From: Acidimicrobiaceae bacterium
GTDB lineage: Bacteria > Actinomycetota > Acidimicrobiia > Acidimicrobiales > Aldehydirespiratoraceae
NCBI GenBank assembly: GCA_028819005.1
Contig: JAPPMP010000015.1
Location: forward strand, 48,897-112,896
Direction of reading: 5' to 3'
Length of the DNA stretch: 64,000 nt
This document shows positions 1-64,000 of this stretch, piece after piece. The position numbers were made by a program, and so were the translations under genes. The first letter of the stretch is position 1, and every line of letters starts with the position of its first letter. Under the pieces are notes generated by a model. It saw only the letters and a program-made list of their open reading frames with translations. It made no database searches and had not been told where the DNA came from.

Positions 1-215
1 GCCACGACGTCTCGCGCCTCGCACCTATGGCCAAGCTCTTCTGCAGCAAGGTCTACCGCGACATCACAGCCATGGCCCAACAGGTCTTCGGCGGAGTCGG
101 CTTCACCCTCGAATACGACATCCAACTCTATTTCCGTCGGGCCAAACAGCTCCAGTTGAGCTGGTGGGACAAACAAACCTGCGAGGACCGCGTCGCCGAG
201 GCCGTGCTGGCCTGA
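1..215 (+). CDS. acyl-CoA dehydrogenase, C-terminal fragment (5' end lies outside the window)
   Basis: The ORF runs to the window edge. The tail ...AQQVFGGVGFTLEYDIQLYFRRAKQLQL resembles the C-terminal helical domain of ACADs. Confidence 0.7.
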   Translation, partial: HDVSRLAPMAKLFCSKVYRDITAMAQQVFGGVGFTLEYDIQLYFRRAKQLQLSWWDKQTCEDRVAEAVLA

Positions 216-1174
216 GCCTGTCACAACCCTCACATATACTGGGCGGATGTTGTAAGGGACTTCCATGGGCTGAAGGACCGATTCCCGCAACCGCGTTATC
301 GGAACCCTGAACAGATCGGTTTGCCGCACATCGTGAAGTTCTCAGGAGGCAGGTCATCGGCCGCGATGACACTGCTGATGGCTCGCACAACTTGCTTGAT
401 CCGGCCCGAGGGGACGTGGTCCCTTTATATGTGGCCCGGTGTTGTCACCGTTGAACGCTGCAAACTGAATATGACTAGTGCGAAATGGGGGTCGCCTTTC
501 ATTGGAATCGGAGCAGGGCGCAAGCGTCCAACGCATCGAATTTCGGCTGCTGGCACCTAGTCGCGCTTCGACAAATCAGAGACGAGCGCTTCGTCAATCC
601 CCCTGCCTTTCTTCTCTGCAACCGATACGCCGGACACCTGCCCGTCAACCGAGGCGTTCTCGACCGCGACTACCAGAACACCAGTTCGAGTGATCGCAAG
701 ACGCTTGACGAGACCGTCCGCAATTTGCTGCGCAACTCGGGTGGCGTCTATCACCGTAAACGGACCTTCCTTCTTGATGCTGCACTCCCGGCAGCTTGGT
801 GGCGGGTAGAAATTTCAGATGCCGCGGCTCAAACTGACTGCGGGTTGGACGATCAACAGATCTATGATGCGCTGCAGCCGCTTGGAGGCAATGGGCAGAT
901 GAGGCCGCTTACTCCTCAACCAGACTTGCGGCGCCCAACACCGCGGCTGCATATGCGCTGCTAGCACACTCAAGACAAGAGTCGGCTGGGGATATGCCAA
1001 GGGGCAGCGCAGCCGAGGAGATAATCCTCAAGCTCATGCGCCGTACGCTTCAACTGAGCGTTTCGCACATATCCCCCAAAGATCTTGCTGCTTTGGTTGC
1101 TTGATCCATCTTTTTCTTGTTATTTCCATATTTTTCAGGGGTTACTGTCACACCCCCTCTGTAATGTCGTGGAC

Positions 1175-2274
1175 ATGAACGATCTGGTCGTACCGGTTGT
1201 GGATGTGGCGACGTTGACGAACGCCGGGTTGTCTTCGCGGTTGCGGGAGATTGGGCGCGGCGAGTCTCGTTTGGCGGCCATGAAGTCTCAAGTGCTTGCA
1301 GAGGTCGGGCGTCGTCGCAGCGCCGGAGAAGCTCAGCGATTGGCGCGACACGAATTGCAGGCCTCGGCGCGTGAAGCCAAGCGCGAAGTCGAAACCGCCG
1401 TGAAGCTGGCTGAACTGCCTGCCACATCCGGAGCTCTGGAGTCCGGTGACATCCCCCAAGGCCACGCCAGATTGATAGCGCGGGCCTCAGGCGAAAGCCG
1501 TATCGACGAGACCCTGCTGGTGAGAGCGGCAGAAGCACAGGACTTCGACGAGTTCGCCAAGACGGTGAGGCGCCATCAACAAGACCAATCCCAAGACGAC
1601 GGGCAATCAATCCTCGACCGCCAACGCAAAGCTCGCAAAGCCCGGATCTTCGAATCGCCAGAGTCTGGCATGTTCGTCCTGTCCGCTGAGTTCGATCAGA
1701 TCACCGGAGCCCGCATCGCCACTGCGCTGACCGCCAAGGAACGCGAACTCTGGCACAACGAAGACTCCAAAGCACGTCGCAATCCCCAACAACGCATGGC
1801 CGACGCGTTGGCTGATCTGATCTGTGAGACAGGTGCCGACAAGTCCCAGGGCACTGATCTGCTGGTGATCGCAGACTACGACGTCTGCAAACAGGAGTTG
1901 GTCAAAGCCAGGCTCGCTGACGGCTCACCGATACCGATAGCCGAATTGCACCGCCTCGTATGCGATGCCAACATCCTGCCTTCGATTTTCGACACGAATT
2001 CTCAAGACCTCTGGCTCGGGCGCAGCCGCCGCACCGCATCAGCCGCTCAGCGCGCAGATTGACAGCCCGCGATCAGGGCTGTATCGGATGCCGGGCGAAC
2101 CCGCTGTGGTGCCGGGCCCACCATGTCGTCTGGTGGTCAAAAAATGGAACCACCGACCTGAACAACCTGGTGCTGGTCTGCGACGGCTGCCACCGCAAGA
2201 TCCATGAGCACAACTGGACGGACCACCAGAACCAAGAAACCCGCAAGTACTGCCTCAAACCACCCGACCCCTAG
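1175..2274 (+). pseudogene. DUF222 / HNH endonuclease (13E12-repeat-like element), frameshifted
   Basis: The N-terminal DUF222-like part sits in frame 2 (ATG 1175 to TGA 2062). The HNH part (CIGC...HHVVWWSKNGTTDLNNLVLVCDGCHRKIHEHNW) sits in frame 1 up to 2274. The junction ...SAAQRA / LTARDQGCIGC implies a 1-nt indel near 2055-2060. Confidence 0.8.
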
Positions 2275-2440
2275 TAGCGCCGGCGAACACGCATCGGATT
2301 CGCTGGCTGCCAACCGGTCGAGGCCGAAGCCCGGAACGGCAACTGCCGGCGCCGGCGAACACGCATCGGCCTCGACGGCTCCCGAGCAGGATCAGGACAC
2401 CACCGGACAGATCGGCGCGTTGGGATCATCGAACACGTTC

Positions 2441-2821
2441 TCAGCTTGGGACGACAGTGATGGAGCAAGTCGGGCCGGGAGCTGCCGACAGCCGCGAGTC
2501 TGCGGTGAGCAACGAACAGTTCAATGCCTCCGCGAGTGCGACGTAGGACGCGTCGTATGCCGAAATGTTGTCTCGCAGGGACCATATTCGATTTGAGAGT
2601 CCAGTCGTCGGGTAGCGGTCGACCCCGAGTCGGGTCCAACGCTGGATTGCCCGTTCGGCATCCCTGGGCGACAACACCCCGCGGTGAAGCAGCTTGTGCA
2701 ATGTCTGGAGCACTTCGGCATCGATCAAGTGCGGAGCGGCAAGTTGATTCCCGACAAGCTGCAGTCGGGCATTGCCGTCGTGAAGCAGAGCTGAGACCGC
2801 TGCCGAGGCGTCAACGACCAT
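2441..2821 (-). CDS. vapC: PIN-domain ribonuclease toxin VapC
   Basis: The sequence MVVDASAAVSALL...AYDASYVALAEALNCSLLTADSRL is a typical VapC PIN layout. The ATG at 2819-2821 overlaps the antitoxin stop (ATGA). Confidence 0.85.
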   Translation of the reverse strand: MVVDASAAVSALLHDGNARLQLVGNQLAAPHLIDAEVLQTLHKLLHRGVLSPRDAERAIQRWTRLGVDRYPTTGLSNRIWSLRDNISAYDASYVALAEALNCSLLTADSRLSAAPGPTCSITVVPS

Positions 2822-3042
2822 CACCTTTCGGAGCGGCCTGCATGAAGCGCGTCCACGATGTCTTCCGCCGAGACGCTCAAGTCTGGGAGGTCGCCGAGCA
2901 GCGCCGGGTTCTCCGCGCGGCAAGTGGACCGGGCGAGTTCGCGCACCGCCATGGCCGATACCGACAATCCAGCTCGCTCGGCCAGCGTTTCGAGACGTTG
3001 CACCACCTCGTCCGGAACATTCCGCAAATACAGTGTCCTCAT
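2821..3042 (-). CDS. vapB: ribbon-helix-helix type antitoxin VapB
   Basis: The N-terminus MRTLYLRNVPDEVVQRLETLAERAGLSVSAMAVRELAR matches an Arc/FitA-like antitoxin. It has a 4-bp overlap with vapC. Confidence 0.75.
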   Translation of the reverse strand: MRTLYLRNVPDEVVQRLETLAERAGLSVSAMAVRELARSTCRAENPALLGDLPDLSVSAEDIVDALHAGRSER

Positions 3043-3088
3043 GTTGCAAAATGCTAGCATAGTGCAAACAACTTGCAACAGCAGCAGG
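3043..3088 (-). promoter_or_regulatory. candidate vapBC promoter/operator
   Basis: Directly upstream of the vapB ATG lie a perfect 10-bp palindrome ATGCTAGCAT (3051-3060) and palindromic hexamers TTGCAA at 3044-3049 and 3073-3078, plus GTGCAA at 3062-3067. The patch is AT-richer than its surroundings. Confidence 0.4.
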
Positions 3089-6000
3089 TTAGGACGGACT
3101 AGGCGAATCCTCGATGATCACCGTGTCGGAAGCTGAACGGCCGAACACCTCCGGCGCGTAGATCTCCTCGGCTTTGGCCGGAGGCGCCACGAAGGTTCCC
3201 GGCGTGGTCGCCCGAGCCACGTAGCTGTACTCGTGGGTGCCGGCCCACAGATACGACGAGAACGCCTCGGTCCGGTCGTCGCGCAAGTTCTGGTGCTCAT
3301 ACCAGGTCCACCGCCACCAATAATCGGCGGCGTCGCTGCGGGGCGCCTCGATCTCGCCCGTCACCGCCAACGCCGGGTTGAGGGCTTCGAACCCGGCGGG
3401 TAGCGGATCAACCAGAACCATGTTGGTGCGTCGGCTGTCGTTGACCATCGTCAGCTTGACCCGCACCTCGGCGCCGGCCACGACATGCCAGAAGCCGTCG
3501 GAGTCGAGCCACACATCGTCGGGATCGTTGATCGCCTCGTAGGTGCGCTGCACAACAAAGCCGCGATCTAGCGGACCCAACTCGAGATTTGTCGGGGCGT
3601 AGCGAAGCCCGAGTCGGTAGTAGAGACGGCCGCTGCCGTCATTCTGGACAGTGAGATCGGCGTCGCCCGCTGCGATCAGGTCCGCCATCGGAACCAGAGT
3701 AGCCCCACGATCGGTTGTCCGGCCCGAGAACTCGTGTTCAGCCACATATTCGTCGCCCAGCCAGACACGGGCGACGAAGTCGGGCTCCGCCGCTTCGAAC
3801 GTCTCGAAATACCTGTCGAGGGCCAACAGGATGAAGGAGTTCTCCTGAACATTGTTCCAACGGCCTTTGACCTGGTTGGACAACAACCCCGCCACGACCT
3901 TCACGATCAGATCTGAATCCGGGGCCATGGTGATCAGAGCGTCGAGCACGATGCCGTCGGCTCGGCGATCCGAAGCCAGGATCAAGTAGGCGTCTTCGCC
4001 GTAGTCGGTGACGAACGTCGCCGCTTCGGCCGTCTCGGTCACCCGGTTGTTGAAGACCCGCTCGATGTCAGCTTCGATGTCGTCATCTCCGACGACCGGC
4101 CATATCCAAGCCAATGCGTCCAGCTCGAGGTCCGCACCCCGACGGTTCCAGAGTTCACGAGCCGCGCGCAGGTCCCGGTCGCCGTCGAGCGCACGCACAT
4201 GCAGGGCGTAGGCCGACAACATGTCCTTTGACTTCCTGCTGTAGTCAGCGGGAATCCGCTCTTCGACGTTGCGCAAATACCAACGGCCGTTCTCCATCAC
4301 CGCATTCGGAACGGCGAAGCCTGCGGTTCGAGCCGTGACGAGAGCATGCATCGCCTGGATCGACGGGTACGGGTACGAGACGCCCTTTCGCGACCACCAG
4401 CCGAAGCCGCCGTCGGTGTGTTGCAGCGCGGCCAACTCGCTGATGTCGCTGCGCACAACTGCGTCGAGTTCCGCTGGAGTCGGCAGACCTTCCGCATCAA
4501 AGGCTCCGAGTACATCTCGCAGCGCAGAGACGGCCAGGATGCGGCTGGCGTATGCATCGGCGGAGGTGTAGCGGTATTCCGAGAGGTACAACACAGCGTC
4601 GGTCAAGGTCTGCAGGGCAGTGGAGGACGCGTTGAGCTCGAGCCCTCCGAACTGGGAGAACACATCTCGTGGTTCGGTGAGCGAATAGCCCACCACCCCG
4701 GAGTCCAGCACCCCGTAGGCCGCGAACGCCTCGCTCGTGGCCGGTGTGTAGACGGGCAGCGAAACTACCTGGGCATCGGCGTTGTCGCCCGACACGGCCG
4801 CGACCCGGAAACGGGCGGTGCCTGCAGAGGCGGTCGAAGCACCGAAGAGCACCTCCACCCGGTCGTTGGCCGGGACAGTTATCCGCCGGCCCGCCGGCCC
4901 TTCAAGGTTGAGGTTCGCGGTCTGCACGACCACATCTACCTCGGCCGGCGAATCAGTCTGGTTCTGCACCACGATCGGCAGATCGAACCGGTCGCCGAAG
5001 TTCAGGAACCTCGGAGCAGACGGCCGGACCTGCAGCGGCAGCCGCGCGGTGATTGCAGACTCGGCCGAACCGAAACGATCAACGCCATCAACCGCGACGG
5101 CCATCACTCGGTAGCGGGTGAGGTTGTCGGGCAAATCGAACTCGACAGTGGCAACACCACCGGCATCGGTCGCAACCTCAGGGTCGAACAGGGCCAGCGC
5201 GTCAAGGTTCTTGCGCACCTCGATCTGAAGGCCTTGGGCGCTGAGCCGGGTCGAAGAGTCGAAATCCGCTGAGGAGGATTCCTCGGCCATCTCGGCGTCA
5301 TCGGCCATGTCGTCACCCCCAAAATCATCCACCGCTGTCGCCGCGACAGTGGAGGTGGCCGCTCCATCACCTCCCTCACCACCAATGGAATCAAGCAACG
5401 CCTGCGGATTCTCAAGCAGGATGCCGTCGCGGGCGCGTTGCGCGCTCAGGTACACGCCCAGTGACCGGTAGAACACCTCGAGCGGGTCGACGAGCTGATA
5501 ACCCGAGAGCGAGAGCACCGCCTCGTCTGCCACAACCAACAGCACATCGGCATTGTCAACCGGTTCGCCGTCGGCGTCGTTCACTTGCACGGTCACGCTG
5601 GTGGAATCCCCCGGTTTCACCGCGTTTGCTGCCGGGGTGACCGTGATATCGAGCGCCCGCCGCGCCGGAGGCACGCGAAGCCGAACCTCCCCCGTCCCAT
5701 AGGCCGGACGGTGAGCGAAGCCGTCCAACACGGTGCCGTCATCGGCGGTTCGCGCTGTCGTCGACACGATCTCAACCCGCACCGTCAGTTCCGGGACATG
5801 ATCGTCGGTGATCGGCACCTCAAGCACAGCTGCGTGATCAGCGATCTCGAAAGTGCTCAGCTCGATGATCTCGTTGCGGGCGATCACCAAGAGTCCTGTC
5901 CCCGAACTGAACGGCGAATCGACTAGGATCTCAGCGGTGTCGCCCGCCGCGTAGGTCTCGGCGTCCGGGATGAGACTGACACTTTCCAACTCGACGTTCC

Positions 6001-9000
6001 GGCTCGGAACGCCGCTCTTTTCGCCGGCGACCCAACGGATCATTTCGCTGCGGTTTGCCCGCCCCGCGTCATCGACGACTCTGGCGTCGATGCGATAGCG
6101 ACCGCCGACTGCCGAATCGAATTCGCAGGCAACGGGCCCGTCTGCCGATGTCACGTTGCAGGTTTCGGCGTCTGCGGCGACTTCGGTCCATTCTCCGTCG
6201 ATGTACTCTTCGAGGAGCCGCGAAGCGGTGATCTCAAAGGCACGGCCGGCAACCGCGTTGCCGTCGAGGTCGGTGACGATTGCTTCAATGTCGAAGCCTT
6301 CTCCCGCTCTGACGAACGTCCGGGTTGAGCGAACGCCCACGTACAGGTCTGCGGCGTGCACCAGCACATCAGTCGATGAGGCCCACTGCCGGCGGTTCAC
6401 GTCAAGCACTCGAGCCTCCGCGGTGACCGTCGTGGGAAGTTGGCCGCCGTCGCCGTCGAAGTCCATCTGCAGGTAATGACTGCCGCCTGCGTCGGTCAAG
6501 CCCGAGAAGGCCTCGCGAACCGGCTCCTCGAGCGGACCACCGAAGCCGTAGTCGTCATCGGAGTGCCAGTCGCCGCCGAAATCGTTGTGATGCCACCACG
6601 GGGTCCACACACCGAATGTGAATTCGTTCCAGTTGGGCGGCGAATACGAGGCCTCCCGCGTGGTGACAATCCAGGAGACCTCCGCGTTGGGCAACGGACC
6701 GCCGGAGAAGTACCTGGCGTCCACGACCACCGTCGCGGGCTCGTCGACGAAGAACGGGCCTGGAGACTCCAAGCGAGCAATCACTTCGAACTCGGGGCGG
6801 CGGAACTCTTGAATCTGGAACTGATGGTAATGCCAGCTGTTCTCTCGGTCCCGTGGACCTTGTAACTCGATCCACGCATGGCCCAGGTTCGCTCCGTCAC
6901 GCAGTTCAATGGCGAGATCAAAGCCGCCGTGCTCGTCAAGACGGAAGCTCCCCTCAGCAAGTTCGCTGCCGAACGAATCAGAGGCTCGATAGGTCATCAG
7001 CTGTTGCGGCGGAAGGAACTCGAGGCTGCCATCGCCGCTCAGGTCGAGGTTGCGAACCCAGCCCTTCAGATGGAGCGTCTCGCCGGGCCGGTAGGCGCCG
7101 CGATCGTCGGCGGTGTGCCAAATCAGCTGATCCTGCAGTGACCATGCCCGCACCTTCGCCCGGTTGATGGCCTGGTCCTCACCGAGCGTTGCGACTATCC
7201 AGGCGTGTTCGCCGACAATTGAGGTGCGTACCAGTCCGTCGCTGTCGGTGGTGAGCGACGAGCCGCGTCCCCGCAGATCGATTTCGACGCCCTCCAACGG
7301 ATCACCAGAGCGCAAATCCGTGGTCCACACCACCACGTCACGATGGTCGGTGATCATGTCGACTCCGATATCAGTGTCCTGCACCCAGGCAACCACCGGA
7401 CGGTTGCTCCAAAAATCATTGTCCGCGTATGTAAGGTCGGCGAACCGCCCGACCCCCTCGACGATGGCGATCACATGTCCGCGGGCACCCCCAAGGGCGT
7501 CGTCGAGATCAATCCGAACCTCGGTGACGGCATCCGAATCGATCCCGGTATCGACCACCTCGTCGGCAACAAGAGTCCACGGCGGGGTGGGCAATTCTCC
7601 GTCGCGGGCCCTGTCCCAACGCTCGAGGAAGCTCTCGAACGAACCGTAGTCGCTCGGATCCACATCGTAGAGGCGCACCCGCAGCCGCTCGTGTTTGCGC
7701 ACGGTGACGGGAATCGTCTGTTGCTCGACGAGCGGATCGAGCGTCACGAGCCGTCGGCCCGATGCTTGGATGAACGGACGTGCTTCATCGATGTGGAACT
7801 CGATCGTCTCGGGCTGTCCCAACGCCTGGCCGAACTCGTCTTTGAGGGTCGCCGGGATCACCACTTCGTAGACCGTGTCCCCCACGGTCGGGGCAATGAT
7901 GTTGACTGAGCTGTAATCCACCCAGATGCGGGCGTCGACGAGCTCAGGCGATATCTGCAGGTCGGCGACGCCAAGCGTGGCGGGGTCGAGCACGTTGTTG
8001 AAGTACACGCTGAGCCAACTTCCGGGCCAACAGGGGTTCTGCGACGTACAGCCGCTTTCTTGCGCCCGCAGGGGCGCGTACGTGCGGGCCTGCGCCACCA
8101 GCGAGGCGTCGGAAGTGTTCGTTCCTTCAGCCGAAGGCACGTTCGGCCCGACTTCGATGGTTATCGCCGAGTCGGGTTCGAGTTCTGACACCGGCGTGAA
8201 CGCAACCCACGTACCGTCCACGGCCAGCCCGGTCCGGCGCTTGACGTCCTCATCGCTCTCGATCTCGGCGTCGGTGGCAAGGCGGATATCGCGCTCGCTG
8301 CCATCGGTGCTCAATGTGATTGTCCCAAGCACCGCGGCGGCGTCTACTCGTTGATCGAAGGCGACCATGAACACGGGCTGCAGGTCGAGCGAGTCGTGCT
8401 GCGGGGAGAGTGAGAGCACCGTGGGCGCAGGGGTCTCGAACTCGAAGCGGACCGTCTCAGCCAACTCGCCGCCGGACTGCGAAGTCGTCCCGGCTGGGAT
8501 CTCGACCGCATAGGAGGTCGCCATCGGCAGTCGGTCGAACACTGCCGGGTCATGCTCGAAACGCAGCGTTCGAGTACCGATCCACTGCCAGCGGCCCGGC
8601 AGCGACGGCGTCATCGTGACCGGAACACCAATCTCGCCGATCTGCGCGAGAGTGGTCAGCGGCACCATCGCCTGGTTGAAGGTGATGCTGACGAAAGGCG
8701 CTATCCCCACTTCGCCCTCGGGCTGCACCCGCAACACCTCCAAGGGTCCGGAGTCGACCGCCGGCGCTTCAACATCGGAATCCGTCGGGAACGGACTCTC
8801 GATCGTGGCGCCCACGCGCGGGCGCGGAAGACTCTCCGGCGGACGGTTGAATCCGACGGCGTCGTCATCTTCGCCGTCATCCCAGGCCTCGAGTCGATCG
8901 GTCACCGCGCTGATCTCGTCCTCGCTGAGCTCGCGGCCCTCGATCCGGGTCACCACCGCCAGGGTTTCGACACCGCCGGCACTGCCCTCGCTCAGTCGAA

Positions 9001-9196
9001 CCTCCAAGTTGGGTCCTTCGCGAGCCGACCCAGATCCGGGCCCAACCCCGGTTCGACTTCGGGAGTCACCGTCCGTATCCGGTTCTGCTGGGCCGTCCGG
9101 ATCCGCGGTCGGCGCAGGTTCGTCCTCGCTCGACAGCACACTGGCCAACACCATCAGGACGATCCCGACTGCCAGCCACCGCCAAAGATGCCTCAT
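3089..9196 (-). CDS. alpha-2-macroglobulin family protein (2035 aa), thioester motif absent
   Basis: It has an N-terminal hydrophobic signal/anchor MRHLWRWLAVGIVLMVLASVLS. The large multi-MG-domain architecture and the thioester-domain-like region (...GGFGWWSRKGVSYPYPSIQAMHALV) are present. Where CxEQ is expected the sequence reads YRYTSADA (4556-4576). Confidence 0.85.
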   Translation of the reverse strand: MRHLWRWLAVGIVLMVLASVLSSEDEPAPTADPDGPAEPDTDGDSRSRTGVGPGSGSAREGPNLEVRLSEGSAGGVETLAVVTRIEGRELSEDEISAVTDRLEAWDDGEDDDAVGFNRPPESLPRPRVGATIESPFPTDSDVEAPAVDSGPLEVLRVQPEGEVGIAPFVSITFNQAMVPLTTLAQIGEIGVPVTMTPSLPGRWQWIGTRTLRFEHDPAVFDRLPMATSYAVEIPAGTTSQSGGELAETVRFEFETPAPTVLSLSPQHDSLDLQPVFMVAFDQRVDAAAVLGTITLSTDGSERDIRLATDAEIESDEDVKRRTGLAVDGTWVAFTPVSELEPDSAITIEVGPNVPSAEGTNTSDASLVAQARTYAPLRAQESGCTSQNPCWPGSWLSVYFNNVLDPATLGVADLQISPELVDARIWVDYSSVNIIAPTVGDTVYEVVIPATLKDEFGQALGQPETIEFHIDEARPFIQASGRRLVTLDPLVEQQTIPVTVRKHERLRVRLYDVDPSDYGSFESFLERWDRARDGELPTPPWTLVADEVVDTGIDSDAVTEVRIDLDDALGGARGHVIAIVEGVGRFADLTYADNDFWSNRPVVAWVQDTDIGVDMITDHRDVVVWTTDLRSGDPLEGVEIDLRGRGSSLTTDSDGLVRTSIVGEHAWIVATLGEDQAINRAKVRAWSLQDQLIWHTADDRGAYRPGETLHLKGWVRNLDLSGDGSLEFLPPQQLMTYRASDSFGSELAEGSFRLDEHGGFDLAIELRDGANLGHAWIELQGPRDRENSWHYHQFQIQEFRRPEFEVIARLESPGPFFVDEPATVVVDARYFSGGPLPNAEVSWIVTTREASYSPPNWNEFTFGVWTPWWHHNDFGGDWHSDDDYGFGGPLEEPVREAFSGLTDAGGSHYLQMDFDGDGGQLPTTVTAEARVLDVNRRQWASSTDVLVHAADLYVGVRSTRTFVRAGEGFDIEAIVTDLDGNAVAGRAFEITASRLLEEYIDGEWTEVAADAETCNVTSADGPVACEFDSAVGGRYRIDARVVDDAGRANRSEMIRWVAGEKSGVPSRNVELESVSLIPDAETYAAGDTAEILVDSPFSSGTGLLVIARNEIIELSTFEIADHAAVLEVPITDDHVPELTVRVEIVSTTARTADDGTVLDGFAHRPAYGTGEVRLRVPPARRALDITVTPAANAVKPGDSTSVTVQVNDADGEPVDNADVLLVVADEAVLSLSGYQLVDPLEVFYRSLGVYLSAQRARDGILLENPQALLDSIGGEGGDGAATSTVAATAVDDFGGDDMADDAEMAEESSSADFDSSTRLSAQGLQIEVRKNLDALALFDPEVATDAGGVATVEFDLPDNLTRYRVMAVAVDGVDRFGSAESAITARLPLQVRPSAPRFLNFGDRFDLPIVVQNQTDSPAEVDVVVQTANLNLEGPAGRRITVPANDRVEVLFGASTASAGTARFRVAAVSGDNADAQVVSLPVYTPATSEAFAAYGVLDSGVVGYSLTEPRDVFSQFGGLELNASSTALQTLTDAVLYLSEYRYTSADAYASRILAVSALRDVLGAFDAEGLPTPAELDAVVRSDISELAALQHTDGGFGWWSRKGVSYPYPSIQAMHALVTARTAGFAVPNAVMENGRWYLRNVEERIPADYSRKSKDMLSAYALHVRALDGDRDLRAARELWNRRGADLELDALAWIWPVVGDDDIEADIERVFNNRVTETAEAATFVTDYGEDAYLILASDRRADGIVLDALITMAPDSDLIVKVVAGLLSNQVKGRWNNVQENSFILLALDRYFETFEAAEPDFVARVWLGDEYVAEHEFSGRTTDRGATLVPMADLIAAGDADLTVQNDGSGRLYYRLGLRYAPTNLELGPLDRGFVVQRTYEAINDPDDVWLDSDGFWHVVAGAEVRVKLTMVNDSRRTNMVLVDPLPAGFEALNPALAVTGEIEAPRSDAADYWWRWTWYEHQNLRDDRTEAFSSYLWAGTHEYSYVARATTPGTFVAPPAKAEEIYAPEVFGRSASDTVIIEDSPSPS

Positions 9197-9267
9197 GGTT
9201 CAACCCTCTCGAACTAGCCTTCGAGACTACGACGAGCCGAAGCCCCTGTCTGGTTCCTGAGAATTTT

Positions 9268-10392
9268 CTATCGGGCGGCGATGGCTCGTCCCAGAGTCGC
9301 CAGGTGCTCTTCGCCGTTGCCCAAGGTCAACTCAAGTTGTCGAGCCATCAGGAAGAACCGGTGGAGGGGGTAGTCGCGGTCCACGCCGACGCCACCATGC
9401 ACATGCACAGCGGCATGAACGACTCGAAAGCCGCCCTCGGCGGCCCACCAACGAGCCACCGAGACGGCATCTTGCGCTGGGAGACCCTGGTCGATCCGCC
9501 AAGCCGCCTGCCATGCCGTCAACATGATGGCGTTGGCGTCGATATAGCTGTCGCCGGCTCGATTGCTGACCGCCTGGAAGGTCGCGATGGGGCGGTCAAA
9601 CTGGAAACGCTGTTTGGTGTACTGCGCGGCCAACTCGATTGAGGCCTGCGCGGCTCCGGCCATCATCATGCACAGACAGCAGTTCACCCTGAGTTCGATC
9701 CAGTCCACGATCTCAGCGCCGGGCACACCAGACTCCGGACCTGCGAGCAGGGCATCCTCGGGAACAACCACGCCAGAGAACTCGAGCCGGGCCTGTGGAC
9801 GCCCGGTCGTCACCTCTACCCGAATTGTCGAAATCCCCGCCGTATCCGCAGGCACCAGGAACACTCCGCATGAACCGTCGCGCAGCTTGGCCGGGACCAG
9901 GATCAAACCCGCGTCGAGTCCGTCGGCCACCATCGGTTTGACGCCCTCGATGCGATAGCCGCCCGGGTCGGGCACGGCCACGACTTCAGGTTCAGCCGCA
10001 GTGGCGCCTTCCTCATACAGAGCCGCGGCCGCGATCAGCGAGCCATCGGCAATCGCCGGCAGATAGCGCGCGCGTTGCTCGGCGGTGCCGAACTCGGCGA
10101 TCGGCATCGCTCCCATCACCGCCGTCGACAGCAGGGGAACCGGAGACGCGGTGGCTCCAACCTGTTGAATTGCCATGGCAGTGGCCAAGAACCCCAAGCC
10201 CAAGCCGCCATAGGACTCGGGGACCGCGGCGCCCAGCACCCCGGCCTGTGCGAGTGCCGCCCATGCCTCGGCGTCGATTCGGTCGTCGTTGGCGGCTAGG
10301 CCAGACAGCCGTTCGTGAGTCGATTTGTCGCCGAGGATCTGTTCGGTGAGATCAGAAATGGCCTGCTCTTCTTCAGAAAGTGTGAAGTCCAT
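9268..10392 (-). CDS. acyl-CoA dehydrogenase family protein (374 aa)
   Basis: ACAD-like sequence throughout. Its start codon overlaps the stop of the upstream ACAD (ATGA at 10390-10394). Confidence 0.85.
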   Translation of the reverse strand: MDFTLSEEEQAISDLTEQILGDKSTHERLSGLAANDDRIDAEAWAALAQAGVLGAAVPESYGGLGLGFLATAMAIQQVGATASPVPLLSTAVMGAMPIAEFGTAEQRARYLPAIADGSLIAAAALYEEGATAAEPEVVAVPDPGGYRIEGVKPMVADGLDAGLILVPAKLRDGSCGVFLVPADTAGISTIRVEVTTGRPQARLEFSGVVVPEDALLAGPESGVPGAEIVDWIELRVNCCLCMMMAGAAQASIELAAQYTKQRFQFDRPIATFQAVSNRAGDSYIDANAIMLTAWQAAWRIDQGLPAQDAVSVARWWAAEGGFRVVHAAVHVHGGVGVDRDYPLHRFFLMARQLELTLGNGEEHLATLGRAIAAR

Positions 10393-11594
10393 CAGCGGTC
10401 CGCTTTCGGATAGCCCAAGCCGAACTGCGAGATCAGATCACGTTGCATCTCATTGGTGCCGCCGCCGAAGGTGAGAATCACCGTTGACCGGTACTGCATC
10501 TCGAGGCGGGTCAGGTAACCGATCGATCCGCTCGCGATGGTGGCCTGAGGTCCGTACACCTCCATCAACCTGCGATACGCCCTCGTGTAGAACTCGGTGC
10601 CGTACACCTTCACCGCCGATGAATCGGCGACGAAACCGGTGATCGTGTCCATGTCGGCTTGCTGTCCGTCGATCTTGGTCGCCACTGTCCAGGCCACCTG
10701 CCAGTTGGCGAGCCGCAGGTATTCGAGTCCGGCGGTGACCTCGGCAAGGTTGCGTTGGACCCAGGGCGCATCGATCACCCGTGAGCCGTCGGAGCGTTTG
10801 GTGTTCTTGGCGAAATCGATGGTTTCTTCAAGCGCCTTGGTGACCATGCCCGACGAACAGATCGTCACCCGTTCACGATTCAACTGACTGGTGATCAGGC
10901 CCCAGCCACCGTTCTCCTCCCCGACCAGGGTGGAGGCAGGCACCCGCACATCATCGAAGAACGTGTGGTTGATGTTGTGGGTCGACAGCAGGTCGAGCGG
11001 TTGGATCGACAGGCCCGGCGTGTCCATCGGAATGCAGAACAGCGAGATGCCCTTGTGCTTGCGCACCTCGGCGTTGGTGCGGGCCGCGAGCCAGATGTAA
11101 TCGGCGTCCGCTGCCAACGAGGTCCAGGTCTTCTGCCCGTTGATGATGTACTCGTCACCGTCTCTGACGGCCCGTGTGGTCAGAGACGCCAAATCCGTTC
11201 CCGCATCGGGCTCGGAATATCCGATGCAGAACGTGATCTCTCCCGCAGAGATCTTGGGCAGAAAGAACTGCTTCTGCTCCTCGGTTCCGAACTGCATCAG
11301 CGTCGGGCCGACTGTGTTGATCGTCAGCATGGGGATCGGCGCCCCACTGGCCACCGACTCATCGAACATCACGAACTGCTCGACTGCTGAGTAGCCGCGA
11401 CCGCCGTATTCGGTGGGCCAGCCGACCGTCAGCCAGCCATCGCGGCCCATTCGACCCACGATCTCTCGATGGACAGGGCCACAGCCCGCCTCGGCGGCCA
11501 GAGCCTCCCGGACCCCGGGGGTCAGGAGTTCGCGGTAGTAGGCGCGCAACTCAGCCCGCAACTCCTCCTGTTTGGCGTCGTACCCGATGAACAT
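10392..11594 (-). CDS. acyl-CoA dehydrogenase (400 aa)
   Basis: Typical ACAD motifs are present: FCIGYSEPDAGTDLASL, GQKTWTS and the C-terminal GGGTNEMQRDLI. Confidence 0.9.
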   Translation of the reverse strand: MFIGYDAKQEELRAELRAYYRELLTPGVREALAAEAGCGPVHREIVGRMGRDGWLTVGWPTEYGGRGYSAVEQFVMFDESVASGAPIPMLTINTVGPTLMQFGTEEQKQFFLPKISAGEITFCIGYSEPDAGTDLASLTTRAVRDGDEYIINGQKTWTSLAADADYIWLAARTNAEVRKHKGISLFCIPMDTPGLSIQPLDLLSTHNINHTFFDDVRVPASTLVGEENGGWGLITSQLNRERVTICSSGMVTKALEETIDFAKNTKRSDGSRVIDAPWVQRNLAEVTAGLEYLRLANWQVAWTVATKIDGQQADMDTITGFVADSSAVKVYGTEFYTRAYRRLMEVYGPQATIASGSIGYLTRLEMQYRSTVILTFGGGTNEMQRDLISQFGLGYPKADR

Positions 11595-11634
11595 GGCTTG
11601 TTTCTAGCAACTCGACGTCCTGAGAGCACATCGC

Positions 11635-11724
11635 GGCAGCACATCACGGCAGCACATCCACATCGCAGCAGCACATCACGGCAGCACATCCACATCGCAG
11701 CAGCACATCGCGGCTCTCGGAGAA
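11635..11724. repeat. intergenic tandem repeat array (13- and 19-bp units, 32-bp super-period)
   Basis: The units are AGCACATCGCGGC / AGCACATCACGGC / AGCACATCCACATCGCAGC, arranged A-B-C-B-C-A. The array lies 41-130 bp upstream of the ACAD start at 11594. Confidence 0.9.
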
Positions 11725-11791
11725 TGCCCGTGTGCAGATATCACGGCCACCAGACAACTGCTCCCGATGGCGATCAGGAAGCCGGTCGTCA

Positions 11792-14152
11792 CTACTCGAA
11801 TCTGGTGCCGGCCTCTTTGAGAAAGTCGAGGAACTTGACCGCTGCGTCGGGGGCCAACTCGCCTGGTTTGAAGGTCACCTCATGCAGGGTGCCGCGGTAA
11901 GGGAAGGGACCGTGTTTTTCGTAGATTTCCCAGCTGACCGGTGAACGGCGGTCAATGCCCACGTCAATGCCTTCAAATGGAGCTATCGCCATCAACACCG
12001 GCAGGCCGTGGGCACTGCCCACCTCGGCGCCGTCGCAGAGAACCGTGGCGCTCCATTGCCGGCCTGGCTCTGTTTTCATATCCAAGACGATTTCTTTCGT
12101 GCCGACGGCGAGTTCCCCGGCATCAACGACGGTCATATCGCCGTAGGCATTGAACACAAAGAAAAGGCGTCCGCCTTCGACGTACATCGCGTAACCGCCG
12201 CCCTGGTCGCCGTGAGCGAACAACATGCCCTCATCGCCTGGGGAATAGTCGAGGTCCACGCACACGTCGAAGGACCTGAAGTTGATCAATTGCAGTGCCC
12301 GCCAACGCTCAAGGGTCGGCAATCCCGGACGAAGCCGCACATCAGCGACGAATTCATCTTCCCAAGGAGGTTTCTCGATCATCTTGACGAAGTTGCCCTC
12401 GTCGAGGGGGAAGACCTGATTGTCCCAAGCGGCCTGCTCGAAAGCCTCCCGCAGTTCAGCAAGACGCTGGGGGTGTCGCTCGGACAGGTCGTGCGCTTCG
12501 GTCGGGTCTTCGGCCAGATTGTGCAACTCCCAGCCCGCATCGGCGAACGGCCGCTGCGGGATCCGCAACGACACGGCCGACCAGCCATCGCGGTACATGC
12601 CTCGGTGGCCGATCATCTCGTAGTACTGCTGGCGGTGGGTGGAGTCGCTCGTGGCGTCGGTCAGCGATGCCGCAAAGCTCTCGCCGGCCGGTTCAGGAAC
12701 TGGCTGACCGTGCTTTTGGGTGGGAATCTCCAGACCGGTCAGTTCCGCGAGCGTCGGCAGGAGGTCGGTGATGTGCTGATACTGCGTGCGGATTTCGCCT
12801 CGGCCTCCCGCTAGCGGTTCCGCTGCTGCCGAACCTGCAAGTCCTGCCGGCCAGTGCATGATGAACGGAACCTGGTGGCCGCCCTGGTGGGTGTTGATCT
12901 TGTACATGCGGAAGGGTGTGTTGGACGCCATCGCCCAGCCCATCGGATAGTGCGGAAGCGTCTGCGGGCCGCCCATGAGATCCAGCCGGGCGTGATCCAC
13001 CTCCACATCTTCCAGCGTGTCGATCCCCGTCTGCACCAGCAGGGTGCGGAAGTACTGCGAGGTGCCGTCTTGTTGGCCCTCGCGCGATCCGCCGTTGTCG
13101 GAGGTGAACACGATGATGGTGTTGTCCCACTCACCCATGGCCTGCAGATGCTCGCGGAGCCGTCCCACGCTCTGGTCGACGCTGTCGACCATCCCCGCAA
13201 AGATCTCCATGTAGCGGGCGAACGTCTCGCGTTGCAGGTCGCTGAGTTCATCCCAAGGGCTCACTGCGTGCAGTTCTTCTGTATTGCGGGGCGGTAGCAC
13301 CGTGTCGGGCGCAATGACCCCGAGTTCCTTCTGTCTGGCGAACCGCTGCGCCCGGATCTGATCCCAGCCCGCATCGTAGGCGCCGCGGTATTTGTCCATG
13401 TCCTGCTGTTTGGCCTGCAACGGTGCATGGACTGCACCGTGCGAGTAGTAGAGGAAGAACGGTTTGGCGGGATGCGAGGAGCGGACCTCGTCGATCATCT
13501 TTATGGCCTGATCGGTGAGGTCGTCGGTGAAGTAGTAGTCGTCGGGGTACTGGTCGACGTTGATGTGGTGGTTGTCCTCGTAGAGCCGGTGGGGCTGGTG
13601 GAAGTTCGTGAACCCGTCGAGGATCCCGTAGTAGCGCTCGAAACCCTTCTGTAGCGGCCAGGAGTTGCGGGGCCCGGCTTCGCTGAGGCTGGAGTCCTTG
13701 CAGAGATGCCATTTCCCGACCATCAAAGACGCCCAGCCGTGGTCCCGGAAGAGCTCGGCCATCGTGACTGCATCGTCACGGATTTCGTGGGCATAGCCGG
13801 GAAAACCGGGGTCGCTGTGCGCGACGTGGCCCATCCCCGCCAGGTGGTGGTTGAGACCGGTCAACATGGATGCTCTGGTCGGCGAACACATGGGGTTGAC
13901 GTGGAAGTTCGTGTAGCGAACACCATTCGCGGCCAACGCATCGAGTTCGGGCGTGTCGATTTCAGATCCGTAGCAGCCGAGGTCTGCGAATCCGAGATCG
14001 TCGGCCAGCATCACGATGATATTCGGAGCACCTTCGGAGGCGGTCGGACGCGGCGGCCAAGCTGGTTTCGACGTCGAGAAGATGCGCCCGACTTCGCCCT
14101 CGAACCCCGCGTACGGCGCGGTCGAGTCTGAATCTCCTGGAGTGGTCGACAC
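11792..14152 (-). CDS. arylsulfatase (Cys-type, formylglycine-dependent family)
   Basis: It carries [11 protein letters not shown] and the [11 protein letters not shown] (CxPxR) signature. I prefer GTG 14150-14152, right after the upstream stop (TGAcGTG). The ORF-track ATG 14215 would overlap the upstream gene by 62 bp. No signal peptide is visible. Confidence 0.8.
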
Positions 14153-14153
14153 G

Positions 14154-15344
14154 TCAGGCTTTGAAGAACGCTGGGCTGGTCGCTTTGCGGGGTATCTCCG
14201 CCAATGGCGTGGCAACCTCAGCTACCGAAGGGCCGTGCTCGGCTCCGAGCGGCGCGAGCGCCTCGAGATCGAAGCGGTACACATAGGCCGCGTTCTCGCT
14301 GAGCACTTTGCGCATGTCGGCTTCGTCCCAATGGGAGAAGGACCGTTGCAGCGCTTCACGCGAATAGGGATGGGTGCCTTCGTGATGCGGGTAGTCCGAA
14401 CCCCACATGACTTTGTGAACTCCCAGGGTCCTGATCGCTTCGGCCTCCGTCGGCGACGGGAACGAAGCTCCGATCCAGACGTTGCGGTCGAAATACTCCG
14501 AGGGTTTCATCGGGAGAACCACATCGGCAGAAAAGCCGAGCTCCCCGACGCGCCCGGCCGCGATCTGCATGTGGTACGCGTCCATGCGCCTCAGTTCCTC
14601 GATGGCCCAAGCAGTGCCTTGCTCGGTCATCACGTATTTGATGGCGGGGAACCGTTCGAACACGCCGCTCATGATCAGATGCGCCAGGTTGCGGTGGGCG
14701 AAGAAAGGCACCTCCATCAGAAAGATCAGCCCCGATGCGGGATCGTTGCCGTAGTTCGGGGTGCCGTTGCCACCATGCTGAGTGATCACCAGATCGAGGT
14801 CCGAGACAGCCGCCCAGAGTCGGTCCCAGTACGGCGACCAGAGTCCGGGCAGGTCGACGTCGGGTGCGACATGGGGCATCATGAAGCTTCTGAAACCCTC
14901 CGAGGCGGCCCATTCGAGGGTGCTGATGGCGTCGTCGACGTCCTCTAGGAAGATCTGCGGCAGTCCGCAGCGCTGCGCCGGGTAGAGGTCGCACCAATCC
15001 TTGAGCCAGCGGTTGTGGGCTTCGATGCCGGCCCGGCGACGCTCGTACTCTTCTCTGTTGCGCGGCGGGTAGGCGATCAACATGCCTGTCGGATAGAACG
15101 GCGGCACCGTGTTCGGAAACGTGATTTCAGCCACGATGCCATCGGCGTACTGTTCGCTGAGCCTGCGTTCGTTGTCCCAATTCCGGGTCCGGCCGTCGTC
15201 CTGGAGGTCCCGATAGGGGTTGGAGTAGGCCCCCCGCCACTCGGCGAAGGCCTCTTTCCACTCTTCGGCCAGGTACTCCTCGTACGCCGCCATGTTGCCG
15301 CCTGCGTGGCTGTCCGCGGAGATGATCGTGTAGTTGGCACTCAT
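14154..15344 (-). CDS. amidohydrolase-2 (ACMSD-like metal-dependent hydrolase) family protein
   Basis: The N-terminus reads [10 protein letters not shown] and the C-terminal region reads [11 protein letters not shown], typical of TIM-barrel amidohydrolase_2 proteins. Confidence 0.75.
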
Positions 15345-15778
15345 GGAGGCCAGCCTAGGAGCGAAGCCGGCACCCAGAGAAATCCGTCACGTCTGTCGAT
15401 GCGGCTCGCGCTCTTTGCGGCCCTGTCCGGTCGCGCCCCGAAGAATCCCGGAGCGTTCCAGCTGACCACCAAACGCATCGACCCGGGTTCAGCGTAAGCA
15501 CACACCACTGACAGACCCGGCAGCGGTCCTCGTCAGTGAGGTCGTCGCGTGTCGCCAGCGAATGGGGGGTTGTCGCCGCAGCGGCAGCGCAAGCCATCGT
15601 TTACCGATTGGAGGGGTTGGGAGTTGCGGTGGATTGCGTTAGCCCGTTTCGGATTTGAAGCGAGACCACACGATCTGCACCAAGCAAGACCGCAGTTCAA
15701 GACGCTCGAAGTCGCAGTCAGAGTAAGGCAGTTCCGCAGGCCAGTGTCTATCCGCTCGTCCCTTGGAGAGTATTGCCT

Positions 15779-16789
15779 TCAACTGCCAGACGGGCAGGCT
15801 GGCGGTCGCGTATTGTCGGTCAGTCGGATTCGCTGTTCGGCGAGGGTCCTGCCGGCGGCCCAGTTGTTGGTTTCCAGTGCCTTCAAGATCCCTGCGAGGT
15901 TGCGGTCTCGGACGCGCTCGAGTTCGCGGGTTGTGTACTGGCCAGATTGGGCGTCGGATTGGGCAACCAACATGTCGACGAGTTCGTCGCTCAGTTCAGG
16001 GACATCGGTCAACTTGCTCCACGGGAGAGCCAACGTCGGGCCGAATTGGCGGATGAAGTGTTCCACACCACCCTCCCCTCCGGCTGCGCGGTACGTCTCG
16101 AAGAGTCCCATCTGAGCCCAGCGCAGCCCGAACCCGTAACGGATAGCGTCATCGATCTCTTCGGTGGTGGCAACGCCGTCGTTGATGAGCCACAGCGCCT
16201 CGCGCCAGACCGCCTCAAGCAGGCGATCGGCAATGAAAGCGTCGATCTCGACGCGGACATGCAACGGCTTCATCGAGATGGACGAATAGGCGTCCATTGC
16301 CGCGGCAATCGCCCACCCCTCAGTCCGTTCGCCGCCGCATACCTCTACCAGCGGCAACAGATACACGGGGTTGAACGGATGGCCGACAAGCAGACGCTCC
16401 GGGTGGGCCAACGAACCTTGAAGGTCGGTTGGTTTGATTCCCGATGTCGATGATGCGATGACCGCCTCGGGTGGAGCCTGCCGATCGATCTCAGCAAGGA
16501 TGTCGCGTTTCACGTCAAGGTTCTCGGGAGCACTCTCCTGGACGTGTTGTGCCTCCGCGACGGCTTCGGCGATCGAGTCGACGACGGTCACGGCGCCCTC
16601 GGTGACGGGAGGCAGTTCAAGATCCCCCCACGCGGCGCGGGCGTTGGCGAACACCTCGTCGATGATCCGCCCAGTCTCGGGGTTGGGATCGACAACCGAC
16701 ACGTCAACCCCGTGCAGAGCGAACCGGGCAGCCCAGGCCGAACCGATCACCCCGGCGCCGACGACAGCGGCTTTTTCGACTACAGCCAT
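15779..16789 (-). CDS. L-carnitine dehydrogenase-like 3-hydroxyacyl-CoA dehydrogenase family protein
   Basis: It has the Rossmann N-terminus KAAVVGAGVIGSAWAARFALHGVDVSVVDP and a 3HCDH-type C-domain. The context is BKACE and a gamma-butyrobetaine dioxygenase-like gene. Confidence 0.7.
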   Translation of the reverse strand: MAVVEKAAVVGAGVIGSAWAARFALHGVDVSVVDPNPETGRIIDEVFANARAAWGDLELPPVTEGAVTVVDSIAEAVAEAQHVQESAPENLDVKRDILAEIDRQAPPEAVIASSTSGIKPTDLQGSLAHPERLLVGHPFNPVYLLPLVEVCGGERTEGWAIAAAMDAYSSISMKPLHVRVEIDAFIADRLLEAVWREALWLINDGVATTEEIDDAIRYGFGLRWAQMGLFETYRAAGGEGGVEHFIRQFGPTLALPWSKLTDVPELSDELVDMLVAQSDAQSGQYTTRELERVRDRNLAGILKALETNNWAAGRTLAEQRIRLTDNTRPPACPSGS

Positions 16790-16807
16790 GCTTGTCTGTC
16801 AGCTCCC

Positions 16808-17695
16808 TCAGCCGTGCTTGGCCAGACCGAGCATGTCGCGAACCTCGGCGGGACCCATGACGTCGATGTTGAGATTGTCGAGGATCTGCACGGCGCGTTC
16901 GACGAGCATGCCGTTGGTGGCAAGAACCCCCTTTTCGAGATACAGGTTGTCCTCCAGACCGACACGGACGTTGCCGCCCACCAGGACCGCGGCAGCCACA
17001 TACTCCAGTTGCCGACGGCCGATGGAGAAGGTGGAGAACGTCCAATGGTCGGGCGTGTTGTTGACCATCGCCATGAGGGTGTTCATATCGTCGGGCGCTC
17101 CCCAGGGAACCCCCATGCACAACTGCGCCAGGATCGGCGGCTCCAATAGACCCCGAGCCTCCATCTGTTTGGCGTACCAGAGATGGCCGGTGTCGAAACA
17201 CTCCAACTCCGGAACCACGTCCAGCTCGGCGAACTGGCGGGCAAGCTCGTCGAGCTGTGAGGTGGAGTTCGTCATGATGTAGTCGCCCTCGCCGAAGTTC
17301 ATGGTCCCCATGTCGATCGTGGCGATCTCTGGCATGCACTCTCGAATATGAGCCATCCGTTCGGTGGCGCCGGCCATGTCGGTGCCCGCTTCGTCGAGGG
17401 GAAGCGGATTCTCGACCCCGCCCAGGGTGATGTCCGCTCCGGTTCCCCCGGTCAGGTTGATGATGACGTCGGTGTCCGATGACCGAATCCGATCGGTCAC
17501 CTCCTTGTAGAGGTCGACGTCACGGCTCTGCTTCCCGGTGGCGAGATCACGGACATGACAGTGCACGATCGCGGCACCCGCTTTGGCCGCTTCGATTGCC
17601 GCGTTGGCGATCTCTTCGGGCGCGACCGGGACGTGGACGGACTTGCCGACCGTGTCACCTCCCCCGGTGACCGCACAGGTGATGAAAGTGCTCAT
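16808..17695 (-). CDS. beta-keto acid cleavage enzyme (BKACE / 3-keto-5-aminohexanoate cleavage, DUF849) family
   Basis: The N-terminus MSTFITCAVTGGGDT...EIANAAIEAAKAGAAIVHCHVRD is typical of the BKACE family. Confidence 0.85.
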   Translation of the reverse strand: MSTFITCAVTGGGDTVGKSVHVPVAPEEIANAAIEAAKAGAAIVHCHVRDLATGKQSRDVDLYKEVTDRIRSSDTDVIINLTGGTGADITLGGVENPLPLDEAGTDMAGATERMAHIRECMPEIATIDMGTMNFGEGDYIMTNSTSQLDELARQFAELDVVPELECFDTGHLWYAKQMEARGLLEPPILAQLCMGVPWGAPDDMNTLMAMVNNTPDHWTFSTFSIGRRQLEYVAAAVLVGGNVRVGLEDNLYLEKGVLATNGMLVERAVQILDNLNIDVMGPAEVRDMLGLAKHG

Positions 17696-17716
17696 TGGTT
17701 CCCCTCTCTACTCGGG

Positions 17717-18907
17717 TCATTCGAGCCTGTCAGAAATTCGGGCGGTCTGGTGGCGGCGCGTCAAGACTCGCAGTCGCGAATGCACCTCATCGTGATCGAC
17801 ATAGGCGCCTCGCAGCACTCTTCTGCCTGTGGTCTCGCTGAAAGGACCGCGTCCGTGCAGGATCCGACGGTTGTCGAAGGCCACTAGTTCGCCGGGCGAA
17901 AATACGGAGCGGAGTTGGTATTCGTCGCTGCGGGCCAGATCCGAGAATCGCCGCAAAGCCTCATACGCCAAGGGAACGTCGGATTCGGGCATGTCGGGAA
18001 ACGCCCTCACTGGGTGAAACGTCCGAAATGTCAACGGGCTGCCGGGTCCTCCGTGATCGATCAACGGGCCACTCCAACGATGGTCATGATCTGGTGAGCG
18101 GTTGAAGAAGATCCATTTGGCGCGCGAGAGAATCCCATAGACCTCCGGTTCATTGTCACGAAGGTGCTCCGCCACCGCGTAGCCGTCGGTCATGTGGCTC
18201 AATCCCCCGGTGCAGTCGTTCACTTGACAGTGCAGTAGCTGGTACCCGGGCGGAGTCTCGCGGGTCGGAAGGTCAGCATGGGGAGCCAAGGGCAAAGCCG
18301 TGTTGGCCACCGAACCCGGATCCAGATCAGCGGTCACGGCCCACGTGGTGCCGAAGTTGGTGTCGCGCAGCGCACCGATTCGAAGTCCCACCTCGGTCAC
18401 CACTTCTTCGTCGCGTCCAAGTTCGACTAGACGGGCAATGCCCAACTCCGCGAGCGCCTTGAGCCATGCTCGCAACGCCTCGTCGTCTTGAAGCACGTGC
18501 GGCCCGTTGAAGGTCGGCAGTTCCGGCAATGTCGAAGCCGTCCAAGTCTTCACTGGGGGAATGTGGGCACTCTGGGTGTGGCGACCCTCATGCACATGAC
18601 GCAACCAGCCCGAGTGGTAAAGCGACGGCGGATAGCCCCTCCAGGTCACTTCCAAGTCGCCGTTTGGGGCCACAGCAACTCCACTGAGCGCTTCTGGCGA
18701 TGGCAGGTCCGCCGGGTCGAGTTTGTTCTCCCTGGTCTGTTCGTCGATCGATTCGTCGCCCATGCGGTTCTCGAACAACCAGAGCGCGTAGGCGCGCATC
18801 TCTTCCCCATCGGGCCAGCGAATCACCACAAAATCTCCGTCTCGCCGAGCACCAGAAATCGGATGCTCGACGTAGCGATAGAAATCCGGCGTCCTACCTA
18901 GAGACAC
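17717..18907 (-). CDS. gamma-butyrobetaine dioxygenase-like Fe(II)/2-oxoglutarate oxygenase (TauD/TfdA superfamily with DUF971-like N-domain)
   Basis: The N-terminal part ...FVVIRWPDGEEMRAYALWL is DUF971-like. An HxD facial-triad element is present in LAPHADLPT, and the C-terminal region reads RRILHGR. Confidence 0.75.
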   Translation of the reverse strand: MSLGRTPDFYRYVEHPISGARRDGDFVVIRWPDGEEMRAYALWLFENRMGDESIDEQTRENKLDPADLPSPEALSGVAVAPNGDLEVTWRGYPPSLYHSGWLRHVHEGRHTQSAHIPPVKTWTASTLPELPTFNGPHVLQDDEALRAWLKALAELGIARLVELGRDEEVVTEVGLRIGALRDTNFGTTWAVTADLDPGSVANTALPLAPHADLPTRETPPGYQLLHCQVNDCTGGLSHMTDGYAVAEHLRDNEPEVYGILSRAKWIFFNRSPDHDHRWSGPLIDHGGPGSPLTFRTFHPVRAFPDMPESDVPLAYEALRRFSDLARSDEYQLRSVFSPGELVAFDNRRILHGRGPFSETTGRRVLRGAYVDHDEVHSRLRVLTRRHQTARISDRLE

Positions 18908-18931
18908 GACCTGCTGTATACACGCAGCGTA

Positions 18932-19801
18932 TCAGTTATCGCGGAGTAGTTCGATGAGCGAGCTGGAGTCCCAGCGACCGTGTCCCCGGCGCTGGAGACG
19001 GGCGTAGAACTGGTCTACCAACGCGGTCACCGGCAGGTAGGCCCCGATTCGCTCGGCTTGCGCCAGACAGATGCCGAGATCCTTGCGCATCCAGTCGAGC
19101 GCGAAACCGTGATCGAAGCTGCGCTGCGCCATTGTTCGGCTTCGGTTCTCCATCTGCCAGGAACCGGCAGCTCCTTTGGAAATCGTCTCGACGACTTCGC
19201 CGACGTCGAGTCCGGCTCGAATTGCGAAGTCGAGTCCCTCGCTGAGTCCTTGGATAAGCCCCGCTATACAGATCTGGTTGACCATCTTGGTCAGTTGTCC
19301 CGAACCGGGTCCGCCGAGCAGCCGACAGGCCCGCGAGTAAGCGGCGATCATCGGCGCTGCGCGGTCGAAGTCAGCCCGGTCCCCTCCGCACATCACAGTG
19401 AGCACGCCATTTTCGGCGCCGGCTTGACCTCCGGATATGGGCGCGTCCACAAAACCGACGCCTGCCGCCGCTGCAGCTGCGTGCAGTTCTCGAGCCAGGT
19501 CAGCCGATGCGGTTGTGTGGTCGACCAGGACCGAACCGGGCTTCATCGTCGACAGAACTCCGTTGTCGGCGGTGGTTACGGCCCGCACATCAGGATCGTC
19601 GCCCACGCACAACATCACGAATTCGGCACCCTCCGCGGCCGAAGCAGGTGTCGACGCTCGGGTCCCGCCGTGCTCGTTCACCCAGGCTTCGGCGCGCGCC
19701 TCGGTCCGGTTGTAGACGGTGACGTTGTGTCCTGCACCTTGGAGGTGCCCTGCCATCGGATATCCCATTACGCCCAGCCCGACAAATGCACATTTGCTCA
19801 T
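18932..19801 (-). CDS. NAD(P)-dependent beta-hydroxyacid dehydrogenase (3-hydroxyisobutyrate dehydrogenase-like)
   Basis: The sequence CAFVGLGVMGYPMAGHLQGAGHNVTVYNRT and the rest of the protein match the HIBADH family. Confidence 0.85.
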   Translation of the reverse strand: MSKCAFVGLGVMGYPMAGHLQGAGHNVTVYNRTEARAEAWVNEHGGTRASTPASAAEGAEFVMLCVGDDPDVRAVTTADNGVLSTMKPGSVLVDHTTASADLARELHAAAAAAGVGFVDAPISGGQAGAENGVLTVMCGGDRADFDRAAPMIAAYSRACRLLGGPGSGQLTKMVNQICIAGLIQGLSEGLDFAIRAGLDVGEVVETISKGAAGSWQMENRSRTMAQRSFDHGFALDWMRKDLGICLAQAERIGAYLPVTALVDQFYARLQRRGHGRWDSSSLIELLRDN

Positions 19802-19858
19802 GCGAGCAGACTAGAGCGGCAGGCCCGGAGGCGGGCAGTCTGGGTTAAGGTCCTACCC

Positions 19859-20485
19859 ATGGACGCACCGGTGCGGATCGTTGTCTGGTCGGACTTTCTC
19901 TGACCTTGGTGTTATGTCGGAACAGTTCGTCTCGACCAACTCAAAGAGCGCTTCGGCGACCAGATTGACGTTGCTTGGCGGTCGTTCCTGTTGAGAACCG
20001 AACCCAAGGCAGCATCGCTTGACAAGTTCATCCGATACACGAAGTCTTGGCGACGCCCCGCAGAGATGGAGCCTGCGGTGGTGTTCAACGAGTGGGCTTC
20101 AGGAAACGAACCGCCTTCGTCGAGTTTGCCCGCGCAGGTGGCGGCCAAGTCAATGAAGATTCTTGCTCCCGACAATGTCGACGCTTTTCATCATCGGCTT
20201 CTTCGGGCCTACTTCACCGAGAACCGGACCATCTCGGACTGGTCGGTGTTGGGAGCGGTTGCGAGCGACGTCGGCGTCGACTCAGAAGAGTTTCTGGCCG
20301 CGACTCGACAGCGTGATCGCTCACTCACCGAGGAGGTGATTGCGGACCACAACGAGGCCATCAACAAAGGCATCACGGGAGTGCCTGCGATGATCTTCAA
20401 CGACACGTTCCCGATCCAGGGCGCCCAAGACTTCGACAGTCTGTCGAAGTGGACTGCGCGCCTGCTCGATCGCCAATCCGGGTGA
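19859..20485 (+). CDS. DsbA/FrnE-like thiol oxidoreductase with in-frame TGA (19901-19903) at the first Cys of CxxC; candidate selenoprotein, alternatively a nonsense pseudogene
   Basis: A single frame runs from ATG 19859 to TGA 20485, interrupted only by TGA 19901. Translation is MDAPVRIVVWSDFL[TGA]PWCYVGTVRLDQLKERFGDQIDVAWRSFLL..., and the DsbA-family pattern is W-SD-x-x-C-P-W-C-Y. An imperfect hairpin lies at 19906-19939. Confidence 0.6.
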
Positions 20486-20492
20486 GGGGCCT

Positions 20493-21032
20493 CTACTGGC
20501 CGGCTCTTCGGGTCTGAGCTGCGACCACCGCAATGACTCTCGCCGCGCCGGCGTCGCGGAGCAACCGAGCCAGGTAACGAAGGGTTGTGCCGGTCATTAC
20601 GACATCGTCGACCAGCACCACTCCGTGGCCGGCCACCTGGCCCCCGATCTCATAACCGGCTGCTTGGACAACGGCGAGGCGCTGCTGTAGCGGGGTGTCC
20701 CGCATCCTGGCCATGGTTTCCTGCCGCGTCAGAGCTTCGCACACACTTGCGCCCATGGCGTCGGCGACAGCACTGGCCAACGCGGGGACTAGACGTCGGT
20801 TGCTTCCACTTCCATTGGGCACCGGAACGGCCAATATGTCGGCATGTGGTTCGGCGGCGGCGCCCGACGTTGTTTCCAAGCCGTGGACGAAATCCGACAG
20901 CTGCTCTTGGAGCCTGGTCACCGCCGTTGCCGAGTGGTGATCCTTGGCGGAGGCGATCAGTTCACCCAGAGGGGTTTGCAGGTTGTGGTCCTCGCGCCAA
21001 TAGGCGCCCATGACATGAATGCGCTCAAGCAC
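20493..21032 (-). CDS. phosphoribosyltransferase-domain protein (ComF-like)
   Basis: It carries the PRPP-binding loop GHGVVLVDDVVMTGTTLRYLARLL. Confidence 0.7.
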   Translation of the reverse strand: MLERIHVMGAYWREDHNLQTPLGELIASAKDHHSATAVTRLQEQLSDFVHGLETTSGAAAEPHADILAVPVPNGSGSNRRLVPALASAVADAMGASVCEALTRQETMARMRDTPLQQRLAVVQAAGYEIGGQVAGHGVVLVDDVVMTGTTLRYLARLLRDAGAARVIAVVAAQTRRAGQ

Positions 21033-21115
21033 GACAGCTGACCCTAGTCAGCGAGGCACACGGAGGCCGACACCCGCCGAATGCGAACTTTTGTAAGCAT
21101 TTTTGCGAGATGTAG

Positions 21116-21145
21116 TTGCAAACCCTGGGGGGTGCTAACTATAGT
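21116..21145 (+). promoter_or_regulatory. sigma-70-like promoter (TTGCAA - 18 nt - TATAGT)
   Basis: These near-consensus hexamers lie in an AT-rich gap about 80 bp upstream of GTG 21223. An AGGAG Shine-Dalgarno sequence precedes that start. Confidence 0.45.
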
Positions 21146-21222
21146 ACGCATGTTGAGTTACAAGAGTTATCTATCACTCACAATCCCCTCCCCCAATCCA
21201 CCACTTCCACTCAGGAGTCAAC

Positions 21223-21597
21223 GTGTCTGAAGTTCTCGAACAGGTAAAGTCCGCCGCCTACGCATCGGTCGGAGTCAACCTCCTGGTCACCGACGCAATC
21301 GTCGGACGCGAGGTTCCCGCCCCCGATTTCATCGAGGAGCACGCCACCCTCGCCCGCAAGCACGCCACCAAAGCTCTCACAGACTTCCGTGCCCTCACTG
21401 AACCCCATGCCATCAGGCTCACCGGGCAACTGCCCTCATCGGTCGCCGAGAAACTCACCGACAACCGCAACAAAGCGTGGGAGTTCATCGGTATCGAAGC
21501 ACCGTCTGCCGCCGCCAAGACAACCAAGGCAAACAAGAGGCAGACCGCAAAGGTCAAAAAGCCCGAAGCCGAAGACGGTGAACCGAAGGAATCTTGA
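21223..21597 (+). CDS. small lysine-rich-tail protein, HbhA-like by eye
   Basis: The 124-aa product has the N-terminus ...AAYASVGVNLLVTDAIVG and the C-terminus ...FIGIEAPSAAAKTTKANKRQTAKVKKPE. These resemble the N-terminal and (L)VGIE(L)P-plus-Lys-rich regions of heparin-binding hemagglutinin-type proteins. The resemblance is weak. Confidence 0.45.
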   Translation: MSEVLEQVKSAAYASVGVNLLVTDAIVGREVPAPDFIEEHATLARKHATKALTDFRALTEPHAIRLTGQLPSSVAEKLTDNRNKAWEFIGIEAPSAAAKTTKANKRQTAKVKKPEAEDGEPKES

Positions 21598-21967
21598 TCC
21601 TCTCAAGGATCTCGGCGAGTACATCCGCGAGCAACGCCGCCAGGCCGAGCTCAGCCTTCGCAAGCTGGCCGACCTGGCACAAGTTTCAGACCCCTACCTC
21701 TCCCAAATCGAACGGGGCCTCAAACGTCCTTCTGCGGAGATCCTCCAACAGATAGCCCGAGCGCTGGAGGTGTCAGCAGAATCACTGTACGTACGAGCCG
21801 GCATCCTCGACGAGGATCGAGACAGCAACTTGATCGCCACCATACGCGCTCAGCCGGATCTGACCACCGAACAGAAGCAAGTCCTGATCAGGATCTACCG
21901 TTCCTTCCTCTCAGAGAACGAAGAACCAGACCCTGCCGCGGACGGAGCGGAAGCCGAAGACGCCTGA
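21578..21967 (+). CDS. XRE-family helix-turn-helix transcriptional regulator
   Basis: It carries the HTH_3 signature LGEYIREQRRQAELSLRKLADLAQVSDPYLSQIERGLKRPSAEILQQIARAL. The GTG 21578 start overlaps the end of the upstream gene, and the start choice is uncertain. Confidence 0.75.
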   Translation: MNRRNLDPLKDLGEYIREQRRQAELSLRKLADLAQVSDPYLSQIERGLKRPSAEILQQIARALEVSAESLYVRAGILDEDRDSNLIATIRAQPDLTTEQKQVLIRIYRSFLSENEEPDPAADGAEAEDA

Positions 21968-21971
21968 AGCG

Positions 21972-22379
21972 TCACGACCCGGCGGCGGGCGTCTCGGGGG
22001 TTCCGTAACCTTCGTCCACCACTCCCTCGGTAAAGAAGGCCTCCCACATCAGGCCATGAGGGTCAGTGACCCACGACTTGTGCTGGAGCTGGTAGCCGCA
22101 CACCAGGCCGTCCTGGTCGGCGCGGGGCATTCCGGCCGAGTCGATGTGGTCGCGCATCCCTTCGAGCTCGTCGCTGCTCTCGACTTGGATTCCGTAATGC
22201 GCTGAGCCCGGTGGGCCGTCGCCGCGGGTGTCGAGCGAGAAGTTGACTCGGGGATCCTCGAGCATCCATTTGGCATAGTCGTCACGCCTCAGCACGGGCT
22301 CGACCCCGAACAATCGGGTGTAGAACTCGACACTCTCGTCGAGGTCGGCCACCTGGAGCCCAATGTGCATGCGCCGCAT
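21972..22379 (-). CDS. VOC (glyoxalase/bleomycin resistance/CadI-like) family protein
   Basis: The sequence begins MRRMHIGLQVADLDESVEFYTRLFG. A GGAGGTG Shine-Dalgarno sequence lies 5 nt upstream of ATG 22379. Confidence 0.8.
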   Translation of the reverse strand: MRRMHIGLQVADLDESVEFYTRLFGVEPVLRRDDYAKWMLEDPRVNFSLDTRGDGPPGSAHYGIQVESSDELEGMRDHIDSAGMPRADQDGLVCGYQLQHKSWVTDPHGLMWEAFFTEGVVDEGYGTPETPAAGS

Positions 22380-22440
22380 CCGTACACCTCCTGTCGAGTC
22401 GGCTGCCACGCCCTGCGGCACAGCGGTCTGCGGAACGAGG

Positions 22441-23826
22441 CTAGCCGCGCTTCGCCAGCGCTTCAGAATAAGCGGCGAGGGTGCGTTCCCGGGCCTCGGC
22501 GTGGTCGACGATCGGTGCGGGATAGTCGACGCCCAGCACCACGCCCGCGGCCGACAACTCCAGCGGAGTCGCCTCCCAGGGAGCATGGACGTCGCGGTCC
22601 GACAGCCCGGCCAGTTCCGGCACCAGGCTGCGCAGGTAGCCGCCTTGGGAGTCGAAGCGCCTGCTCTGCGCTACTGGGTTGAAGATGCGGAAGTAGGGGG
22701 CGGCGTCGGGTCCGGTTCCAGCCACCCACTGCCAGTTGCCGGCGTTCTGGGCGATGTCGCCGTCGCGCAGCATGCGTCGGAACCAGCGCTCACCTCTGCG
22801 CCAGTCGATCAGCAGGTCCTTCACCAGGAACGAGGCAGCGATCATCCGCAGGCGGTTGTGCATCCGCCCGGTGGCTGCGAGCCCGCGCATCGCCGCGTCG
22901 ACGATCGGGTAGCCGGTCATGCCATCGCGCCACGCGGCGAAGTCGTCGTCGGCTTGCGGCCCGGTCGCCCAGTCGATTCGGTCGTATTCGGGGCGCAGGT
23001 TCCTTCGGTCGATGTCGGGGTGCTCCGCGGTCAGATGCGTGTACCAGTCCCGCCAGGCGAGCTGGCGCACGAAGCCTTGGCGGCCCGGCGTGGCGTCTCC
23101 CACCCTCTCCACTGCATGACGGGGTGAGAGGAGCCCGAAGTGCAGCGCCTCGGAGATCCCCGAGGTTCCTTCGACCGCGGGCAGGTCGCGGTCGTCGTTG
23201 TAACGATCTACCCGCGCCAACCACTCGTCGAGCCGGTCGAGCGCTTCGTGCTCGCTCCAAGCGCGCTGCGACGCGTCCGCGAGCACGTCGTCGATCCCCA
23301 GTCCGCCGGGGGATTTGGAGATCTTGGCCCGGCCGGGCTGAGCAGCAGGTCTGAGCGGGAGCTGCGACCAGCGCCGGTAGAAGGGCGTGAAGACTCTCGA
23401 CAGCGTTCCCGCCCTGGTGAGCACCGCACCGGGCGGTTGCACGACTGTCCCCCAGTGCGGGACCAGCGGAACTCCGATCGCTTCGAGAGTCTCGCCGACC
23501 GTGCTGTCCCGAGCCGCGGACCAGCGGGTGGCGTCGGCGTTGACCACCACCTTGCAGGCGCCGGTCTCGACGGCGACGCGGGCCACCGCCTCGGCCGGAT
23601 CGCCCTCGACCGCCCAGAGCGCGCCCCCGGCGTGTCGGAGCGACTGGTCGAGTCCGCGCAGCGCGGCCAAGTATGCCTCACGGCGCCACGGCCCGGCGGC
23701 CGACAGCAGGGCCGGTTCGAGCACCACCAGCGCAACCGCCCCATCGGCCGCGCTCGCCTCCGCCCACGCCGGATTGTCGTGAAGCCGCAGATCGCGCCGG
23801 AACCAAGCCACCACCACAGACCTCAT
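22441..23826 (-). CDS. phr: deoxyribodipyrimidine photolyase (cryptochrome/photolyase family)
   Basis: The N-terminus reads VVVAWFRRDLRLHDNPAW. The FAD-binding C-domain reads ...DGDIAQNAGNWQWVAGTGPDAAPYFRIFNP. The internal ATG 23826 is chosen over ORF start 23901. Confidence 0.9.
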   Translation of the reverse strand: MRSVVVAWFRRDLRLHDNPAWAEASAADGAVALVVLEPALLSAAGPWRREAYLAALRGLDQSLRHAGGALWAVEGDPAEAVARVAVETGACKVVVNADATRWSAARDSTVGETLEAIGVPLVPHWGTVVQPPGAVLTRAGTLSRVFTPFYRRWSQLPLRPAAQPGRAKISKSPGGLGIDDVLADASQRAWSEHEALDRLDEWLARVDRYNDDRDLPAVEGTSGISEALHFGLLSPRHAVERVGDATPGRQGFVRQLAWRDWYTHLTAEHPDIDRRNLRPEYDRIDWATGPQADDDFAAWRDGMTGYPIVDAAMRGLAATGRMHNRLRMIAASFLVKDLLIDWRRGERWFRRMLRDGDIAQNAGNWQWVAGTGPDAAPYFRIFNPVAQSRRFDSQGGYLRSLVPELAGLSDRDVHAPWEATPLELSAAGVVLGVDYPAPIVDHAEARERTLAAYSEALAKRG

Positions 23827-24043
23827 ACCGAGCGAAGCTACCCCGAAGCGAGGCCCCAAGGTCCAACGAATCCCTCTGAGAATGAGTCCAACCGCACACA
23901 CAGCTTGTCACGGCGGCTCAGGGCAACAGCCCACTCGCCGACGCGTTCCGGCGGGGCGGGTTGGGGGGCGACTACGCTCTCGGGGATGCAACCGAGTCCT
24001 GTCCGGCGCTCGACCCTCTGAGCGGTCGGTGGCCGGTCGACCG

Positions 24044-24862
24044 ATGAACCGGGGAGCGCCCGAACTGCTGTTCATGTGCGGCGCTGTCTCGCAGTACCTG
24101 GGGGCAGTCGTGGCTGTGGGCCTGTTCGAGGAGTTGTCCCCCGGCGCGACCGGCTGGCTGCGGGTGCTGGGGGCCGCCGCGATAATCGTGGTGCTGAGGC
24201 GCACTTGGCGACGGCGCTTCGACCGATCCACGCTGTTCGACGCGGCCAAGTTCGGGGTGGCGCTGGCAGCGATGAATCTGGCGTTCTACTTGGCGATCGA
24301 CGAATTGCCGCTGGGCAACGCCGTGGCGATCGAGTTTCTCGGTCCACTGGCGGTGGCCGCTTTCGGCACGCGAACCCTGCGCTCCGGCGGAACGCTGATC
24401 TTGGCCGTGATGGGCGTGGTGATACTGGCCGGCGTGGAAGCCGAGGGCACGGTCCGGGGAGTGAGCTTCGCCCTGCTTGCCGCGGTGTTCTGGGCGATGT
24501 ACATCGTGCTCGGCCAGCGCGTGGCACGCAGCCCCGCCGCCATCGACGGCCTGGGTCTCGGGATGCTGGCAGGCGCGATAGCGATCAGCCCATTCGGAGT
24601 GCCTGATGTGACTGCCGCGCTGGGAACACCCTGGCTGTTGGCTCTCGGACTGGCCACCGGCCTGTTGTCGAACGTGATCCCGTACGGCATAGACCAGCTC
24701 GTCATGCAACAGGTCGACCAGCGGCGGTTCGCCCTGCTGCAAGCGCTATTGCCGGTGACTGCCACCCTGATCGGCCTGATCTTCCTGGTGCAAGTGCCGA
24801 GCCTGCGCGACCTGACCGGCATCACCCTGGTGATCGTCTCCATTACTTTGAGCAGATCCTGA
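24044..24862 (+). CDS. EamA/DMT-family transporter (RhtA-like)
   Basis: The product is multi-TM and hydrophobic with the two-EamA-repeat layout. The start at ATG 24044 is chosen because upstream ORF residues are Arg/Gly-rich non-membrane sequence. Confidence 0.75.
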   Translation: MNRGAPELLFMCGAVSQYLGAVVAVGLFEELSPGATGWLRVLGAAAIIVVLRRTWRRRFDRSTLFDAAKFGVALAAMNLAFYLAIDELPLGNAVAIEFLGPLAVAAFGTRTLRSGGTLILAVMGVVILAGVEAEGTVRGVSFALLAAVFWAMYIVLGQRVARSPAAIDGLGLGMLAGAIAISPFGVPDVTAALGTPWLLALGLATGLLSNVIPYGIDQLVMQQVDQRRFALLQALLPVTATLIGLIFLVQVPSLRDLTGITLVIVSITLSRS

Positions 24863-24903
24863 AGTCGTCGGGCCGGCAACGGTCGGCGAATACCTAGAGC
24901 GCG

Positions 24904-25033
24904 CGCAAATAGGCAGGCCTTCGAGTTGTAGCCCGTTGCTCCCCGCTCTTGGTTCGCTTCGCTCACCGGGCCGCTCGGGCCGCGGCCCCGCAGATCAAGC
25001 CGTTCGCACACCGAAATCCTCTGCCTATTTGCG
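24904..25033. repeat. 13-bp perfect inverted repeat flanking 104 bp, plus a third GCGCAAAT copy
   Basis: CGCAAATAGGCAG (24904-24916) and CTGCCTATTTGCG (25021-25033) form the inverted repeat. A third copy, TGCGCAAATCC, lies at about 25046. CTAGA flanks both sides. Confidence 0.8.
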
Positions 25034-25091
25034 TGCCCTCCTAGAATGCGCAAATCCGAAGCAACAGGAATCTGCGGTGAGGGAGACAGAC

Positions 25092-26519
25092 GTGAACACG
25101 GGATTGTTGATTGGCGGAAAGCGAGTTGAGGGCGCTGAAGGCGAACGGATCGCGGTGCTCAACCCCGCCACCGGTGAGCCGATCACCGATATTGCGGCCG
25201 GAACACCGAAAGACGCCTCCCGCGCTGTGGATGCAGCAGCCGCGGCTCAGCGGGGCTGGGCCGAAACGGCGCCGCGGGTCCGCTCAGAGATCTTGCGGGC
25301 TGCGTGGCAGACGATGGTGGACCACACCGAGGAACTGGCTGGACTGATCGTTTCAGAACACGGCAAACCCCTCGCGGACGCCAAGGGCGAGGTCGCCTAC
25401 GCCGCGGAGTTCTTCAGATGGAACGCTGAGGAGACCGTGCGCATTGCTGGTTCGCTCGGCACGTCTCCGAGCGGCGACAAGAGAATAATCGTGCATCACC
25501 CTCCGATGGGAGTAGTGGTCATGGTGACGCCGTGGAACTTCCCGGCTGCCATGATCACCCGCAAGCTGGCTCCGGCCCTCGGTGCGGGCAACGCAGTGGT
25601 CATCAAACCTCCACGCGAGACGCCGCTCACCGCGCTGCGCATCGGCGAACTCCTCGAGGATGTGGGCCTGCCACCGGGGTTGGTCAACATCGTGGCGACT
25701 TCTGGCTCGGGCGCGTGGTTCGACGCGGCAGTAGACAATGCCCACACCCGCATGGTCTCTTTCACTGGTTCCACCGAGGTGGGCAGGGTCCTGCTGCGCC
25801 GTTGCGCGGATCGTGTGTTGAAGACGGTGATGGAACTCGGAGGCAATGCTCCCTTCATCGTGTTCAACGACGCCGATCTTCCCTCAGCCGTTGAAGGCGC
25901 CATGGTCGCCAAAATGAGGCACTCGGCGGAGACCTGCACTGCGGCAAACCGATTCTACGCAGAGTCCGGCATAGCCCCGGAGTTCACTGCTGCACTCGCT
26001 GAAGCCATGGGCGCCGTCAAAGTCGGCGACGGATTCGACGAGTCAGTCACCTGCGGGCCCATGATCAACGCGAGGGCCATCGAAGACATCGACGGGTTGG
26101 TGAGGGGAGCGGTCGCGGCAGGCGCCGACGCGGTGATCGGGGGTGCACCGGTCGAGGGTCCCGGTTTCTTCTACCAGCCGACCGTTCTGGCACAGGTTGA
26201 TCATGGATCCCCGATCGCCCGCGAGGAGATCTTCGGGCCGGTCGCCCCGATCATCCCCTTCGACGACGCCGACGCAATGATCGATCAGGCCAACGACACC
26301 GAGATGGGACTGACCGGCTACGTCTACACACAAGACTTGGCCCGCGGGCTTCGAGTCAGCGAACGCATCCACGCCGGAATGATCGGCCTGAATCGTGGCG
26401 CTGTGTCCGATCCCGCCGCGCCTTTCGGGGGCATGAAACAGTCAGGTCTGGGCCGCGAGGGCGCCGGCGAGGGGATCTACGAGTTCTGCGAGACCCAGTA
26501 CATCGCAACGAACTGGTGA
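25092..26519 (+). CDS. gabD: NAD(P)-dependent succinate-semialdehyde dehydrogenase (aldehyde dehydrogenase family)
   Basis: The sequence shows LIGGKRVEG...LNPATGE, FRWNAEE, ELGGNAP and a catalytic Cys region SAETCTAANRFY. GTG 25092 is preceded by GAGGGAG. Confidence 0.85.
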   Translation: MNTGLLIGGKRVEGAEGERIAVLNPATGEPITDIAAGTPKDASRAVDAAAAAQRGWAETAPRVRSEILRAAWQTMVDHTEELAGLIVSEHGKPLADAKGEVAYAAEFFRWNAEETVRIAGSLGTSPSGDKRIIVHHPPMGVVVMVTPWNFPAAMITRKLAPALGAGNAVVIKPPRETPLTALRIGELLEDVGLPPGLVNIVATSGSGAWFDAAVDNAHTRMVSFTGSTEVGRVLLRRCADRVLKTVMELGGNAPFIVFNDADLPSAVEGAMVAKMRHSAETCTAANRFYAESGIAPEFTAALAEAMGAVKVGDGFDESVTCGPMINARAIEDIDGLVRGAVAAGADAVIGGAPVEGPGFFYQPTVLAQVDHGSPIAREEIFGPVAPIIPFDDADAMIDQANDTEMGLTGYVYTQDLARGLRVSERIHAGMIGLNRGAVSDPAAPFGGMKQSGLGREGAGEGIYEFCETQYIATNW

Positions 26520-26622
26520 CTCGGTCGGATCGACGATCCCGGTCCGCCTGCCATAGAAGCGCGCCGAGCGATATATCATGCAACCTTCAGCAAGCCAGAG
26601 ACTCAGAGATGTGGAGCCTTCG

Positions 26623-28326
26623 ATGTTGGGGAACGCACGCAAATTGACCCGTTGGACTGTGATCCTGCTGGCGCTGGTGATGCTGGCGGCCGCATGCGGC
26701 GATGACGACCAGGACGACCAGGGCGACCAGGACGACCAACCGGTCACAGAAACGACCGACGAGACTGGGACTGCCGCCACCGCCGCACCGGAGACGAGCG
26801 ACGACCCCACATCGGTGGTGATCGGGTTGGAGCAGGAACTCACCAACTTCAACAACCTGACTGCGGGCGACAACCTGTTGGCCGGACGTCAGGTCATCCG
26901 GGCGGTGTGGCCGACCTGTACACGCACTCTCCCCGACTCCACGTTCGAGCCGTACTTCTGTGAGTCGCTGCCGACGGTGGTCAACGAAGACCCCCTGGTT
27001 GTGGAGTACAAGCTTCGCGCGGACGCCAACTGGAGCGACGGTACTCCTGTCAGCTCCGACGACATGGTGTTCTACTTCGAGAACTGCAACGACCCCGAAG
27101 ACGACTGTGCCGCCACCGCGGGATTCGACAGCGCCGAACTCGAGGTAGTAGACGCCAAGACCGTGCGGCTGAGCTGGCCCGAGGGTCAGCCCTTCGTAGA
27201 GTACATCGCGCTTTTCTCCGGTCCGTTCCCACCGGCCCATCTGGGTCTGGACTGGACCGAGGGCTTCCAGGAGGATCCCATGCTGGCGGCCGGTCCCTAC
27301 CAGGTCGACGAATACAATCCCGGCAGCGACCTGACTCTTGTGCCCAACCCGACCTGGTTCGGCGACGGCCCCTATATCGACGAGGTCACGTTCCGATTCA
27401 TCAGCGACGCCGGCAACCTTCCGCTGGCACTTGAGAACGGCGAAGTCGACGTGATCTATCCCCAGCCCCAGGTCGACTTGGTCGAACAGATAGCAGCCCT
27501 CGACGGTGTGGCTTCCACGATCACATTCGGGCCGACTTGGGAACACATCACATTCAACACCGCGACAGTTCCCATCGAGGTCCGGCGCGCCATCGCTCTG
27601 GCATTGGACCGAGAACTGATCGTGACTGCACTCATGCGGCCCTTCTCACAGAGCGCGCAACCGCTCGGGAATCGGGTCTACATGAACGGGCAGGCGCAGT
27701 ATCAAGACAATACACCCGCCGAGTTCCAGGTCCGAGACGTCGACGCCGCGCGCGCCGCGCTCGAGCAGGGCGGTTGGACCCCCGGTGACGACGGGGTCTA
27801 CACCCGCGACGGGCGACGGCTGAGCCTGCGGATCCGCACCACTGGAGGGAACCCCCGTCGGGAACAGTTCCAAGAGCTCGTGCAGAACCAACTGGGCGAA
27901 GCGGGCATTGAGATCACCATCGACAACCTGCCCGGCGGAGAGATTTTCGGCCCGGTGTTCGGATCCGAGAACGACCCGCCAGGACCCCCGGGAGACTTCG
28001 ACCTGGTGATCTTCGCCTGGGTTGGAGGACCTCTGCCGGCAAGTTCGACCCTGCAGGTCTTCGGAACCGGCAGCGACAGCAATCCGGGCGCTTACGTCGA
28101 TGATCAGGCGAACGACCTGTTGATCGAGGCAACGGTCACCCTGGACCTCGACCGGCAAGCCGAACTGCTCAATGAGGCCGATGCGCTGATGTGGCAGTCC
28201 CTGCCGAACGTTCCCGTCTACCAGCTTCCCTTCTTCCTGGCGTGGAACGACTCCCTAACCAACCTCGAGGACAATCCCACCCTCGAGAGTTTCACCTGGA
28301 ACCTGGAGGAGTGGTCCTTCTCCTGA
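26623..28326 (+). CDS. ABC transporter substrate-binding lipoprotein, family 5 (peptide/nickel type)
   Basis: It has the lipobox-like signal MLGNARKLTRWTVILLALVMLAAAC followed by an SBP_bac_5-like body. A GGAG lies 6 nt upstream of the start. Confidence 0.85.
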   Translation: MLGNARKLTRWTVILLALVMLAAACGDDDQDDQGDQDDQPVTETTDETGTAATAAPETSDDPTSVVIGLEQELTNFNNLTAGDNLLAGRQVIRAVWPTCTRTLPDSTFEPYFCESLPTVVNEDPLVVEYKLRADANWSDGTPVSSDDMVFYFENCNDPEDDCAATAGFDSAELEVVDAKTVRLSWPEGQPFVEYIALFSGPFPPAHLGLDWTEGFQEDPMLAAGPYQVDEYNPGSDLTLVPNPTWFGDGPYIDEVTFRFISDAGNLPLALENGEVDVIYPQPQVDLVEQIAALDGVASTITFGPTWEHITFNTATVPIEVRRAIALALDRELIVTALMRPFSQSAQPLGNRVYMNGQAQYQDNTPAEFQVRDVDAARAALEQGGWTPGDDGVYTRDGRRLSLRIRTTGGNPRREQFQELVQNQLGEAGIEITIDNLPGGEIFGPVFGSENDPPGPPGDFDLVIFAWVGGPLPASSTLQVFGTGSDSNPGAYVDDQANDLLIEATVTLDLDRQAELLNEADALMWQSLPNVPVYQLPFFLAWNDSLTNLEDNPTLESFTWNLEEWSFS

Positions 28327-28377
28327 CCGGCGCCACGTACCCACCTCGCGCCGCCGGGGATATAACGTGGTGGCTCG

Positions 28378-29361
28378 GTGCTCGCCTACGCAACTCGCAA
28401 GCTGCTGATTTCCATACCAGTCTTGTTCTTCGCGACTCTGGTTGCCTTCCTACTGGTGGCGACCGTCGACCCCATCGCCGAACAGCGAGTGTTCCTGCTG
28501 TCTCAACCCGGAGGCGCTGAACAGGTCGCCCGTCTCGAAGCCTCGCTCGGTTTGGACAAACCGCTTGTCGAGCGTTACGGAACCTGGCTGGGCGACCTTG
28601 CACGAGGCGACATGGGTTCATCGACCGAGAACGGGCGCGCGGTCACAACACTGCTGGGCGAGGCAATACCGGTGACCCTGCGGCTGGTGGTTGCCGCAAC
28701 GGTGATCTCGGTGGTGTTCGGGGTGGCAGTCGGAGTGGTCAGCGCGGTTCGCAAATACAGCGTGTTCGACAACGTGTCGACCTTCTTCGCGTTCTTGTTC
28801 TTCGCCATGCCCGTGTTCTGGCTGGGGGCGGTGCTCAAAGACCTCGGCATCCGCTTCAACGACTGGTGGGGGCGTCGAATCTTCTTCACCATCGGCGAGC
28901 AGTCGCCCCGTCTTGACGCTGACTTCTGGGGCACCTGGGCCGACCGGGCCGGGCACATCATCCTGCCTGCTCTAACACTGATTCTGATACAACTTGCGGC
29001 CACCAGCCGCTTTCAGCGATCGGCGATGCTCGACGTGTTGGAAAGCGACTACGTCCGCACTGCGCGCGCCAAGGGCGTGCCTCGGCACCGGGTTGTCACC
29101 CGCCATGCGCTGCGCAACGCGCTCCTGCCAGTGGTCAGCTACACGGGCCTCACCTTCGGCACGCTGATCGGCGGGACCGTGGTGACCGAAGTGGTCTTCA
29201 ATTGGCAGGGTATGGGCCGACTGTTCTTGGACTCGCTGCTTGATGGAGACGTGGCTGTATCCCAGGGTTGGCTGCTGGCGGTGGGGGTTTCGGTGATCGC
29301 GGTGAACTTGCTGACCGATCTGGTTTATGGACTGTTGGATCCGAGGGTTCGTCATGGATGA
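28378..29361 (+). CDS. ABC transporter permease (DppB/OppB-like)
   Basis: The N-terminus LAYATRKLLISIPVLFF and the EAA-loop region DYVRTARAKGV are present. Confidence 0.9.
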   Translation: MLAYATRKLLISIPVLFFATLVAFLLVATVDPIAEQRVFLLSQPGGAEQVARLEASLGLDKPLVERYGTWLGDLARGDMGSSTENGRAVTTLLGEAIPVTLRLVVAATVISVVFGVAVGVVSAVRKYSVFDNVSTFFAFLFFAMPVFWLGAVLKDLGIRFNDWWGRRIFFTIGEQSPRLDADFWGTWADRAGHIILPALTLILIQLAATSRFQRSAMLDVLESDYVRTARAKGVPRHRVVTRHALRNALLPVVSYTGLTFGTLIGGTVVTEVVFNWQGMGRLFLDSLLDGDVAVSQGWLLAVGVSVIAVNLLTDLVYGLLDPRVRHG

Positions 29362-30253
29362 CCCGAACAACGGCGTGCTCGCCGTCGATGTGGTCGCCCG
29401 GTCGCAGTGGCGCACCGTCGCCGGCCGCTTCTTCTCGCACCGCTTCGCGGTGGCCGCGCTGTTGGCGGCCCTGGCCGGCTACGCCTTCACCTTCTTGGCC
29501 GAGCCCTTGACGGGCTGGAACTACAAGGAGCTGTCCAGCGACCTCTCGCAGGGCCCCTCGTCGAGACACTGGTTCGGCACCGACACGATCGGCCACGACA
29601 TGTTCGCCCAATCCATGCGGGGATTGCAGGTTTCGATCCACGTCAGCATGGTGGTAGCCACCATAGCCACCGTGCTGGGAACCGTGTTGGGCGCGGTGCA
29701 GGGATGGTTTCGGGGCAGGGTCGACGCCGGGGTGGGCCTGCTGGTCGACTTCCTGCTCATACTGCCCCTGCTGCCGGTGCTGATGGTTTTGGCCACTCGG
29801 ACTCGGGCGATCGGTGGAAGCTCGCTCATGTTCGTAGCAGTTGTCATCGGGCTGTTTCTGTGGGCGCCTTTGGCTCGGGTGGTGCGCGGTGAGGTGTTCT
29901 CAATTCGCGAGAAGGAGTTCATCGAAGCTGCTGCCGCTCTCGGCGCCTCCAACACCAGGATCATCTTCAGACATCTGATCCCCAACGTGATGAGTTCGGT
30001 GATCGTCTATGCCACGCTGACGGTGGCCACAGCAATCCTTGTTGAGACGGCTCTGGCTTTCCTGGGATTCGGGATCCAACCTCCCGAGGTCTCGTTGGGT
30101 GCGTTGGTGGACGAGGGCCGCGACGCGGCCCGCACACGCTGGTGGCTGTTCTATCTTCCCGGGGCTGTGCTCATTTCGCTGGTTCTCTGCGTGAACTTCG
30201 TGGGTGATGGCCTGCGTGACGCCTTCGATCCCCGTCAGAGGCGTCGTCGATGA
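29354..30253 (+). CDS. ABC transporter permease (DppC/OppC-like)
   Basis: The BPD_transp_1 body includes FIEAAAALGASNTRIIFRHLIPN. The start at 29354 overlaps the upstream stop. Confidence 0.85.
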   Translation: MDDPNNGVLAVDVVARSQWRTVAGRFFSHRFAVAALLAALAGYAFTFLAEPLTGWNYKELSSDLSQGPSSRHWFGTDTIGHDMFAQSMRGLQVSIHVSMVVATIATVLGTVLGAVQGWFRGRVDAGVGLLVDFLLILPLLPVLMVLATRTRAIGGSSLMFVAVVIGLFLWAPLARVVRGEVFSIREKEFIEAAAALGASNTRIIFRHLIPNVMSSVIVYATLTVATAILVETALAFLGFGIQPPEVSLGALVDEGRDAARTRWWLFYLPGAVLISLVLCVNFVGDGLRDAFDPRQRRRR

Positions 30254-31320
30254 GCACCGGAGGGGCAGTGCCCAGCGACCCGGCGACCGGCAGTGCGACC
30301 TGGCAACCGGACTCGACCGCGATCTTGTCGGTGCGCGACCTGAAGGTGGACTTCGTGACCGACGACGGTGTGGTGCAGGCAGTCCGGGGAGTTAGCTGGG
30401 ACGTGTACGAGGGCGAGGTGCTGGCGATCGCCGGCGAGTCGGGCTCCGGAAAGTCGGTGAGCGTGCTCGCGGCTATGGGTCTGCTGCCTCCCGACGCGAG
30501 AGTCAGCGGGTCGATCTCCCACCGAGGCCGGGAACTGCTGGGCATGCCCGAGAAACAGCTCGAGCGCCTTCGGGGTTCAGCGATGTCGATGGTCTTCCAA
30601 GACCCGATGACGTCACTCAACCCGGTCATGTCGGTCGGCGACCAGATTGCTGAGGGTGCCAGGGTCCACCGGAAACTGAGACGCAAACCGGCCAGGGAGC
30701 GCGCGGTGGAGTTGTTGGATCTCGTCGGCATCGCGGACGCGGCTCGCCGAGTAGACGCATACCCCCATGAATTCTCCGGCGGTATGCGTCAGCGGGCCAT
30801 GATCGCTATGGCAATCGCCAACGACCCCGACGTGCTGATCGCCGATGAGCCCACCACGGCCCTGGATGTGACCATTCAAGCTCAGATACTCGACGTTTTA
30901 GAGCGCGCCCGCCAGGCTGTCGACTCAGCTCTGATCCTGATAACCCACGATCTGGGCGTCGTGGCCCGCACGGCCCACCGCTTGTTTGTGATGTACGCGG
31001 GGCGCACCGCCGAAACGGGGATGGTCGACGATGTGTTCGAGCATCCCGCGCACCCCTACACCGCCGGCCTGTTGGCCGCGATCCCCCGTCTCGACACCCC
31101 GCGCGGCCGTCGCCTGATCCCCATCGAAGGTTCTCCCCCTTCAATGCTGTCTCCACCGCCCGGTTGCGCCTTCCAACCCCGCTGCGGACGGGCAAGCGAT
31201 CTCTGCCCCAAAAACCCCCCACCCCCGCTCATGCTCGTTTCTGTCCCATCCCACTACTCCGCCTGCCACCACCCCTTAACCCCCTTGCAAACCCCAATAG
31301 CAGAAGACTCCGATGTCTAG
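30250..31320 (+). CDS. ABC transporter ATP-binding protein (DppD/OppD-like)
   Basis: It has Walker A GESGSGKS, the signature FSGGMRQR, Walker [12 protein letters not shown] and an oligopeptide C-terminal domain. An ATGA overlap links it to the upstream permease. Confidence 0.9.
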
Positions 31321-31486
31321 CACGAGGCGAGGTGGTGGGTGGCGCCGCCGGTGGGCGCCCGCAACTCCCCGCGGGCGCACCAGCCCCTTGCAAAACCCCA
31401 CGGAGGAAGGCTCCGATGTCTAGCACGAGGCGAGGTGGTGGGTGGCGCCGCCTGTGGGCGCCCGCACGCCCGCAACGAGCGCCAGC
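31281..31486. repeat. 103-bp tandem duplication (2 copies) spanning the stop/start junction of the two ATPase genes
   Basis: Copy 1 is 31281-31383 and copy 2 is 31384-31486. The identical cores are CTCCGATGTCTAGCACGAGGCGAGGTGGTGGGTGGCGCCGCC and GTGGGCGCCCGCA. Both copies carry the GATGTCTAG stop/start overlap. Confidence 0.9.
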
Positions 31487-32534
31487 GAGTGAGGACGTTC
31501 GGACTCCGGCGGTGACAGGACCCGCCGCCGAGCCGGACAGACAACCGCCGGACGAACCCCTCCTACAAGTCACCGACCTCACCAAAGACTTCCCCGTCAC
31601 ATCCCGTTCCCCTCTACGCCGTCCCTCCGGCATCGTCCAAGCTGTGAGCGGTGTCTCATTCCACATCAATCAGGGCGAAACCCTCGGCTTGGTCGGTGAA
31701 TCGGGTTCCGGCAAATCCACTGTCGCCCGCTGCGTCCTGCGGCTCATCGAACCTACATCCGGCTCGGTGAACTTCGCCGGCGCCGAACTCACCGAACTGA
31801 ACCGCAAGCAGATGCGCCGCCAGCGCCGCTTCATGCAGATCGTTTTCCAGGATCCGATGGCGTCGCTTGATCCGCGTATGACTGTCGCATCAATAATCGC
31901 CGAACCGCTCCAGATCCACCGTCTTGTCGACAATGCCCAGGATCAGGTGGCCGAACTGCTGGAGTTGGTCGGCTTGCATCCCCAGCACGGCAACCGCTAT
32001 CCCCACGAGTTCTCTGGCGGGCAGCGCCAACGCATCGGGATTGCCAGAGCCCTCGCCCTGAAACCGGAACTGTTGATTCTCGATGAACCCGTGTCCGCGC
32101 TTGACGTCAGCATCCAGGCAGGGATCTTGAACCTGCTGGAAGATCTCCAGGACCGGCTCGGATTGGCCTATCTGTTCGTGGCTCACGACCTGTCGGTGGT
32201 GCGCCACATCTCCGACCGCGTGGCGGTGATGTATCTGGGCAGGATTGCCGAGACTGGAACGGGCCGGCAGGTCTACGAAGAGCCCGCTCATCCCTACACG
32301 CAAGCGCTGCTTTCTGCTGTGCCGATCCCGGATCCCAAACGGGAGCGGCAACGACATCGGATTCTGTTGCATGGCGATATCGGCAACGCTGCCGATCCCC
32401 CGTCGGGCTGCCGGTTCCGCACGCGCTGCTGGAAAGCCGAAGCCGTCTGTGCACAGCAGCAGCCCCCGCTGGTCGATCCCGGAATCGGTCATCCCGTGGC
32501 CTGCCACTTCCCCGAGACGGCACGCGCCAAGTAG
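31416..32534 (+). CDS. ABC transporter ATP-binding protein (DppF/OppF-like) with Arg/Pro-rich N-terminal extension
   Basis: It has Walker [10 protein letters not shown], the signature FSGGQRQR and Walker [12 protein letters not shown]. The start is the ATG in repeat copy 2 (31416), because the copy-1 ATG 31313 opens a frame that stops at 31423. Confidence 0.85.
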
Positions 32535-32581
32535 CCAACAGCAGGCCCAACCGCCTTGTCTTTGTTACTAGGTCACACCGG

Positions 32582-32655
32582 TGGGCGATGGGGGACTTGA
32601 ACCCTCGACCTCTGCCGTGTGAAGGCAGCGCTCTAGCCGTCTGAGCTAATCGCCC
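32582..32655 (-). tRNA. tRNA-Val (anticodon CAC)
   Basis: The reverse complement GGGCGATTAGCTCAGACGGCTAGAGCGCTGCCTTCACACGGCAGAGGTCGAGGGTTCAAGTCCCCCATCGCCCA folds by eye into a cloverleaf. The anticodon loop is TTCACAC. One A-C mismatch occurs in the T stem. Confidence 0.85.
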
Positions 32656-32722
32656 GGCACGACGACGATACAGGGACGAGACTCTACTGCGATCAGGTCT
32701 CGCGTACAGGATTTTTAATGAG

Positions 32723-32751
32723 TTGACATGAATTTGAATGTCAGATAGTTT
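32723..32751 (+). promoter_or_regulatory. candidate promoter TTGACA - 17 nt - TAGTTT with embedded TGACAT/ATGTCA inverted repeat
   Basis: It lies in the AT-rich gap between tRNA-Val and the heptad-repeat gene. The hexamers were read directly from the sequence. Confidence 0.3.
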
Positions 32752-32822
32752 CAATATATCAGCTTTGCTGCCGAGCGTTAACGGCCGCCTCCCCGTTCAA
32801 CGCAGACGCAACGAGGCCCCTT

Positions 32823-33461
32823 TTGACTCAACCCGCCCGTCTCCCGGACCCCAGGTACCCGTCCCCCATGGACTCACCAGACCCCGAACCCCGTCACCCA
32901 GACGAACCCTCGCCCCAAGCAGCATCGACCGAGACTGTTGAGGTTGGCCAGGATCCGTTAACCGACGACGGTGCCGCTGCTGACCCCCGGGGGCTGCATC
33001 CACCTCTCGCCTCCGTGACGACTACGGGCATCAGACGATCACTCTCGGATAACGCCTTGCCCGCTTTCCTCGGCACCATTGTCGCGGCGTTGTTACTGTT
33101 CGCGCTCACCAGCACCAACGACCGGATCTCTCGCCTTGAAGACAGGGTCGACGCCGGCTTCGAGGCCATCGACGCCAGGTTCGAAGCCCAAAACGCCAAA
33201 TTCGAGGCCGAGTTCGACGCCATCTACGCCAAATTCGACGCCATCGATGCCAAATTCGACGCTATCGACGCCAAATTCGACGCCATCGACGACAAATTCG
33301 ACGCCATCGACACCAAGATCGACGAGATCGACACCAAGATCGACGCCATAGACTTGAAGTTGACCGCTATCATCGCTGCGCTCAACGCGACCGCCGAGGT
33401 AGACGCCGCTCTTGACGTCCGACTCCTGAGCGAGTCGCCCATCGCAGAACCCGCGAGTTGA
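32823..33461 (+). CDS. membrane-anchored heptad-repeat (coiled-coil) protein, unknown function
   Basis: It has a Pro-rich N-terminus, one TM segment (LPAFLGTIVAALLLFALT), then about 9 near-identical heptads. The start is uncertain between TTG 32823 and ATG 32868. Confidence 0.55.
   Translation: MTQPARLPDPRYPSPMDSPDPEPRHPDEPSPQAASTETVEVGQDPLTDDGAAADPRGLHPPLASVTTTGIRRSLSDNALPAFLGTIVAALLLFALTSTNDRISRLEDRVDAGFEAIDARFEAQNAKFEAEFDAIYAKFDAIDAKFDAIDAKFDAIDDKFDAIDTKIDEIDTKIDAIDLKLTAIIAALNATAEVDAALDVRLLSESPIAEPAS
33157..33357 (+). repeat. 21-bp coding tandem repeat (about 9.5 units)
   Basis: The units TTCGACGCCATCGACGCCAAA and variants encode FEAIDAR / FDAIDAK / FDAIDDK / IDEIDTK heptads. Confidence 0.9.
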
Positions 33462-33469
33462 CAGCGCGA

Positions 33470-34876
33470 TCAGGCGATATCGGGGGCGATCGGATCGAGG
33501 CCGAGCAGATCCTCGATCCAGGCCGTGACTTCGAGCACCCGCCCGTCGTCGTTCTGGTGGCCGACGATCTGCAGACCGACCGGCATGCCGTCGGAGGTAT
33601 AGCCGGCATTCGTGGTGCCTGCGGGGCGGCGGGTGACGTTCAACGGATACGTGTTGCCGATCCACATGTCGGTCTCTTCTCCGTTGATCATCCCGGGCCC
33701 CTCACAAACGGGTGTCTGGCCGACGACAGTCGGGCTGAGCAGCGCGTCGAATCCGGACATCGCCTCGGCCAGTCGGATCGACGCGGCCTGCGCCTGCTTG
33801 CGGGCTTCCTCTATCGTGTCCGGAGTCAAACGCTCGTCCGCTCCTACGAGGATGTTACGAAGCCCCGGGGTGATCTCGTCCCATGCAGGGGTGCCGAAGA
33901 GCTCCCGATAGGTCGGGACCATGCCACCGTAGAAGAGCAACACGAACGAGCCGATTATCTCCGGCACGATCGGCTCAATGTCGACAACCTCCACACCGGC
34001 CTGCTTCATCTGCTCGACCGCGCCCAGGCAACCAGCGAGGATCTCGTCGTCGACCGGGCTTGCTTCAATGTTCGGACACCACAGTACGCGCGCCGGAGCA
34101 GGCGGATCGTCGAGTCGCGGGCGCAGCGGCGCGATCGGGTCGAGGGAGCGCAGATCTCCCGGTGACGGGCCGCTGACCACGTCGAGCGCAAGGGCGACGT
34201 CGCGGATGCGCCGCGCCATCGGGCCCACCGTCGACAGGTCGCTTGCTCCCATCGGCGCCGGACCGCTCGGTACTCGACCCTGCGTGGGCTTGTGCCCGGA
34301 CAGGCCGGTGAGCGAAGACGGAATGCGGATCGATCCTCCCCCATCGGAGCCGGTCCCCAACGGGATCATCCCCGCGCTGATCGCGGCTGAGGTGCCTCCG
34401 GAGGATCCGCCGGGCGAACGGTTCGTGCCCCACGGACTCACGGTCGCTCCGAACACCGAATTGAATGTGTCGCCCGTCCAGCCGGCCTCTGGGGTGTTGG
34501 TCTTGCCGATGATCACGCAGCCCGCGGCACGCATCCTGGCCACCTCGGTCGAGTCATGCTCGGCCGGCGCCGCATCGGCGAGATGCCTGGCTCCGCGGGT
34601 TGTTCGGAAACCTGCTGCATCGGCGAGGTCTTTCACTCCGATCGGTACTCCGGCCAGGGGGCCGACCTCGGCTCCGGCGTCCAATGCACGGTCTATGTCG
34701 GCAGCCTGGTTTCGTGCTGCATCGGCGTCGACTGCGACAAAGGCGTTGAGCACCGGGTTGAGGAACTCGATTCGGGTGAGCGCGGCATCGGTGACTTCCG
34801 TGGCAGTCAACTCCCGAGCTTTGATGCGGTGCACCAATTCCTCAATTGTGATTGATCGAAAATCTGGGACGGTCAT
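33470..34876 (-). CDS. amidase (amidase-signature family, GatA-like)
   Basis: It has the AS signature GGSSGGTSAAISAGMIPLGTGSDGGGSIRIPS. Confidence 0.9.
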   Translation of the reverse strand: MTVPDFRSITIEELVHRIKARELTATEVTDAALTRIEFLNPVLNAFVAVDADAARNQAADIDRALDAGAEVGPLAGVPIGVKDLADAAGFRTTRGARHLADAAPAEHDSTEVARMRAAGCVIIGKTNTPEAGWTGDTFNSVFGATVSPWGTNRSPGGSSGGTSAAISAGMIPLGTGSDGGGSIRIPSSLTGLSGHKPTQGRVPSGPAPMGASDLSTVGPMARRIRDVALALDVVSGPSPGDLRSLDPIAPLRPRLDDPPAPARVLWCPNIEASPVDDEILAGCLGAVEQMKQAGVEVVDIEPIVPEIIGSFVLLFYGGMVPTYRELFGTPAWDEITPGLRNILVGADERLTPDTIEEARKQAQAASIRLAEAMSGFDALLSPTVVGQTPVCEGPGMINGEETDMWIGNTYPLNVTRRPAGTTNAGYTSDGMPVGLQIVGHQNDDGRVLEVTAWIEDLLGLDPIAPDIA

Positions 34877-35024
34877 GGCGCCTCGCGGTCATCTCTCGGG
34901 TGGTTGCAGACAAACCAAGACGATATCTCCCGCTCATGTTCGCCGCGCTCCGCCTCCCGCTCATGTTCACTTCGCTCACGTGGCCGGGCGGGCCGGGCGG
35001 GCCGCGGGTCGTTAGCCTTCAGAT

Positions 35025-35345
35025 GTGCCGATCGTTGCCTGCCCGCATTGCGAAGAGGAAGAAAACCTCCAAGGCGACAACGTCGACGGCGCCATCACGG
35101 TGACCTGCGGCGAATGCGGCTTGGTCTGGGAACGGGACACGAATCCACGCTGCGACAAGTGCCAGGCGACCGATGTGAGGGCTGCTTGGCAGGCCACGCT
35201 CGACAAGAGCCGGGGCACTCAACTCTCCATCCAGTCGCTCAATATCGTCTGGCTGTGTCCCGAGTGCGATGCTGCGAAACTGCGCCGGTACCTCGACTCG
35301 AACGTGCCGCTGCCGCCCGATGCCCTGCCCGTCGACCCGGGTTGA
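35025..35345 (+). CDS. small four-CxxC zinc-ribbon protein, unknown function
   Basis: The 106-aa product carries CPHC, CGEC, CDKC and CPEC pairs. It has a GTG start and a weak RBS, so coding status is uncertain. Confidence 0.4.
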   Translation: MPIVACPHCEEEENLQGDNVDGAITVTCGECGLVWERDTNPRCDKCQATDVRAAWQATLDKSRGTQLSIQSLNIVWLCPECDAAKLRRYLDSNVPLPPDALPVDPG

Positions 35346-35377
35346 AGGTCACGAGGAGCCGCAGCGCTATTGCGTAG

Positions 35378-35477
35378 AACGCCTATGCGTCGGTCGGGGC
35401 CAGGGCTGCGCGCTTTGGCACGGCATGCGACTTCGTCGAAAAACGCCTATGCGTCGGTCGGGGCCAGGGCTGCGCGC
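35378..35477. repeat. exact 36-bp direct repeat (64-bp period) duplicating the 3' end of the TetR gene
   Basis: AACGCCTATGCGTCGGTCGGGGCCAGGGCTGCGCGC occurs at 35378-35413 and 35442-35477. The second copy contains the TetR stop codon (35447-35449) and its last 28 coding nt. Confidence 0.95.
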
Positions 35478-36049
35478 ACAAAACGGGTCAGCTCCGCGCG
35501 GCGCACGACAGTGGCCCGGCGGGACGGGGGTATTCCCATGGCCCGCTGAACTTCAAGTTCGCTGGCAACACCGACGACGGTCGAGTACAGCGACAAGAGA
35601 AGCATCGACGGATCGGAGCGCCGCAGACGACCGGCTTCCATCTCGCTCTCGAGGAACCGGCGGGCCCGGTCGACAGTCGGGCCGACGTGAGCGCTCAGGC
35701 GTCCGACCGTTATTGATCCCGGGCGCGTGACTTCTCTGACCAGCCCGAGAAGTTCCGGCCTGTTGACCGCCAATCGAAAGATCCGGCGAACGATCGCCTC
35801 CACCTGATCAATGCCGGTCATTCCCCGCGACGCCTCCTGTTCAAACAGTTCAACAAGGTCTTGCGCCGCGGCGTCGATCACCGAATCGAACAGCGCCTGT
35901 TTCGAGGGGAAATAGTAGAGGATGGTCTGCTTTCGCACGCCAAGCTGCTCGGCCAAAGCGTCCAGTGAAGTGGCCGAATAACCGTCCGTGCCGAACGCAG
36001 ACAGTGCCGCATCCAGCACCCGCTGCCGGGTCGGCACGAAATTGTTCAT
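35447..36049 (-). CDS. TetR/AcrR-family transcriptional regulator
   Basis: The N-terminal HTH reads RQRVLDAALSAFGTDGYSATSLDALAEQLGVRKQTILYYFPSKQALF. Confidence 0.9.
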   Translation of the reverse strand: MNNFVPTRQRVLDAALSAFGTDGYSATSLDALAEQLGVRKQTILYYFPSKQALFDSVIDAAAQDLVELFEQEASRGMTGIDQVEAIVRRIFRLAVNRPELLGLVREVTRPGSITVGRLSAHVGPTVDRARRFLESEMEAGRLRRSDPSMLLLSLYSTVVGVASELEVQRAMGIPPSRRATVVRRAELTRFVRAALAPTDA

Positions 36050-36054
36050 GCCTT

Positions 36055-36076
36055 CTCTCTACCATTTGGTAGAGAG
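36055..36076. promoter_or_regulatory. perfect 22-bp palindrome, candidate TetR operator
   Basis: CTCTCTACCA-TT-TGGTAGAGAG lies in the 46-bp divergent gap between the tetR ATG (36049) and the reductase start (36096). Confidence 0.55.
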
Positions 36077-36095
36077 GTTTGCTATAACAAGTACT

Positions 36096-38582
36096 GTGAT
36101 TTCCGCCGAACTGAACAAGACGCGCATCGCGATCACCGGCGCGACCGGCTTCTTGGGCACCGCACTCGTCGAACGACTCCTTCGCTCAGTCCCCGAAAGC
36201 GAGCTGGTCCTAGTGGTACGGCCCGGCCGTCGGGGAGCACAGAATCGCCTGGACCGTGACATCTTCCGCAACGACGCGTTCGAGCGGATCCGCAGCACCT
36301 TCAACGACGAGAGCCATGAGACCTTCGAGGAGATGTGCAGGCGCCGAGTCTTCGCCGTGGCCGGCGACGTGGGCGCCGATGGGCTCGGGCTCGACCCCGA
36401 AGGCCTCGCCCTTCTCGCCACCTGCGACATCGTCATCCACTCAGCCGCCACGGTCAGTTTCGACTCTGCCCTCGATGATGCGGTCGAGATCAACCTGCTA
36501 GGACCCATGCGAGTCGCCGCGGCCATGCGAGCCGCGGCAGCAGCGCGCGAAGAACCCACTCGGGGCGGGCTCGAAACCGGCGAGTCGGCGCACCTGATCG
36601 CGGTGTCCACCTGTTATGTCGCAGGCAGTCGCCGAGGCAGCGCACCCGAAGAACTCATCGACGAGTCGCCGTTCTTCGTAGACGTGGATTGGCAGACCGA
36701 AGTCGACAGCGCCCGGCGCGCCCGAATCGACGCCGAACAGGCGAGCCGCACACCGCAGCGACTCAGCGAACTCGCGAAACAGGCTCGCCGAAGCCTCGGT
36801 GCGGCCGGAGGTCCGGCTCTCACCGACAAGGTCGAACAACTACGCCAGAAGTGGGTCGCTCAACAGTTGACCGACGCAGGCCGGTCGCGGGCTTCGAGCC
36901 TGGGCTTTCCGGACGCTTACGCATTCACAAAGGCGCTCGGTGAACGCGCCCTCGTGGAAACCCGCGGAAACGTGCCGGTGAGCATCGTGCGCCCGTCGAT
37001 CATCGAGTCGGCGTTCGCAGAACCGGCGCCGGGATGGATTCGCGGCTTCCGCATGGCCGAACCAGTCATCGCTGCCTATGCCCGGGGCCTGCTCAAGGAG
37101 TTCCCGGGCATCCCCGAAGGAGTGATCGACATCATTCCGGTGGATCTGGTTGTCGCGACGATTCTCGCGGTCGCAACCCGCGGCCCAGAACACGACGAGA
37201 ACCAGGCGCACAAGCCTGATGTCGTGCAGATCGCCTCGGGCGCAGCTAACCCGCTCATGTACGCGCAGTTGGTCGACCTGGTTCGCAGTTGGTTCAACGA
37301 ACACCCCGTCTACGACGACAGAAACCAGCCGATCTCGGTTCCCGAATGGTCGTTCCCGGGTCGTGGCCGGGTGGTCCGCCAGCTCGGGCGCGCCAAAAAG
37401 ACACTCGACCTGGGCGAGCGGGCCCTGAATGTTCTCCCGTTGCGCGGCAAGCATGCGGACTTCAGCGCTGAACTGGAGGAACGCAAAGAACAACTCGAGC
37501 GGGCCAACGGCTATGTCGAATTGTACGGGGCATACGCAGAGTGCGAAGCGCTCTATCTGCTCGACCGGATGTATGCGCTGTGGGAATCACTCGACGAGGA
37601 CGATCGGCGCGATTTCTCCATGGATCCGCGAGTCGTTCATTGGCCGACGTACGTGCAGAGCGTGCATCTGCCGTCGATGGTCAAGCAGGCCCGCCTGAAG
37701 ATGCAACCCGGCGCAAAGAGCACTCAGTCGCGGTCGGCTCGACTGCGCAAGCAGGTGCTCGCACACGAGCGACAGCTCGCAGTGTTCGATCTGGAGAACA
37801 CGCTGATCGCCAGCAACGTCGTGGCCAGCTACGCATGGCTGGCAACTCGCCATCTAAACGTCGCCGACCGCATGAGCTTCACCATGAAGACCCTGCGGGA
37901 AGCACCTGCGCTGCTTTCGCTGGACCGCCAGGATCGCAGTGATTTCCTGCGCTATTTCTACCGCCGGTTCGAGGGGGCTCCTGTTGAGCTGATGGCTCGA
38001 GACTCACGCGAGATGCTCAGCGACCTGTTGATCGCCAAGTCGTTCCCAGCGGGGATCCGCAGGGTCCGCGAGCATCGGGCGCTGGGTCACAAGACTCTGC
38101 TGATCACCGGGGCGTTGGACTTCGTCGTCGAGCCTTTGCGACCGCTGTTCGATCACATGATCACCGCAGAGATGACCGCGACCAACGGCTCCTACGACGG
38201 TCAACTCATCGCGGTGCCGCCAACCGGTGAGGCCCGCTACCAGACTCTCGTGGATTTCGCCGAGGCTCACGATCTGGATCTGCGTCAAGCCGTGGCGTAT
38301 GCCGACAGCAGTTCCGATCTGCCGATGCTTGAAGCCGTCGGATTCCCGGTGGCTGTCAACGCCGAAACGAAGCTCGCTTCGATCGCCCGCCGCAGGGGTT
38401 GGCTGATCGAGCATTGGGCAAAATCCGCCGGAGCCCCGAACCGGCTGCTTCCCATCAGTCCCCGGGCGCATCGGGAGCCCTCTGCCACCCGACAAAGGGC
38501 CACCCGACAAAGGGCCACCCGACAAAGGGCCAACCGACAAAGGGCCAACCGCCTAAGGGAGGTGACTGCAAATGCCCTCTGA
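36096..38582 (+). CDS. fusion protein: fatty acyl-CoA reductase (NAD_binding_4 / male-sterility type) + HAD-IB-like hydrolase domain, with C-terminal ATRQR repeats
   Basis: The reductase part shows ITGATGFLGTALVERLL and YAFTKALGE (YxxxK). The HAD-like motif I is VFDLENTLIASN, with downstream LITGALDFV and AYADSSSDLPML. GTG 36096 is chosen, and ATG 36048 would overlap the tetR start codon and the palindrome. Confidence 0.8.
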   Translation: MISAELNKTRIAITGATGFLGTALVERLLRSVPESELVLVVRPGRRGAQNRLDRDIFRNDAFERIRSTFNDESHETFEEMCRRRVFAVAGDVGADGLGLDPEGLALLATCDIVIHSAATVSFDSALDDAVEINLLGPMRVAAAMRAAAAAREEPTRGGLETGESAHLIAVSTCYVAGSRRGSAPEELIDESPFFVDVDWQTEVDSARRARIDAEQASRTPQRLSELAKQARRSLGAAGGPALTDKVEQLRQKWVAQQLTDAGRSRASSLGFPDAYAFTKALGERALVETRGNVPVSIVRPSIIESAFAEPAPGWIRGFRMAEPVIAAYARGLLKEFPGIPEGVIDIIPVDLVVATILAVATRGPEHDENQAHKPDVVQIASGAANPLMYAQLVDLVRSWFNEHPVYDDRNQPISVPEWSFPGRGRVVRQLGRAKKTLDLGERALNVLPLRGKHADFSAELEERKEQLERANGYVELYGAYAECEALYLLDRMYALWESLDEDDRRDFSMDPRVVHWPTYVQSVHLPSMVKQARLKMQPGAKSTQSRSARLRKQVLAHERQLAVFDLENTLIASNVVASYAWLATRHLNVADRMSFTMKTLREAPALLSLDRQDRSDFLRYFYRRFEGAPVELMARDSREMLSDLLIAKSFPAGIRRVREHRALGHKTLLITGALDFVVEPLRPLFDHMITAEMTATNGSYDGQLIAVPPTGEARYQTLVDFAEAHDLDLRQAVAYADSSSDLPMLEAVGFPVAVNAETKLASIARRRGWLIEHWAKSAGAPNRLLPISPRAHREPSATRQRATRQRATRQRANRQRANRLREVTANAL
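38484..38551 (+). repeat. 15-bp coding tandem repeat (about 4.5 units) encoding (A-T/N-R-Q-R)n
   Basis: GCCACCCGACAAAGG occurs three times, then GCCAACCGACAAAGG and a partial unit. The repeat ends about 20 bp before the next gene's start. Confidence 0.95.
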
Positions 38583-40188
38583 TCCTCGACGCAAGGCGCC
38601 CAGGCCCGGTTTCGTGCTCGATGTGGACAAGTCGACTCCCCCGATCCTGTTCCACCACGGTGAGCAGTTCCGTCTCGAGAAACTGCCCGCAGACCGCAGC
38701 CGCGTGATCTATCCCGCAGAACCCCTGCCCGGGTTGCAAGACCCCGACGAGGCGATCCGCGAAGCACTGCTCAACCCGATCAATGAAGACCCGCTGCCCG
38801 CGTTGCTGTGGGCGGGAATGAAGCTGACGATCGCCTTCGACGATCTGTCGCTGCCGCTGCCGTCGATGCGCCGGCCCGACATCCGCCAGCGGATCATCGA
38901 GCAGGTCCTCGACATGGCAGCAGCGGCAGCCGTGGACGACGTCCACCTCATCGCGGCTCTGGCTCTGCATCGCCGGATGACTGAGGCCGAATTGCGTCAC
39001 GCCCTCGGTGATCGCATCTACGACGCATTCGCTCCCCAGCAGACGCTCTACAACCACGACGCCGAAGATCCCGACGGCATGGTAGAGCTGGGTCTGACCC
39101 GCCACGACGAGCAGGTGACCATGAACCGGAGAGCCGCCGAATCGGATCTGCTGATCTACGTCAACCTCAACATTGTCTCGATGGACGGCGGTTGGAAGTC
39201 AACAGCAACCGGCCTCTCGGACTACAAGGGGGTGCGTCATCATCACAACGTGGCGACGATGCAGAACTCGAAGAGTTTCATGGATCGCCACTCCTCGGAA
39301 CTGCATCACTCGAACTGGCGCCAAGGTGAAGTGATCAAGGCTCACGGCCCCCGGATCTTCCAGATCGAAACGACGATCAACAACAACACCTTCGGCTACG
39401 ACGGTCCCCTGTCGGTCCTGCAAAAACGCGAATGGGAGTGGTCCGCTCGCGACCGGGCGACCTTCATCGGAATGAAGAACGGCCTCGACGTGATGCCATC
39501 GGCCGCGCGGCGCAAGATCTTCCAAGCTTGGCAGGCGCCGTACGAACTCACGTCGGTCCAGGCCGGCGAGGTGGAATCAGTCCACCAGCAGACCCTTGAG
39601 AACGTCTTCACGCAACACATCGTGCCCGTCGAGGGACAGACCGACGTGTTGACTTTCGGCCTTCCCTACATCTGCCCCTACAACGTCAACTCGGTTATGA
39701 ACCCGATCCTGGTGATGTGCCTCGGACTCGGCTACTTCTTCAACCTCTACCGAGGCAGACCCCTGGTGCGCGAGGGCGGCGTGGTGATCATGAGCCATCC
39801 CACACCATGGGAGTTCCACCCCGTTCATCACCCCAGCTACATCGATTTCTTCGAGCAGGTGCTGGGCGACACCACCGATCCGATTGAGATCGAGAAGCGC
39901 TACGAGGAACAGTTCGCCTACGACGAGTGGTACATCCACCTGTACCGCAACAGCTACGCATACCACGGAGTCCACCCGTTCTACATGTGGTACTGGGGGG
40001 CGCACGCTCTGCAATGGCTCGGACGGGTCATTGTCGTCGGCGGCGACCCGCGGTCGGTCCGCCGCCTCGGCTTCCAGCCGGCGTCCACCATGCAAGACGC
40101 GCTGGAGATGGCCGGCGATGTAGTCGGCCCTGATCCCTCGATCACGCATTTCCACAATCCGCCGATTCTGATGGCGGACGTGACATGA
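38572..40188 (+). CDS. LarA-like (lactate racemase N-terminal domain / DUF2088) protein, 538 aa
   Basis: IAALALHRRMTEAEL resembles the LarA G-T-H-R-x-M-T segment. SMDGGWKS resembles the GG-x-K-S segment that carries the cofactor-tethering Lys. A strong SD AAGGGAGGTG precedes the ATG, which overlaps the upstream gene by 11 bp. Confidence 0.75.
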   Translation: MPSDPRRKAPRPGFVLDVDKSTPPILFHHGEQFRLEKLPADRSRVIYPAEPLPGLQDPDEAIREALLNPINEDPLPALLWAGMKLTIAFDDLSLPLPSMRRPDIRQRIIEQVLDMAAAAAVDDVHLIAALALHRRMTEAELRHALGDRIYDAFAPQQTLYNHDAEDPDGMVELGLTRHDEQVTMNRRAAESDLLIYVNLNIVSMDGGWKSTATGLSDYKGVRHHHNVATMQNSKSFMDRHSSELHHSNWRQGEVIKAHGPRIFQIETTINNNTFGYDGPLSVLQKREWEWSARDRATFIGMKNGLDVMPSAARRKIFQAWQAPYELTSVQAGEVESVHQQTLENVFTQHIVPVEGQTDVLTFGLPYICPYNVNSVMNPILVMCLGLGYFFNLYRGRPLVREGGVVIMSHPTPWEFHPVHHPSYIDFFEQVLGDTTDPIEIEKRYEEQFAYDEWYIHLYRNSYAYHGVHPFYMWYWGAHALQWLGRVIVVGGDPRSVRRLGFQPASTMQDALEMAGDVVGPDPSITHFHNPPILMADVT

Positions 40189-41138
40189 GCCGCCTGGCCA
40201 AGCAACTCAGCCTGCCGCCGCTGCCGCGGGCACTCTCGCCGATCCGCCGTTATCGAGCCCTCGGTTTCCCCTACCGCGCGCCGTCGACTCCTCGCGGTGC
40301 AGCCCCCGCTCCCAAGACCATCCACAGCGGCGCCGACTACGACGCGAGCTGGGCCCGCAAGTACCCCGCTCGTCTGGCGAGGGCCGCGATCGTGGACGGC
40401 CCGATGCGGTTGGCCGTTACCGGACTGGCTGCGCCGGACCGCCGAGGACAGGATCGCTTGGCGTCGCTGCAGGGCCCGGCCATCTTTGCAGCCAATCATC
40501 ACAGCCATCTCGACACGCCGCTGCTGTTGACGTCGATTCCCGAACCGTGGCGCCACCAGATCCTGGTGGGCGCCGCGGCCGACTACTTCTTCGGGACCCG
40601 GCTGACATCAGCGTTGTCTTCTTTGGTGATCGGGGCGATTCCGATCGAGCGCAGCCGAGTGAGCCGTCGTTCCGCAGATCAGGCAGCCGATCTGGTCGCG
40701 CAAGGTTGGAGCTTGCTGCTGTTCCCCGAGGGCGGTCGCAGTCCCGACGGTTGGGGTCAGCCGTTCCGCGGCGGAGCCGCATATCTGGCGCAGAAGTCTG
40801 GGAAACCCGTTGTGCCGATCCACATCGAGGGCACCGGGCGCATATTGCGGAAGGGCAAATCACTGCCCCGCCCCTCGGCCGCGTCGGTCACTTTCGGCAG
40901 GCCGCTGCGACCGAGTCAAGACGAGAACACCGTTCGCTTCGCAGCCCGTATTGAAGCCGAGGTGTCGGCGCTCGCCGATGAGGCCTCCTCGGACTGGTAC
41001 CGAGCCCGGATCAGAGCCCACGCGGGCGCCACGCCGCAGCTAACCGGTCCCTCCACGGGAGCCTGGCGCAGGGCTTGGGCGCTCGGTGACCGCTCACGCC
41101 GGGCACGCCGGCGAACTCGGCGCTGGCCCAATCTCTGA
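40185..41138 (+). CDS. 1-acyl-sn-glycerol-3-phosphate acyltransferase family (PlsC-type) protein
   Basis: It carries the HX4D motif NHHSHLD and the FPEGGRS motif. An ATGA overlap links it to the LarA-like gene. Confidence 0.85.
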   Translation: MSRLAKQLSLPPLPRALSPIRRYRALGFPYRAPSTPRGAAPAPKTIHSGADYDASWARKYPARLARAAIVDGPMRLAVTGLAAPDRRGQDRLASLQGPAIFAANHHSHLDTPLLLTSIPEPWRHQILVGAAADYFFGTRLTSALSSLVIGAIPIERSRVSRRSADQAADLVAQGWSLLLFPEGGRSPDGWGQPFRGGAAYLAQKSGKPVVPIHIEGTGRILRKGKSLPRPSAASVTFGRPLRPSQDENTVRFAARIEAEVSALADEASSDWYRARIRAHAGATPQLTGPSTGAWRRAWALGDRSRRARRRTRRWPNL

Positions 41139-41183
41139 GAGCGCCTGGACTTCTGGGCGGACAACCGCGGACGTTAGGCTCTG

Positions 41184-42062
41184 ATGATGCGCTTCTCGTA
41201 TGCGGAGTCAATGATCGACCCAACGATGTATGCACCGCTCGTGCAGGCGGCAGAGGCGGCGGGGTTCGACAATTTCGTTGTTCCCGACTCGATCTGCTAC
41301 CCACTCGACGCCGACACCAAATACCCGTACAACGCCGACGGCAGCCGCGAGTTCCTCGAAGGCAAACCGTTCATCGAGCCCTTCTCTTTGATCCCCGCGC
41401 TGGCAGCGGTCACCGAACGCATAAGTTTCACCACGTTCGTCGTGAAACTCCCTATCCGGCATCCCGTCCTGGTGGCCAAGCAGGTCACTTCGGTCGGCGT
41501 GATCACCAACGGGCGTTTCCGGTTCGGCGTCGGCACCAGCCCCTGGCGCGAAGACTACGACGTCGCGGGCGTACCGTGGGAGAGGCGCGGCGCACGCATG
41601 GACGAGTGCATCGAGATCATCAACGGACTCCAAACCGGGGAGTTCTTCGGCTACTCCGGCGAGTTCTACGAGATCCCCGACATTCAACTCCGACCGGTTC
41701 CCGAACAGAGGGTTCCGATCCTGGTCGGCGGACACTCGGCGATGGCCCTCGAACGTGCCGGGCGGTTGGGAGACGGTTGGATCCACGCCGGTGGAGAACC
41801 CGGCGAGCTGGCCCGCATGATGTCGGTGGTCGAGGAGTCTCGCCGACGCCACGGTCGGGCCGATCTGCCCTTCGACGTCCTCGCCATCAGTGTCGACGCC
41901 TACTCCCCCGAGGGTATCGAACGGCTCGAAGCGGCCGGGGTGACAGACGTGATCGTCGGTTTCCGAGACGCCTATTCGCCCGGACCCGACACCCAACCAC
42001 TAGAGGAGAAACTCGGCGCACTGCAGTGGTACGCCGACGAAGTCCTCGCCAAAGTCCTCTAA
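41184..42062 (+). CDS. LLM-class (luciferase-like) oxidoreductase, probably F420-dependent
   Basis: The protein is luciferase-like monooxygenase-type over its whole length (...FDNFVVPDS..., ...RFRFGVGTSPWREDY...). The cofactor assignment is inference. Confidence 0.8.
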   Translation: MMRFSYAESMIDPTMYAPLVQAAEAAGFDNFVVPDSICYPLDADTKYPYNADGSREFLEGKPFIEPFSLIPALAAVTERISFTTFVVKLPIRHPVLVAKQVTSVGVITNGRFRFGVGTSPWREDYDVAGVPWERRGARMDECIEIINGLQTGEFFGYSGEFYEIPDIQLRPVPEQRVPILVGGHSAMALERAGRLGDGWIHAGGEPGELARMMSVVEESRRRHGRADLPFDVLAISVDAYSPEGIERLEAAGVTDVIVGFRDAYSPGPDTQPLEEKLGALQWYADEVLAKVL

Positions 42063-42154
42063 CAGCGCCCAGTTCCCCTCTCCATCCCGACCCGGCCGAC
42101 TAACTTCGCGACTGGAGGGAACCAAACGCCCTTTCCGGGCGTCGTTGGGGGGTA

Positions 42155-42685
42155 ATGGAGACGATTGCAGTTATGTCAAACGATGGCCCGACATTCTCGG
42201 TCGCCGCGATGGAGCCGGTCGAGTCGGACAACGGGTTTGTTGTCGGCAAGTTCGACGATCTCTACCGGGCCGAATATGCGCCAATGGTGAAACTCGCCCG
42301 GGGACTGGTGGACTCATCTGAGCGCGCCGAGGAAATCGTGCAGGACGCTTTTGCCAAGGTCTTCGAGCGGTGGGACCGTCTCCGTGCGCCCGGTGGCTAT
42401 CTGCGCATCAGTGTGATCAACGGTGCTCGCAGCGAACTCCGCAAGCGTGAAGTGAGTCGAAGGCTCGGCTTGGCACGACGAGCTGAAGACGCCGCCACCG
42501 AACGGGACTATCTGCTCGACGCCCTCGATCAACTTCCGGCGAAACAAAAAACGGTTCTGGTGCTGCGCTTTTATGCAGACATGTCCGAAAGGGAGATCGC
42601 CGACACTTTGGGCATTCGCCCCGGAACCGTGAAGAGCGCGACCTCGAGAGGACTGGCACGACTGCGAAAGGCCCTTGAACAATGA
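42155..42685 (+). CDS. ECF-type RNA polymerase sigma factor
   Basis: Region 2 reads ...AEEIVQDAFAKVFERWDRL and region 4 reads QKTVLVLRFYADMSEREIADTLGIRPGTVKSATSRGLARLR. Confidence 0.85.
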   Translation: METIAVMSNDGPTFSVAAMEPVESDNGFVVGKFDDLYRAEYAPMVKLARGLVDSSERAEEIVQDAFAKVFERWDRLRAPGGYLRISVINGARSELRKREVSRRLGLARRAEDAATERDYLLDALDQLPAKQKTVLVLRFYADMSEREIADTLGIRPGTVKSATSRGLARLRKALEQ

Positions 42686-44307
42686 ACAACGAACCGAGAA
42701 CCACACAGGAACTGAACGACGCCGACGAAACGCTCGGTTCTGCGATCAGCTCAGCCATAAACGCCCAGGTCGACGCACCTGTCGCAACGCCTCCCGTATC
42801 GCTGATCGCCGAGCGGGCCGAAGCCCGGGCCCGGACCCGAGCTATTCAACGAACGGTGGTCGGAATCGCCGCTTCGATAACCCTGCTGGCAGGCGGACTC
42901 GTCGCATACAATGCGTTCGCCGACGACGCCACCGCCGACATCGTCGCCACCGAGCCCTCTGTCACGACGGCGACGACTCCGGCGGACTCCGCTCCCGAGT
43001 CATCGGACGAGACCGCTGCGCCCACCGAAAACGATGTGCCGGCGCCGGTCTTCGCTCAACAAGACGCCGCTGAGCTGTTCGGAACCGACACGCATGTCGA
43101 AGGCCTCCAAACTATCGGCGACGGACGTGTGATGGCCGTCGCCTACGGCGAGACTCACACAAATCTGATCATCACCGACAACGGCGAGGACTGGACCCAG
43201 ATATCCCTCCCCGACGGCGCCTCACCCGACATCGTCGACCTCTCCGGTCCTCGATGGTTGATAACGACTCTGGATTGGGAGGGACCCCCACGGAGTTACT
43301 TCTCCGATGATGAGGGGGCCAGCTGGTCCGAAGTCGACCTGAGCGCCGTGGATGGGCAGTCGCCCACACTGGTAAACGCGCTCGTTTCGGGCGAGAAACT
43401 GCTGTTCATCTTCAAGGGAGCGATCGACTACGAAGGACAGAACCGCGAAGTGCTGGCGTTGATCGAAGAGCAAGGCCTCGTGTCGGCCGGAACCGCGATC
43501 GGAGGCTGGGAGATTCAGGGAACCACCCTCTGTTTCGTTCCCGACACATCCGATGCTCCGACATTCGACCTGTGCGGCGACCAAGACCACGCCACGACCG
43601 CCGCGCCATACGAGTTCGAACTCAGCGACCAGGACCTGGAAGCAATCGGTCAATACCGGGCACCCGGCGATCAGATTCAGATTTACGCGAGCGACGGTGG
43701 AGCCGCAACTCTCTCGGCCGTATACGAAAGCTGGCACACTACAGCCGACAGCGATTCCGCGGGCTTCTACATTGCCATGACAACACCAACCGATGGGTTG
43801 TTGATCACCTCAGCCGACGGGTACGGGTGGACCGAGACTTCGATCGACTCGCTATCACTCGACGCCGCGCTATCACTCGACGCCGGAGTGCTGACGACGT
43901 TCCGAACCGACCACTGGTTCGTCAGAAGCTCCGACCAGGGTTTGACCATTCAATCGCTGGCCCAGATGGCCAACGAGACCCCCCTCTCGGTCACGATCCC
44001 GGCCGCTGAGAGTCTCTTGTCTCTGGAGACGGGACCCTCAGCGATGGCGGCGACCGTCTTCAGCTTCACCGGCGACGCAACCGATCCAACCGAGGGAGTT
44101 CAACTGATCGGCTGGTCCCACGACGGCAAGTCATGGAACTTGCGAAGCCCCTCCGAAGCGTTCGGGATCGGCTACGACGAAGTCTCGGTCACCTTGGCCG
44201 TAGGCGACCACTATGTGTTGGCTCATGTCACCGGCTTCGAACCCGCCGCCACCGACGAGGGTCTAGTAGCGCAACCCCCGAAGTGGTTCAAAGCGACCAT
44301 TGAGTAG
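42682..44307 (+). CDS. single-pass membrane protein, putative anti-sigma factor with large extracytoplasmic domain
   Basis: An ATGA overlap links it to the sigma gene. One TM segment (VVGIAASITLLAGGLVAY) is followed by about 450 aa of unassigned domain. Confidence 0.55.
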   Translation: MNNEPRTTQELNDADETLGSAISSAINAQVDAPVATPPVSLIAERAEARARTRAIQRTVVGIAASITLLAGGLVAYNAFADDATADIVATEPSVTTATTPADSAPESSDETAAPTENDVPAPVFAQQDAAELFGTDTHVEGLQTIGDGRVMAVAYGETHTNLIITDNGEDWTQISLPDGASPDIVDLSGPRWLITTLDWEGPPRSYFSDDEGASWSEVDLSAVDGQSPTLVNALVSGEKLLFIFKGAIDYEGQNREVLALIEEQGLVSAGTAIGGWEIQGTTLCFVPDTSDAPTFDLCGDQDHATTAAPYEFELSDQDLEAIGQYRAPGDQIQIYASDGGAATLSAVYESWHTTADSDSAGFYIAMTTPTDGLLITSADGYGWTETSIDSLSLDAALSLDAGVLTTFRTDHWFVRSSDQGLTIQSLAQMANETPLSVTIPAAESLLSLETGPSAMAATVFSFTGDATDPTEGVQLIGWSHDGKSWNLRSPSEAFGIGYDEVSVTLAVGDHYVLAHVTGFEPAATDEGLVAQPPKWFKATIE

Positions 44308-44367
44308 ACCCCGATGCAGCGGACCGCCGAACACGCATAACCTGAAGCACACAGTCCCCTCCAAGCC

Positions 44368-44413
44368 CTGTGGGCGGCCGAAGCGCTCCCCCCAACGCTT
44401 CAGCCGCCCACAG
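44368..44413 (+). terminator. 18-bp-stem hairpin downstream of the anti-sigma gene
   Basis: CTGTGGGCGGCCGAAGCG-(10 nt)-CGCTTCAGCCGCCCACAG has one mismatch. There is no T-tract, so an intrinsic-terminator role is tentative. Confidence 0.4.
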
Positions 44414-44513
44414 TCGGGGGCACAAACGAAAGAACTTCGGACGCACGGCGGGTTTCGGGTATTCGGGGGACTTGTATAGTGGAAGCAAGGCCCCCAACAG
44501 AACAGGTCCGAAC

Positions 44514-46796
44514 ATGTCGGTTGCCCCAAGCACACCAATCGAGCTTGTCAACCGGGTGTACGCCACACTCGAGCAGCGCATCGGAGATACCCGCGAACGA
44601 TTCGGCAGGCCGTTGACCCTCGCCGAGAAGATCTTGGCCAACCACCTCGACCGCCCCGATCAAGAACTCGAGCGAGGCGAGTCCTACGTCGACTACCGAC
44701 CCGACCGCGTGGCCATGCAGGATGCCACTGCGCAGATGGCATGGCTCCAGTTCATGACCACGGGGCTCGACAAGGTCGCGGCGCCGACCACCACCCACTG
44801 CGACCATCTCATCTCGGCCCGCGAAGACGGGAAAACAGACCTCCTCGCCGCGGTCGACGCCAACAAAGAGGTCTACGACTTCTTGGAATCCGTGTCGGCC
44901 AAGTACGGCGGAGGGTTCTGGAAGCCCGGTTCGGGGATCATCCATCAGGTCGTGCTCGAACAGTACGCCTTCCCCGGCGGCATGATCATCGGCACCGACA
45001 GCCACACCCCCAACGCCGGAGGCGTCGGCATGCTGGCAGTGGGCGTCGGCGGCGCTGACGCCGTTGATGTGATGACCGGTTCGCCATGGAACAGCAAATG
45101 GCCGATGCTCATCGGCGTCAAGCTGACCGGTTCCCTCAATGGCTGGGCCGCCCCCAAAGACGTGATCCTGAAGGTGGCCGAGATTCTGACCGTCAAGGGC
45201 GGGACCGGCGCGATCTTGGAGTATTTCGGGGAGGGCGCTGCATCGCTGAGCTGCACCGGCAAAGCCACCATCTGCAACATGGGCGCAGAAATCGGTGCCA
45301 CCACCTCCCTGTTCGCTTACGACGACGCCGTGGCCCGCTACCTCAAGGGCACAGGGCGCACCGAGACCGCCGACGCCGCGAACGCCGTGGCACACCACCT
45401 TCGTTCTGACGATGAGGTGCTCGACAACCCGGCCGAGTTCTATGACCGGGTGATCGAGATTGACCTCGACAAACTCACACCGCACATAAACGGCCCCCAC
45501 ACTCCAGACCTTGCCCGTGAGGTGGCCGAACTCGGCGAGGAAGCCGAAGCCAACGGCTGGCCCCTCGAGATCAGCGCAGCGCTGATCGGCAGTTGCACCA
45601 ACTCTTCCTACGAGGACATCACCCGCGCGGCGTCGATCGCTCGTGCCGCAGCGGCGAAGGGACTCAAGGCCAAGACACGTCTGCTGGTCACTCCAGGCTC
45701 CGAACAGATCCGCGCCACGATCGTGCGCGACGGTCTGCTAGCGGACTTCGAATCGCTGGGCGCGACCGTGCTCGCCAACGCCTGCGGTCCCTGCATCGGC
45801 CAGTGGGACCGATCCGCCGACTCGGGTCACCAGCGGGGCGTCCCCAATGTGATCGTCACCTCCTACAACCGCAACTTCCCAAAGCGCAACGACGGCGACG
45901 CCGAGACACTGGCGTTTGTCACCTCGCCGGAAACGGTGATCGCCCTGGCGCTGGCCGGCACGCTCGACTTCGATCCGATCGGTGACACGATCACCAACGA
46001 CGCAGGCGAGGAAGTCTCACTGGCGACGCCGATCGGCCTTGAACTTCCCGAAATAGGCTTCGACCCCGGTGACAACAAATTCGTCGCCCCACCGGCGGAC
46101 GGCTCCGACGTCGTCGTTGCGGTGTCGCCCACATCAGAACGGCTCCAACTTCTCGACGCCTTCAAACCGTGGGACGGCGACGACTACGAGGATCTCCCCG
46201 TCCTGGTCAAGGCGAAGGGCAAGTTCACCACTGACCACATTTCGATGGCTGGGCCGTGGCTGCGCTACCGCGGTCATCTTGAGAACATTTCCGGCAACCT
46301 GTTCGCCGGAGCTGTCAACGCCTTCGACGGATACGAAGTCGGGCACGGCAAGAGCCAACTCGACGGTTCAGTCAAGGCTTTCCCCGAACTCGCCAAGGAC
46401 TATCACCAAGCCGGCGTGCGCTGGGTGGTGATCGGCGATGAGAACATGGGCGAAGGATCAAGCCGAGAGCATGCAGCGATGGAACCCCGCTTCCGCAACG
46501 GGGTGGTGGCAATCGCCCGCAGTTTCGCCCGGATCCACGAGACCAACCTCAAGAAACAGGGAATGCTGCCGTTGACCTTCGCTGATCGTGCTGACTACGA
46601 CCGCATCGGCGAGGACGACCGGATCGCGGTGCGAGGTCTGGCCGGTTTGGCCCCCGATGCGCAGGTGACGGTCGAGGTGACGACTCCCGAGGGCGAGACC
46701 TGGTCGTTTATTGCCAACCACACCTTCTCGGCTGATCAGGTCGAGTGGTTCAAGGCCGGCAGCGCTCTCAACATCATCCGCCAGAGCATCGCCTGA
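44514..46796 (+). CDS. acn: aconitate hydratase (about 760-aa, mitochondrial-type architecture)
   Basis: The sequence shows [25 protein letters not shown], the Fe-S ligand regions IGTDSHTPN and [11 protein letters not shown]...[10 protein letters not shown], and a swivel domain. ATG 44514 is chosen. Confidence 0.9.
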
Positions 46797-46837
46797 ACCG
46801 GCCGCTGCGTTCTGGGCGCGGGTGAAGTGATGCGTGT

Positions 46838-48457
46838 CTAGACGAAGATGCGCACGCAGGCGTCTCCGGCCCACATGCTGAGCACACGACCCTCGGGGGT
46901 CGCGTCCGAAGTCGTTCCGCTGATCACCCCTCCCGAGGCCGGATTGGCAACCGAGAAGAGTCCGAGTTCCTCGCCTTCCATCGGCTGGAGCATCTCAAGC
47001 GAGCTCCCGTAGGCCACTTCGAGAAACCCGACCGTGGCCGAAACGCCGAGGCCGTCCTTGGTGACGAGTCCTGTTGGATCGGTGTGGCCCGAGACGTACC
47101 ACTGTCCGAAGGTGCCCGTGGACGCCGGTATGAACTCGGCGCCTTCGTCACCGTCACCGGGCTCACCGTCCGCGTCGGCGGGTATTGCAACGGGTGGATC
47201 CTGCAGGAACACCAACTCCAATTGGCCCCAGCGGACCGAGCGCGCCCCGTCTGCGCAAGCGTCGGTCGTCCCGAAATTCGTGGCACTGTCGGGAGCACCG
47301 AGGACGGATCTGATTTCATCGAGGACCGATTCCATCGGTTGCCCGAATCGGACCACGGCGCCTGTGTCGAACTGCAACCCGGTTTCGACGAGCGTGACCG
47401 GCCCCGGCGTGCCGACCGCGACCGGAGTGGTGGTCGTTGTCGTCGAAGTCGTGCTGGATGTGGTTGTTGCAGCTGACGTTGCGGCGTCGGGAGCCTCGGT
47501 CGTCTCGGGCCGGGTGCTTGTCGGTGCGGTCGTCGGCGCTGTTGTCGGAGAGGCGATCGTGGTGGGAGGTTCAGTATCTGCAGGCGCCGTGTCTTCGGTG
47601 ACCGGAGGCTCGGTCGTGCGGATGTTGGGCGAGTCGTCACCGGCGAGAAAGATGATCAACCCCCCGACCACACCGACAAGAAAGACCAGGGCCAGGGTGA
47701 TCAGAGCCTGCGATGCTCCGCTGCGAGGAGGCGGCTCGGAACCGCGGGCAGCGGCCGGCGGGCCGACCGACCCCATGACCTGCGTTGCGTCGTACTGCGG
47801 AGGATCCGAGGACGACACCTGTTCGGGGCTGGGACGCGCGGGATCAACCGGCGACTCATCGTCGAAGACCGACACCGACTCGGGCCGCGGCACATCGGGG
47901 ACGGGCACCACCGGCGTCCTCGAGGTGATCGGTTGTCCGAGGTCCTCTCGGGTGACGAAATGCGCCGAGGAGAGACTCCCTGCTCGCGCCGCTCCCGCGG
48001 CGAGGGCCGCCACACCCGTGACAGGCGACGGTTGAGCCGCCGCCGCCGAACGCGGCACAACAATCGTATCGGCCATCCCCGACGCCACACCCGCCTGCAC
48101 TATTCGATCGCGTGCCGCCCCCTGCCAGTCGTCGTCGACGATCACCGCCAAGCGGACTGGAGTCTTTTCTCCGGCCGCGGCAGCGCGGTGAATCACGAAC
48201 CCCAGGACCGCCGCCAACGCGCCGATTCTTCCTGTCGCCGCTCGTTGCAGGGGGTTCGTGACGCGAGGTCCCTCTGTGACCAGTGCTGCTTCGTCGCCGA
48301 CCAGCACAGAGCCGCCCTCACCCTGAGCGACAACCGCAGCGGCTGCAGCATCGGAATCACCCAGCACGACCACACGGGGCGGATCCGCCGATGCTGCGTC
48401 GAAACGAACCGCAGTGATGCGGGTTTCGCTGATATGCACGCCGAGGGTGTCGGTCAT
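46838..48457 (-). CDS. hypothetical membrane protein (cytoplasmic N-domain, one TM, Thr/Pro-rich linker, unknown C-domain)
   Basis: The 539-aa ORF has a TM segment ALITLALVFLVGVVGGLIIFLAG followed by a TTxPT-rich stretch. Its start overlaps the upstream HAD-PlsC stop by 4 bp. Confidence 0.6.
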   Translation of the reverse strand: MTDTLGVHISETRITAVRFDAASADPPRVVVLGDSDAAAAAVVAQGEGGSVLVGDEAALVTEGPRVTNPLQRAATGRIGALAAVLGFVIHRAAAAGEKTPVRLAVIVDDDWQGAARDRIVQAGVASGMADTIVVPRSAAAAQPSPVTGVAALAAGAARAGSLSSAHFVTREDLGQPITSRTPVVPVPDVPRPESVSVFDDESPVDPARPSPEQVSSSDPPQYDATQVMGSVGPPAAARGSEPPPRSGASQALITLALVFLVGVVGGLIIFLAGDDSPNIRTTEPPVTEDTAPADTEPPTTIASPTTAPTTAPTSTRPETTEAPDAATSAATTTSSTTSTTTTTTPVAVGTPGPVTLVETGLQFDTGAVVRFGQPMESVLDEIRSVLGAPDSATNFGTTDACADGARSVRWGQLELVFLQDPPVAIPADADGEPGDGDEGAEFIPASTGTFGQWYVSGHTDPTGLVTKDGLGVSATVGFLEVAYGSSLEMLQPMEGEELGLFSVANPASGGVISGTTSDATPEGRVLSMWAGDACVRIFV

Positions 48458-49860
48458 GATCCGTCTCCGGATCTGCCGCCCTCGCCGTGGCCTGGGGGAA
48501 ACGTGCGGGCCAACTCTTCTGGGGTCGGGTCGTGGACGACCTTTCCCTCCGCCGGATGGAGATCGAAGATCGACGACATCACCAGTTCAATGCCGTCCGC
48601 CAAGCCGACGCTGTCCGGAAGCCGGAGTGCCTCGCCCACCCTCACACGGACCTTCGGGGGGTTGACGATGTTGAACATCTTGGGGACGCGTGCTGACCGT
48701 GGCCACACATGTTCGGTGCCCCACAACGAGATCGGCACTATCGGCGCGCCAGTCATGCGCTGCAATCGGACAACACCTGGCCGACCGGTCATCTGGGGGT
48801 CGAAAAAAGCCTCACCTCGAGGAATGGTTCCCTGAGGCAGGATGACGACTGCCTCACCCGCGTCCAGCGCTTCAGCCGCCGCGACCAGCGGTGCGTCCGA
48901 ACCACTCCCGCGGTCGACGGGAATCGCCCCCATGGCCGTGGCCATAGGGCCGACCACAGGCGCGTCGAACATCTCTTTCTTGGACAGGAAGCGGGCCGGA
49001 CGGCCCCTCTTCGACAGGGCCGCTCCCAGCGCATACACGTCGAAATAGCTGCGATGATTGGCAGCGATGATCATTGGTCCCTTTTCGGGAATGTGCTTGA
49101 GCCCAGTGAATTCGAATCGGGCATAGGGCACCAGTTCGGGCCGCGCCAGCATCGCCAGAGCCCTCTGAGGTTCAATTCCAGCGAACTGTGGCACGCCTTC
49201 GGGAGAATCGAAATGGCGCACGGGCCAGCGTCGGGCTGTGGCTGCCACCGCCAACCTCGGGTCGGGGTTCACCGCGACCGGGCGTCCAACTGCTTTGAGC
49301 AACGGCAAGTCGTACCAGCTGTCGGAATACGCGTAGCTCTGAGCCATGTCGACAGCGCGGGCCTCAGCCCACTGTTGGACCGCAGCCAGTTTGCCCCTGC
49401 CCCACACGTAGTGGCCGTCAACCTCACCTTCGAACACGCCGCTGGCGCGGGCGTAGCGCGTGGCAACGATGTCGTCGAAACCGAGCGCATCGGCCAACGG
49501 GCGTACCAGGTCATCTGGGCTCGTGGTCGCAATCACAAGCTTTCTGCCCTGTTCCTGGTGCATTCTTATTTCACTACGGGCATATGGCAGAACCTCCTCC
49601 ACCAGCCTCGAAGCCGCGATCTCGCCTGCCTTGGCCACCAGCTCGGCATCCCACCCCTTCGAGAAGCGCACACCCTGTTTGGCCAGCAGCATGGAGGGTC
49701 TGGTTTCGCCAATGAGATCAAAGACGCCGAACAGCAATCCCTCGCCTGGTACCGGGCTATCCGCCAAGACTCCGATCTCGCGCAGCGCTTGCGACAACGC
49801 CGGACCCGAAGCCCCCTTCAACAGTGTCCGGTCGAGATCGAAGAAAGCGGCTGCGCTCAC
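48454..49860 (-). CDS. bifunctional-type HAD-IB hydrolase / 1-acyl-sn-glycerol-3-phosphate acyltransferase fusion (mycobacterial PlsC-like)
   Basis: It has HAD motif I AFFDLDRTL, then the acyltransferase HX4D motif NHRSYFD and the region LPQGTIPRG. GTG 49860 is preferred over ATG 49995/49962, which would collide with the divergent LysR start. Confidence 0.8.
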   Translation of the reverse strand: MSAAAFFDLDRTLLKGASGPALSQALREIGVLADSPVPGEGLLFGVFDLIGETRPSMLLAKQGVRFSKGWDAELVAKAGEIAASRLVEEVLPYARSEIRMHQEQGRKLVIATTSPDDLVRPLADALGFDDIVATRYARASGVFEGEVDGHYVWGRGKLAAVQQWAEARAVDMAQSYAYSDSWYDLPLLKAVGRPVAVNPDPRLAVAATARRWPVRHFDSPEGVPQFAGIEPQRALAMLARPELVPYARFEFTGLKHIPEKGPMIIAANHRSYFDVYALGAALSKRGRPARFLSKKEMFDAPVVGPMATAMGAIPVDRGSGSDAPLVAAAEALDAGEAVVILPQGTIPRGEAFFDPQMTGRPGVVRLQRMTGAPIVPISLWGTEHVWPRSARVPKMFNIVNPPKVRVRVGEALRLPDSVGLADGIELVMSSIFDLHPAEGKVVHDPTPEELARTFPPGHGEGGRSGDGS

Positions 49861-49970
49861 GGCGAAAGAGTAGCCGCAAAGCGGCACACAATCGCCGCTT
49901 GAGCCCCTGTCCGCAAGGCCTCTGTGATCGTTGTAACAGTTGCCTCGATTATCTGGCATCATTATCGGCG

Positions 49971-50903
49971 ATGGACCTCCGTCAGCTCCAAGCACTCCTC
50001 GCTGTCGCCGAACACCACTCCTTTTCGGCTGCCGCCCGCTCTCTGCACACCGTGCAATCCAACGTCTCCACCCATGTCGCGCGTCTTGAACGCGAAGTCG
50101 GCGCCGTCCTCATCGACAGGGAGCGCAGCGAGCTGACGACCGAAGGCGCGGTCGTCGCCGGTCGCGCCCGCCGGATGATCGCAGAGCTTCGGGCCATTGA
50201 AGACGACCTTGTAGCACTGCGTGACGAGCTGAGCGGTTCGGTGCGCGCAGGGGTGATCGGAACGACCGCTCGCTGGTTGGTTCCCGCACTGTTGGACGCC
50301 GCGACTCAGAAACACCCTCGGGTCAACCTGCAGATCATGGAGGCCACCACCACGTCGTTGGTGCCGCAGCTGCTCAGCGACCGGCTCGATATAGCAGTGG
50401 TCAACTTCCCGGTGCTCGATCCCGACATCGACACTGAGCCCCTGTTTCTCGAGGATCGGATCATCGTCGCGCCCCTCAGCCATCCTCTGGCGGAATACAA
50501 GCGGGTCGACATCGCCGACCTGGCCGATCATGAGATCTTGCTGCCGCCCAAGGGCACCGCGTTTCGCGACGAAATCGACTCCGACGCGCGCCAAGCACGG
50601 GTCAAGCTCTCCATCCGGGCAGAGGTAGACGGCCTGCGGCTCCTCTCGTCCCTCGCCTTTCAGGGTTTCGCCCCCGCTCTGGTTCCGGCCAGTGCCGCGC
50701 CTGAATGGCTGGACGGCGATTTTCGCAGAGTCCCCGTCGACGGTTTCTCGCGACGCGAGGTCGGCTTCGCGGTACGGCGCCGGTTCGCCCCTTCAGCCCC
50801 GACCCGAGCCGTCGCCAAGCTGATACGAGCGGCTGTCGCGGCCAACGGCGCGGACCAGGGCGGCCTGACTCCGGCGCCCCGAACCGGAGCGGACATCGCA
50901 TGA
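49971..50903 (+). CDS. LysR-family transcriptional regulator
   Basis: The HTH MDLRQLQALLAVAEHHSFSAAARSLHTVQSNVSTHVARLE is followed by a LysR substrate-binding domain. Confidence 0.85.
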   Translation: MDLRQLQALLAVAEHHSFSAAARSLHTVQSNVSTHVARLEREVGAVLIDRERSELTTEGAVVAGRARRMIAELRAIEDDLVALRDELSGSVRAGVIGTTARWLVPALLDAATQKHPRVNLQIMEATTTSLVPQLLSDRLDIAVVNFPVLDPDIDTEPLFLEDRIIVAPLSHPLAEYKRVDIADLADHEILLPPKGTAFRDEIDSDARQARVKLSIRAEVDGLRLLSSLAFQGFAPALVPASAAPEWLDGDFRRVPVDGFSRREVGFAVRRRFAPSAPTRAVAKLIRAAVAANGADQGGLTPAPRTGADIA

Positions 50904-52258
50904 GCAGTCCCGAAGACCGCACAGTCGACATCCGGGCGCGTGCCCAGGGCTTCGTGCGGGTGCGCTCGATCATGTTCGGCCAACGGCGTGTCGTCGAGGT
51001 CGACGCCCAAGGAGAGGACCTCGCCGGAGCGCTCTCACCCTCCGACGGGCACTCGATTGCTGCGGCTGCCCGCTACAGCCGCGAGCAGCGCCTGCCGTTG
51101 TTGATCCGGCTTGCGTCGAGCGGTGCTGATCTGCAGCAAGGCGTGGCCGCGCTCGATGGATGGGGAGGCGCAGCCCACGAGCTCACACGTTGTTCGGGCG
51201 TTGTCCCCACAATGGTGATCGTCAGCGGCCCGACCGTTTCTGGGCCGGCGCTGATGCTCGGCCTCGCGGACATTGTTGTCATGGTCAGCGATTCTTACGC
51301 CTTCGTCTCGGGGCCGGCGATGGTGAAGCAGTTCACGGGTATCCCCGTTGACAGCGCCGAACTGGGAGGACCCGACGTTCACGAGAGGATTTCCGGAGTG
51401 GCCTCGTTCGTGGCCGCTGACGTAGCCGAAGCCGAGTCGATCATGGCCGACGCCCTCAGATTCCTGCCCGACCACACCGACGCCGCAGCGCCGACTCAGA
51501 TGTGCTCGGATCCCGTTTCTCGCCCGACGCCCGAAGCCTACGAAGTGCTGCCGGAGTCGGTCAACGGTTCCTACGACTGCCGCGAGATCGTCCGTTCGGT
51601 TGTCGACGACGGCGACCTGCTCGAGCTGCACTCCCTGTGGGCCCCGAATCTGGTAACCGGATTCGCTTCAATGGGCGGTCGACCGATCGGCGTTGTCGCA
51701 AACCAGCCACAGAGCATCGCCGGCACGCTGGACGTCACCGCCTCGCGCAAGGGCGCCCGGTTTGTGGCCTTCTGCGACGCGTTCAACCTGCCGTTGCTTA
51801 CCTTCGTCGACACTTCGGGGTTCTACCCGGGCAAGGATCTCGAATGGCGGGGAATGATCCGTTATGGAGCACAACTGGCTTTCGCTTACGCCCGCGCCAC
51901 CGTCGCCCGGGTCAACGTCACCACACGCAAGTCCTACGGGGGCGCCTATATCGTCATGGACTCCAAGACCATGGGCAACGACATCGCCCTGGCGTGGCCT
52001 TCGGCGGAAATCGCGGTGATGGGAGCCAAAGGCGCGGTTGAGATTCTCCACCGACGGCGGAGCGCCGAGGAGCGTGCCGAGCTTGAATCTGCCTACGAGG
52101 AACGGCTGCTCAACCCGTACATCGCCGCCGAACGGGGCACGATCGACGCGGTGATCGACCCGGCTGAGACCCGTCAGCGGGTGTGCGCCGCCTTCGAGAT
52201 GCTCGCCGGCAAGCGAGAACGCCTCCCCCGCCGCCGTCACGACAACACGCCCCTGTAA
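50900..52258 (+). CDS. acyl-CoA carboxylase carboxyltransferase (beta-subunit-like), short N-terminus
   Basis: Carboxyl_trans regions are present (...GGPDVHERISGVASF..., ...GVVANQP...LDVTASRKGARFVAFCDAFNLPLLTFVDTSGFYPG..., YGGAYIVM). The ATG overlaps the LysR stop (ATGA). Confidence 0.8.
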   Translation: MSSPEDRTVDIRARAQGFVRVRSIMFGQRRVVEVDAQGEDLAGALSPSDGHSIAAAARYSREQRLPLLIRLASSGADLQQGVAALDGWGGAAHELTRCSGVVPTMVIVSGPTVSGPALMLGLADIVVMVSDSYAFVSGPAMVKQFTGIPVDSAELGGPDVHERISGVASFVAADVAEAESIMADALRFLPDHTDAAAPTQMCSDPVSRPTPEAYEVLPESVNGSYDCREIVRSVVDDGDLLELHSLWAPNLVTGFASMGGRPIGVVANQPQSIAGTLDVTASRKGARFVAFCDAFNLPLLTFVDTSGFYPGKDLEWRGMIRYGAQLAFAYARATVARVNVTTRKSYGGAYIVMDSKTMGNDIALAWPSAEIAVMGAKGAVEILHRRRSAEERAELESAYEERLLNPYIAAERGTIDAVIDPAETRQRVCAAFEMLAGKRERLPRRRHDNTPL

Positions 52259-52370
52259 GCTGCGTTCAACGATCCCCAAACGTTGTCTCAGTGTGCAGGT
52301 CCGGGCAATCTCCGTCTAGATTCAGATTCGGGTTCCACCTCTAGATCGGGACGCCCCGAGGAGCAGACGA

Positions 52371-53666
52371 GTGCCTGAGAGCATCACCATCACAGACAAT
52401 CGAAGCGGGAATTCGACCGAAATCCCGATCGAGAACGGAGGGATTGATGCTGCTGAGTGGCGTCGCTTCCTGCCGGGCGTCTGGTTCTCAGACCCGGGGC
52501 TGACCACGACTGCCGCAGCCACGAGCGCTATCACCGAACTTGACGGCGACAACGGTGTTCTCCGCTATCGGGGCTACCCGATCGAACAACTGGCAGAGGT
52601 GAGTTCTTTCCTCGAGGTCGCCTACCTGCTCGTCCACGGCGAACTGCCCACCCGGGCCCAGCACGACGAATGGGTGTACGAGATAACCCATCACACGTTC
52701 GTGCATGACAACTTCCGCAAACGGATCTACGACGCCTTCCACTACGACGCCCACCCGATGGGTCTGCTCACTTCCGGCGTCGCCGCCCTCTCGACCTTCT
52801 ATCCCGAGGCGAAGGAAATCGAGAACCCCAGAATTCGCATGGAGCAGATCGTCCGCTTGATCGCGAAGATGCCGACCCTGGCGGCAGCGGCTTATCGTCA
52901 TTCTCAGGGTCAGCCCTATGTCTTCCCAGACAACCTGCTCGGATACCCGGAGAATTTCCTCAACATGATGTATCGGATGGGCGGGGAATACGAGAGCCAT
53001 CCGGTGCTCGGCAAGGCGATGGAGATCTTGTTGATTCTGCACGCGGACCACGAACAGAACTGTTCGACCACCGCGGCCCGTGTCGTCGGTTCATCCCATG
53101 CCGATCCCTACACCTCGGTCGCGGCAGCCTGCGCTGCTCTCTACGGCCCGCGCCACGGCGGCGCCAACGAGGCTGTGATCAACATGCTCGACGAGATCGG
53201 CGACTACAGCAACGTTGACTCGTTCATGAAGACGGTGAAATCAGGCGAGAGCCGTTTGATGGGGTTCGGCCACCGGGTCTACAAGAACTACGACCCTCGG
53301 GCCAAGATCATCAAGAAGTCCGCCTATGACGTATTCGAGGTCACCGGCAAGAACCCGAAGCTCGATCTCGCCTTGAAGATCGAGGAGATCGCGACCAACG
53401 ACTCGTATTTCACCGACCGCAGGCTCTACCCCAACGTCGACTTCTATTCGGGTCTGATCTATCAGTCGATGGGCTTTCCGACCGAGATGTTCACGGTGCT
53501 GTTCGCCATCGGGCGGACGCCGGGATGGTTGGCTCATTGGAACGAGATGATGGAGCAGGGATCCCGAATCGCGCGGCCCCGGCAGATCTACACCGGGCCC
53601 GAGATGCGCGACTACGTGCCTCTGAGCGAGCGCAGCGAGCGCTCGACTGCCACGCGCGAGCGCTAG
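52371..53666 (+). CDS. gltA: citrate synthase
   Basis: The sequence shows LRYRGYPIEQL, HADHEQNCSTTA and GFGHRVYKNYDPRA. The start is GTG. Confidence 0.9.
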   Translation: MPESITITDNRSGNSTEIPIENGGIDAAEWRRFLPGVWFSDPGLTTTAAATSAITELDGDNGVLRYRGYPIEQLAEVSSFLEVAYLLVHGELPTRAQHDEWVYEITHHTFVHDNFRKRIYDAFHYDAHPMGLLTSGVAALSTFYPEAKEIENPRIRMEQIVRLIAKMPTLAAAAYRHSQGQPYVFPDNLLGYPENFLNMMYRMGGEYESHPVLGKAMEILLILHADHEQNCSTTAARVVGSSHADPYTSVAAACAALYGPRHGGANEAVINMLDEIGDYSNVDSFMKTVKSGESRLMGFGHRVYKNYDPRAKIIKKSAYDVFEVTGKNPKLDLALKIEEIATNDSYFTDRRLYPNVDFYSGLIYQSMGFPTEMFTVLFAIGRTPGWLAHWNEMMEQGSRIARPRQIYTGPEMRDYVPLSERSERSTATRER

Positions 53667-53694
53667 GCCGCTACGCCGGGTCCGCTGATCAGTC

Positions 53695-54912
53695 TCAGGT
53701 CGTTGGGCTGAGTCGTTCAGTCGGCGTGAATCGAACGGGCATCGACTCAACACCGGTGATGAAGTTCGAGTTGCGCCACGGCAGTTGATCCTGAGGCACT
53801 GCCATCTCAATATCGGGCAGGCGGCGCAACACTTTGGTGAACATCTCTTTCAGCTCGAGCCGGGCCAGCGAAGCGCCGAGACAGAAATGGGCGCCGAAGC
53901 CGAAGGCCAGGTGGTGATTCGGTTCGCGCTCGATGTCGAAACGAAACGGATCAACAAAATGCGCTTCGTCCCGGTTGGCCGACGGATACAGCATGATGAC
54001 GTCGGCGGCTTCGGGGATGGTCTCACCGCCGAGTTGGATTTCGGTCATCGTCGTACGGGCCATGTTCTTGATCGGCGTGACCCAGCGCAGCATCTCCTCG
54101 ACCGCAACCTCCATGCGCCCGTCCAAGTCATCCTGCAGTTTCTGGCGCTCGTCGGGGAATTCCAGCAACGCCTGCATTCCGCCGGTGATGACATGGCGGC
54201 TCGTCTCGTCGCCGCCGATGAGGATGAGCAGCGACTCCTGCACGATCGACTCGTCGTCGAGCCGTTCGCCGTCGACCTCGGCGTGGCACAGGATGCTGAC
54301 CAGATCGTCACCTGCCGGCTTGGCCCTCCGGTCAGCGATGACGCCCAGTTGAAACTCGCGAAAAGCTATCCCGGCCAACACCGACTGCTCATAGGCGGCC
54401 GGATCAGTCTCGGTTGTGCCGCGCATGAGGTCGTCGGACCACTTGAGCAGATCGTCGAAAGACTCGCGGGGGAACCCGAGCATGTCGCCGATCAGCAGCA
54501 GCGGCAACGGCGCGGCGACGTCCCACACGAAATCTGCTTCGCCCTTCTCGCAGACTCGGTCGACGATCATGTCGCAGAGCGTCGCGACCTCGCTCAGCTT
54601 GTCGCGTACCCGCCGAGGCGTGAAGCCCTTGTTGACCAGCTTGCGGCGATCAAGATGAGCCGGGTCGTCCATGGAGATCATCATCGGAAGCGGCCGGCCT
54701 TTGGGCCGAGGCGCCTTGTAGGACGAGTAGGTCCTCGGATCCCGCGAGACACTCAGGACGTCGTCGTAGCGCGCTACCGCCCAGATATCGGAGTTGGGAT
54801 CGTAGTAGACCGGCGCGTTCTGCCGCATCCAGGTCCAGTCGTCGTGTGGTTGGCTCGCATACCAATTGCCATCGAGAAGATCGACGTGTTCTAAAACCGG
54901 ATGGTTCGGCAC
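53695..54912 (-). CDS. cytochrome P450
   Basis: It has the heme-binding loop FGFGAHFCLGASLA, the EXXR motif in ...EEMLRW and the I-helix-like segment LILIGGDETS. Confidence 0.9.
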   Translation of the reverse strand: MPNHPVLEHVDLLDGNWYASQPHDDWTWMRQNAPVYYDPNSDIWAVARYDDVLSVSRDPRTYSSYKAPRPKGRPLPMMISMDDPAHLDRRKLVNKGFTPRRVRDKLSEVATLCDMIVDRVCEKGEADFVWDVAAPLPLLLIGDMLGFPRESFDDLLKWSDDLMRGTTETDPAAYEQSVLAGIAFREFQLGVIADRRAKPAGDDLVSILCHAEVDGERLDDESIVQESLLILIGGDETSRHVITGGMQALLEFPDERQKLQDDLDGRMEVAVEEMLRWVTPIKNMARTTMTEIQLGGETIPEAADVIMLYPSANRDEAHFVDPFRFDIEREPNHHLAFGFGAHFCLGASLARLELKEMFTKVLRRLPDIEMAVPQDQLPWRNSNFITGVESMPVRFTPTERLSPTT

Positions 54913-54941
54913 CGTCGTTACCTTTCTGATGCGTGTCCCGA

Positions 54942-55772
54942 CTAGTCCACGACCGGGGTTGGCGGGAGTCCCCTGTCGAGCAGGGCGTCGAATCGAGTCT
55001 GGATCTGTAGACGGTACGACGGTTTCGTGGCGATCAGGAAATCCCCGTCGGCGATTCCCTTGAGCACGATCGGCGGCACTTCTGTCGGGTCGATTCCGCT
55101 TTCGGTCATCGCGAACAGTGATTGCCGCACACCGGCCGCATCCTCGCCCTCATTTGTCGGTCCGCCGGGCCGTACCCTGTCGGTGTGCGCGATCTGAGTG
55201 CGGACCGCGCTGGGGCACAACACGGATGCTCCGATTTCTGCGCCCACCGCGGCCAGATCATGAGCGAGCGACTCCGTCATCGAGAATGCGGCCACCTTGC
55301 TCACATTGTAAGGCCCGGTGAACGGCGCTGCCACGAAACCGGCCACCGAAGAGGTGTTCACGACATGGCCGGGCTCACCGCCGGCGAGCATGCGCGGCAC
55401 GAAGTGCCTGATGCCGTGGATGACGCCGTAGAGGTTGACTCCCAGCGTCCAATCCCAATCATCGACGGATCGTTGCCAGCAGAGACCGGCCTGGAAGACT
55501 CCGGCGTTGTTGCACAGCAAGTGAACGGCTCCCCAGCGCTCGTAGACGTCCTCGGCCAACGATTCGACCTCGACGGCGGAAGCGACATCGACCGCGGCCG
55601 CAACCACTTCTCCACCGGCGGCTTCGGCCGTCGCCTCGGCCGCTGGGCCATCGATATCGGCGGCCACAACTTTCATTCCCAGGCCGGCGTAGTGCTCGAC
55701 CATCGCTCGTCCGATACCCGAGCCGGCGCCGGTCACGACCGCAACACTTCCTTGCAGACTGCCAAGGGGCAT
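54942..55772 (-). CDS. SDR-family oxidoreductase
   Basis: It carries the motif VAVVTGAGSGIGRA. ATG 55772 is preceded by GAGGAGG and lies 1 nt after the aceK stop. Confidence 0.85.
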   Translation of the reverse strand: MPLGSLQGSVAVVTGAGSGIGRAMVEHYAGLGMKVVAADIDGPAAEATAEAAGGEVVAAAVDVASAVEVESLAEDVYERWGAVHLLCNNAGVFQAGLCWQRSVDDWDWTLGVNLYGVIHGIRHFVPRMLAGGEPGHVVNTSSVAGFVAAPFTGPYNVSKVAAFSMTESLAHDLAAVGAEIGASVLCPSAVRTQIAHTDRVRPGGPTNEGEDAAGVRQSLFAMTESGIDPTEVPPIVLKGIADGDFLIATKPSYRLQIQTRFDALLDRGLPPTPVVD

Positions 55773-55773
55773 A

Positions 55774-57576
55774 TCAGTCCTCCTCGAAGCGCAACTCTTG
55801 GGGGTAGGGAAAGAAATCGGGAAGTTCGCCGGCGTGGTGCAATTCCTGCATCGACTTCCAGAACTCAACAGAACAGATGTCAGAGTGACGCATTTCCATC
55901 ACCTCGCCGATCACTCGCGGGGAACGCAGATAGGTGCGGAACTCCTCGGGGAACACATCGTTGGACTCGACTGGGAACCATGGCTGATCCGACATTTCAT
56001 CGTCATAGTTCTGGCTGACGGGCATCTTCCGGAAGTTGATCTCGCCCAGCAATGCCAGTTCGTCATAGTCGTAGAACACCACCACCCCGTGCCGCGTAAC
56101 CCCGAAGTTCTTGGGGAACAGATCACCGGGAAAGATATTGGCCGCGGCGAGGTCTTTGATCGCGTAGCCGTAGTCGACCGCAGCAGCACGCGCCCGTTCC
56201 GGTGACATCTCCCGCAGGTAGAGGTCGAGGGGGTACAGCCGTCGTTCGGTGTAGGCGTGGTGCAGCACCACCTCGTCGTTGGTGATCGTTACCGTCCGCG
56301 CGCAATCGTTGCGAAGTTCGTCGATCAGTTCCTCGTCGAAACGGTCCCGGTTGAAACTCAAGTTCGTGAACTCTTGGGCATCGACGAGTCGCCCGACGCG
56401 ATCGTGGCCGAACACCAGCTTGTAGCGCCGTTTCACGTCTTCGGGAGTGGTCCGTTTGGTCGGCGCGAAACGGTCCTTGATGAGCTTGAACACCACATCG
56501 AAGGACGGCAGGGTGAACACCGCCATCACCATGCCGCGCGCGCCCCGCGCTCTTTCGAAGCGAGTGTTGGAGTGTTCCATGTGGCGATAGAGCGCTCGGA
56601 ACAGGTTGGTCTTGCCGTGCTGGTTGTAGCCGATGGACGTGTACAGCTCGGCCACGGGTTTCACCGGCATCAGCGACTTCAAGAAACCGACCACCGCGGC
56701 CGGGCGCCGGCACAGGACATGGAAATAGGACCGCGTGTAGCCGAAGAGACGGCTGGCGTCGGTCTCGGTGAGCAGCACCGCGTCAACCTGAACGCCGGCA
56801 TCGGAATGGACTAGGGCGATAACGATGGGAGCCAGCCGGTTCAACCAGCGGAGACGCCCGACGAGATAGGCGCCCTTGTTGCGATAGAAGATCGGTCGCA
56901 GCACGTCGATCGCATCAAGATGGCCGTCCCAGATCTCTTCGAGCAGGGCTCTGACCCGTTCGGCAACCTTGGCGGCATCGCCGTCGATGTCAGCGAAGTT
57001 CGAGGCCAGCGGGGAGTGCTCGAATATCTCCCGAAGACAGTCGGTGACGGTGCCGTCGACAGGGAACTGCCGGTATTCGCCACGCGTGCCGTCGTCTGCG
57101 GGCAACTTGGTGGGGCCGAGCCAGAGAAACTCCAGTTCTTCGTCGATCCCGATGATGTGGAACAGGCGCCGGGTAACGGAGTTGTAGAACGTCTCGGCCA
57201 GCTCAAGGTCCATGCGTTCCGAGACCAGGTCCACGTAGCGGCGCCGGGCGCCAATCCACACTGCGCGAGCTTCGGGGTCGTTTTCCGACAGCACTAGCCG
57301 GGCCGCGTCGACAACGTTGAAGACAAGGCGTTTATGCAAGTTCAGGCGGTCTTTTGTGTCCTGTTGATGCCCGGCCCAGTCACGCTCGGAGAAACAGCGT
57401 GAAGCCTTGTGGGTGAGCCCCAGGTAGCGCTCGTGGTACTCGACGAAAGCGTCGCGCAGCATCCGTGCAAGACGATCGACTCGCGGGTCTGCCTCCAGGC
57501 GCCGGCGATCCGCAGCGTCCAGTGGACCCTTGTGGCCCGTGTGGTCCGCTGCACGCGACTCCGCTGAAGTTTGCAC
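55774..57576 (-). CDS. aceK: isocitrate dehydrogenase kinase/phosphatase
   Basis: Long collinear matches to AceK were recognised by eye: FYRNKGAYLVGRL, RGMVMAVFTLPSFDVVFKLIKDRFAP, DRVGRLVDAQEF, AANIFPGDLFPKNFGVTRHGVVVFYDYDE and DVFPEEFR. Confidence 0.9.
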   Translation of the reverse strand: MQTSAESRAADHTGHKGPLDAADRRRLEADPRVDRLARMLRDAFVEYHERYLGLTHKASRCFSERDWAGHQQDTKDRLNLHKRLVFNVVDAARLVLSENDPEARAVWIGARRRYVDLVSERMDLELAETFYNSVTRRLFHIIGIDEELEFLWLGPTKLPADDGTRGEYRQFPVDGTVTDCLREIFEHSPLASNFADIDGDAAKVAERVRALLEEIWDGHLDAIDVLRPIFYRNKGAYLVGRLRWLNRLAPIVIALVHSDAGVQVDAVLLTETDASRLFGYTRSYFHVLCRRPAAVVGFLKSLMPVKPVAELYTSIGYNQHGKTNLFRALYRHMEHSNTRFERARGARGMVMAVFTLPSFDVVFKLIKDRFAPTKRTTPEDVKRRYKLVFGHDRVGRLVDAQEFTNLSFNRDRFDEELIDELRNDCARTVTITNDEVVLHHAYTERRLYPLDLYLREMSPERARAAAVDYGYAIKDLAAANIFPGDLFPKNFGVTRHGVVVFYDYDELALLGEINFRKMPVSQNYDDEMSDQPWFPVESNDVFPEEFRTYLRSPRVIGEVMEMRHSDICSVEFWKSMQELHHAGELPDFFPYPQELRFEED

Positions 57577-57617
57577 TGATCACCCCACAGGCTGGTCAAA
57601 GGTGGGATCGTAGCAGC

Positions 57618-58040
57618 ATGGCGCGCCTCACTGATCTCCATGATCGAGCCGAACTGGCCGATCTCACCGCTTTGTACGCCGTCATCGTCGACCAGCGTGA
57701 CTTCGCTCGGTTCGATGAGGTGTTCACCGCAGACGCCCTGCTCGATACGGGTCGGGGCCAGAGGTCGGGTCTGGCAGAGATCACCGATGCAATGGCGGGA
57801 CTGCTTCGCTACGAGGCCACGAGCCACACCCTGGGCCAACAACTGTTTTCGGTTGTCGACGACGCCGAGATCGAGGGAGTGACCTACTGCGAAGCCCATC
57901 ATCTCAGAGTCGACGGCGATGAGCGGATCGACCATGTGATGCACATCCACTACCACGACCGGTTCGTCCCCACCCCCGACGGCTGGCGAATCGCTTATCG
58001 TCGTCTAGTAGTCCCTTGGAGCGCCGACTACCCCGTCTAG
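57618..58040 (+). CDS. SnoaL-like / NTF2-fold family protein
   Basis: The 140-aa product reads ...ELADLTALYAVIVDQRDFARFDEVFTADA...YHDRFVPTPDGWRIAYR, typical of the SnoaL_4 type. Confidence 0.65.
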   Translation: MARLTDLHDRAELADLTALYAVIVDQRDFARFDEVFTADALLDTGRGQRSGLAEITDAMAGLLRYEATSHTLGQQLFSVVDDAEIEGVTYCEAHHLRVDGDERIDHVMHIHYHDRFVPTPDGWRIAYRRLVVPWSADYPV

Positions 58041-58068
58041 ACGAACCTGCTCGAACCGGCGTCGGGGG

Positions 58069-58343
58069 CGGTCACGGCTGGTCGGCGGTGCGTTCGTGGC
58101 GACGTGCTGCGCTATCCGGTCACTGTCACCGGTGCTGGACGGCGGTCACGGCTGGTCGGCGGTGCGTTCGTGGCGACGTGCTGCGCTATCCGGTCACTGT
58201 CACCGGTGCTGGACGGCGGTCACGGCTGGTCGGCGGTGCGTTCGTGGCGACGTGCTGCGCCATCCGGTCACTGTCACCGGTGCTGGACGGCGGTCACGGC
58301 TGGTCGGCGGTCACGGCTGGTCGGCGGTGCGTTCGTGGCGACG
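58069..58343. repeat. 74-bp tandem repeat (4 unit starts at 58069, 58143, 58217, 58291, plus a 17-bp internal duplication) copying the 3' end of the chorismate mutase gene
   Basis: The unit is CGGTCACGGCTGGTCGGCGGTGCGTTCGTGGCGACGTGCTGCGCTATCCGGTCACTGTCACCGGTGCTGGACGG. Its first about 35 nt are the reverse complement of ...RRHERTADQP-stop. Copies are nearly identical. Confidence 0.95.
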
Positions 58344-58595
58344 GATCACCTCGTCGATCACCAGGCGCAGGAACGCCTCGCTGAAAGTCGGATCCAGGTT
58401 GGCCGCCGATGAGAGCTCCCGAAGTCGCGCGATCTGCTGCTTCTCCCGCTCGGGGTCCGCGGCTGGGAGTCCCTGCTGCGCCTTGTGCCTGCCGACGTCC
58501 TCGGTGATCTTGAAACGTTCCGCCAACAACAGAATCAGTGCTGCATCGATGTTGTCGATGCTGGAACGGAAGCGTCGGAGCTGTTCGTCAGCCAT
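58311..58595 (-). CDS. chorismate mutase (AroQ class)
   Basis: The sequence MADEQLRRFRSSIDNIDAALILLLAERFKITEDVGRHKAQQGLPAADPEREKQQIARL is a typical CM_2 domain. ATG 58595 is chosen. Confidence 0.85.
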   Translation of the reverse strand: MADEQLRRFRSSIDNIDAALILLLAERFKITEDVGRHKAQQGLPAADPEREKQQIARLRELSSAANLDPTFSEAFLRLVIDEVIRRHERTADQP

Positions 58596-58659
58596 ACCGA
58601 AATCTACCCCAGCGCGGTGCCGTTGGATACGCGAGCCCGAATCGGCGGTGCGGGTCTTG

Positions 58660-58845
58660 CGAGTTGTAAGCAGTCTCGGCGTGCAGAGCCCACAGCAATG
58701 GAACCACACCCAGGCAGTAGAGGTTCATGTTGAGCACATTTCTCGTGCCGACCATGCCGCCGTAGAACAGCGCCAGACCCGGCGCCATGAACATCACCAA
58801 CGCAGCCGATACCAGCATCCACGCAGTGTCACCAGACGTCTCTAC
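58660..58845 (-). pseudogene. amt: 5' remnant of an ammonium transporter (Amt) gene
   Basis: The frame translates ...ETSGDTAWMLVSAALVMFMAPGLALFYGGMVGTRNVLNMNLYCLGVVPLLWAL, matching the Amt N-terminal TM1-TM2 region. Similarity is then lost, and the frame ends overlapping the chorismate mutase ATG. Confidence 0.6.
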
Positions 58846-58944
58846 CCCCCGACATGCCGGAATTGCCTGCAGATTCGAGCGCCAAGTTTATTGGTGGTCG
58901 CCCACACCAGATGGCAAGTGTGCAACCGGCGGGAGAAGCTCTTG

Positions 58945-59673
58945 TTACGGCAACGTTTCGAGCATGGTCCGCAGGCGTTGTGCGGGCGCGTCGCTCAGTA
59001 CGAGGGCTTCTCCGATAAGCGCTGCGTCGTAGCCGATCTCGGCCAGATCTGCGAGCTTGGTTCCGTTCGGTGTTTCGATACCGGATGCCGCAACGGTGAC
59101 AACGCCCGGCCCGAGTTCGGCCAGCAGGCCCGCCATGCGGACCGCTTTGTGGTGGTCGACGGTGAAGCGAGTGTCGGTGGGGTTGTCCCGCTGGTTCACG
59201 GCGATCATGTAGGCGCCGGCCTCGGCCGCCATCGTCAGATCGTGCTCCCCGCGGATCTCGGTGAGAGCGTCCATGCCCAGGCTCAGGGCGAGAGCCTGAA
59301 GCTCTTCGACTTCTGAGACCGATCCGATGTCTTCCACGATCAGCAGCACCGCGTCGGCGCCCATCGCAGCAGCGTCGTGGATGTGTTGGGGAGTCGTGAG
59401 GAAGTCCTTGCGCAGCACCGGAGCGTCCACAGCCTGTTTCACCGATTTCAGATCTTCGGGGCTCCCGCCGAACCGCGGCCCCTCGGTCAACACGGAGATG
59501 CAGGCGGCTCCGCCTCGGACGTACTCGATCGCCGTCTCGGCAGCTCCGAGACCGGGGCGCAGATCCCCAGCGGAGGGCGACTTGCGCTTCACCTCAGCGA
59601 TAACCGCCAGCTCGGGTTCGGCGATCAATGCCTTGGCGAACCCATGGCCCACAGACTCGGAGTCCAGTGTCAT
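58945..59673 (-). CDS. trpC: indole-3-glycerol-phosphate synthase-like protein, short N-terminus
   Basis: The sequence shows LAVIAEVKRKSPSAG, ACISVLTE, PVLRKDF and a TIM-barrel body. The ATG lies only 3 nt from the 3' end of tRNA-Val, and about 25 N-terminal residues seen in typical TrpC are missing. Confidence 0.75.
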   Translation of the reverse strand: MTLDSESVGHGFAKALIAEPELAVIAEVKRKSPSAGDLRPGLGAAETAIEYVRGGAACISVLTEGPRFGGSPEDLKSVKQAVDAPVLRKDFLTTPQHIHDAAAMGADAVLLIVEDIGSVSEVEELQALALSLGMDALTEIRGEHDLTMAAEAGAYMIAVNQRDNPTDTRFTVDHHKAVRMAGLLAELGPGVVTVAASGIETPNGTKLADLAEIGYDAALIGEALVLSDAPAQRLRTMLETLP

Positions 59674-59675
59674 CG

Positions 59676-59749
59676 TGGGCCGTACAAGAGTCGAACTTGT
59701 GACCTCCTGCGTGTCGAGCAGGCGCTCTAACCAACTGAGCTAACGGCCC
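59676..59749 (-). tRNA. tRNA-Val (anticodon GAC)
   Basis: The reverse complement GGGCCGTTAGCTCAGTTGGTTAGAGCGCCTGCTCGACACGCAGGAGGTCACAAGTTCGACTCTTGTACGGCCCA forms a clean cloverleaf. The anticodon loop reads TCGACAC, where CTGACAC is the usual form. Confidence 0.85.
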
Positions 59750-60041
59750 CGACAGACCCCGAACCCTAGCACCGCTCGCCGACAATTCGGCTCCGACTGA
59801 GCGAGCGAAGCCGCATTCTGTATTGCACAGACGGACCAACACTGCCAGCATCGTCGGGTGCTCACGGACGCGGCCAAAGAGGAGATGGATAGAGCGTCTG
59901 AGCTCTTGACTCATGCCGTCGGCGAGCAGCGGACTGGGCGAAAGACGTTCGAACGCTCACAAAGAACAATGACAAGACTCCGACAGAAGCCCTACGGTTA
60001 GCGGTCGAGCAAATCGAAGGCCTGTACAGAGCGAAGCACAC

Positions 60042-61094
60042 CTAGTCCGCGAACAAACGACTCGGCGTCGATTTCTCCTGTGCTTCTTCGAGCAACCGTT
60101 CGTCCGCCATCTCGACGAAAGTCTCGTCGATCTCTGCCGCATACGGCATCCGGCCCATCTCGATCGCGGACACACTGGCGGAGCACAGACCACCGAACGG
60201 TTCCCACACCACGTCGCCCTCGACCGTGCAAGCGTTGAGTATCCGTCGCATGAATTCAAGCGGCTTCTGGTTCAGGTGCGCCGAAGCGACCCCGGGGGCC
60301 GGGTTGTAAACCCGTGGCGCATGGCGAGTGCCGTCTTTGTTCTTCAGGCGCTCCCGATTTCTGAGGGCCGGGTGCTGCCACACATTGGTGATCCCGTGAG
60401 CATGATTCCAGCGGTATCGCAAGCTCTCCCATTCGGTGCCAGTGACCGCGGTCAAGCCGTTGAGCGAATAGTACGGTCGCCCGTCGGGATCACCGTGCTC
60501 GTTGGCGAAATCGACCAGTTTTTGCATCTGTTCAGCCGGCGGTGGGTACCAGAGCCAGCCCTGGTCGAAATACTTGCGGGTGGCAGCATCTTTCACCCCG
60601 CACGCTTCGTTGGCTCGTCGCCGCGGCAGGCCGGATCTCAGCCACTCGTCTAGCAGCCATTTGCGGGCCGGGACCACTCCGTCCGCTGTCGGGAACTCCA
60701 GACGCCGTGTATAGAAGACGACGATCTCGTTGACTACGGGGAACCGTCGGATCGTCTTTCCGTTGACGTTTCCTGCGATGTGACCGACGCCCTTGTCCCA
60801 GTGGATCGCCTGCACGTATTCCCAGCCGAACTCCGCAAGCACGGGGTGGACGGTCGCCCATCCGATCTCGGTTCCCCAGAACCAGAGCGTCGATGACAGC
60901 TTCGCGCTCTTCGTCCAAGCTTCAACGTGGGGGCGGTACCAGTCGGCAAGGCTCTCGGGTGTTCGGGGATCACCGAAGAATCCGCCGACGCCGTAGGGTC
61001 CGTCCACGATCAGGCAATCGGGTTGCGGCCATTCGCCGTAGGCGTCGAGAACATCCCCTCTGTGGAGGCTGTAGAGATCAGTTGGTTCGTTCAC
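60042..61094 (-). CDS. site-specific DNA methyltransferase (N4-C/N6-A, beta-class motif order), apparently orphan
   Basis: The motif IV-like LIVDGPYG is near the N-terminus. NQKPLEFMRRIL...GDVVWEPFGGLCSASV (motif I) is near the C-terminus. No endonuclease partner is visible. Confidence 0.8.
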   Translation of the reverse strand: MNEPTDLYSLHRGDVLDAYGEWPQPDCLIVDGPYGVGGFFGDPRTPESLADWYRPHVEAWTKSAKLSSTLWFWGTEIGWATVHPVLAEFGWEYVQAIHWDKGVGHIAGNVNGKTIRRFPVVNEIVVFYTRRLEFPTADGVVPARKWLLDEWLRSGLPRRRANEACGVKDAATRKYFDQGWLWYPPPAEQMQKLVDFANEHGDPDGRPYYSLNGLTAVTGTEWESLRYRWNHAHGITNVWQHPALRNRERLKNKDGTRHAPRVYNPAPGVASAHLNQKPLEFMRRILNACTVEGDVVWEPFGGLCSASVSAIEMGRMPYAAEIDETFVEMADERLLEEAQEKSTPSRLFAD

Positions 61095-61358
61095 CGGGCC
61101 CGTCCCAAGCGAGTTGTCGATCAGTGATTCGTCGCACCCTCACCTTACTCGACTGTGCGTACAAGTGTTCGATAGCCAACGATAATGACGTGCTGCACAT
61201 GCTCAGCGTGCTCACCGAACCACAGCCCGCTGACAGACCCTGCGTCAGGGCATGGGAGACGTTGCAGTAGTGAATCATGGTTGATATCGAAGCGTCGCAA
61301 TCATCATCCGCAACAGTTCGTGCCCCAATTGGCTGCCTCATTCGTAGTGCTGCCGACG

Positions 61359-62237
61359 ATGGACGGGTCGCCTCTGGCCGATGGAACGCGCTTCATCGAC
61401 AATCAGCCGCTCGACGGGCCGATACCGACGATCGTGGCGCAGGCTGTCTCGGCGATGCAGCGCAACATGCGCCGACGTTCCGTCGTGGAAGGCGCTGGTC
61501 GCCAAGACATTTGGGACTACCCGGCAGAGGCCATCCGCGAAATCGTCGCCAATGCACTCATGCACCGCGACTACCACCCGACCGCTCACGGCACTCAGGT
61601 GCGCATTTCTCTTTATCCCGATCGATTCGAGGTTGCAAGCCCCGGCGGTTTGCACGGCATCCACGCAGGGCACACTGATATCGCGCAAATCATCGATACG
61701 GACATCAGCAGCACCCGGAACGCTCAGCTCGCACGACTGCTCGGGGATGTGGTCATTCCAGGAACGGGCAGACCCGTGTGCGAAAACCGGGGTTCGGGGT
61801 TGCGTGCAGCGGTTCAAGCGCTCAAGCGGATGGGGATGGGACCCCCCGTTCTGGATGATCGAGTACGCGATCTGGTCGTCACTGTTCACGACGATATTGT
61901 TCACCTTGCCCCTAAGCCATTCACCGTAGGCGTCCGTTTCGGTTCCCCTCATTTGGCTTCCGGTTCCGACATCGATCTGAACGCTCCTGTTTCGACAATC
62001 AGCGCGAGTCACCAAACTCGACAACCGCTCTACGAGCGGACCCCAGATGAACTGATCCGCCTGCTCGAGGCTGGCCCGCGCAGCAGCGTTGATCTGGCAG
62101 CAGCGCTCGGCACGTCGAAACAAACGGTCCTGAACTGGCTTCGCCGCCTCCGAGCCGACGGCATCGTTGCACCCACCCATGCCGAACCCCGCACCCGCGG
62201 CAACAAGTGGATGCTCACACCACGATCTTCGACGTAA
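61359..62237 (+). CDS. HATPase_c_4 + winged-HTH 'RecG-like' putative regulator, N-terminally truncated relative to the family
   Basis: The sequence shows EAIREIVANALMHRDYHP...VRISLYPDRFEVASPGG and a C-terminal HTH (SVDLAAALGTSKQTVLNWLRRLRADGIV). The AlbA_2-type N-domain usual in this family is absent, and the start is uncertain. Confidence 0.55.
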   Translation: MDGSPLADGTRFIDNQPLDGPIPTIVAQAVSAMQRNMRRRSVVEGAGRQDIWDYPAEAIREIVANALMHRDYHPTAHGTQVRISLYPDRFEVASPGGLHGIHAGHTDIAQIIDTDISSTRNAQLARLLGDVVIPGTGRPVCENRGSGLRAAVQALKRMGMGPPVLDDRVRDLVVTVHDDIVHLAPKPFTVGVRFGSPHLASGSDIDLNAPVSTISASHQTRQPLYERTPDELIRLLEAGPRSSVDLAAALGTSKQTVLNWLRRLRADGIVAPTHAEPRTRGNKWMLTPRSST

Positions 62238-62259
62238 CGTTCGCTTGATCGTGGGACCG

Positions 62260-62299
62260 CAGCTTCGGGAACTGCCGGGCGGGGCAGTTCCCGAAGCTG
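62260..62299. terminator. perfect 17-bp-stem hairpin between convergent gene and tRNA-Cys
   Basis: The hairpin is CAGCTTCGGGAACTGCC-GGGCGG-GGCAGTTCCCGAAGCTG. It lies 22 nt after the stop at 62237 and 3 nt from the tRNA-Cys 3' end. Confidence 0.6.
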
Positions 62300-62302
62300 A
62301 CG

Positions 62303-62377
62303 AGCGCCGGGCGGGATTTGAACCCGCGGCTTTACGGCTTTGCAGGCCGTTCCCTTGGTCCGCTCGGGCACCGACGC
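62303..62377 (-). tRNA. tRNA-Cys (anticodon GCA)
   Basis: The reverse complement is GCGTCGGTGCCCGAGCGGACCAAGGGAACGGCCTGCAAAGCCGTAAAGCCGCGGGTTCAAATCCCGCCCGGCGCT. The acceptor stem has one G-U pair, the anticodon loop is CTGCAAA, and the discriminator is U. Confidence 0.8.
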
Positions 62378-62425
62378 CAGACCCAAAATGCTAGCGCCAG
62401 CCGCTTGGCGTGCGACTATGGGGAC

Positions 62426-63256
62426 ATGGGAGTTGAGATCTCTTTGCTGGGACGCACCGCCGCTGTTGTCGGGGGCGGCGGTGGAGGTATCGGCACGTCG
62501 GTTTGCGAGCGAATCGCGGCAGCGGGAGCTGACGTCATCGCGATCAGCGCGGTCCGAGAACATGTAGACGACACAGCTGTGCGCGTTGGCGCCCTGGGTG
62601 TGAAGGCATCGGCTCAAGTGGCGGATGTGAGTGACTTCGATGCGTTGACAACAGCCATCGACAAGGGGGCCGAAGCCCTCGGAGTCCCGGACCTTCTGGT
62701 GAATGTCGTCGGCGGGGTGACGCCGCAGTACTGGCACCGGTTGTCGGACTACCCCATCGAGACGTTCGACCACCTGCTCACCACCAACCTGCGCTACGCG
62801 TTCGTCAGCGCACAACATGTGGCGCGGAAGTTGATCGACGACGGTCGCCCGGGCGCATTCGTCAACATCTCCTCGATCGCCAGCGGCGGTCAGCCCCTCC
62901 TGGGGGCTTACGGCGCAGCCAAAGCCGGCCTGGATTCACTCACGCGCACCATGGCCATGGAATGGGGGCGTCACGGCATCCGGGTCAATGGCGTCGCGCC
63001 TGGAACGATCAACACCCCGCGATCGGGCCGCGACCCCGACGAGGTCGATCCGATGGCCGGCTCCATCACCCTGCAACGCCGAGGGCGGCCAGACGACATC
63101 GCCGACGTCGCCCTCTTCCTGCTCAGCGACCTCGCCGGCTATGTGACCGGTCAGACCATCGCCGTCGACGGCGGCCCGAGCCGGGCGGGCATCGACAGGC
63201 ACGATCTGCCCAGAGCCGTCACCAACCCGGCGATAAGGGCCAGGTTCGAGCAATAG
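62426..63256 (+). CDS. SDR-family oxidoreductase
   Basis: The sequence shows TAAVVGGGGGGIGTSV, YGAAKAGL (YxxxK) and IRVNGVAPG. ATG 62426 is chosen because the upstream ORF part overlaps the tRNA. Confidence 0.85.
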   Translation: MGVEISLLGRTAAVVGGGGGGIGTSVCERIAAAGADVIAISAVREHVDDTAVRVGALGVKASAQVADVSDFDALTTAIDKGAEALGVPDLLVNVVGGVTPQYWHRLSDYPIETFDHLLTTNLRYAFVSAQHVARKLIDDGRPGAFVNISSIASGGQPLLGAYGAAKAGLDSLTRTMAMEWGRHGIRVNGVAPGTINTPRSGRDPDEVDPMAGSITLQRRGRPDDIADVALFLLSDLAGYVTGQTIAVDGGPSRAGIDRHDLPRAVTNPAIRARFEQ

Positions 63257-63456
63257 GCCCGGATCGAGCAAGCCAGATCGCGAGAGTCAGTCCGCCGCCA
63301 GTGGCCTAAAGCACGCTGATGAGCCGTCCAATGAACGCTGCCATCTGCTCGCGTGCGGCAAAATATGCATTTGCGGGCCCAGAAGCCCTTCAATTCCCGA
63401 CCTAGTAGGTTAGGATTAGCTTTCCTGCCAATTCCACCGACCGAGGCGGTCAACCC

Positions 63457-64000
63457 ATGTCACTTCGAATCAACGACGAAGCGCCTGACTTCACAGCCGA
63501 CACCACCGAGGGAGCCATCTCCTTCCACGATTGGATCGGCGAAGGTTGGGCGCTGCTGTTCTCCCATCCCAAGGACTTCACACCGGTCTGCACCACCGAA
63601 CTCGGTGCAGTCGCAGGACTCAAGGACGACTTCGCGGCCCGCAACTGCAAGATCATCGGTATCAGCGTGGACGGAGTAAGCGACCATCAGGCCTGGAGCG
63701 GCGACATCGAATCGGCCACCGGGAATGCCCTCAACTATCCGCTGATCGGCGACCCGGAACTGGCGATCGTCAAGCTCTACGACATGTTGCCCGGAGACGC
63801 GGGCGACACGTCGGAGGGTCGTACCGCAGCCGACAACGCCACGGCCCGGTCGGTGTTCATCATCGGTCCTGACAAGAAGATCAAGGTCACCCTCACATAC
63901 CCGATGACCACCGGGCGCAACTTCGACGAGATTCTGCGCATCCTCGATTCATGTCAGCTCACCGCCAACGAGCAGGTGGCGACGCCGGCCAACTGGCGAC
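63457..64000 (+). CDS. 1-Cys peroxiredoxin (Prx6-type), 3' end outside the window
   Basis: The sequence reads MSLRINDEAPDFTADTTEGAISFHDWIGEGWALLFSHPKDFTPVCTTELG. The frame is open to the window end and is not in the ORF track because no stop is reached. Confidence 0.9.
   Translation, partial: MSLRINDEAPDFTADTTEGAISFHDWIGEGWALLFSHPKDFTPVCTTELGAVAGLKDDFAARNCKIIGISVDGVSDHQAWSGDIESATGNALNYPLIGDPELAIVKLYDMLPGDAGDTSEGRTAADNATARSVFIIGPDKKIKVTLTYPMTTGRNFDEILRILDSCQLTANEQVATPANWR

What the first reader, a model, noticed from the sequence alone, without database searches (positions are those of the whole stretch)
19859..20485. TGA exactly at the first Cys of the CxxC motif of a DsbA/FrnE-like oxidoreductase: candidate selenoprotein (U-P-W-C)
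The frame from ATG 19859 to the stop at 20485 is continuous except for a single TGA at 19901-19903.

- **Position of the TGA.** Translation gives MDAPVRIVVWSDFL[TGA]PWCYVGTVRLDQLKERFGDQIDVAWRSFLLRTEP. DsbA-family/FrnE-like proteins carry W-(S/T)-D-x-x-C-P-W-C-Y-x-G at this position, so the stop codon replaces the nucleophilic Cys.
- **No other damage.** Family-typical sequence continues on both sides of the TGA and no other lesion is present. The ORF track only reports the downstream 164 aa from TTG 19991, which would lack the active site.
- **Possible SECIS.** An imperfect hairpin lies 3-36 nt after the TGA, where bacterial SECIS elements sit. Its lower stem is TTGGT 19906-19910 paired with ACCAA 19935-19939, and its upper stem-loop is CGGA-ACAG-TTCG at 19918-19929.

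Sec/Cys interchange at redox CxxC sites is the classic signature of thiol-oxidoreductase selenoproteins. The alternative is a TGC/TGT-to-TGA nonsense mutation or a base-call error.
Basis: partly seen in the sequence, partly recalled or inferred. Interest (0 to 1): 0.85.

Follow-up and report, generated by a model that had tools for sequence, protein, structure and literature searches.

The report
Selenocysteine-containing FrnE/DsbA-like oxidoreductase gene
The stop codon inside this gene is almost certainly read as the rare amino acid selenocysteine, which makes it a real but ordinary member of a selenoprotein family described in 2005 that automatic gene callers still routinely cut short.

Summary
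Window 19859-20485 (+) is a 208-codon DsbA/FrnE-like frame with one in-frame TGA (19901-19903) at the first Cys of CxxC (W-S-D-F-L-TGA-P-W-C).

It is neither damage nor a sequencing error. All 80 related loci, from 80 Acidimicrobiales species at 96% down to 46% protein identity, carry TGA at this codon in an otherwise intact frame. Codon periodicity runs through it.

A conserved 7-bp hairpin with loop N-G-U-N-C lies 20 nt downstream (19917-19935). Two of its pairs covary and its synonymous sites are strongly constrained. It fits the published bacterial SECIS model.

TGA is also the commonest normal stop here, so recoding is local.

The family is already known: "DsbA-like protein" (COG2761/PF01323, UxxC), Zhang et al. 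2005. Structurally it is a cytoplasmic FrnE-type thioredoxin fold, with Sec at the N-cap of helix α1.

Not shown: selA/selB/selC/selD in this genome. None lies in the window or the 80 neighbourhoods, and whole genomes could not be scanned. Published tables list cultured Acidimicrobiales (Ilumatobacter, Ca. Microthrix) as SelD+/SelA+/SelB+.

Verdict: interpretation supported; new member of a known kind; modest interest.

The parts
19859..20485 (+). Complete coding sequence of a 208-residue FrnE/DsbA-like selenoprotein (Sec at residue 15; terminal stop TGA 20483-20485)
   Evidence: frame; PF01323, E=4.4e-25; FrnE PDB 5CNW/5CP1, E=5e-19. One search shows the start context M-x-x-P-V/I conserved, with in-frame stops just upstream of the Met in several loci. 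One search shows codon periodicity.
19901..19903 (+). In-frame TGA = predicted selenocysteine codon (U15), at the nucleophilic first position of the U-P-W-C redox motif
   Evidence: TGA in 81/81 sequences, zero entropy at all three positions. It aligns to Cys22 of DrFrnE and to Cys15 of Cys homologue P0020, which sits at the N-cap of helix α1 in the model.
19910..19912 (+). TGT = Cys18, the resolving residue of UxxC and the only Cys in the protein
   Evidence: Cys invariant in 81/81; the only Cys/stop positions are 15, 18 and 209.
19917..19935 (+). Conserved SECIS-like hairpin inside the coding sequence: 5' arm 19917-19923, loop 19924-19928 (A-G-U-U-C; G19925 and U19926 invariant in the family), 3' arm 19929-19935. 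It starts 13 nt after the UGA, and 20 nt lie between the UGA and the loop.
   Evidence: RNAalifold consensus. Pair counts: 89% of cells paired against 31-49% in slid registers, and pairs 24-34 (GC55/CG21/UA2) and 25-33 (AU61/GC12/GU4/UA1) covary. Synonymous-site constraint. Family mean energy -10.4 kcal/mol, but only -5.4 in the window because of an A·C mismatch at 19921/19931.
20384..20386 (+). CCT = Pro176, the conserved cis-proline of the thioredoxin fold (V175-P176 before strand β3)
   Evidence: Invariant column P176 in alignments A1 and A4. In the model, strand 177-180 follows it. That the peptide bond is cis is inferred from the fold family.
19802..19858 (.). 57-nt intergenic region shared with the divergently transcribed 3-hydroxyisobutyrate-dehydrogenase-like gene (18932-19801, -). 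Presumed promoter region; no element identified.
   Evidence: PF03446/PF14833 on the minus-strand ORF. One search found no sigma-70-like match. Function inferred only.

Best explanation
The gene encodes a cytoplasmic FrnE-type (DsbA-superfamily) thiol-disulfide oxidoreductase whose nucleophilic active-site residue is selenocysteine. During translation the UGA at 19901-19903 is not read as stop. A hairpin in the mRNA 13 nt downstream (19917-19935), with apical loop N-G-U-N-C, is bound by the Sec-specific elongation factor SelB carrying Sec-tRNA(Sec), which inserts Sec at codon 15. The product has a U15-P-W-C18 centre at the N-terminus of helix α1, next to the cis-Pro176 loop. It would cycle between selenolate/thiol and selenenylsulfide forms to reduce or isomerise disulfides in partner proteins. 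Shown here: the TGA and the frame around it are conserved; the hairpin is under selection; the fold and the position of the residue are as stated. Inferred: SelB-dependent insertion, the redox chemistry, the substrates and the reductant.
For: (1) TGA at the same codon in 80/80 loci from 80 species, at 96-46% protein identity and 41-71% GC. All have 190-203 intact codons after it. (2) Third-position variability far exceeds first/second on both sides of the TGA in one frame, e.g. Ser-4 0.28/0.23/1.79 bits and Pro+1 0/0/1.74, while the TGA has zero entropy. (3) Sec/Cys pair: 30 full-length homologues carry CPWC at the same place, and 90 of the 120 best database homologues are N-truncated calls that begin just after it. 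(4) Hairpin: RNAalifold finds the 7-bp stem independently. 89.4% of cells pair, against 31-49% in slid registers. Covariation is 0.219 against 0.115 in shuffles (0/500 reach it), with 36 double-sided changes. (5) Synonymous sites in the stem are constrained relative to the rest of the same genes: CGT 65/81 (background 12%), GGG 54/81 (18%), Leu CTC/CTT 58/58 (44%); the Arg third base pairs with its partner in 78/81 (17.8 expected). (6) Geometry fits the published bSECIS model (3-9 nt loop, 4-16 bp stem, G then G/U in the loop, 16-37 nt spacing): the loop is N-G-U-N-C with G and U invariant, the stem is 7 bp, the spacing is 20 nt. (7) TGA is the ordinary stop for 23/38 long ORFs in the window and for 49/81 of these genes themselves, so recoding is local. 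(8) Fold: the model of the Cys homologue has pLDDT 95.5, with residue 15 at the N-cap of α1. Best PDB matches are D. radiodurans FrnE, TM 0.80-0.84, and by sequence E=5e-19. (9) The family is already catalogued as a UxxC selenoprotein. (10) Cultured Acidimicrobiales (Ilumatobacter coccineus, I. nonamiensis, Ca. Microthrix parvicella) are listed as SelD+/SelA+/SelB+ with 15, 10 and 7 selenoproteins. Four of the 80 loci are Ca. Microthrix MAGs. All 84 complete Actinomarinales genomes (same class) have selA/B/C/D.
Against: No selA, selB, selD or tRNA-Sec lies in the 64-kb window or in the 80 neighbourhoods, about 1.4 Mb in all, and the rest of these genomes could not be scanned. So the machinery is documented only at order/class level from the literature. 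The window's own hairpin is weakened by an A·C mismatch: it is -5.4 kcal/mol, above the -7.5 threshold of the bSECIS model, although the 60-nt MFE fold (-10.4) contains it. Three of the seven pairs are fixed by the V-G-T-V-R-L-D peptide. Two of three independent Cys-form homologues still form 6/7 pairs, so the presence of a hairpin alone is weak evidence; the case rests on covariation and synonymous-site bias. P-values ignore relatedness among sequences. Rfam finds nothing, which is expected for bacterial SECIS. No selenium incorporation has been measured.
Confidence: 0.93

Rival explanations
1. Pseudogene: a TGC/TGT-to-TGA nonsense mutation has inactivated a Cys-type FrnE-like gene, and the frame is decaying.
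For: A single-base change from TGT/TGC gives TGA. Gene callers treat it as a stop.
Against: The identical TGA is present in 80/80 species with no second lesion anywhere. Purifying selection acts on both sides in frame. Decay would give assorted lesions and reversions.
Confidence: 0.01
2. Sequencing or assembly error at base 19903.
For: It cannot be excluded from one sequence alone, and no reads are available.
Against: Independent assemblies 91-93% identical in DNA (L001, L004), and 78 more distant ones, have the same TGA.
Confidence: 0.005
3. The TGA is a genuine stop. The functional product starts downstream (e.g. TTG 19991 or a near-cognate start just after the TGA) and lacks the CxxC, while the upstream 14 codons form a small leader ORF or a regulatory element.
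For: Database gene calls of 135-190 aa begin downstream. A hairpin next to a stop codon could be regulatory.
Against: The 14 upstream codons encode strand β1 and the W-S-D-F-L active-site approach of the thioredoxin fold, and are conserved as protein in the same frame. P-W-C-Y directly after the TGA is invariant. A product without β1 and the redox centre would not be a DsbA-like enzyme. The called start positions vary between homologues, as expected for artefacts.
Confidence: 0.02
4. Site-specific read-through without selenium: the UGA is decoded by a near-cognate tRNA (Trp or Cys), or by Cys mis-charged on tRNA-Sec, stimulated by the downstream hairpin.
For: The Sec machinery was not seen in this genome. 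Downstream structures can stimulate read-through. UGA-to-Cys insertion through the Sec pathway is known when selenium is scarce (my own knowledge).
Against: Keeping TGA rather than TGC/TGT over this depth of divergence makes no sense if Cys is the intended residue, since Cys forms of the family exist. The loop G-U and the spacing match the SelB-type bSECIS model. The order is documented as Sec-decoding. Trp at a CxxC nucleophile would be inactive.
Confidence: 0.03

Closest known systems
DsbA-like selenoprotein family ('DsbA-like protein', COG2761/PF01323, UxxC; 'form 1' in the 2026 review): Zhang, Fomenko & Gladyshev 2005 (PMC1088965); Peng et al. 2016 (PMC5029168); PMC13188914
   Same: Same Pfam domain, same UxxC motif with Sec at the first Cys position, Cys-containing homologues widespread, and a SECIS-like stem-loop directly downstream with a G in a small apical loop.
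   Different: Nothing in kind. The published examples are Sargasso Sea reads, deltaproteobacteria and clostridia. Here the host is an uncultured Acidimicrobiaceae lineage, and the Sec form is found in all 80 sampled species of the order. I could not align this gene to the published reference sequences (AACY01178397, NIP15863.1), which these tools do not hold.
FrnE of Deinococcus radiodurans (DR_0659; PDB 5CNW, 5CO3, 5XWH), FrnE subfamily cd03024
   Same: Best sequence match in the PDB (E=5e-19) and best structural match (TM 0.80-0.84). CP(W/F)C-type motif, no signal peptide, DsbA-like thioredoxin fold with helical insertion. [quoted passage not shown]
   Different: DrFrnE has Cys, not Sec, and a C-terminal CX4C tail (residues 239-244) used to regenerate the active site. 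This protein is 208 aa, ends before that tail and has no other Cys. In this it resembles S. roseofulvus and D. maricopensis FrnE, so it must be regenerated in a different, unknown way.
Periplasmic DsbA (E. coli type, CPHC) and Gram-positive DsbA/BdbD
   Same: Same superfamily fold and the same Pfam family.
   Different: Only 4 residues precede strand β1, so there is no signal peptide or lipobox. Structural similarity is weaker (TM 0.55-0.66). The motif is UPWC, not CPHC. No DsbB-like partner gene lies nearby. It works like a cytoplasmic reductase/isomerase, not like a periplasmic oxidase.
Bacterial SECIS consensus (bSECISearch model; E. coli fdhF element as the archetype)
   Same: The stem-loop lies inside the coding sequence just 3' of the UGA. 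It has a small apical loop with G followed by U, a 7-bp upper stem and 20-nt spacing.
   Different: No bulged U or extended lower stem is conserved. In the window the stem carries an A·C mismatch and falls short of the -7.5 kcal/mol threshold on its own. SelB binding has not been tested.

Membership tests
DsbA-like selenoprotein family (form 1) | DSBA-like thioredoxin domain (PF01323 / COG2761) | tested here: met
   PF01323 E=4.4e-25, 89 bits (cut-off 25.6), residues 7-196. FrnE PDB entries E=5e-19.
DsbA-like selenoprotein family (form 1) | In-frame TGA aligned with the first Cys of CxxC in Cys-containing homologues (UxxC Sec/Cys pair) | tested here: met
   W-S-D-F-L-TGA-P-W-C against W-S-D-F-L-C-P-W-C in 30 full-length homologues and in DrFrnE.
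DsbA-like selenoprotein family (form 1) | TGA-containing orthologues in other organisms, with conservation on both sides of the TGA | tested here: met
   80/80 loci, intact frames, codon periodicity across the TGA.
DsbA-like selenoprotein family (form 1) | bSECIS geometry: 3-9 nt apical loop, 4-16 bp upper stem, G in the first two loop positions followed by G/U, 16-37 nt between UGA and loop (PMC13188914) | tested here: met
   loop N-G-U-N-C (G and U invariant), 7-bp stem with two covarying pairs, 20 nt spacing; synonymous-site constraint.
DsbA-like selenoprotein family (form 1) | bSECIS stability: MFE at or below -7.5 kcal/mol | tested here: inconclusive
   67/81 family members pass, mean -10.4. 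The window's minimal hairpin is -5.4 (A·C mismatch), but the 60-nt MFE fold that contains it is -10.4.
DsbA-like selenoprotein family (form 1) | Sec-decoding machinery (selA, selB, selD, tRNA-Sec) in the same genome | not testable with these tools
   Absent from the window and the 80 neighbourhoods. The stepping-stone search through actinobacterial SelA did not reach a labelled Acidimicrobiales SelA. Order-level literature: Ilumatobacter and Ca. Microthrix are SelD+/SelA+/SelB+.
DsbA-like selenoprotein family (form 1) | Selenium actually incorporated at the UGA | not testable with these tools
   Needs 75Se labelling or mass spectrometry.
FrnE subfamily of cytoplasmic DsbA-like oxidoreductases (cd03024) | Closest sequence and fold relatives are FrnE proteins; CP(W/F)C-type motif | tested here: met
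   DrFrnE is the top hit by sequence and by Foldseek (TM 0.80-0.84). The motif is U-P-W-C.
FrnE subfamily of cytoplasmic DsbA-like oxidoreductases (cd03024) | No export signal (cytoplasmic) | tested here: met
   strand β1 starts at residue 5, so there is no room for a signal peptide. This is by inspection; no dedicated predictor was available.
FrnE subfamily of cytoplasmic DsbA-like oxidoreductases (cd03024) | C-terminal CXXXXC regeneration motif (present in many members, not all) | tested here: not met
   the only Cys is C18, and the protein ends at residue 208. S. roseofulvus and D. maricopensis FrnE also lack the motif, so it is not strictly defining.
Periplasmic DsbA (E. coli type) | Signal peptide, CPHC motif, DsbB partner | tested here: not met
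   no signal peptide, UPWC motif, no DsbB-like neighbour, TM only 0.55-0.66 to periplasmic DsbAs.

The most novel reading that the evidence does not exclude
The Sec form may be fixed across the whole order. It is in 80 of 80 sampled Acidimicrobiales species from marine, sponge, soil and wastewater lineages, with no Cys reversion among the best matches. Its SECIS is written into the codons of helix α1 (Y-V-G-T-V-R-L-D). The peptide alone imposes three of the seven base pairs, and Cys-type relatives still form 6 of 7 pairs. This leaves open that a codon-imposed palindrome existed before Sec and was exapted as a SECIS. That would be a concrete route by which a redox Cys becomes Sec. It also leaves open that the RNA structure now constrains the protein sequence (L/V/I25 co-varies with the Gly21 wobble base, and T/A/S22 with the Arg24 wobble base).
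Probability: 0.2. Interest if true: 0.5.

Novelty: new member of a known kind. Interest (0 to 1): 0.28.

Why it matters
Three practical or contextual points; none is a conceptual advance.

1. Annotation. This gene and its orthologues are systematically mis-called. 90 of the 120 closest database entries are N-terminally truncated proteins that lack the active site, and none carries a U. Functional inventories of Acidimicrobiales, which are abundant in oceans, sponges and activated sludge, therefore miss a redox enzyme and understate selenium dependence.

2. Distribution. Finding the Sec form in every one of 80 sampled species suggests strong, lineage-wide selection for selenium at this site. 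That adds to recent evidence that class Acidimicrobiia is a selenium-using clade.

3. A teaching example. The 81-sequence alignment gives an unusually clean natural data set of an RNA structure (SECIS) and a protein helix constraining the same nucleotides.

Tried and rejected
1. Sec machinery near the gene. tblastn with E. coli SelA/B/D and with Arthrobacter and Tsukamurella SelA/B/D against the window plus 80 loci gave no hit. ARAGORN on all of them found no tRNA-Sec. A 97-nt 'tRNA-Val' in L037 was not supported by Rfam.

2. Same-genome link by stepping stones. The route was plasmid SelD, then actinobacterial sel clusters, then a SelA profile search (all Micrococcaceae/Mycobacteriales), then 50%-identity representatives, then cluster names and loci. 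Representatives at 48-54% identity come from Planctomycetota, Chloroflexota, Gemmatimonadota, Tectomicrobia and Actinomycetota alike, so none could be assigned to Acidimicrobiales. tblastx of the SelA loci against my Acidimicrobiales DNA was uninformative. An exact contig-length match (19,731 bp, P0448 against L073) turned out to be a different record, i.e. coincidence. I left the third large protein search unused rather than guess a query.

3. Other selenoprotein genes as independent evidence of Sec decoding. A GC3 screen, a gene-map gap analysis, a Sec/Cys tblastn screen over 13,307 TGA-centred peptides and a SECIS-geometry scan of the window gave only off-frame noise and ordinary gene ends.

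4. Cys-form control for the hairpin. It was inconclusive: 6/7, 3/7 and 6/7 pairs.

5. Rfam, at gathering and permissive thresholds: no SECIS family hit.

7. The hairpin 19887-19905 that encloses the TGA: rejected as a by-product of the W-S-D...U-P codons. Its only free pair forms in 28/81 sequences.

8. The long + strand ORF 18980-19903, in frame with the N-terminus: rejected as the antisense shadow of the dehydrogenase gene on the minus strand. Homologues have stops just upstream of the Met.

A Cys homologue was modelled instead.
Full report
**1. The observation**

Window 19859-20485 on the + strand is a single frame of 208 sense codons. It is interrupted once, by TGA at 19901-19903 (codon 15), and closed by TGA at 20483-20485. 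The mechanical ORF list gives only the 164-aa piece from TTG 19991.

With Cys in place of the stop, the protein matches Pfam DSBA (PF01323) over residues 7-196 with E=4.4e-25. Its best solved relatives are the FrnE protein of Deinococcus radiodurans (E=5e-19) and SCO1869 of Streptomyces. The TGA lies opposite the first Cys of their CPWC motif.

The long + strand ORF 18980-19903, which shares this frame, is only the antisense shadow of a real minus-strand gene. That gene (18932-19801) is an NAD-binding 3-hydroxyisobutyrate-dehydrogenase-like protein. ATG 19859 is the start: in several homologues an in-frame stop lies directly upstream of the equivalent Met.

**2. Damage, error or recoding?**

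A search of about 5.8 billion proteins gave the first clue. Of the 120 best homologues, 90 are N-terminally shortened gene calls that begin just after the CxxC position. The other 30 are full-length proteins with W-S-D-F-L-C-P-W-C. None was deposited with a U.

I then fetched the DNA of the 80 best relatives in the one-genome-per-species collection. Nearly all are labelled Acidimicrobiales or Acidimicrobiia MAGs. They span 96% to 46% protein identity and 41% to 71% G+C. Every one carries TGA at exactly this codon, within W/Y-S/T-D-F/Y-L/I-TGA-P-W-C. Every one has 190-203 uninterrupted codons after it.

Two of them (L001, L004) are independent assemblies 91-93% identical in DNA to the window, which disposes of a base-call error.

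Column entropies show the coding signature on both sides of the TGA in one frame. Third positions vary far more than first and second positions, for example Ser-4 at 0.28/0.23/1.79 bits and Pro+1 at 0/0/1.74. The three TGA bases never vary. A decaying pseudogene would show assorted lesions, and a leader-peptide arrangement would not conserve strand β1 and the active-site approach as protein.

TGA is also the commonest ordinary stop codon. It ends 23 of 38 long ORFs in the window and 49 of the 81 DsbA-like genes themselves. The genetic code is therefore standard, and the internal TGA must be recoded locally.

**3. The recoding signal**

I aligned the 60 nt around the TGA from all 81 sequences. 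RNAalifold predicts one helix: 7 bp closing a 5-nt loop. In window coordinates the arms are 19917-19923 and 19929-19935, and the loop is 19924-19928.

Counting pairs on a 9-pair version of this helix (the 7 bp extended by one pair at each end) gives 89% of cells paired, against 31-49% when the 3' arm is slid by 1-3 columns. The covariation score is 0.219 against 0.115 in shuffles (0 of 500 reach it). Two pairs change on both sides: GC55/CG21/UA2 and AU61/GC12/GU4/UA1.

Three of the seven pairs are dictated by the peptide V-G-T-V-R-L-D. I therefore tested the four pairs that involve a synonymous third position against codon usage in the rest of the same genes:

- Arg is CGT in 65/81 (background 12%).
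- Gly is GGG in 54/81 (background 18%).
- Leu is CTC or CTT in 58/58 (background 44%).
- Val is GTC or GTT in 77/81 (background 52%).
- The Arg third base pairs with its partner in 78/81, where 17.8 are expected.

These tests ignore relatedness among the sequences, but the effects are very large, and the switches recur in separate sub-groups.

The loop reads N-G-U-N-C, with G and U invariant, and 20 nt separate the UGA from the loop. This is the published bacterial SECIS model: 3-9 nt loop, 4-16 bp stem, G then G/U at the start of the loop, 16-37 nt spacing (PMC13188914).

The family's mean hairpin energy is -10.4 kcal/mol, and 67 of 81 members pass the -7.5 threshold. The window, like L001 and L060, has GGA instead of GGG. 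That puts an A·C mismatch in the stem and leaves only -5.4 kcal/mol for the minimal hairpin. The 60-nt MFE fold (-10.4) still contains it.

Its family mean is +0.16 kcal/mol, none of 81 sequences passes, and the lower helix pairs in only 67% of cells. The window segment as a whole also folds no better than shuffles.

**4. What the protein is**

An AlphaFold model of the closest full-length Cys homologue was built from a 24-sequence family alignment. This homologue (P0020) is 49% identical, with the same numbering and the same WSDFLCPWCYVGTVRL segment. The model has pLDDT 95.5 and pTM 0.91.

Strand β1 spans residues 5-11 and helix α1 starts at residue 16. Residue 15, the TGA codon here, therefore sits at the N-cap of α1, the classical position of the nucleophile in thioredoxin-fold oxidoreductases. 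The invariant V175-P176 precedes strand β3.

Foldseek against the PDB puts D. radiodurans FrnE first (TM 0.80-0.84). Next come SCO1869 and other cytosolic DsbA-like proteins (DsbM, YjbH, HCCA isomerase, kappa-class GST). Periplasmic DsbAs come well behind, at TM 0.55-0.66.

Only four residues precede β1, so there is no signal peptide. FrnE proteins are cytoplasmic thiol-disulfide oxidoreductases with a CP(W/F)C motif. DrFrnE reduces and isomerises disulfides in vitro, contributes to cadmium, diamide and oxidative-stress tolerance, and uses a C-terminal CX4C motif to regenerate its active site (PMC8945050). The window protein has no Cys other than C18 and ends before such a tail, as do S. roseofulvus and D. 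maricopensis FrnE.

The most likely mechanism is therefore a U15/C18 selenolate-thiol to selenenylsulfide cycle acting on cytoplasmic disulfides, with an unidentified external reductant. This step is inferred from the family, not shown.

The neighbouring genes give no functional hint. They are a dehydrogenase, a TauD-type dioxygenase, BKACE, 3-hydroxyacyl-CoA dehydrogenase, a phosphoribosyltransferase, an HTH regulator, a glyoxalase-fold protein and a photolyase.

**5. The Sec machinery**

Neither E. coli nor actinobacterial SelA, SelB or SelD finds anything in the window or the 80 neighbourhoods, about 1.4 Mb in all. ARAGORN finds no tRNA-Sec there. This only shows that the machinery is not linked to the gene.

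I tried to reach an Acidimicrobiales SelA by stepping stones, so that I could ask whether it lies on the same chromosomes. The route went from plasmid-borne actinobacterial sel clusters to a profile search, then to 50%-identity representatives, then to cluster names and loci. Representatives at about 50% identity came from many phyla, and none could be assigned. An exact contig-length match proved coincidental.

The literature supplies order-level support. Table S1/S2 of Peng et al. 2016 lists Ilumatobacter coccineus, I. nonamiensis and Candidatus Microthrix parvicella, all Acidimicrobiales, as SelD+/SelA+/SelB+ with 15, 10 and 7 selenoproteins. Acidimicrobium ferrooxidans is listed as negative. 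Four of my 80 loci are Ca. Microthrix MAGs. A 2026 preprint finds selA, selB, selC and selD in all 84 complete genomes of Actinomarinales, a sister order in the same class.

**6. Comparison with what is known, and novelty**

A Sec-containing 'DsbA-like protein' family (COG2761, the FrnE COG; Pfam PF01323; motif UxxC; a SECIS-like stem-loop with a G in a small apical loop) was described from the Sargasso Sea in 2005 (PMC1088965). It was found in Anaeromyxobacter, Desulfovibrio and Desulfotomaculum in 2006 and counted in 41 organisms in 2016. Reviews of 2022 and 2026 list it as 'DsbA-like protein' and 'DsbA-like protein form 1' respectively.

The gene here meets every sequence-level criterion of that family. 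It is a new member in an uncultured Acidimicrobiaceae lineage, not a new kind of thing.

Three modest additions come out of this work. The Sec form is present in all 80 sampled species of the order. The SECIS register and loop are defined by covariation. Automated annotation misses the gene almost everywhere.

The most novel reading not excluded is that the hairpin is partly imposed by the helix-α1 peptide. Cys forms still make 6 of 7 pairs. The hairpin may therefore have existed before Sec and been exapted as a SECIS. I give that about 0.2.

**7. Verdict**

- Observation: confirmed.
- Interpretation (selenoprotein, U-P-W-C): supported, at about 0.93.
A conserved one in another register is.
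- Novelty: new member of a known kind.
- Interest: about 0.28. This is a sound true positive and a useful annotation fix, but not surprising to a specialist.

Noticed in passing
window 18980-19903 (+): A 307-codon open frame runs into the DsbA-like N-terminus and ends at the same TGA. It is the antisense shadow of the real minus-strand dehydrogenase gene 18932-19801 (PF03446/PF14833). It would mislead a longest-ORF gene map, and it did mislead my greedy one.
   Followed up: yes
window 19887-19905 (+): A 7-bp hairpin (GGTCGGA-CTTTC-TCTGACC) whose 3' arm contains the Sec TGA was flagged by the terminator scan. Across 81 sequences only the pairs fixed by the W-S-D...U-P codons form; the one free position pairs in 28/81. 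It is a coding by-product.
   Followed up: yes
protein database hits P0001-P0120: 90 of the 120 closest homologues are N-truncated gene calls lacking the active site, and none carries U. This selenoprotein is systematically mis-annotated in public MAG and metagenome gene sets.
   Followed up: yes
L083:3055, L086:3046 (Cys-form homologues): Two of three independent Cys-type relatives still form 6 of the 7 SECIS stem pairs (L086: -12.2 kcal/mol). This could be a fossil SECIS after Sec-to-Cys conversion, or a palindrome imposed by the peptide that predates Sec.
   Followed up: partly
window 19921/19931; also L001 and L060: The window and its closest relative carry GGA instead of GGG at Gly21. This puts an A·C mismatch in the middle of the SECIS stem and halves its stability (-5.4 against a family mean of -10.4 kcal/mol). 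The effect on Sec insertion efficiency is unknown.
   Followed up: partly
L087 (Arthrobacter sp. YA7-1 plasmid pYA7-1a, NZ_CP110115.1 29.5-39.4 kb): A conjugative plasmid carries a complete selB-selA / selD cluster, with a tRNA-like sequence in the selA-selD spacer, beside a formate dehydrogenase operon and a Tn3-family transposase. The Sec-decoding trait is packaged as mobile DNA here. Tsukamurella plasmid 17 (L088) has the same arrangement.
   Followed up: no
L014 (CAXMSE010000035.1): This contig is labelled 'uncultured Gammaproteobacteria bacterium', but its DsbA-like Sec gene is 57% identical to the window's and sits among the Acidimicrobiales sequences. It is probably a mis-binned or mislabelled contig.
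   Followed up: no
L037:2667-2763 (+): ARAGORN called a 97-nt 'tRNA-Val (gac)' with the anticodon at position 38. Rfam found no tRNA there at gathering threshold, so it is probably a false positive.
   Followed up: yes
window 3089-9196 (-): A very long open reading frame (2035 codons) appears in the greedy gene map. It was not examined.
   Followed up: no
window 15779-18907 (-): A run of co-oriented genes lies upstream of the divergent dehydrogenase: 3-hydroxyacyl-CoA dehydrogenase, BKACE (beta-keto acid cleavage enzyme) and a TauD-family dioxygenase. It looks like a small catabolic cluster, possibly of the carnitine or betaine type. Only Pfam assignments were made.
   Followed up: partly
L089 (ENA ERZ25039476 contig_4799): An actinomycete-like MAG locus has selD-selA-selB directly beside glycine reductase genes (GrdA, GrdB), thioredoxin and related genes. 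GrdA and GrdB appear as split gene calls, as expected for selenoproteins.
   Followed up: no

What the first reader, a model, noticed from the sequence alone, without database searches (positions are those of the whole stretch)
35447..41138. TetR-guarded, translationally coupled operon: acyl-CoA reductase-HAD fusion / LarA-like protein / PlsC acyltransferase, a lipid-modifying module of unassigned function
Three + strand genes overlap one another. The reductase-HAD fusion (36096-38582) overlaps the LarA-like gene (38572-40188) by 11 bp, and that gene overlaps the PlsC-type gene (40185-41138) by 4 bp (ATGA). They are divergent from a TetR gene, and a perfect 22-bp palindrome (36055-36076) fills the 46-bp gap.

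- **Domains seen.** The first protein has a fatty acyl-CoA reductase fold (GATGFLG, YAFTK). It is fused to a HAD-IB-like domain whose motif I reads D-L-E-N-T, with Glu where the second Asp is usual.
- **LarA-like features.** The 538-aa middle protein retains the H-R-x-M-T segment and the GG-x-K-S segment. By eye these correspond to the catalytic His and the cofactor-tethering Lys of nickel-pincer lactate racemase.
- **Acyltransferase.** The third protein has the HX4D and FPEGGRS motifs.
- **Paralogue in the window.** The window also holds a conventional fused HAD-IB/PlsC gene (48454-49860). The operon therefore looks like that module split, with a reductase fused on and a racemase/epimerase-like gene inserted.

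I know of no described pathway that combines a LarA homologue with acyl reduction and glycerolipid-type acylation. A speculative role is stereoinversion or oxidation of a 2-hydroxy centre in a lipid backbone or head group during ether- or alcohol-lipid synthesis.
Basis: partly seen in the sequence, partly recalled or inferred. Interest (0 to 1): 0.7.

Follow-up and report, generated by a model that had tools for sequence, protein, structure and literature searches.

The report
Rearranged bacterial ether-lipid (elb-type) operon
This three-gene operon in an Acidimicrobiia bacterium is a re-shuffled version of the myxobacterial "elb" ether-lipid gene cluster, and it shows that the cluster's protein of unknown function (ElbC) belongs to the nickel-cofactor lactate-racemase family, which gives a testable candidate for a long-missing step in bacterial ether-lipid synthesis.

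Summary
A tetR gene and three overlapping + strand genes sit at the stated coordinates. The three genes are an acyl reductase-HAD fusion, a LarA homologue, and a PlsC-type acyltransferase. The "perfect 22-bp palindrome" is really 10+2+10.

The operon is not an orphan. The reductase-HAD / LarA homologue / acyltransferase order is kept in all about 80 Acidimicrobiia loci fetched. The same domains recur, re-partitioned, in Chloroflexota and in Myxococcota.

In Anaeromyxobacter the gene order is epimerase, HAD, Lar_N protein, reductase/AMP-ligase/carrier/acyltransferase fusion, epimerase. That is the published elbABCDE ether-lipid operon. Desguin 2020 Table S3 lists MXAN_1529 as LarA-homologue Group 15, and by locus-tag order MXAN_1529 is elbC.

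The window protein passes the NCBIfam LarAH14/15/16 cut-off. It keeps the cofactor-binding Lys, the nickel-binding His and one catalytic His. It has lost the second catalytic His and the carboxylate-binding Arg.

Best reading: an elb-type lipid module under TetR control, probably making alkyl-ether lipid. The LarA homologue would perform a redox-neutral hydride step on the lipid backbone. That chemistry and the product are inferred, not shown.

No library paper containing "DUF2088" mentions ether lipids. I rate it a new variant of a known kind, of moderate to high interest.

The parts
35447..36049 (-). TetR-family repressor gene, divergent from the operon
   Evidence: Pfam TetR_N 8e-15. No NCBIfam equivalog reaches its cut-off. 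A TetR homologue sits divergently upstream in most related loci.
36055..36076 (.). Putative TetR operator. Inverted repeat CTCTCTACCA-TT-TGGTAGAGAG, conserved core TCTACCA-N2-TGGTAGA at 36058-36073
   Evidence: The arms are 10 nt and 100% complementary, 2 nt apart. The core is unique in the window against 0.07 expected. The same core lies in the tetR/reductase intergenic region of many Acidimicrobiia; 47 of 68 loci carry it at <=2 mismatches.
36096..38582 (+). 828-aa fusion of fatty acyl-CoA/ACP reductase (NAD_binding_4, aa 13-356; weak Sterile match, aa 469-525) with a HAD-IB phosphatase-like domain (aa 561-771)
   Evidence: Pfam. TIGR01490 scores 96.3 bits against a cut-off of 98.3. The reductase part is 30-34% identical to the N-terminus of ElbD-like proteins and to a Chloroflexota reductase-acyltransferase fusion. 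The HAD part is 32-36% identical to ElbB-like HADs.
37788..37802 (+). HAD motif I, D-L-E-N-T (Glu instead of the second Asp)
   Evidence: All 74 orthologous motif-I segments recovered from the related loci read D-L-E-x-T. The fusion in L091 also has DxExT. Stand-alone ElbB-like HADs have DVDGT and the window paralogue has DLDRT.
38484..38559 (+). 15-bp tandem repeat, 5.1 copies, encoding an (ATRQR)n tail at the C-terminus of the fusion protein
   Evidence: TRF result and translation. The closest relative's protein is shorter, at 804 aa.
38572..40188 (+). 538-aa ElbC-type LarA homologue (LarAH14/15/16 family), a single-histidine, putatively nickel-pincer-nucleotide-dependent enzyme. Key codons: D91 38842, L94 38851, H133 38968, N200 39169, K209 39196, H225 39244, Y370 39679, H468 39973
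   Evidence: NF052592 scores 884.5 bits against a cut-off of 740. The AF2 model has pLDDT 95.9. The best PDB matches are 9q3k/9q3j, TM 0.77/0.86. The five motifs are kept in 120 of 120 close homologues.
40185..41138 (+). 317-aa PlsC/AGPAT-type acyltransferase (HX4D at aa 105-110, FPEGGRS at aa 180)
   Evidence: Pfam Acyltransferase 5e-18. It is 36-40% identical to the acyltransferase domains of ElbD-like and Chloroflexota reductase-acyltransferase proteins, against 26% to the window paralogue. It shares an AA-DYFF motif with them.

Best explanation
The operon is the Acidimicrobiia form of the elb-type lipid module known from myxobacteria. It carries the same catalytic domains, packaged differently.

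**Proposed working.**
1. TetR sits on the conserved operator TCTACCA-N2-TGGTAGA between the divergent genes. It releases the operon when a lipid-type ligand binds (inferred).
2. The reductase domain turns an activated fatty acid into a fatty aldehyde or alcohol (inferred from family).
3. The PlsC/AGPAT-type enzyme acylates a glycerol-phosphate or dihydroxyacetone-phosphate backbone (inferred from family).
4. The ElbC-type LarA homologue carries a nickel-pincer nucleotide on Lys209, with His225 bound to the nickel. With its single catalytic His133 it takes a hydride from the C2 hydroxyl of the glycerol-phosphate lipid backbone and gives it back. This is a redox-neutral step, not a racemisation. 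It would create the transient 2-keto intermediate needed to exchange the sn-1 acyl group for an alkyl group without an AGPS enzyme. Alternatively it shuttles hydride between fatty aldehyde and backbone. This step is a hypothesis.
5. The HAD domain removes the phosphate (inferred).

**Expected product.** A 1-O-alkyl glycerolipid.

**Status of the claims.**
- Shown here: homology, residue conservation, synteny and domain re-partitioning across three phyla.
- Shown by others: the genetic requirement of the elb operon for ether lipids in M. xanthus.
- Inferred: the chemistry of the LarA homologue and the product in Acidimicrobiia.
For: **Synteny within the class.**
- Reductase-HAD / LarA homologue / acyltransferase is kept in every one of about 80 Acidimicrobiia loci where the contig allows.
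- The LarA homologue is the most conserved gene of the set, at 67-95% identity.
- 54 of 81 loci add a Zn-dehydrogenase gene between the fusion and the LarA homologue.

**Same domains, other packaging.**
- Chloroflexota: Zn-dehydrogenase / LarA homologue / lipid kinase / reductase-acyltransferase fusion / HAD / PlsY.
- A Myxococcales genome from a metagenome: HAD / LarA homologue / reductase-AMP-ligase-carrier-acyltransferase.
- Anaeromyxobacter paludicola: the full five-gene order.

**Link to elb.**
- This matches elbABCDE as described in PMC9131029 and PMC13012113.
- MXAN_1529 is elbC by locus-tag order. Desguin 2020 Table S3 lists it as LarA-homologue Group 15.
- The window, Chloroflexota and myxobacterial proteins all pass the same NCBIfam equivalog cut-off. 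They share the motifs DD(I/L)SLPLP, LHRRMT, YVNxN and MDGG(W/H)KS, and the HH pair that includes the Ni-binding His.
- Each window component is closer to its elb-type counterpart than to the window paralogue.

**Cofactor and fold.**
- The cofactor Lys, the Ni-binding His, the ribose Asp and one catalytic His are kept in 120 of 120 close homologues. The His and the Lys are kept in 116 and 118 of 118 Myxococcota-like ones.
- The fold matches the single-His nickel-pincer enzymes best.
- Arg75->Leu and His174->Asn argue against a 2-hydroxy-acid racemase.

**Regulation.** The operator is conserved.

**The open step.** The ether-bond-forming step of the ElbD route is stated to be unknown.
Against: - No lipid data exist for any Acidimicrobiia in the library searched.
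- The operon lacks the acyl-AMP ligase and carrier domains of ElbD. It also lacks the ElbA/ElbE-type epimerase-family reductases. The window lineage lacks even the Zn-dehydrogenase found in most relatives.
- None of the window ORFs scanned with Pfam is a larB, larC or larE gene (about 28.4-35.4 kb was not scanned). The rest of the genome could not be searched.
- The Frankia member LarAH14 was loaded with cofactor and showed no activity on seven 2-hydroxy acids. That is neutral for a lipid substrate, but it also means no activity of this group has ever been seen.
- Divergent relatives that have lost the His and the Lys still sit in the same synteny (L091, L092; Desguin Group 16). A non-catalytic role therefore cannot be excluded.
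- In M. xanthus the role of elbC itself has not been reported as tested, and elbB effects were put down to polarity.
Confidence: 0.6

Rival explanations
1. The module makes or remodels a fatty-alcohol-derived lipid that is not an ether lipid, for example wax-ester-like or diol-based lipids or an unusual phosphatidic-acid derivative. The LarA homologue would isomerise a hydroxy/keto group on that product.
For: The reductase, acyltransferase, phosphatase, Zn-dehydrogenase and, in Chloroflexota, lipid kinase and PlsY fit several lipid routes. The Acidimicrobiia form lacks the ElbD ligase-carrier part and ElbE. No ether lipids are reported for the class in the library.
Against: The only experimentally studied cluster with this domain set is required for alkyl and vinyl ether lipids. 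All core components are closest to their elb-type counterparts.
Confidence: 0.2
2. The LarA homologue is a non-catalytic partner in the module, acting as scaffold, lipid binder or regulator. It does not use the nickel cofactor.
For: Relatives that have lost the catalytic His and the tethering Lys keep the HAD / LarA homologue / acyltransferase order. LarAH14 was inactive in all assays tried. No cofactor-synthesis genes are in the window.
Against: In the window's own clade the Lys, both His residues, the Asp and the Asn motifs are invariant in 120 of 120 sequences. The protein is the most conserved of the cluster. The degenerate forms are rare, fast-evolving offshoots: P0124's nearest relatives are canonical forms at about 50% identity.
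Confidence: 0.12
3. The LarA homologue is an ordinary soluble 2-hydroxy-acid racemase or epimerase that merely lies next to lipid genes.
For: It belongs to the Lar_N family, and NCBIfam words the family name as 'hydroxyacid isomerase'.
Against: The second catalytic His and the carboxylate-binding Arg are replaced. The association with reductase, HAD and acyltransferase domains survives gene fusion and fission across three phyla. LarAH14 is inactive on seven 2-hydroxy acids.
Confidence: 0.03
4. One reading: the operon arose from the window's HAD-PlsC gene by splitting, fusion of a reductase and insertion of a racemase-like gene.
For: Both loci contain HAD-IB and PlsC-type domains.
Against: The acyltransferase is 26% identical to the paralogue (E 3e-8) but 36-40% identical to ElbD-type domains (E about 1e-26). 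The HAD domain is also nearer to ElbB-like HADs (E 1e-30 to 1e-31 against 5e-18).
Confidence: 0.05

Closest known systems
Myxococcus xanthus elbABCDE ether-lipid operon (MXAN_1531-1527; MIBiG BGC0000871; Lorenzen et al. 2014, as summarised in PMC9131029 and PMC13012113)
   Same: It has the same core domain set: HAD phosphatase (ElbB), LarA homologue (ElbC = MXAN_1529), and acyl reductase plus AGPAT-like acyltransferase (ElbD). The LarA homologues are about 48-50% identical, pass the same NCBIfam equivalog cut-off and have identical active-site motifs.
   Different: In the window the reductase is fused to the HAD, not to the acyltransferase. There are no acyl-AMP ligase or carrier domains and no ElbA/ElbE epimerase-family genes. 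Control is by a divergent TetR. HAD motif I reads DxExT instead of DxDxT.
LarA-homologue Group 14 (Frankia Franean1_4168 = LarAH14) and NCBIfam NF052592 'LarAH14/15/16 family' (Desguin et al. 2020, PMC7583248)
   Same: It is the same family, with the window protein scoring 884 bits against a cut-off of 740. The residue pattern is the same: Asp, Ile/Leu for Arg75, His108 kept, no His174, Lys and Ni-His kept. The recorded context is the same: COG0204, COG0560, COG1063, COG3320.
   Different: The window lineage lacks the Zn-dehydrogenase (COG1063) partner. The published work lists the group as 'unknown function'; LarAH14 showed no activity, and the main text contains none of the words 'lipid', 'acyl' or 'ether'.
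Single-histidine LarA-like nickel-pincer enzymes LarA(Sp) and LarA(Bw) (PDB 9Q2U/9Q3K/9Q3J; PMC12611868)
   Same: They are the best structural match (TM 0.77/0.86). They share the catalytic His, the Asn in place of the second His, the tethering Lys, the Ni-binding His, and the Tyr and His of the substrate pocket (Y370<->Y307, H468<->H401).
   Different: Sequence identity is only about 20-22%. His306 is Pro and Lys76 is Leu in the window protein. Their gene context is glycolysis and sugar metabolism, not lipid genes.
Lactate racemase LarA of Lactiplantibacillus plantarum (PDB 5HUQ)
   Same: It shares the fold and the cofactor-holding residues: Asp72, His108, Lys184 and His200 all have equivalents.
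   Different: The window protein has no second catalytic His and no Arg75. It is about 100 residues longer and only about 17% identical.
Reductase-GNPAT fusions (FARAT; MXAN_1675, Tetrahymena) working with AGPS in the classical aerobic ether-lipid pathway (PMC13012113)
   Same: Acyl reductase and a glycerol-phosphate-type acyltransferase are coupled in one locus. The Chloroflexota relative even has the two fused.
   Different: No AGPS homologue lies in the operon or among the window ORFs scanned. A LarA homologue is present instead.

Membership tests
LarA superfamily (Lar_N / DUF2088) | Significant match to the family model, and the LarA two-domain fold | tested here: met
   Pfam Lar_N 1.4e-36. 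AF2 model pLDDT 95.9. The 19 PDB matches with E <= 0.001 are all LarA-family structures.
LarA superfamily (Lar_N / DUF2088) | Cofactor-holding residues: Lys that tethers the cofactor, His that binds nickel, Asp at the ribose | tested here: met
   K209<->K184, H225<->H200, D91<->D72 by profile alignment to 2YJG/6D6Z/9Q2U. These are invariant in 120 of 120 close homologues.
LarA superfamily (Lar_N / DUF2088) | Two catalytic histidines (His108 and His174), needed for racemisation | tested here: not met
   H133<->H108 is present. The position of His174 is Asn200. Desguin Table S3 shows a gap at this position for groups 14 and 15.
LarA superfamily (Lar_N / DUF2088) | Arg75, which binds the cofactor phosphate and the substrate carboxylate | tested here: not met
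   Leu94 aligns with Arg75. Desguin's table gives Ile/Leu/Val in groups 14 and 15.
LarA superfamily (Lar_N / DUF2088) | Cofactor synthesis genes larB, larC and larE in the same genome, and actual cofactor binding | not testable with these tools
   None among the window ORFs scanned with Pfam (about 28.4-35.4 kb unscanned).
NCBIfam NF052592, LarAH14/15/16 family | Whole-protein score above the curated cut-off (740 bits) | tested here: met
   884.5 bits. The Anaeromyxobacter, Myxococcales-MAG and Chloroflexota counterparts score 850, 769 and 822. The degenerate L091 variant scores 544.
elb-type ether-lipid gene cluster (BGC0000871) | ElbC-type LarA homologue next to a HAD phosphatase (ElbB) | tested here: met
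   The HAD domain ends 174 nt before the LarA-homologue start, and the two genes overlap. The same adjacency is seen in L088 and L090. MXAN_1529 is Group 15.
elb-type ether-lipid gene cluster (BGC0000871) | Acyl reductase domain and AGPAT-like acyltransferase domain (both part of ElbD) | tested here: met
   Both are present but on separate proteins. They are 30-31% and 36-39% identical to the ElbD-like domains.
elb-type ether-lipid gene cluster (BGC0000871) | Acyl-AMP ligase and acyl-carrier domains of ElbD | tested here: not met
   No AMP-binding or PP-binding domain in the operon or among the window ORFs scanned with Pfam (about 28.4-35.4 kb unscanned).
elb-type ether-lipid gene cluster (BGC0000871) | ElbE (and ElbA) NAD-dependent epimerase/dehydratase-family genes | tested here: not met
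   Absent from the window operon. 54 of 81 related loci carry a Zn-dehydrogenase instead, but the window does not.
elb-type ether-lipid gene cluster (BGC0000871) | Operon-dependent production of alkyl or alkenyl glycerol ether lipids | not testable with these tools
   This needs lipid analysis. No report for Acidimicrobiia was found.
Fatty acyl-CoA reductase (NAD_binding_4 / Sterile) | Rossmann GxxGxxG motif, YxxxK catalytic motif and the C-terminal Sterile domain | tested here: met
   GATGFLG at aa 15 and YAFTK at aa 275. NAD_binding_4 1e-51. The Sterile match is below its cut-off, 28 against 35 bits.
HAD-IB phosphatase | Motif I DxDxT, with the second Asp as general acid/base (own knowledge of the family) | tested here: not met
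   The motif is D-L-E-N-T, and all 74 orthologous segments recovered read D-L-E-x-T. The Pfam HAD match is good (1e-21), but TIGR01490 is just below its cut-off, 96.3 against 98.3 bits. The later YADSSSD motif is present.
PlsC/AGPAT acyltransferase | HX4D catalytic motif and (F)PEGxRS motif | tested here: met
   HHSHLD at aa 105 and FPEGGRS at aa 180. Pfam 5e-18.
TetR-family repressor with palindromic operator | N-terminal helix-turn-helix domain, plus an inverted repeat between the divergent genes that is conserved in relatives | tested here: met
   Actual binding and the ligand are not testable here.

The most novel reading that the evidence does not exclude
ElbC-type LarA homologues (groups 14 and 15) are nickel-pincer enzymes that act on a lipid, not on a free hydroxy acid. 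They would transiently oxidise C2 of an acyl-glycerol-phosphate, or pass hydride between fatty aldehyde and backbone. That would make them the missing AGPS-independent ether-bond-forming catalyst of the Elb pathway. It would also make Acidimicrobiia and some Chloroflexota, which are abundant in sea water, soil, sponges and sludge, unrecognised producers of alkyl ether lipids.
Probability: 0.2. Interest if true: 0.85.

Novelty: new variant of a known kind. Interest (0 to 1): 0.6.

Why it matters
Two research lines have each left the same protein unexplained.

- **Ether-lipid work.** ElbC is listed as "unknown function", and the way the ElbD route forms the alkyl ether bond is stated to be unknown.
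- **Nickel-pincer work.** LarA-homologue groups 14 and 15 are listed as "unknown function", and LarAH14 showed no activity.

Joining the two gives a concrete substrate class to test. If it holds, the chemistry of the nickel-pincer cofactor would extend from small hydroxy acids to membrane lipids.

The Acidimicrobiia and Chloroflexota variants lack the adenylation domain on which the sponge-symbiont survey built its elbD phylogeny. My inference is that searches keyed on elbD could therefore overlook them.

If these variants make ether lipids, the source assignment of non-isoprenoid alkyl glycerol ethers used as environmental biomarkers would need revising.

Tried and rejected
- **Loci search with the 39-sequence alignment A1.** It failed because no stretch was conserved enough. 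It was repeated with 12 closer sequences (A2). That returned only Acidimicrobiia, so distant contexts had to come from single look-ups.
- **Distant relatives with no lipid context.** At about 45% identity two showed none: L085 (P0135) sits among VWA, amidohydrolase and radical-SAM genes, and L086 (P0127) sits next to a flavoprotein disulfide reductase. The association does not cover the whole wider family, which also includes Asgard archaeal and Gemmatimonadota members.
- **Literature.**
  - Combined searches for lactate racemase, acyl reductase and acyltransferase, and for DUF2088 with ether lipids, found nothing.
  - Only two papers in the library contain "DUF2088", and neither concerns lipids.
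  - The original elb paper (PubMed 24814673) is not held.
  - Supplements of two myxobacterial papers gave no annotation of elbC.
- **Promoter and terminator scan of 35300-44500.** Counts were at chance level.
- **The downstream F420-dependent oxidoreductase (41184-42062).** I considered it as a stand-in for the missing dehydrogenase. I rejected it as a core part because it follows the acyltransferase only in the closest relatives.
- **The degenerate variant P0124.** A search for its relatives showed it to be an isolated offshoot of the Acidimicrobiia group. It is not a named cultured lineage.
- **larB, larC and larE.** Presence across the genome could not be tested.

Full report
**1. The observation**

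The ORF table and the sequence confirm the layout.
- tetR lies at 35447-36049 on the minus strand.
- An 828-codon gene runs from GTG 36096 to the stop at 38582.
- A 538-codon gene runs from ATG 38572 to 40188, overlapping the upstream gene by 11 nt.
- A 317-codon gene runs from 40185 to 41138, with an ATGA overlap.

The GTG start agrees with the gene called in the closest relative.

| Domain | E-value |
|---|---|
| TetR_N | 8e-15 |
| NAD_binding_4 | 1e-51 |
| Sterile | weak, below cut-off |
| HAD | 1e-21 |
| Lar_N | 1.4e-36 |
| Acyltransferase | 5e-18 |

One detail is wrong. The palindrome at 36055-36076 is two perfect 10-nt arms around a non-complementary TT, not a perfect 22-mer.

The palindrome is not a chance feature.
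- The core TCTACCA-N2-TGGTAGA occurs once in the window against 0.07 expected.
- The same core sits between tetR and the reductase gene in many relatives.
- 47 of 68 loci carry it within 250 nt upstream, allowing two mismatches.

**2. The organism and the LarA homologue**

The best matches are Acidimicrobiales genomes assembled from metagenomes. The top one is a "Candidatus Aldehydirespiratoraceae" chromosome at 95% identity. Window G+C is 63%.

The middle protein passes the curated cut-off of NCBIfam NF052592, "NPN-dependent hydroxyacid isomerase, LarAH14/15/16 family". It scores 884.5 bits against a cut-off of 740.

An AlphaFold model built on 39 diverse relatives has mean pLDDT 95.9. Its best PDB matches are the two single-histidine LarA-like nickel-pincer enzymes 9Q3K and 9Q3J (TM 0.77/0.86). 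LarA from Isosphaera and Lactiplantibacillus follow.

Profile alignment to solved LarA proteins gives the following map (LarA(Sp) residue roles):

| Window residue | Equivalent | Role | State |
|---|---|---|---|
| Asp91 | Asp72 | ribose contact | kept |
| His133 | His108 | catalytic | kept |
| Lys209 | Lys184 | cofactor tether | kept |
| His225 | His200 | nickel ligand | kept |
| Leu94 | Arg75 | phosphate and carboxylate binding | lost |
| Asn200 | His174 | second catalytic His | lost |
| Tyr370 | LarA(Sp) Tyr307 | substrate pocket | kept |
| His468 | LarA(Sp) His401 | substrate pocket | kept |
| Pro369 | LarA(Sp) His306 | substrate pocket | lost |

But the protein lacks what a two-base racemase of 2-hydroxy acids needs.

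The five motifs are invariant in all 120 close homologues.

**3. Synteny within the class**

tblastn of the window proteins against 81 related loci shows the same order wherever the contig is long enough: reductase-HAD, LarA homologue, acyltransferase.

The LarA homologue is the most conserved of the three.
- LarA homologue: 67-95% identity.
- Reductase: 47-90%.
- Acyltransferase: 45-94%.

In 54 of the 81 loci a roughly 400-aa Zn-dependent medium-chain dehydrogenase lies between the fusion gene and the LarA homologue. It resembles polyol and threonine dehydrogenases. The window and its nearest relatives lack it, and no copy is elsewhere in the 64 kb.

HAD motif I reads D-L-E-x-T in all 74 orthologous segments recovered from these loci. 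It is also present in the L091 fusion.

**4. Beyond the class: the same domains, re-partitioned**

- **Chloroflexota relative (54% identical).** The order is Zn-dehydrogenase / LarA homologue / DAGK-type lipid kinase / reductase-Sterile-acyltransferase fusion / HAD / PlsY.
- **Myxococcales relative from a metagenome (48%).** The order is HAD / LarA homologue / a 1557-aa protein with NAD_binding_4, AMP-binding, PP-binding and Acyltransferase domains / epimerase-family reductase.
- **Anaeromyxobacter paludicola, a cultured myxobacterium.** The order is epimerase (323 aa) / HAD (225) / Lar_N (537) / the four-domain protein (1582) / epimerase (342).

Short contigs of other relatives show fragments of the same neighbours.

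BLASTP shows each window component is nearer to its counterpart in these clusters than to the window's own HAD-PlsC paralogue.
- Acyltransferase: 36-40% identity (E about 1e-26) against 26% to the paralogue (E 3e-8).
- HAD: E 1e-30 to 1e-31 against 5e-18.

**5. What this maps to**

Reviews describe the M. xanthus elbABCDE operon as follows:
- ElbA and ElbE are NAD-dependent epimerase/dehydratase-family proteins.
- ElbB is a HAD-like phosphohydrolase.
- ElbC is of unknown function.
- ElbD is a reductase, acyl-CoA synthetase, carrier and AGPAT-like acyltransferase fusion.
- The locus tags run from MXAN_1531 (elbA) to MXAN_1527 (elbE).

The Anaeromyxobacter locus reproduces this architecture gene for gene. 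The Lar_N protein occupies the elbC position.

There is also independent support. Table S3 of Desguin et al. 2020 lists "MXAN_1529, M. xanthus, Group 15" among LarA homologues. By the locus-tag order, MXAN_1529 is elbC.

The Anaeromyxobacter, Myxococcales and Chloroflexota proteins all pass the same NCBIfam cut-off as the window protein. All share identical active-site motifs.

The high prevalence of LarA homologues in two phyla parallels the reported distribution of elb clusters.
- Myxococcota: 15 of 17 genomes.
- Acidobacteriota: 11 of 16 genomes.

**6. What was already on record**

Desguin 2020 Table S1 lists the gene context of these groups.
- Group 14 (Frankia and others): COG0204 PlsC, COG0560 HAD and COG1063 each at 88%, COG3320 thioester reductase at 50%.
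- Group 15: COG0451, COG0560 and COG1022.
- Group 16: COG0204 and COG0560.

However, groups 14 and 15 are labelled "Unknown function". LarAH14 was inactive on seven 2-hydroxy acids. That paper's main text contains none of the words "lipid", "acyl" or "ether".

The ether-lipid literature I could read calls ElbC a protein of unknown function. No paper in the library that contains "DUF2088" concerns ether lipids. The link between the two lines is my inference from their data plus the loci analysed here.

**7. Mechanism**

*Shown*
- Homology and synteny (sections 2-5).
- A conserved operator.
- Conservation of the cofactor-holding residues.

*Shown by others*
- elbD is required for alkyl and vinyl ether lipids in M. 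xanthus.
- An elbE mutant has reduced levels.
- The elbB effect was put down to polarity.
- The ligase and carrier activities of ElbD were verified in vitro, but its reductase and acyltransferase activities could not be shown.
- An iso-C15 aldehyde depends on elbD.
- The steps from fatty acid to alkyl ether lipid are unknown.

*Inferred*
- The reductase supplies fatty aldehyde or alcohol.
- The acyltransferase loads a glycerol-phosphate or dihydroxyacetone-phosphate backbone.
- The HAD domain dephosphorylates.
- TetR responds to a lipid ligand.

*Hypothesis for the LarA homologue*

The classical aerobic route needs acyl-dihydroxyacetone phosphate and AGPS to swap acyl for alkyl (own knowledge of the pathway; enzymes named). 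The elb route has no AGPS.

A single-histidine nickel-pincer enzyme without a carboxylate-binding Arg is suited to one specific task. It can remove and return a hydride at one face of a secondary alcohol.

- **First version.** The enzyme makes the 2-keto intermediate on an acyl-glycerol-phosphate transiently. The alkyl exchange can then occur, and the enzyme re-reduces the product.
- **Second version.** Hydride passes between fatty aldehyde and the backbone. Intermolecular hydride shuttling by a nickel-pincer enzyme has recently been shown, and was suggested there for single-His LarA homologues.

The Zn-dehydrogenase or ElbE partners would then handle any net redox step. I give the module-level reading about 0.6 and this specific chemistry about 0.2.

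**8. Evidence against, and limits**

- None of the window ORFs scanned with Pfam is a larB, larC or larE gene. The stretch from about 28.4 to 35.4 kb was not scanned.
- No lipid composition data for Acidimicrobiia turned up.
- The window form lacks the ligase-carrier part, ElbE and the Zn-dehydrogenase.
- Some divergent relatives have lost the His and the Lys yet keep the HAD / LarA homologue / acyltransferase order. They correspond to Desguin's Group 16, which those authors doubted uses the cofactor.
- This keeps a scaffold role alive. But the one such form whose relatives were searched (P0124) is an isolated offshoot of the canonical Acidimicrobiia clade. The window's clade is strictly conserved.
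- At about 45% identity, some family members sit outside any lipid context.

**9. Verdict**

The operon is not a new kind of system. It is a compact, TetR-controlled, domain-shuffled variant of the elb-type lipid cluster. It is also a member of the already tabulated LarA-homologue group 14 context.

Its value is that it makes the identity of ElbC as a LarA-family protein explicit. It gives a specific, testable candidate for an unexplained step in bacterial ether-lipid synthesis. It also points to Acidimicrobiia and Chloroflexota as possible overlooked producers.

Novelty: new variant of a known kind. Interest: 0.6.

Noticed in passing
window 38484-38559: A 15-bp tandem repeat (5.1 copies, 95% matches) encodes an (ATRQR)n basic tail at the C-terminus of the reductase-HAD protein, just before the overlap with the next gene. 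The closest relative's protein is 24 residues shorter.
   Followed up: partly
L013-L081 (54 of 81 loci), e.g. L039 6723-7997: Most Acidimicrobiia relatives carry a Zn-dependent medium-chain dehydrogenase gene between the reductase-HAD gene and the LarA homologue. The window lineage has lost it or never had it, and no copy is elsewhere in the 64 kb.
   Followed up: yes
L091 8001-9602; L092 233-1777: Divergent LarA homologues have lost the catalytic His (Gln or Arg) and the cofactor-tethering Lys. They remain in the reductase-HAD / LarA homologue / acyltransferase arrangement, so they are possible pseudoenzymes. They correspond to Desguin's Group 16.
   Followed up: partly
window 41184-42062: An F420-dependent luciferase-like oxidoreductase (TIGR03619, 189 bits, above its cut-off) starts 46 nt after the acyltransferase. 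It follows the operon only in the closest relatives (L001-L003, L005).
   Followed up: partly
window 42155-44307: An ECF sigma factor gene (42155-42685) overlaps by 4 nt a 541-aa ORF with no Pfam match (42682-44307). The ORF is probably its anti-sigma factor. It is only 43-48% identical between otherwise near-identical relatives.
   Followed up: no
window 55774-57576 (-): A full-length AceK isocitrate dehydrogenase kinase/phosphatase (both Pfam domains, E 1e-84 to 1e-104) lies near citrate synthase (52371-53666). From memory this enzyme is mostly known from Gram-negative bacteria, so its presence in an Acidimicrobiia genome may be worth a look.
   Followed up: no
window 3089-9196 (-): A 2035-aa bacterial alpha-2-macroglobulin-like protein with MG2, bait-region, A2M and bMG10 domains.
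   Followed up: no
window 9268-19801 (-): A run of minus-strand catabolic genes: two acyl-CoA dehydrogenases, a sulfatase, an amidohydrolase, a 3-hydroxyacyl-CoA dehydrogenase, a beta-keto acid cleavage enzyme (BKACE), a TauD-family dioxygenase and a 3-hydroxyisobutyrate-dehydrogenase-like protein. It resembles a carnitine- or betaine-type degradation cluster.
   Followed up: no
window 46838-48457 (-): A 539-aa ORF with no Pfam domain, and only weak low-complexity-type NCBIfam matches, lies between aconitase and the HAD-PlsC gene. It is conserved in position in close relatives.
   Followed up: no
P0174, P0260: Members of the wider family (about 32-37% identical, His and Lys kept) occur in Lokiarchaeota and Heimdallarchaeota genomes. 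Their gene context was not examined.
   Followed up: no
PMC12611868, sections 2.4 and 2.5: That paper gives the nickel-binding His of LarA(Sp) as His221 in one section and His211 in another. Counting along the 9Q2U sequence in the alignment gives His211.
   Followed up: yes
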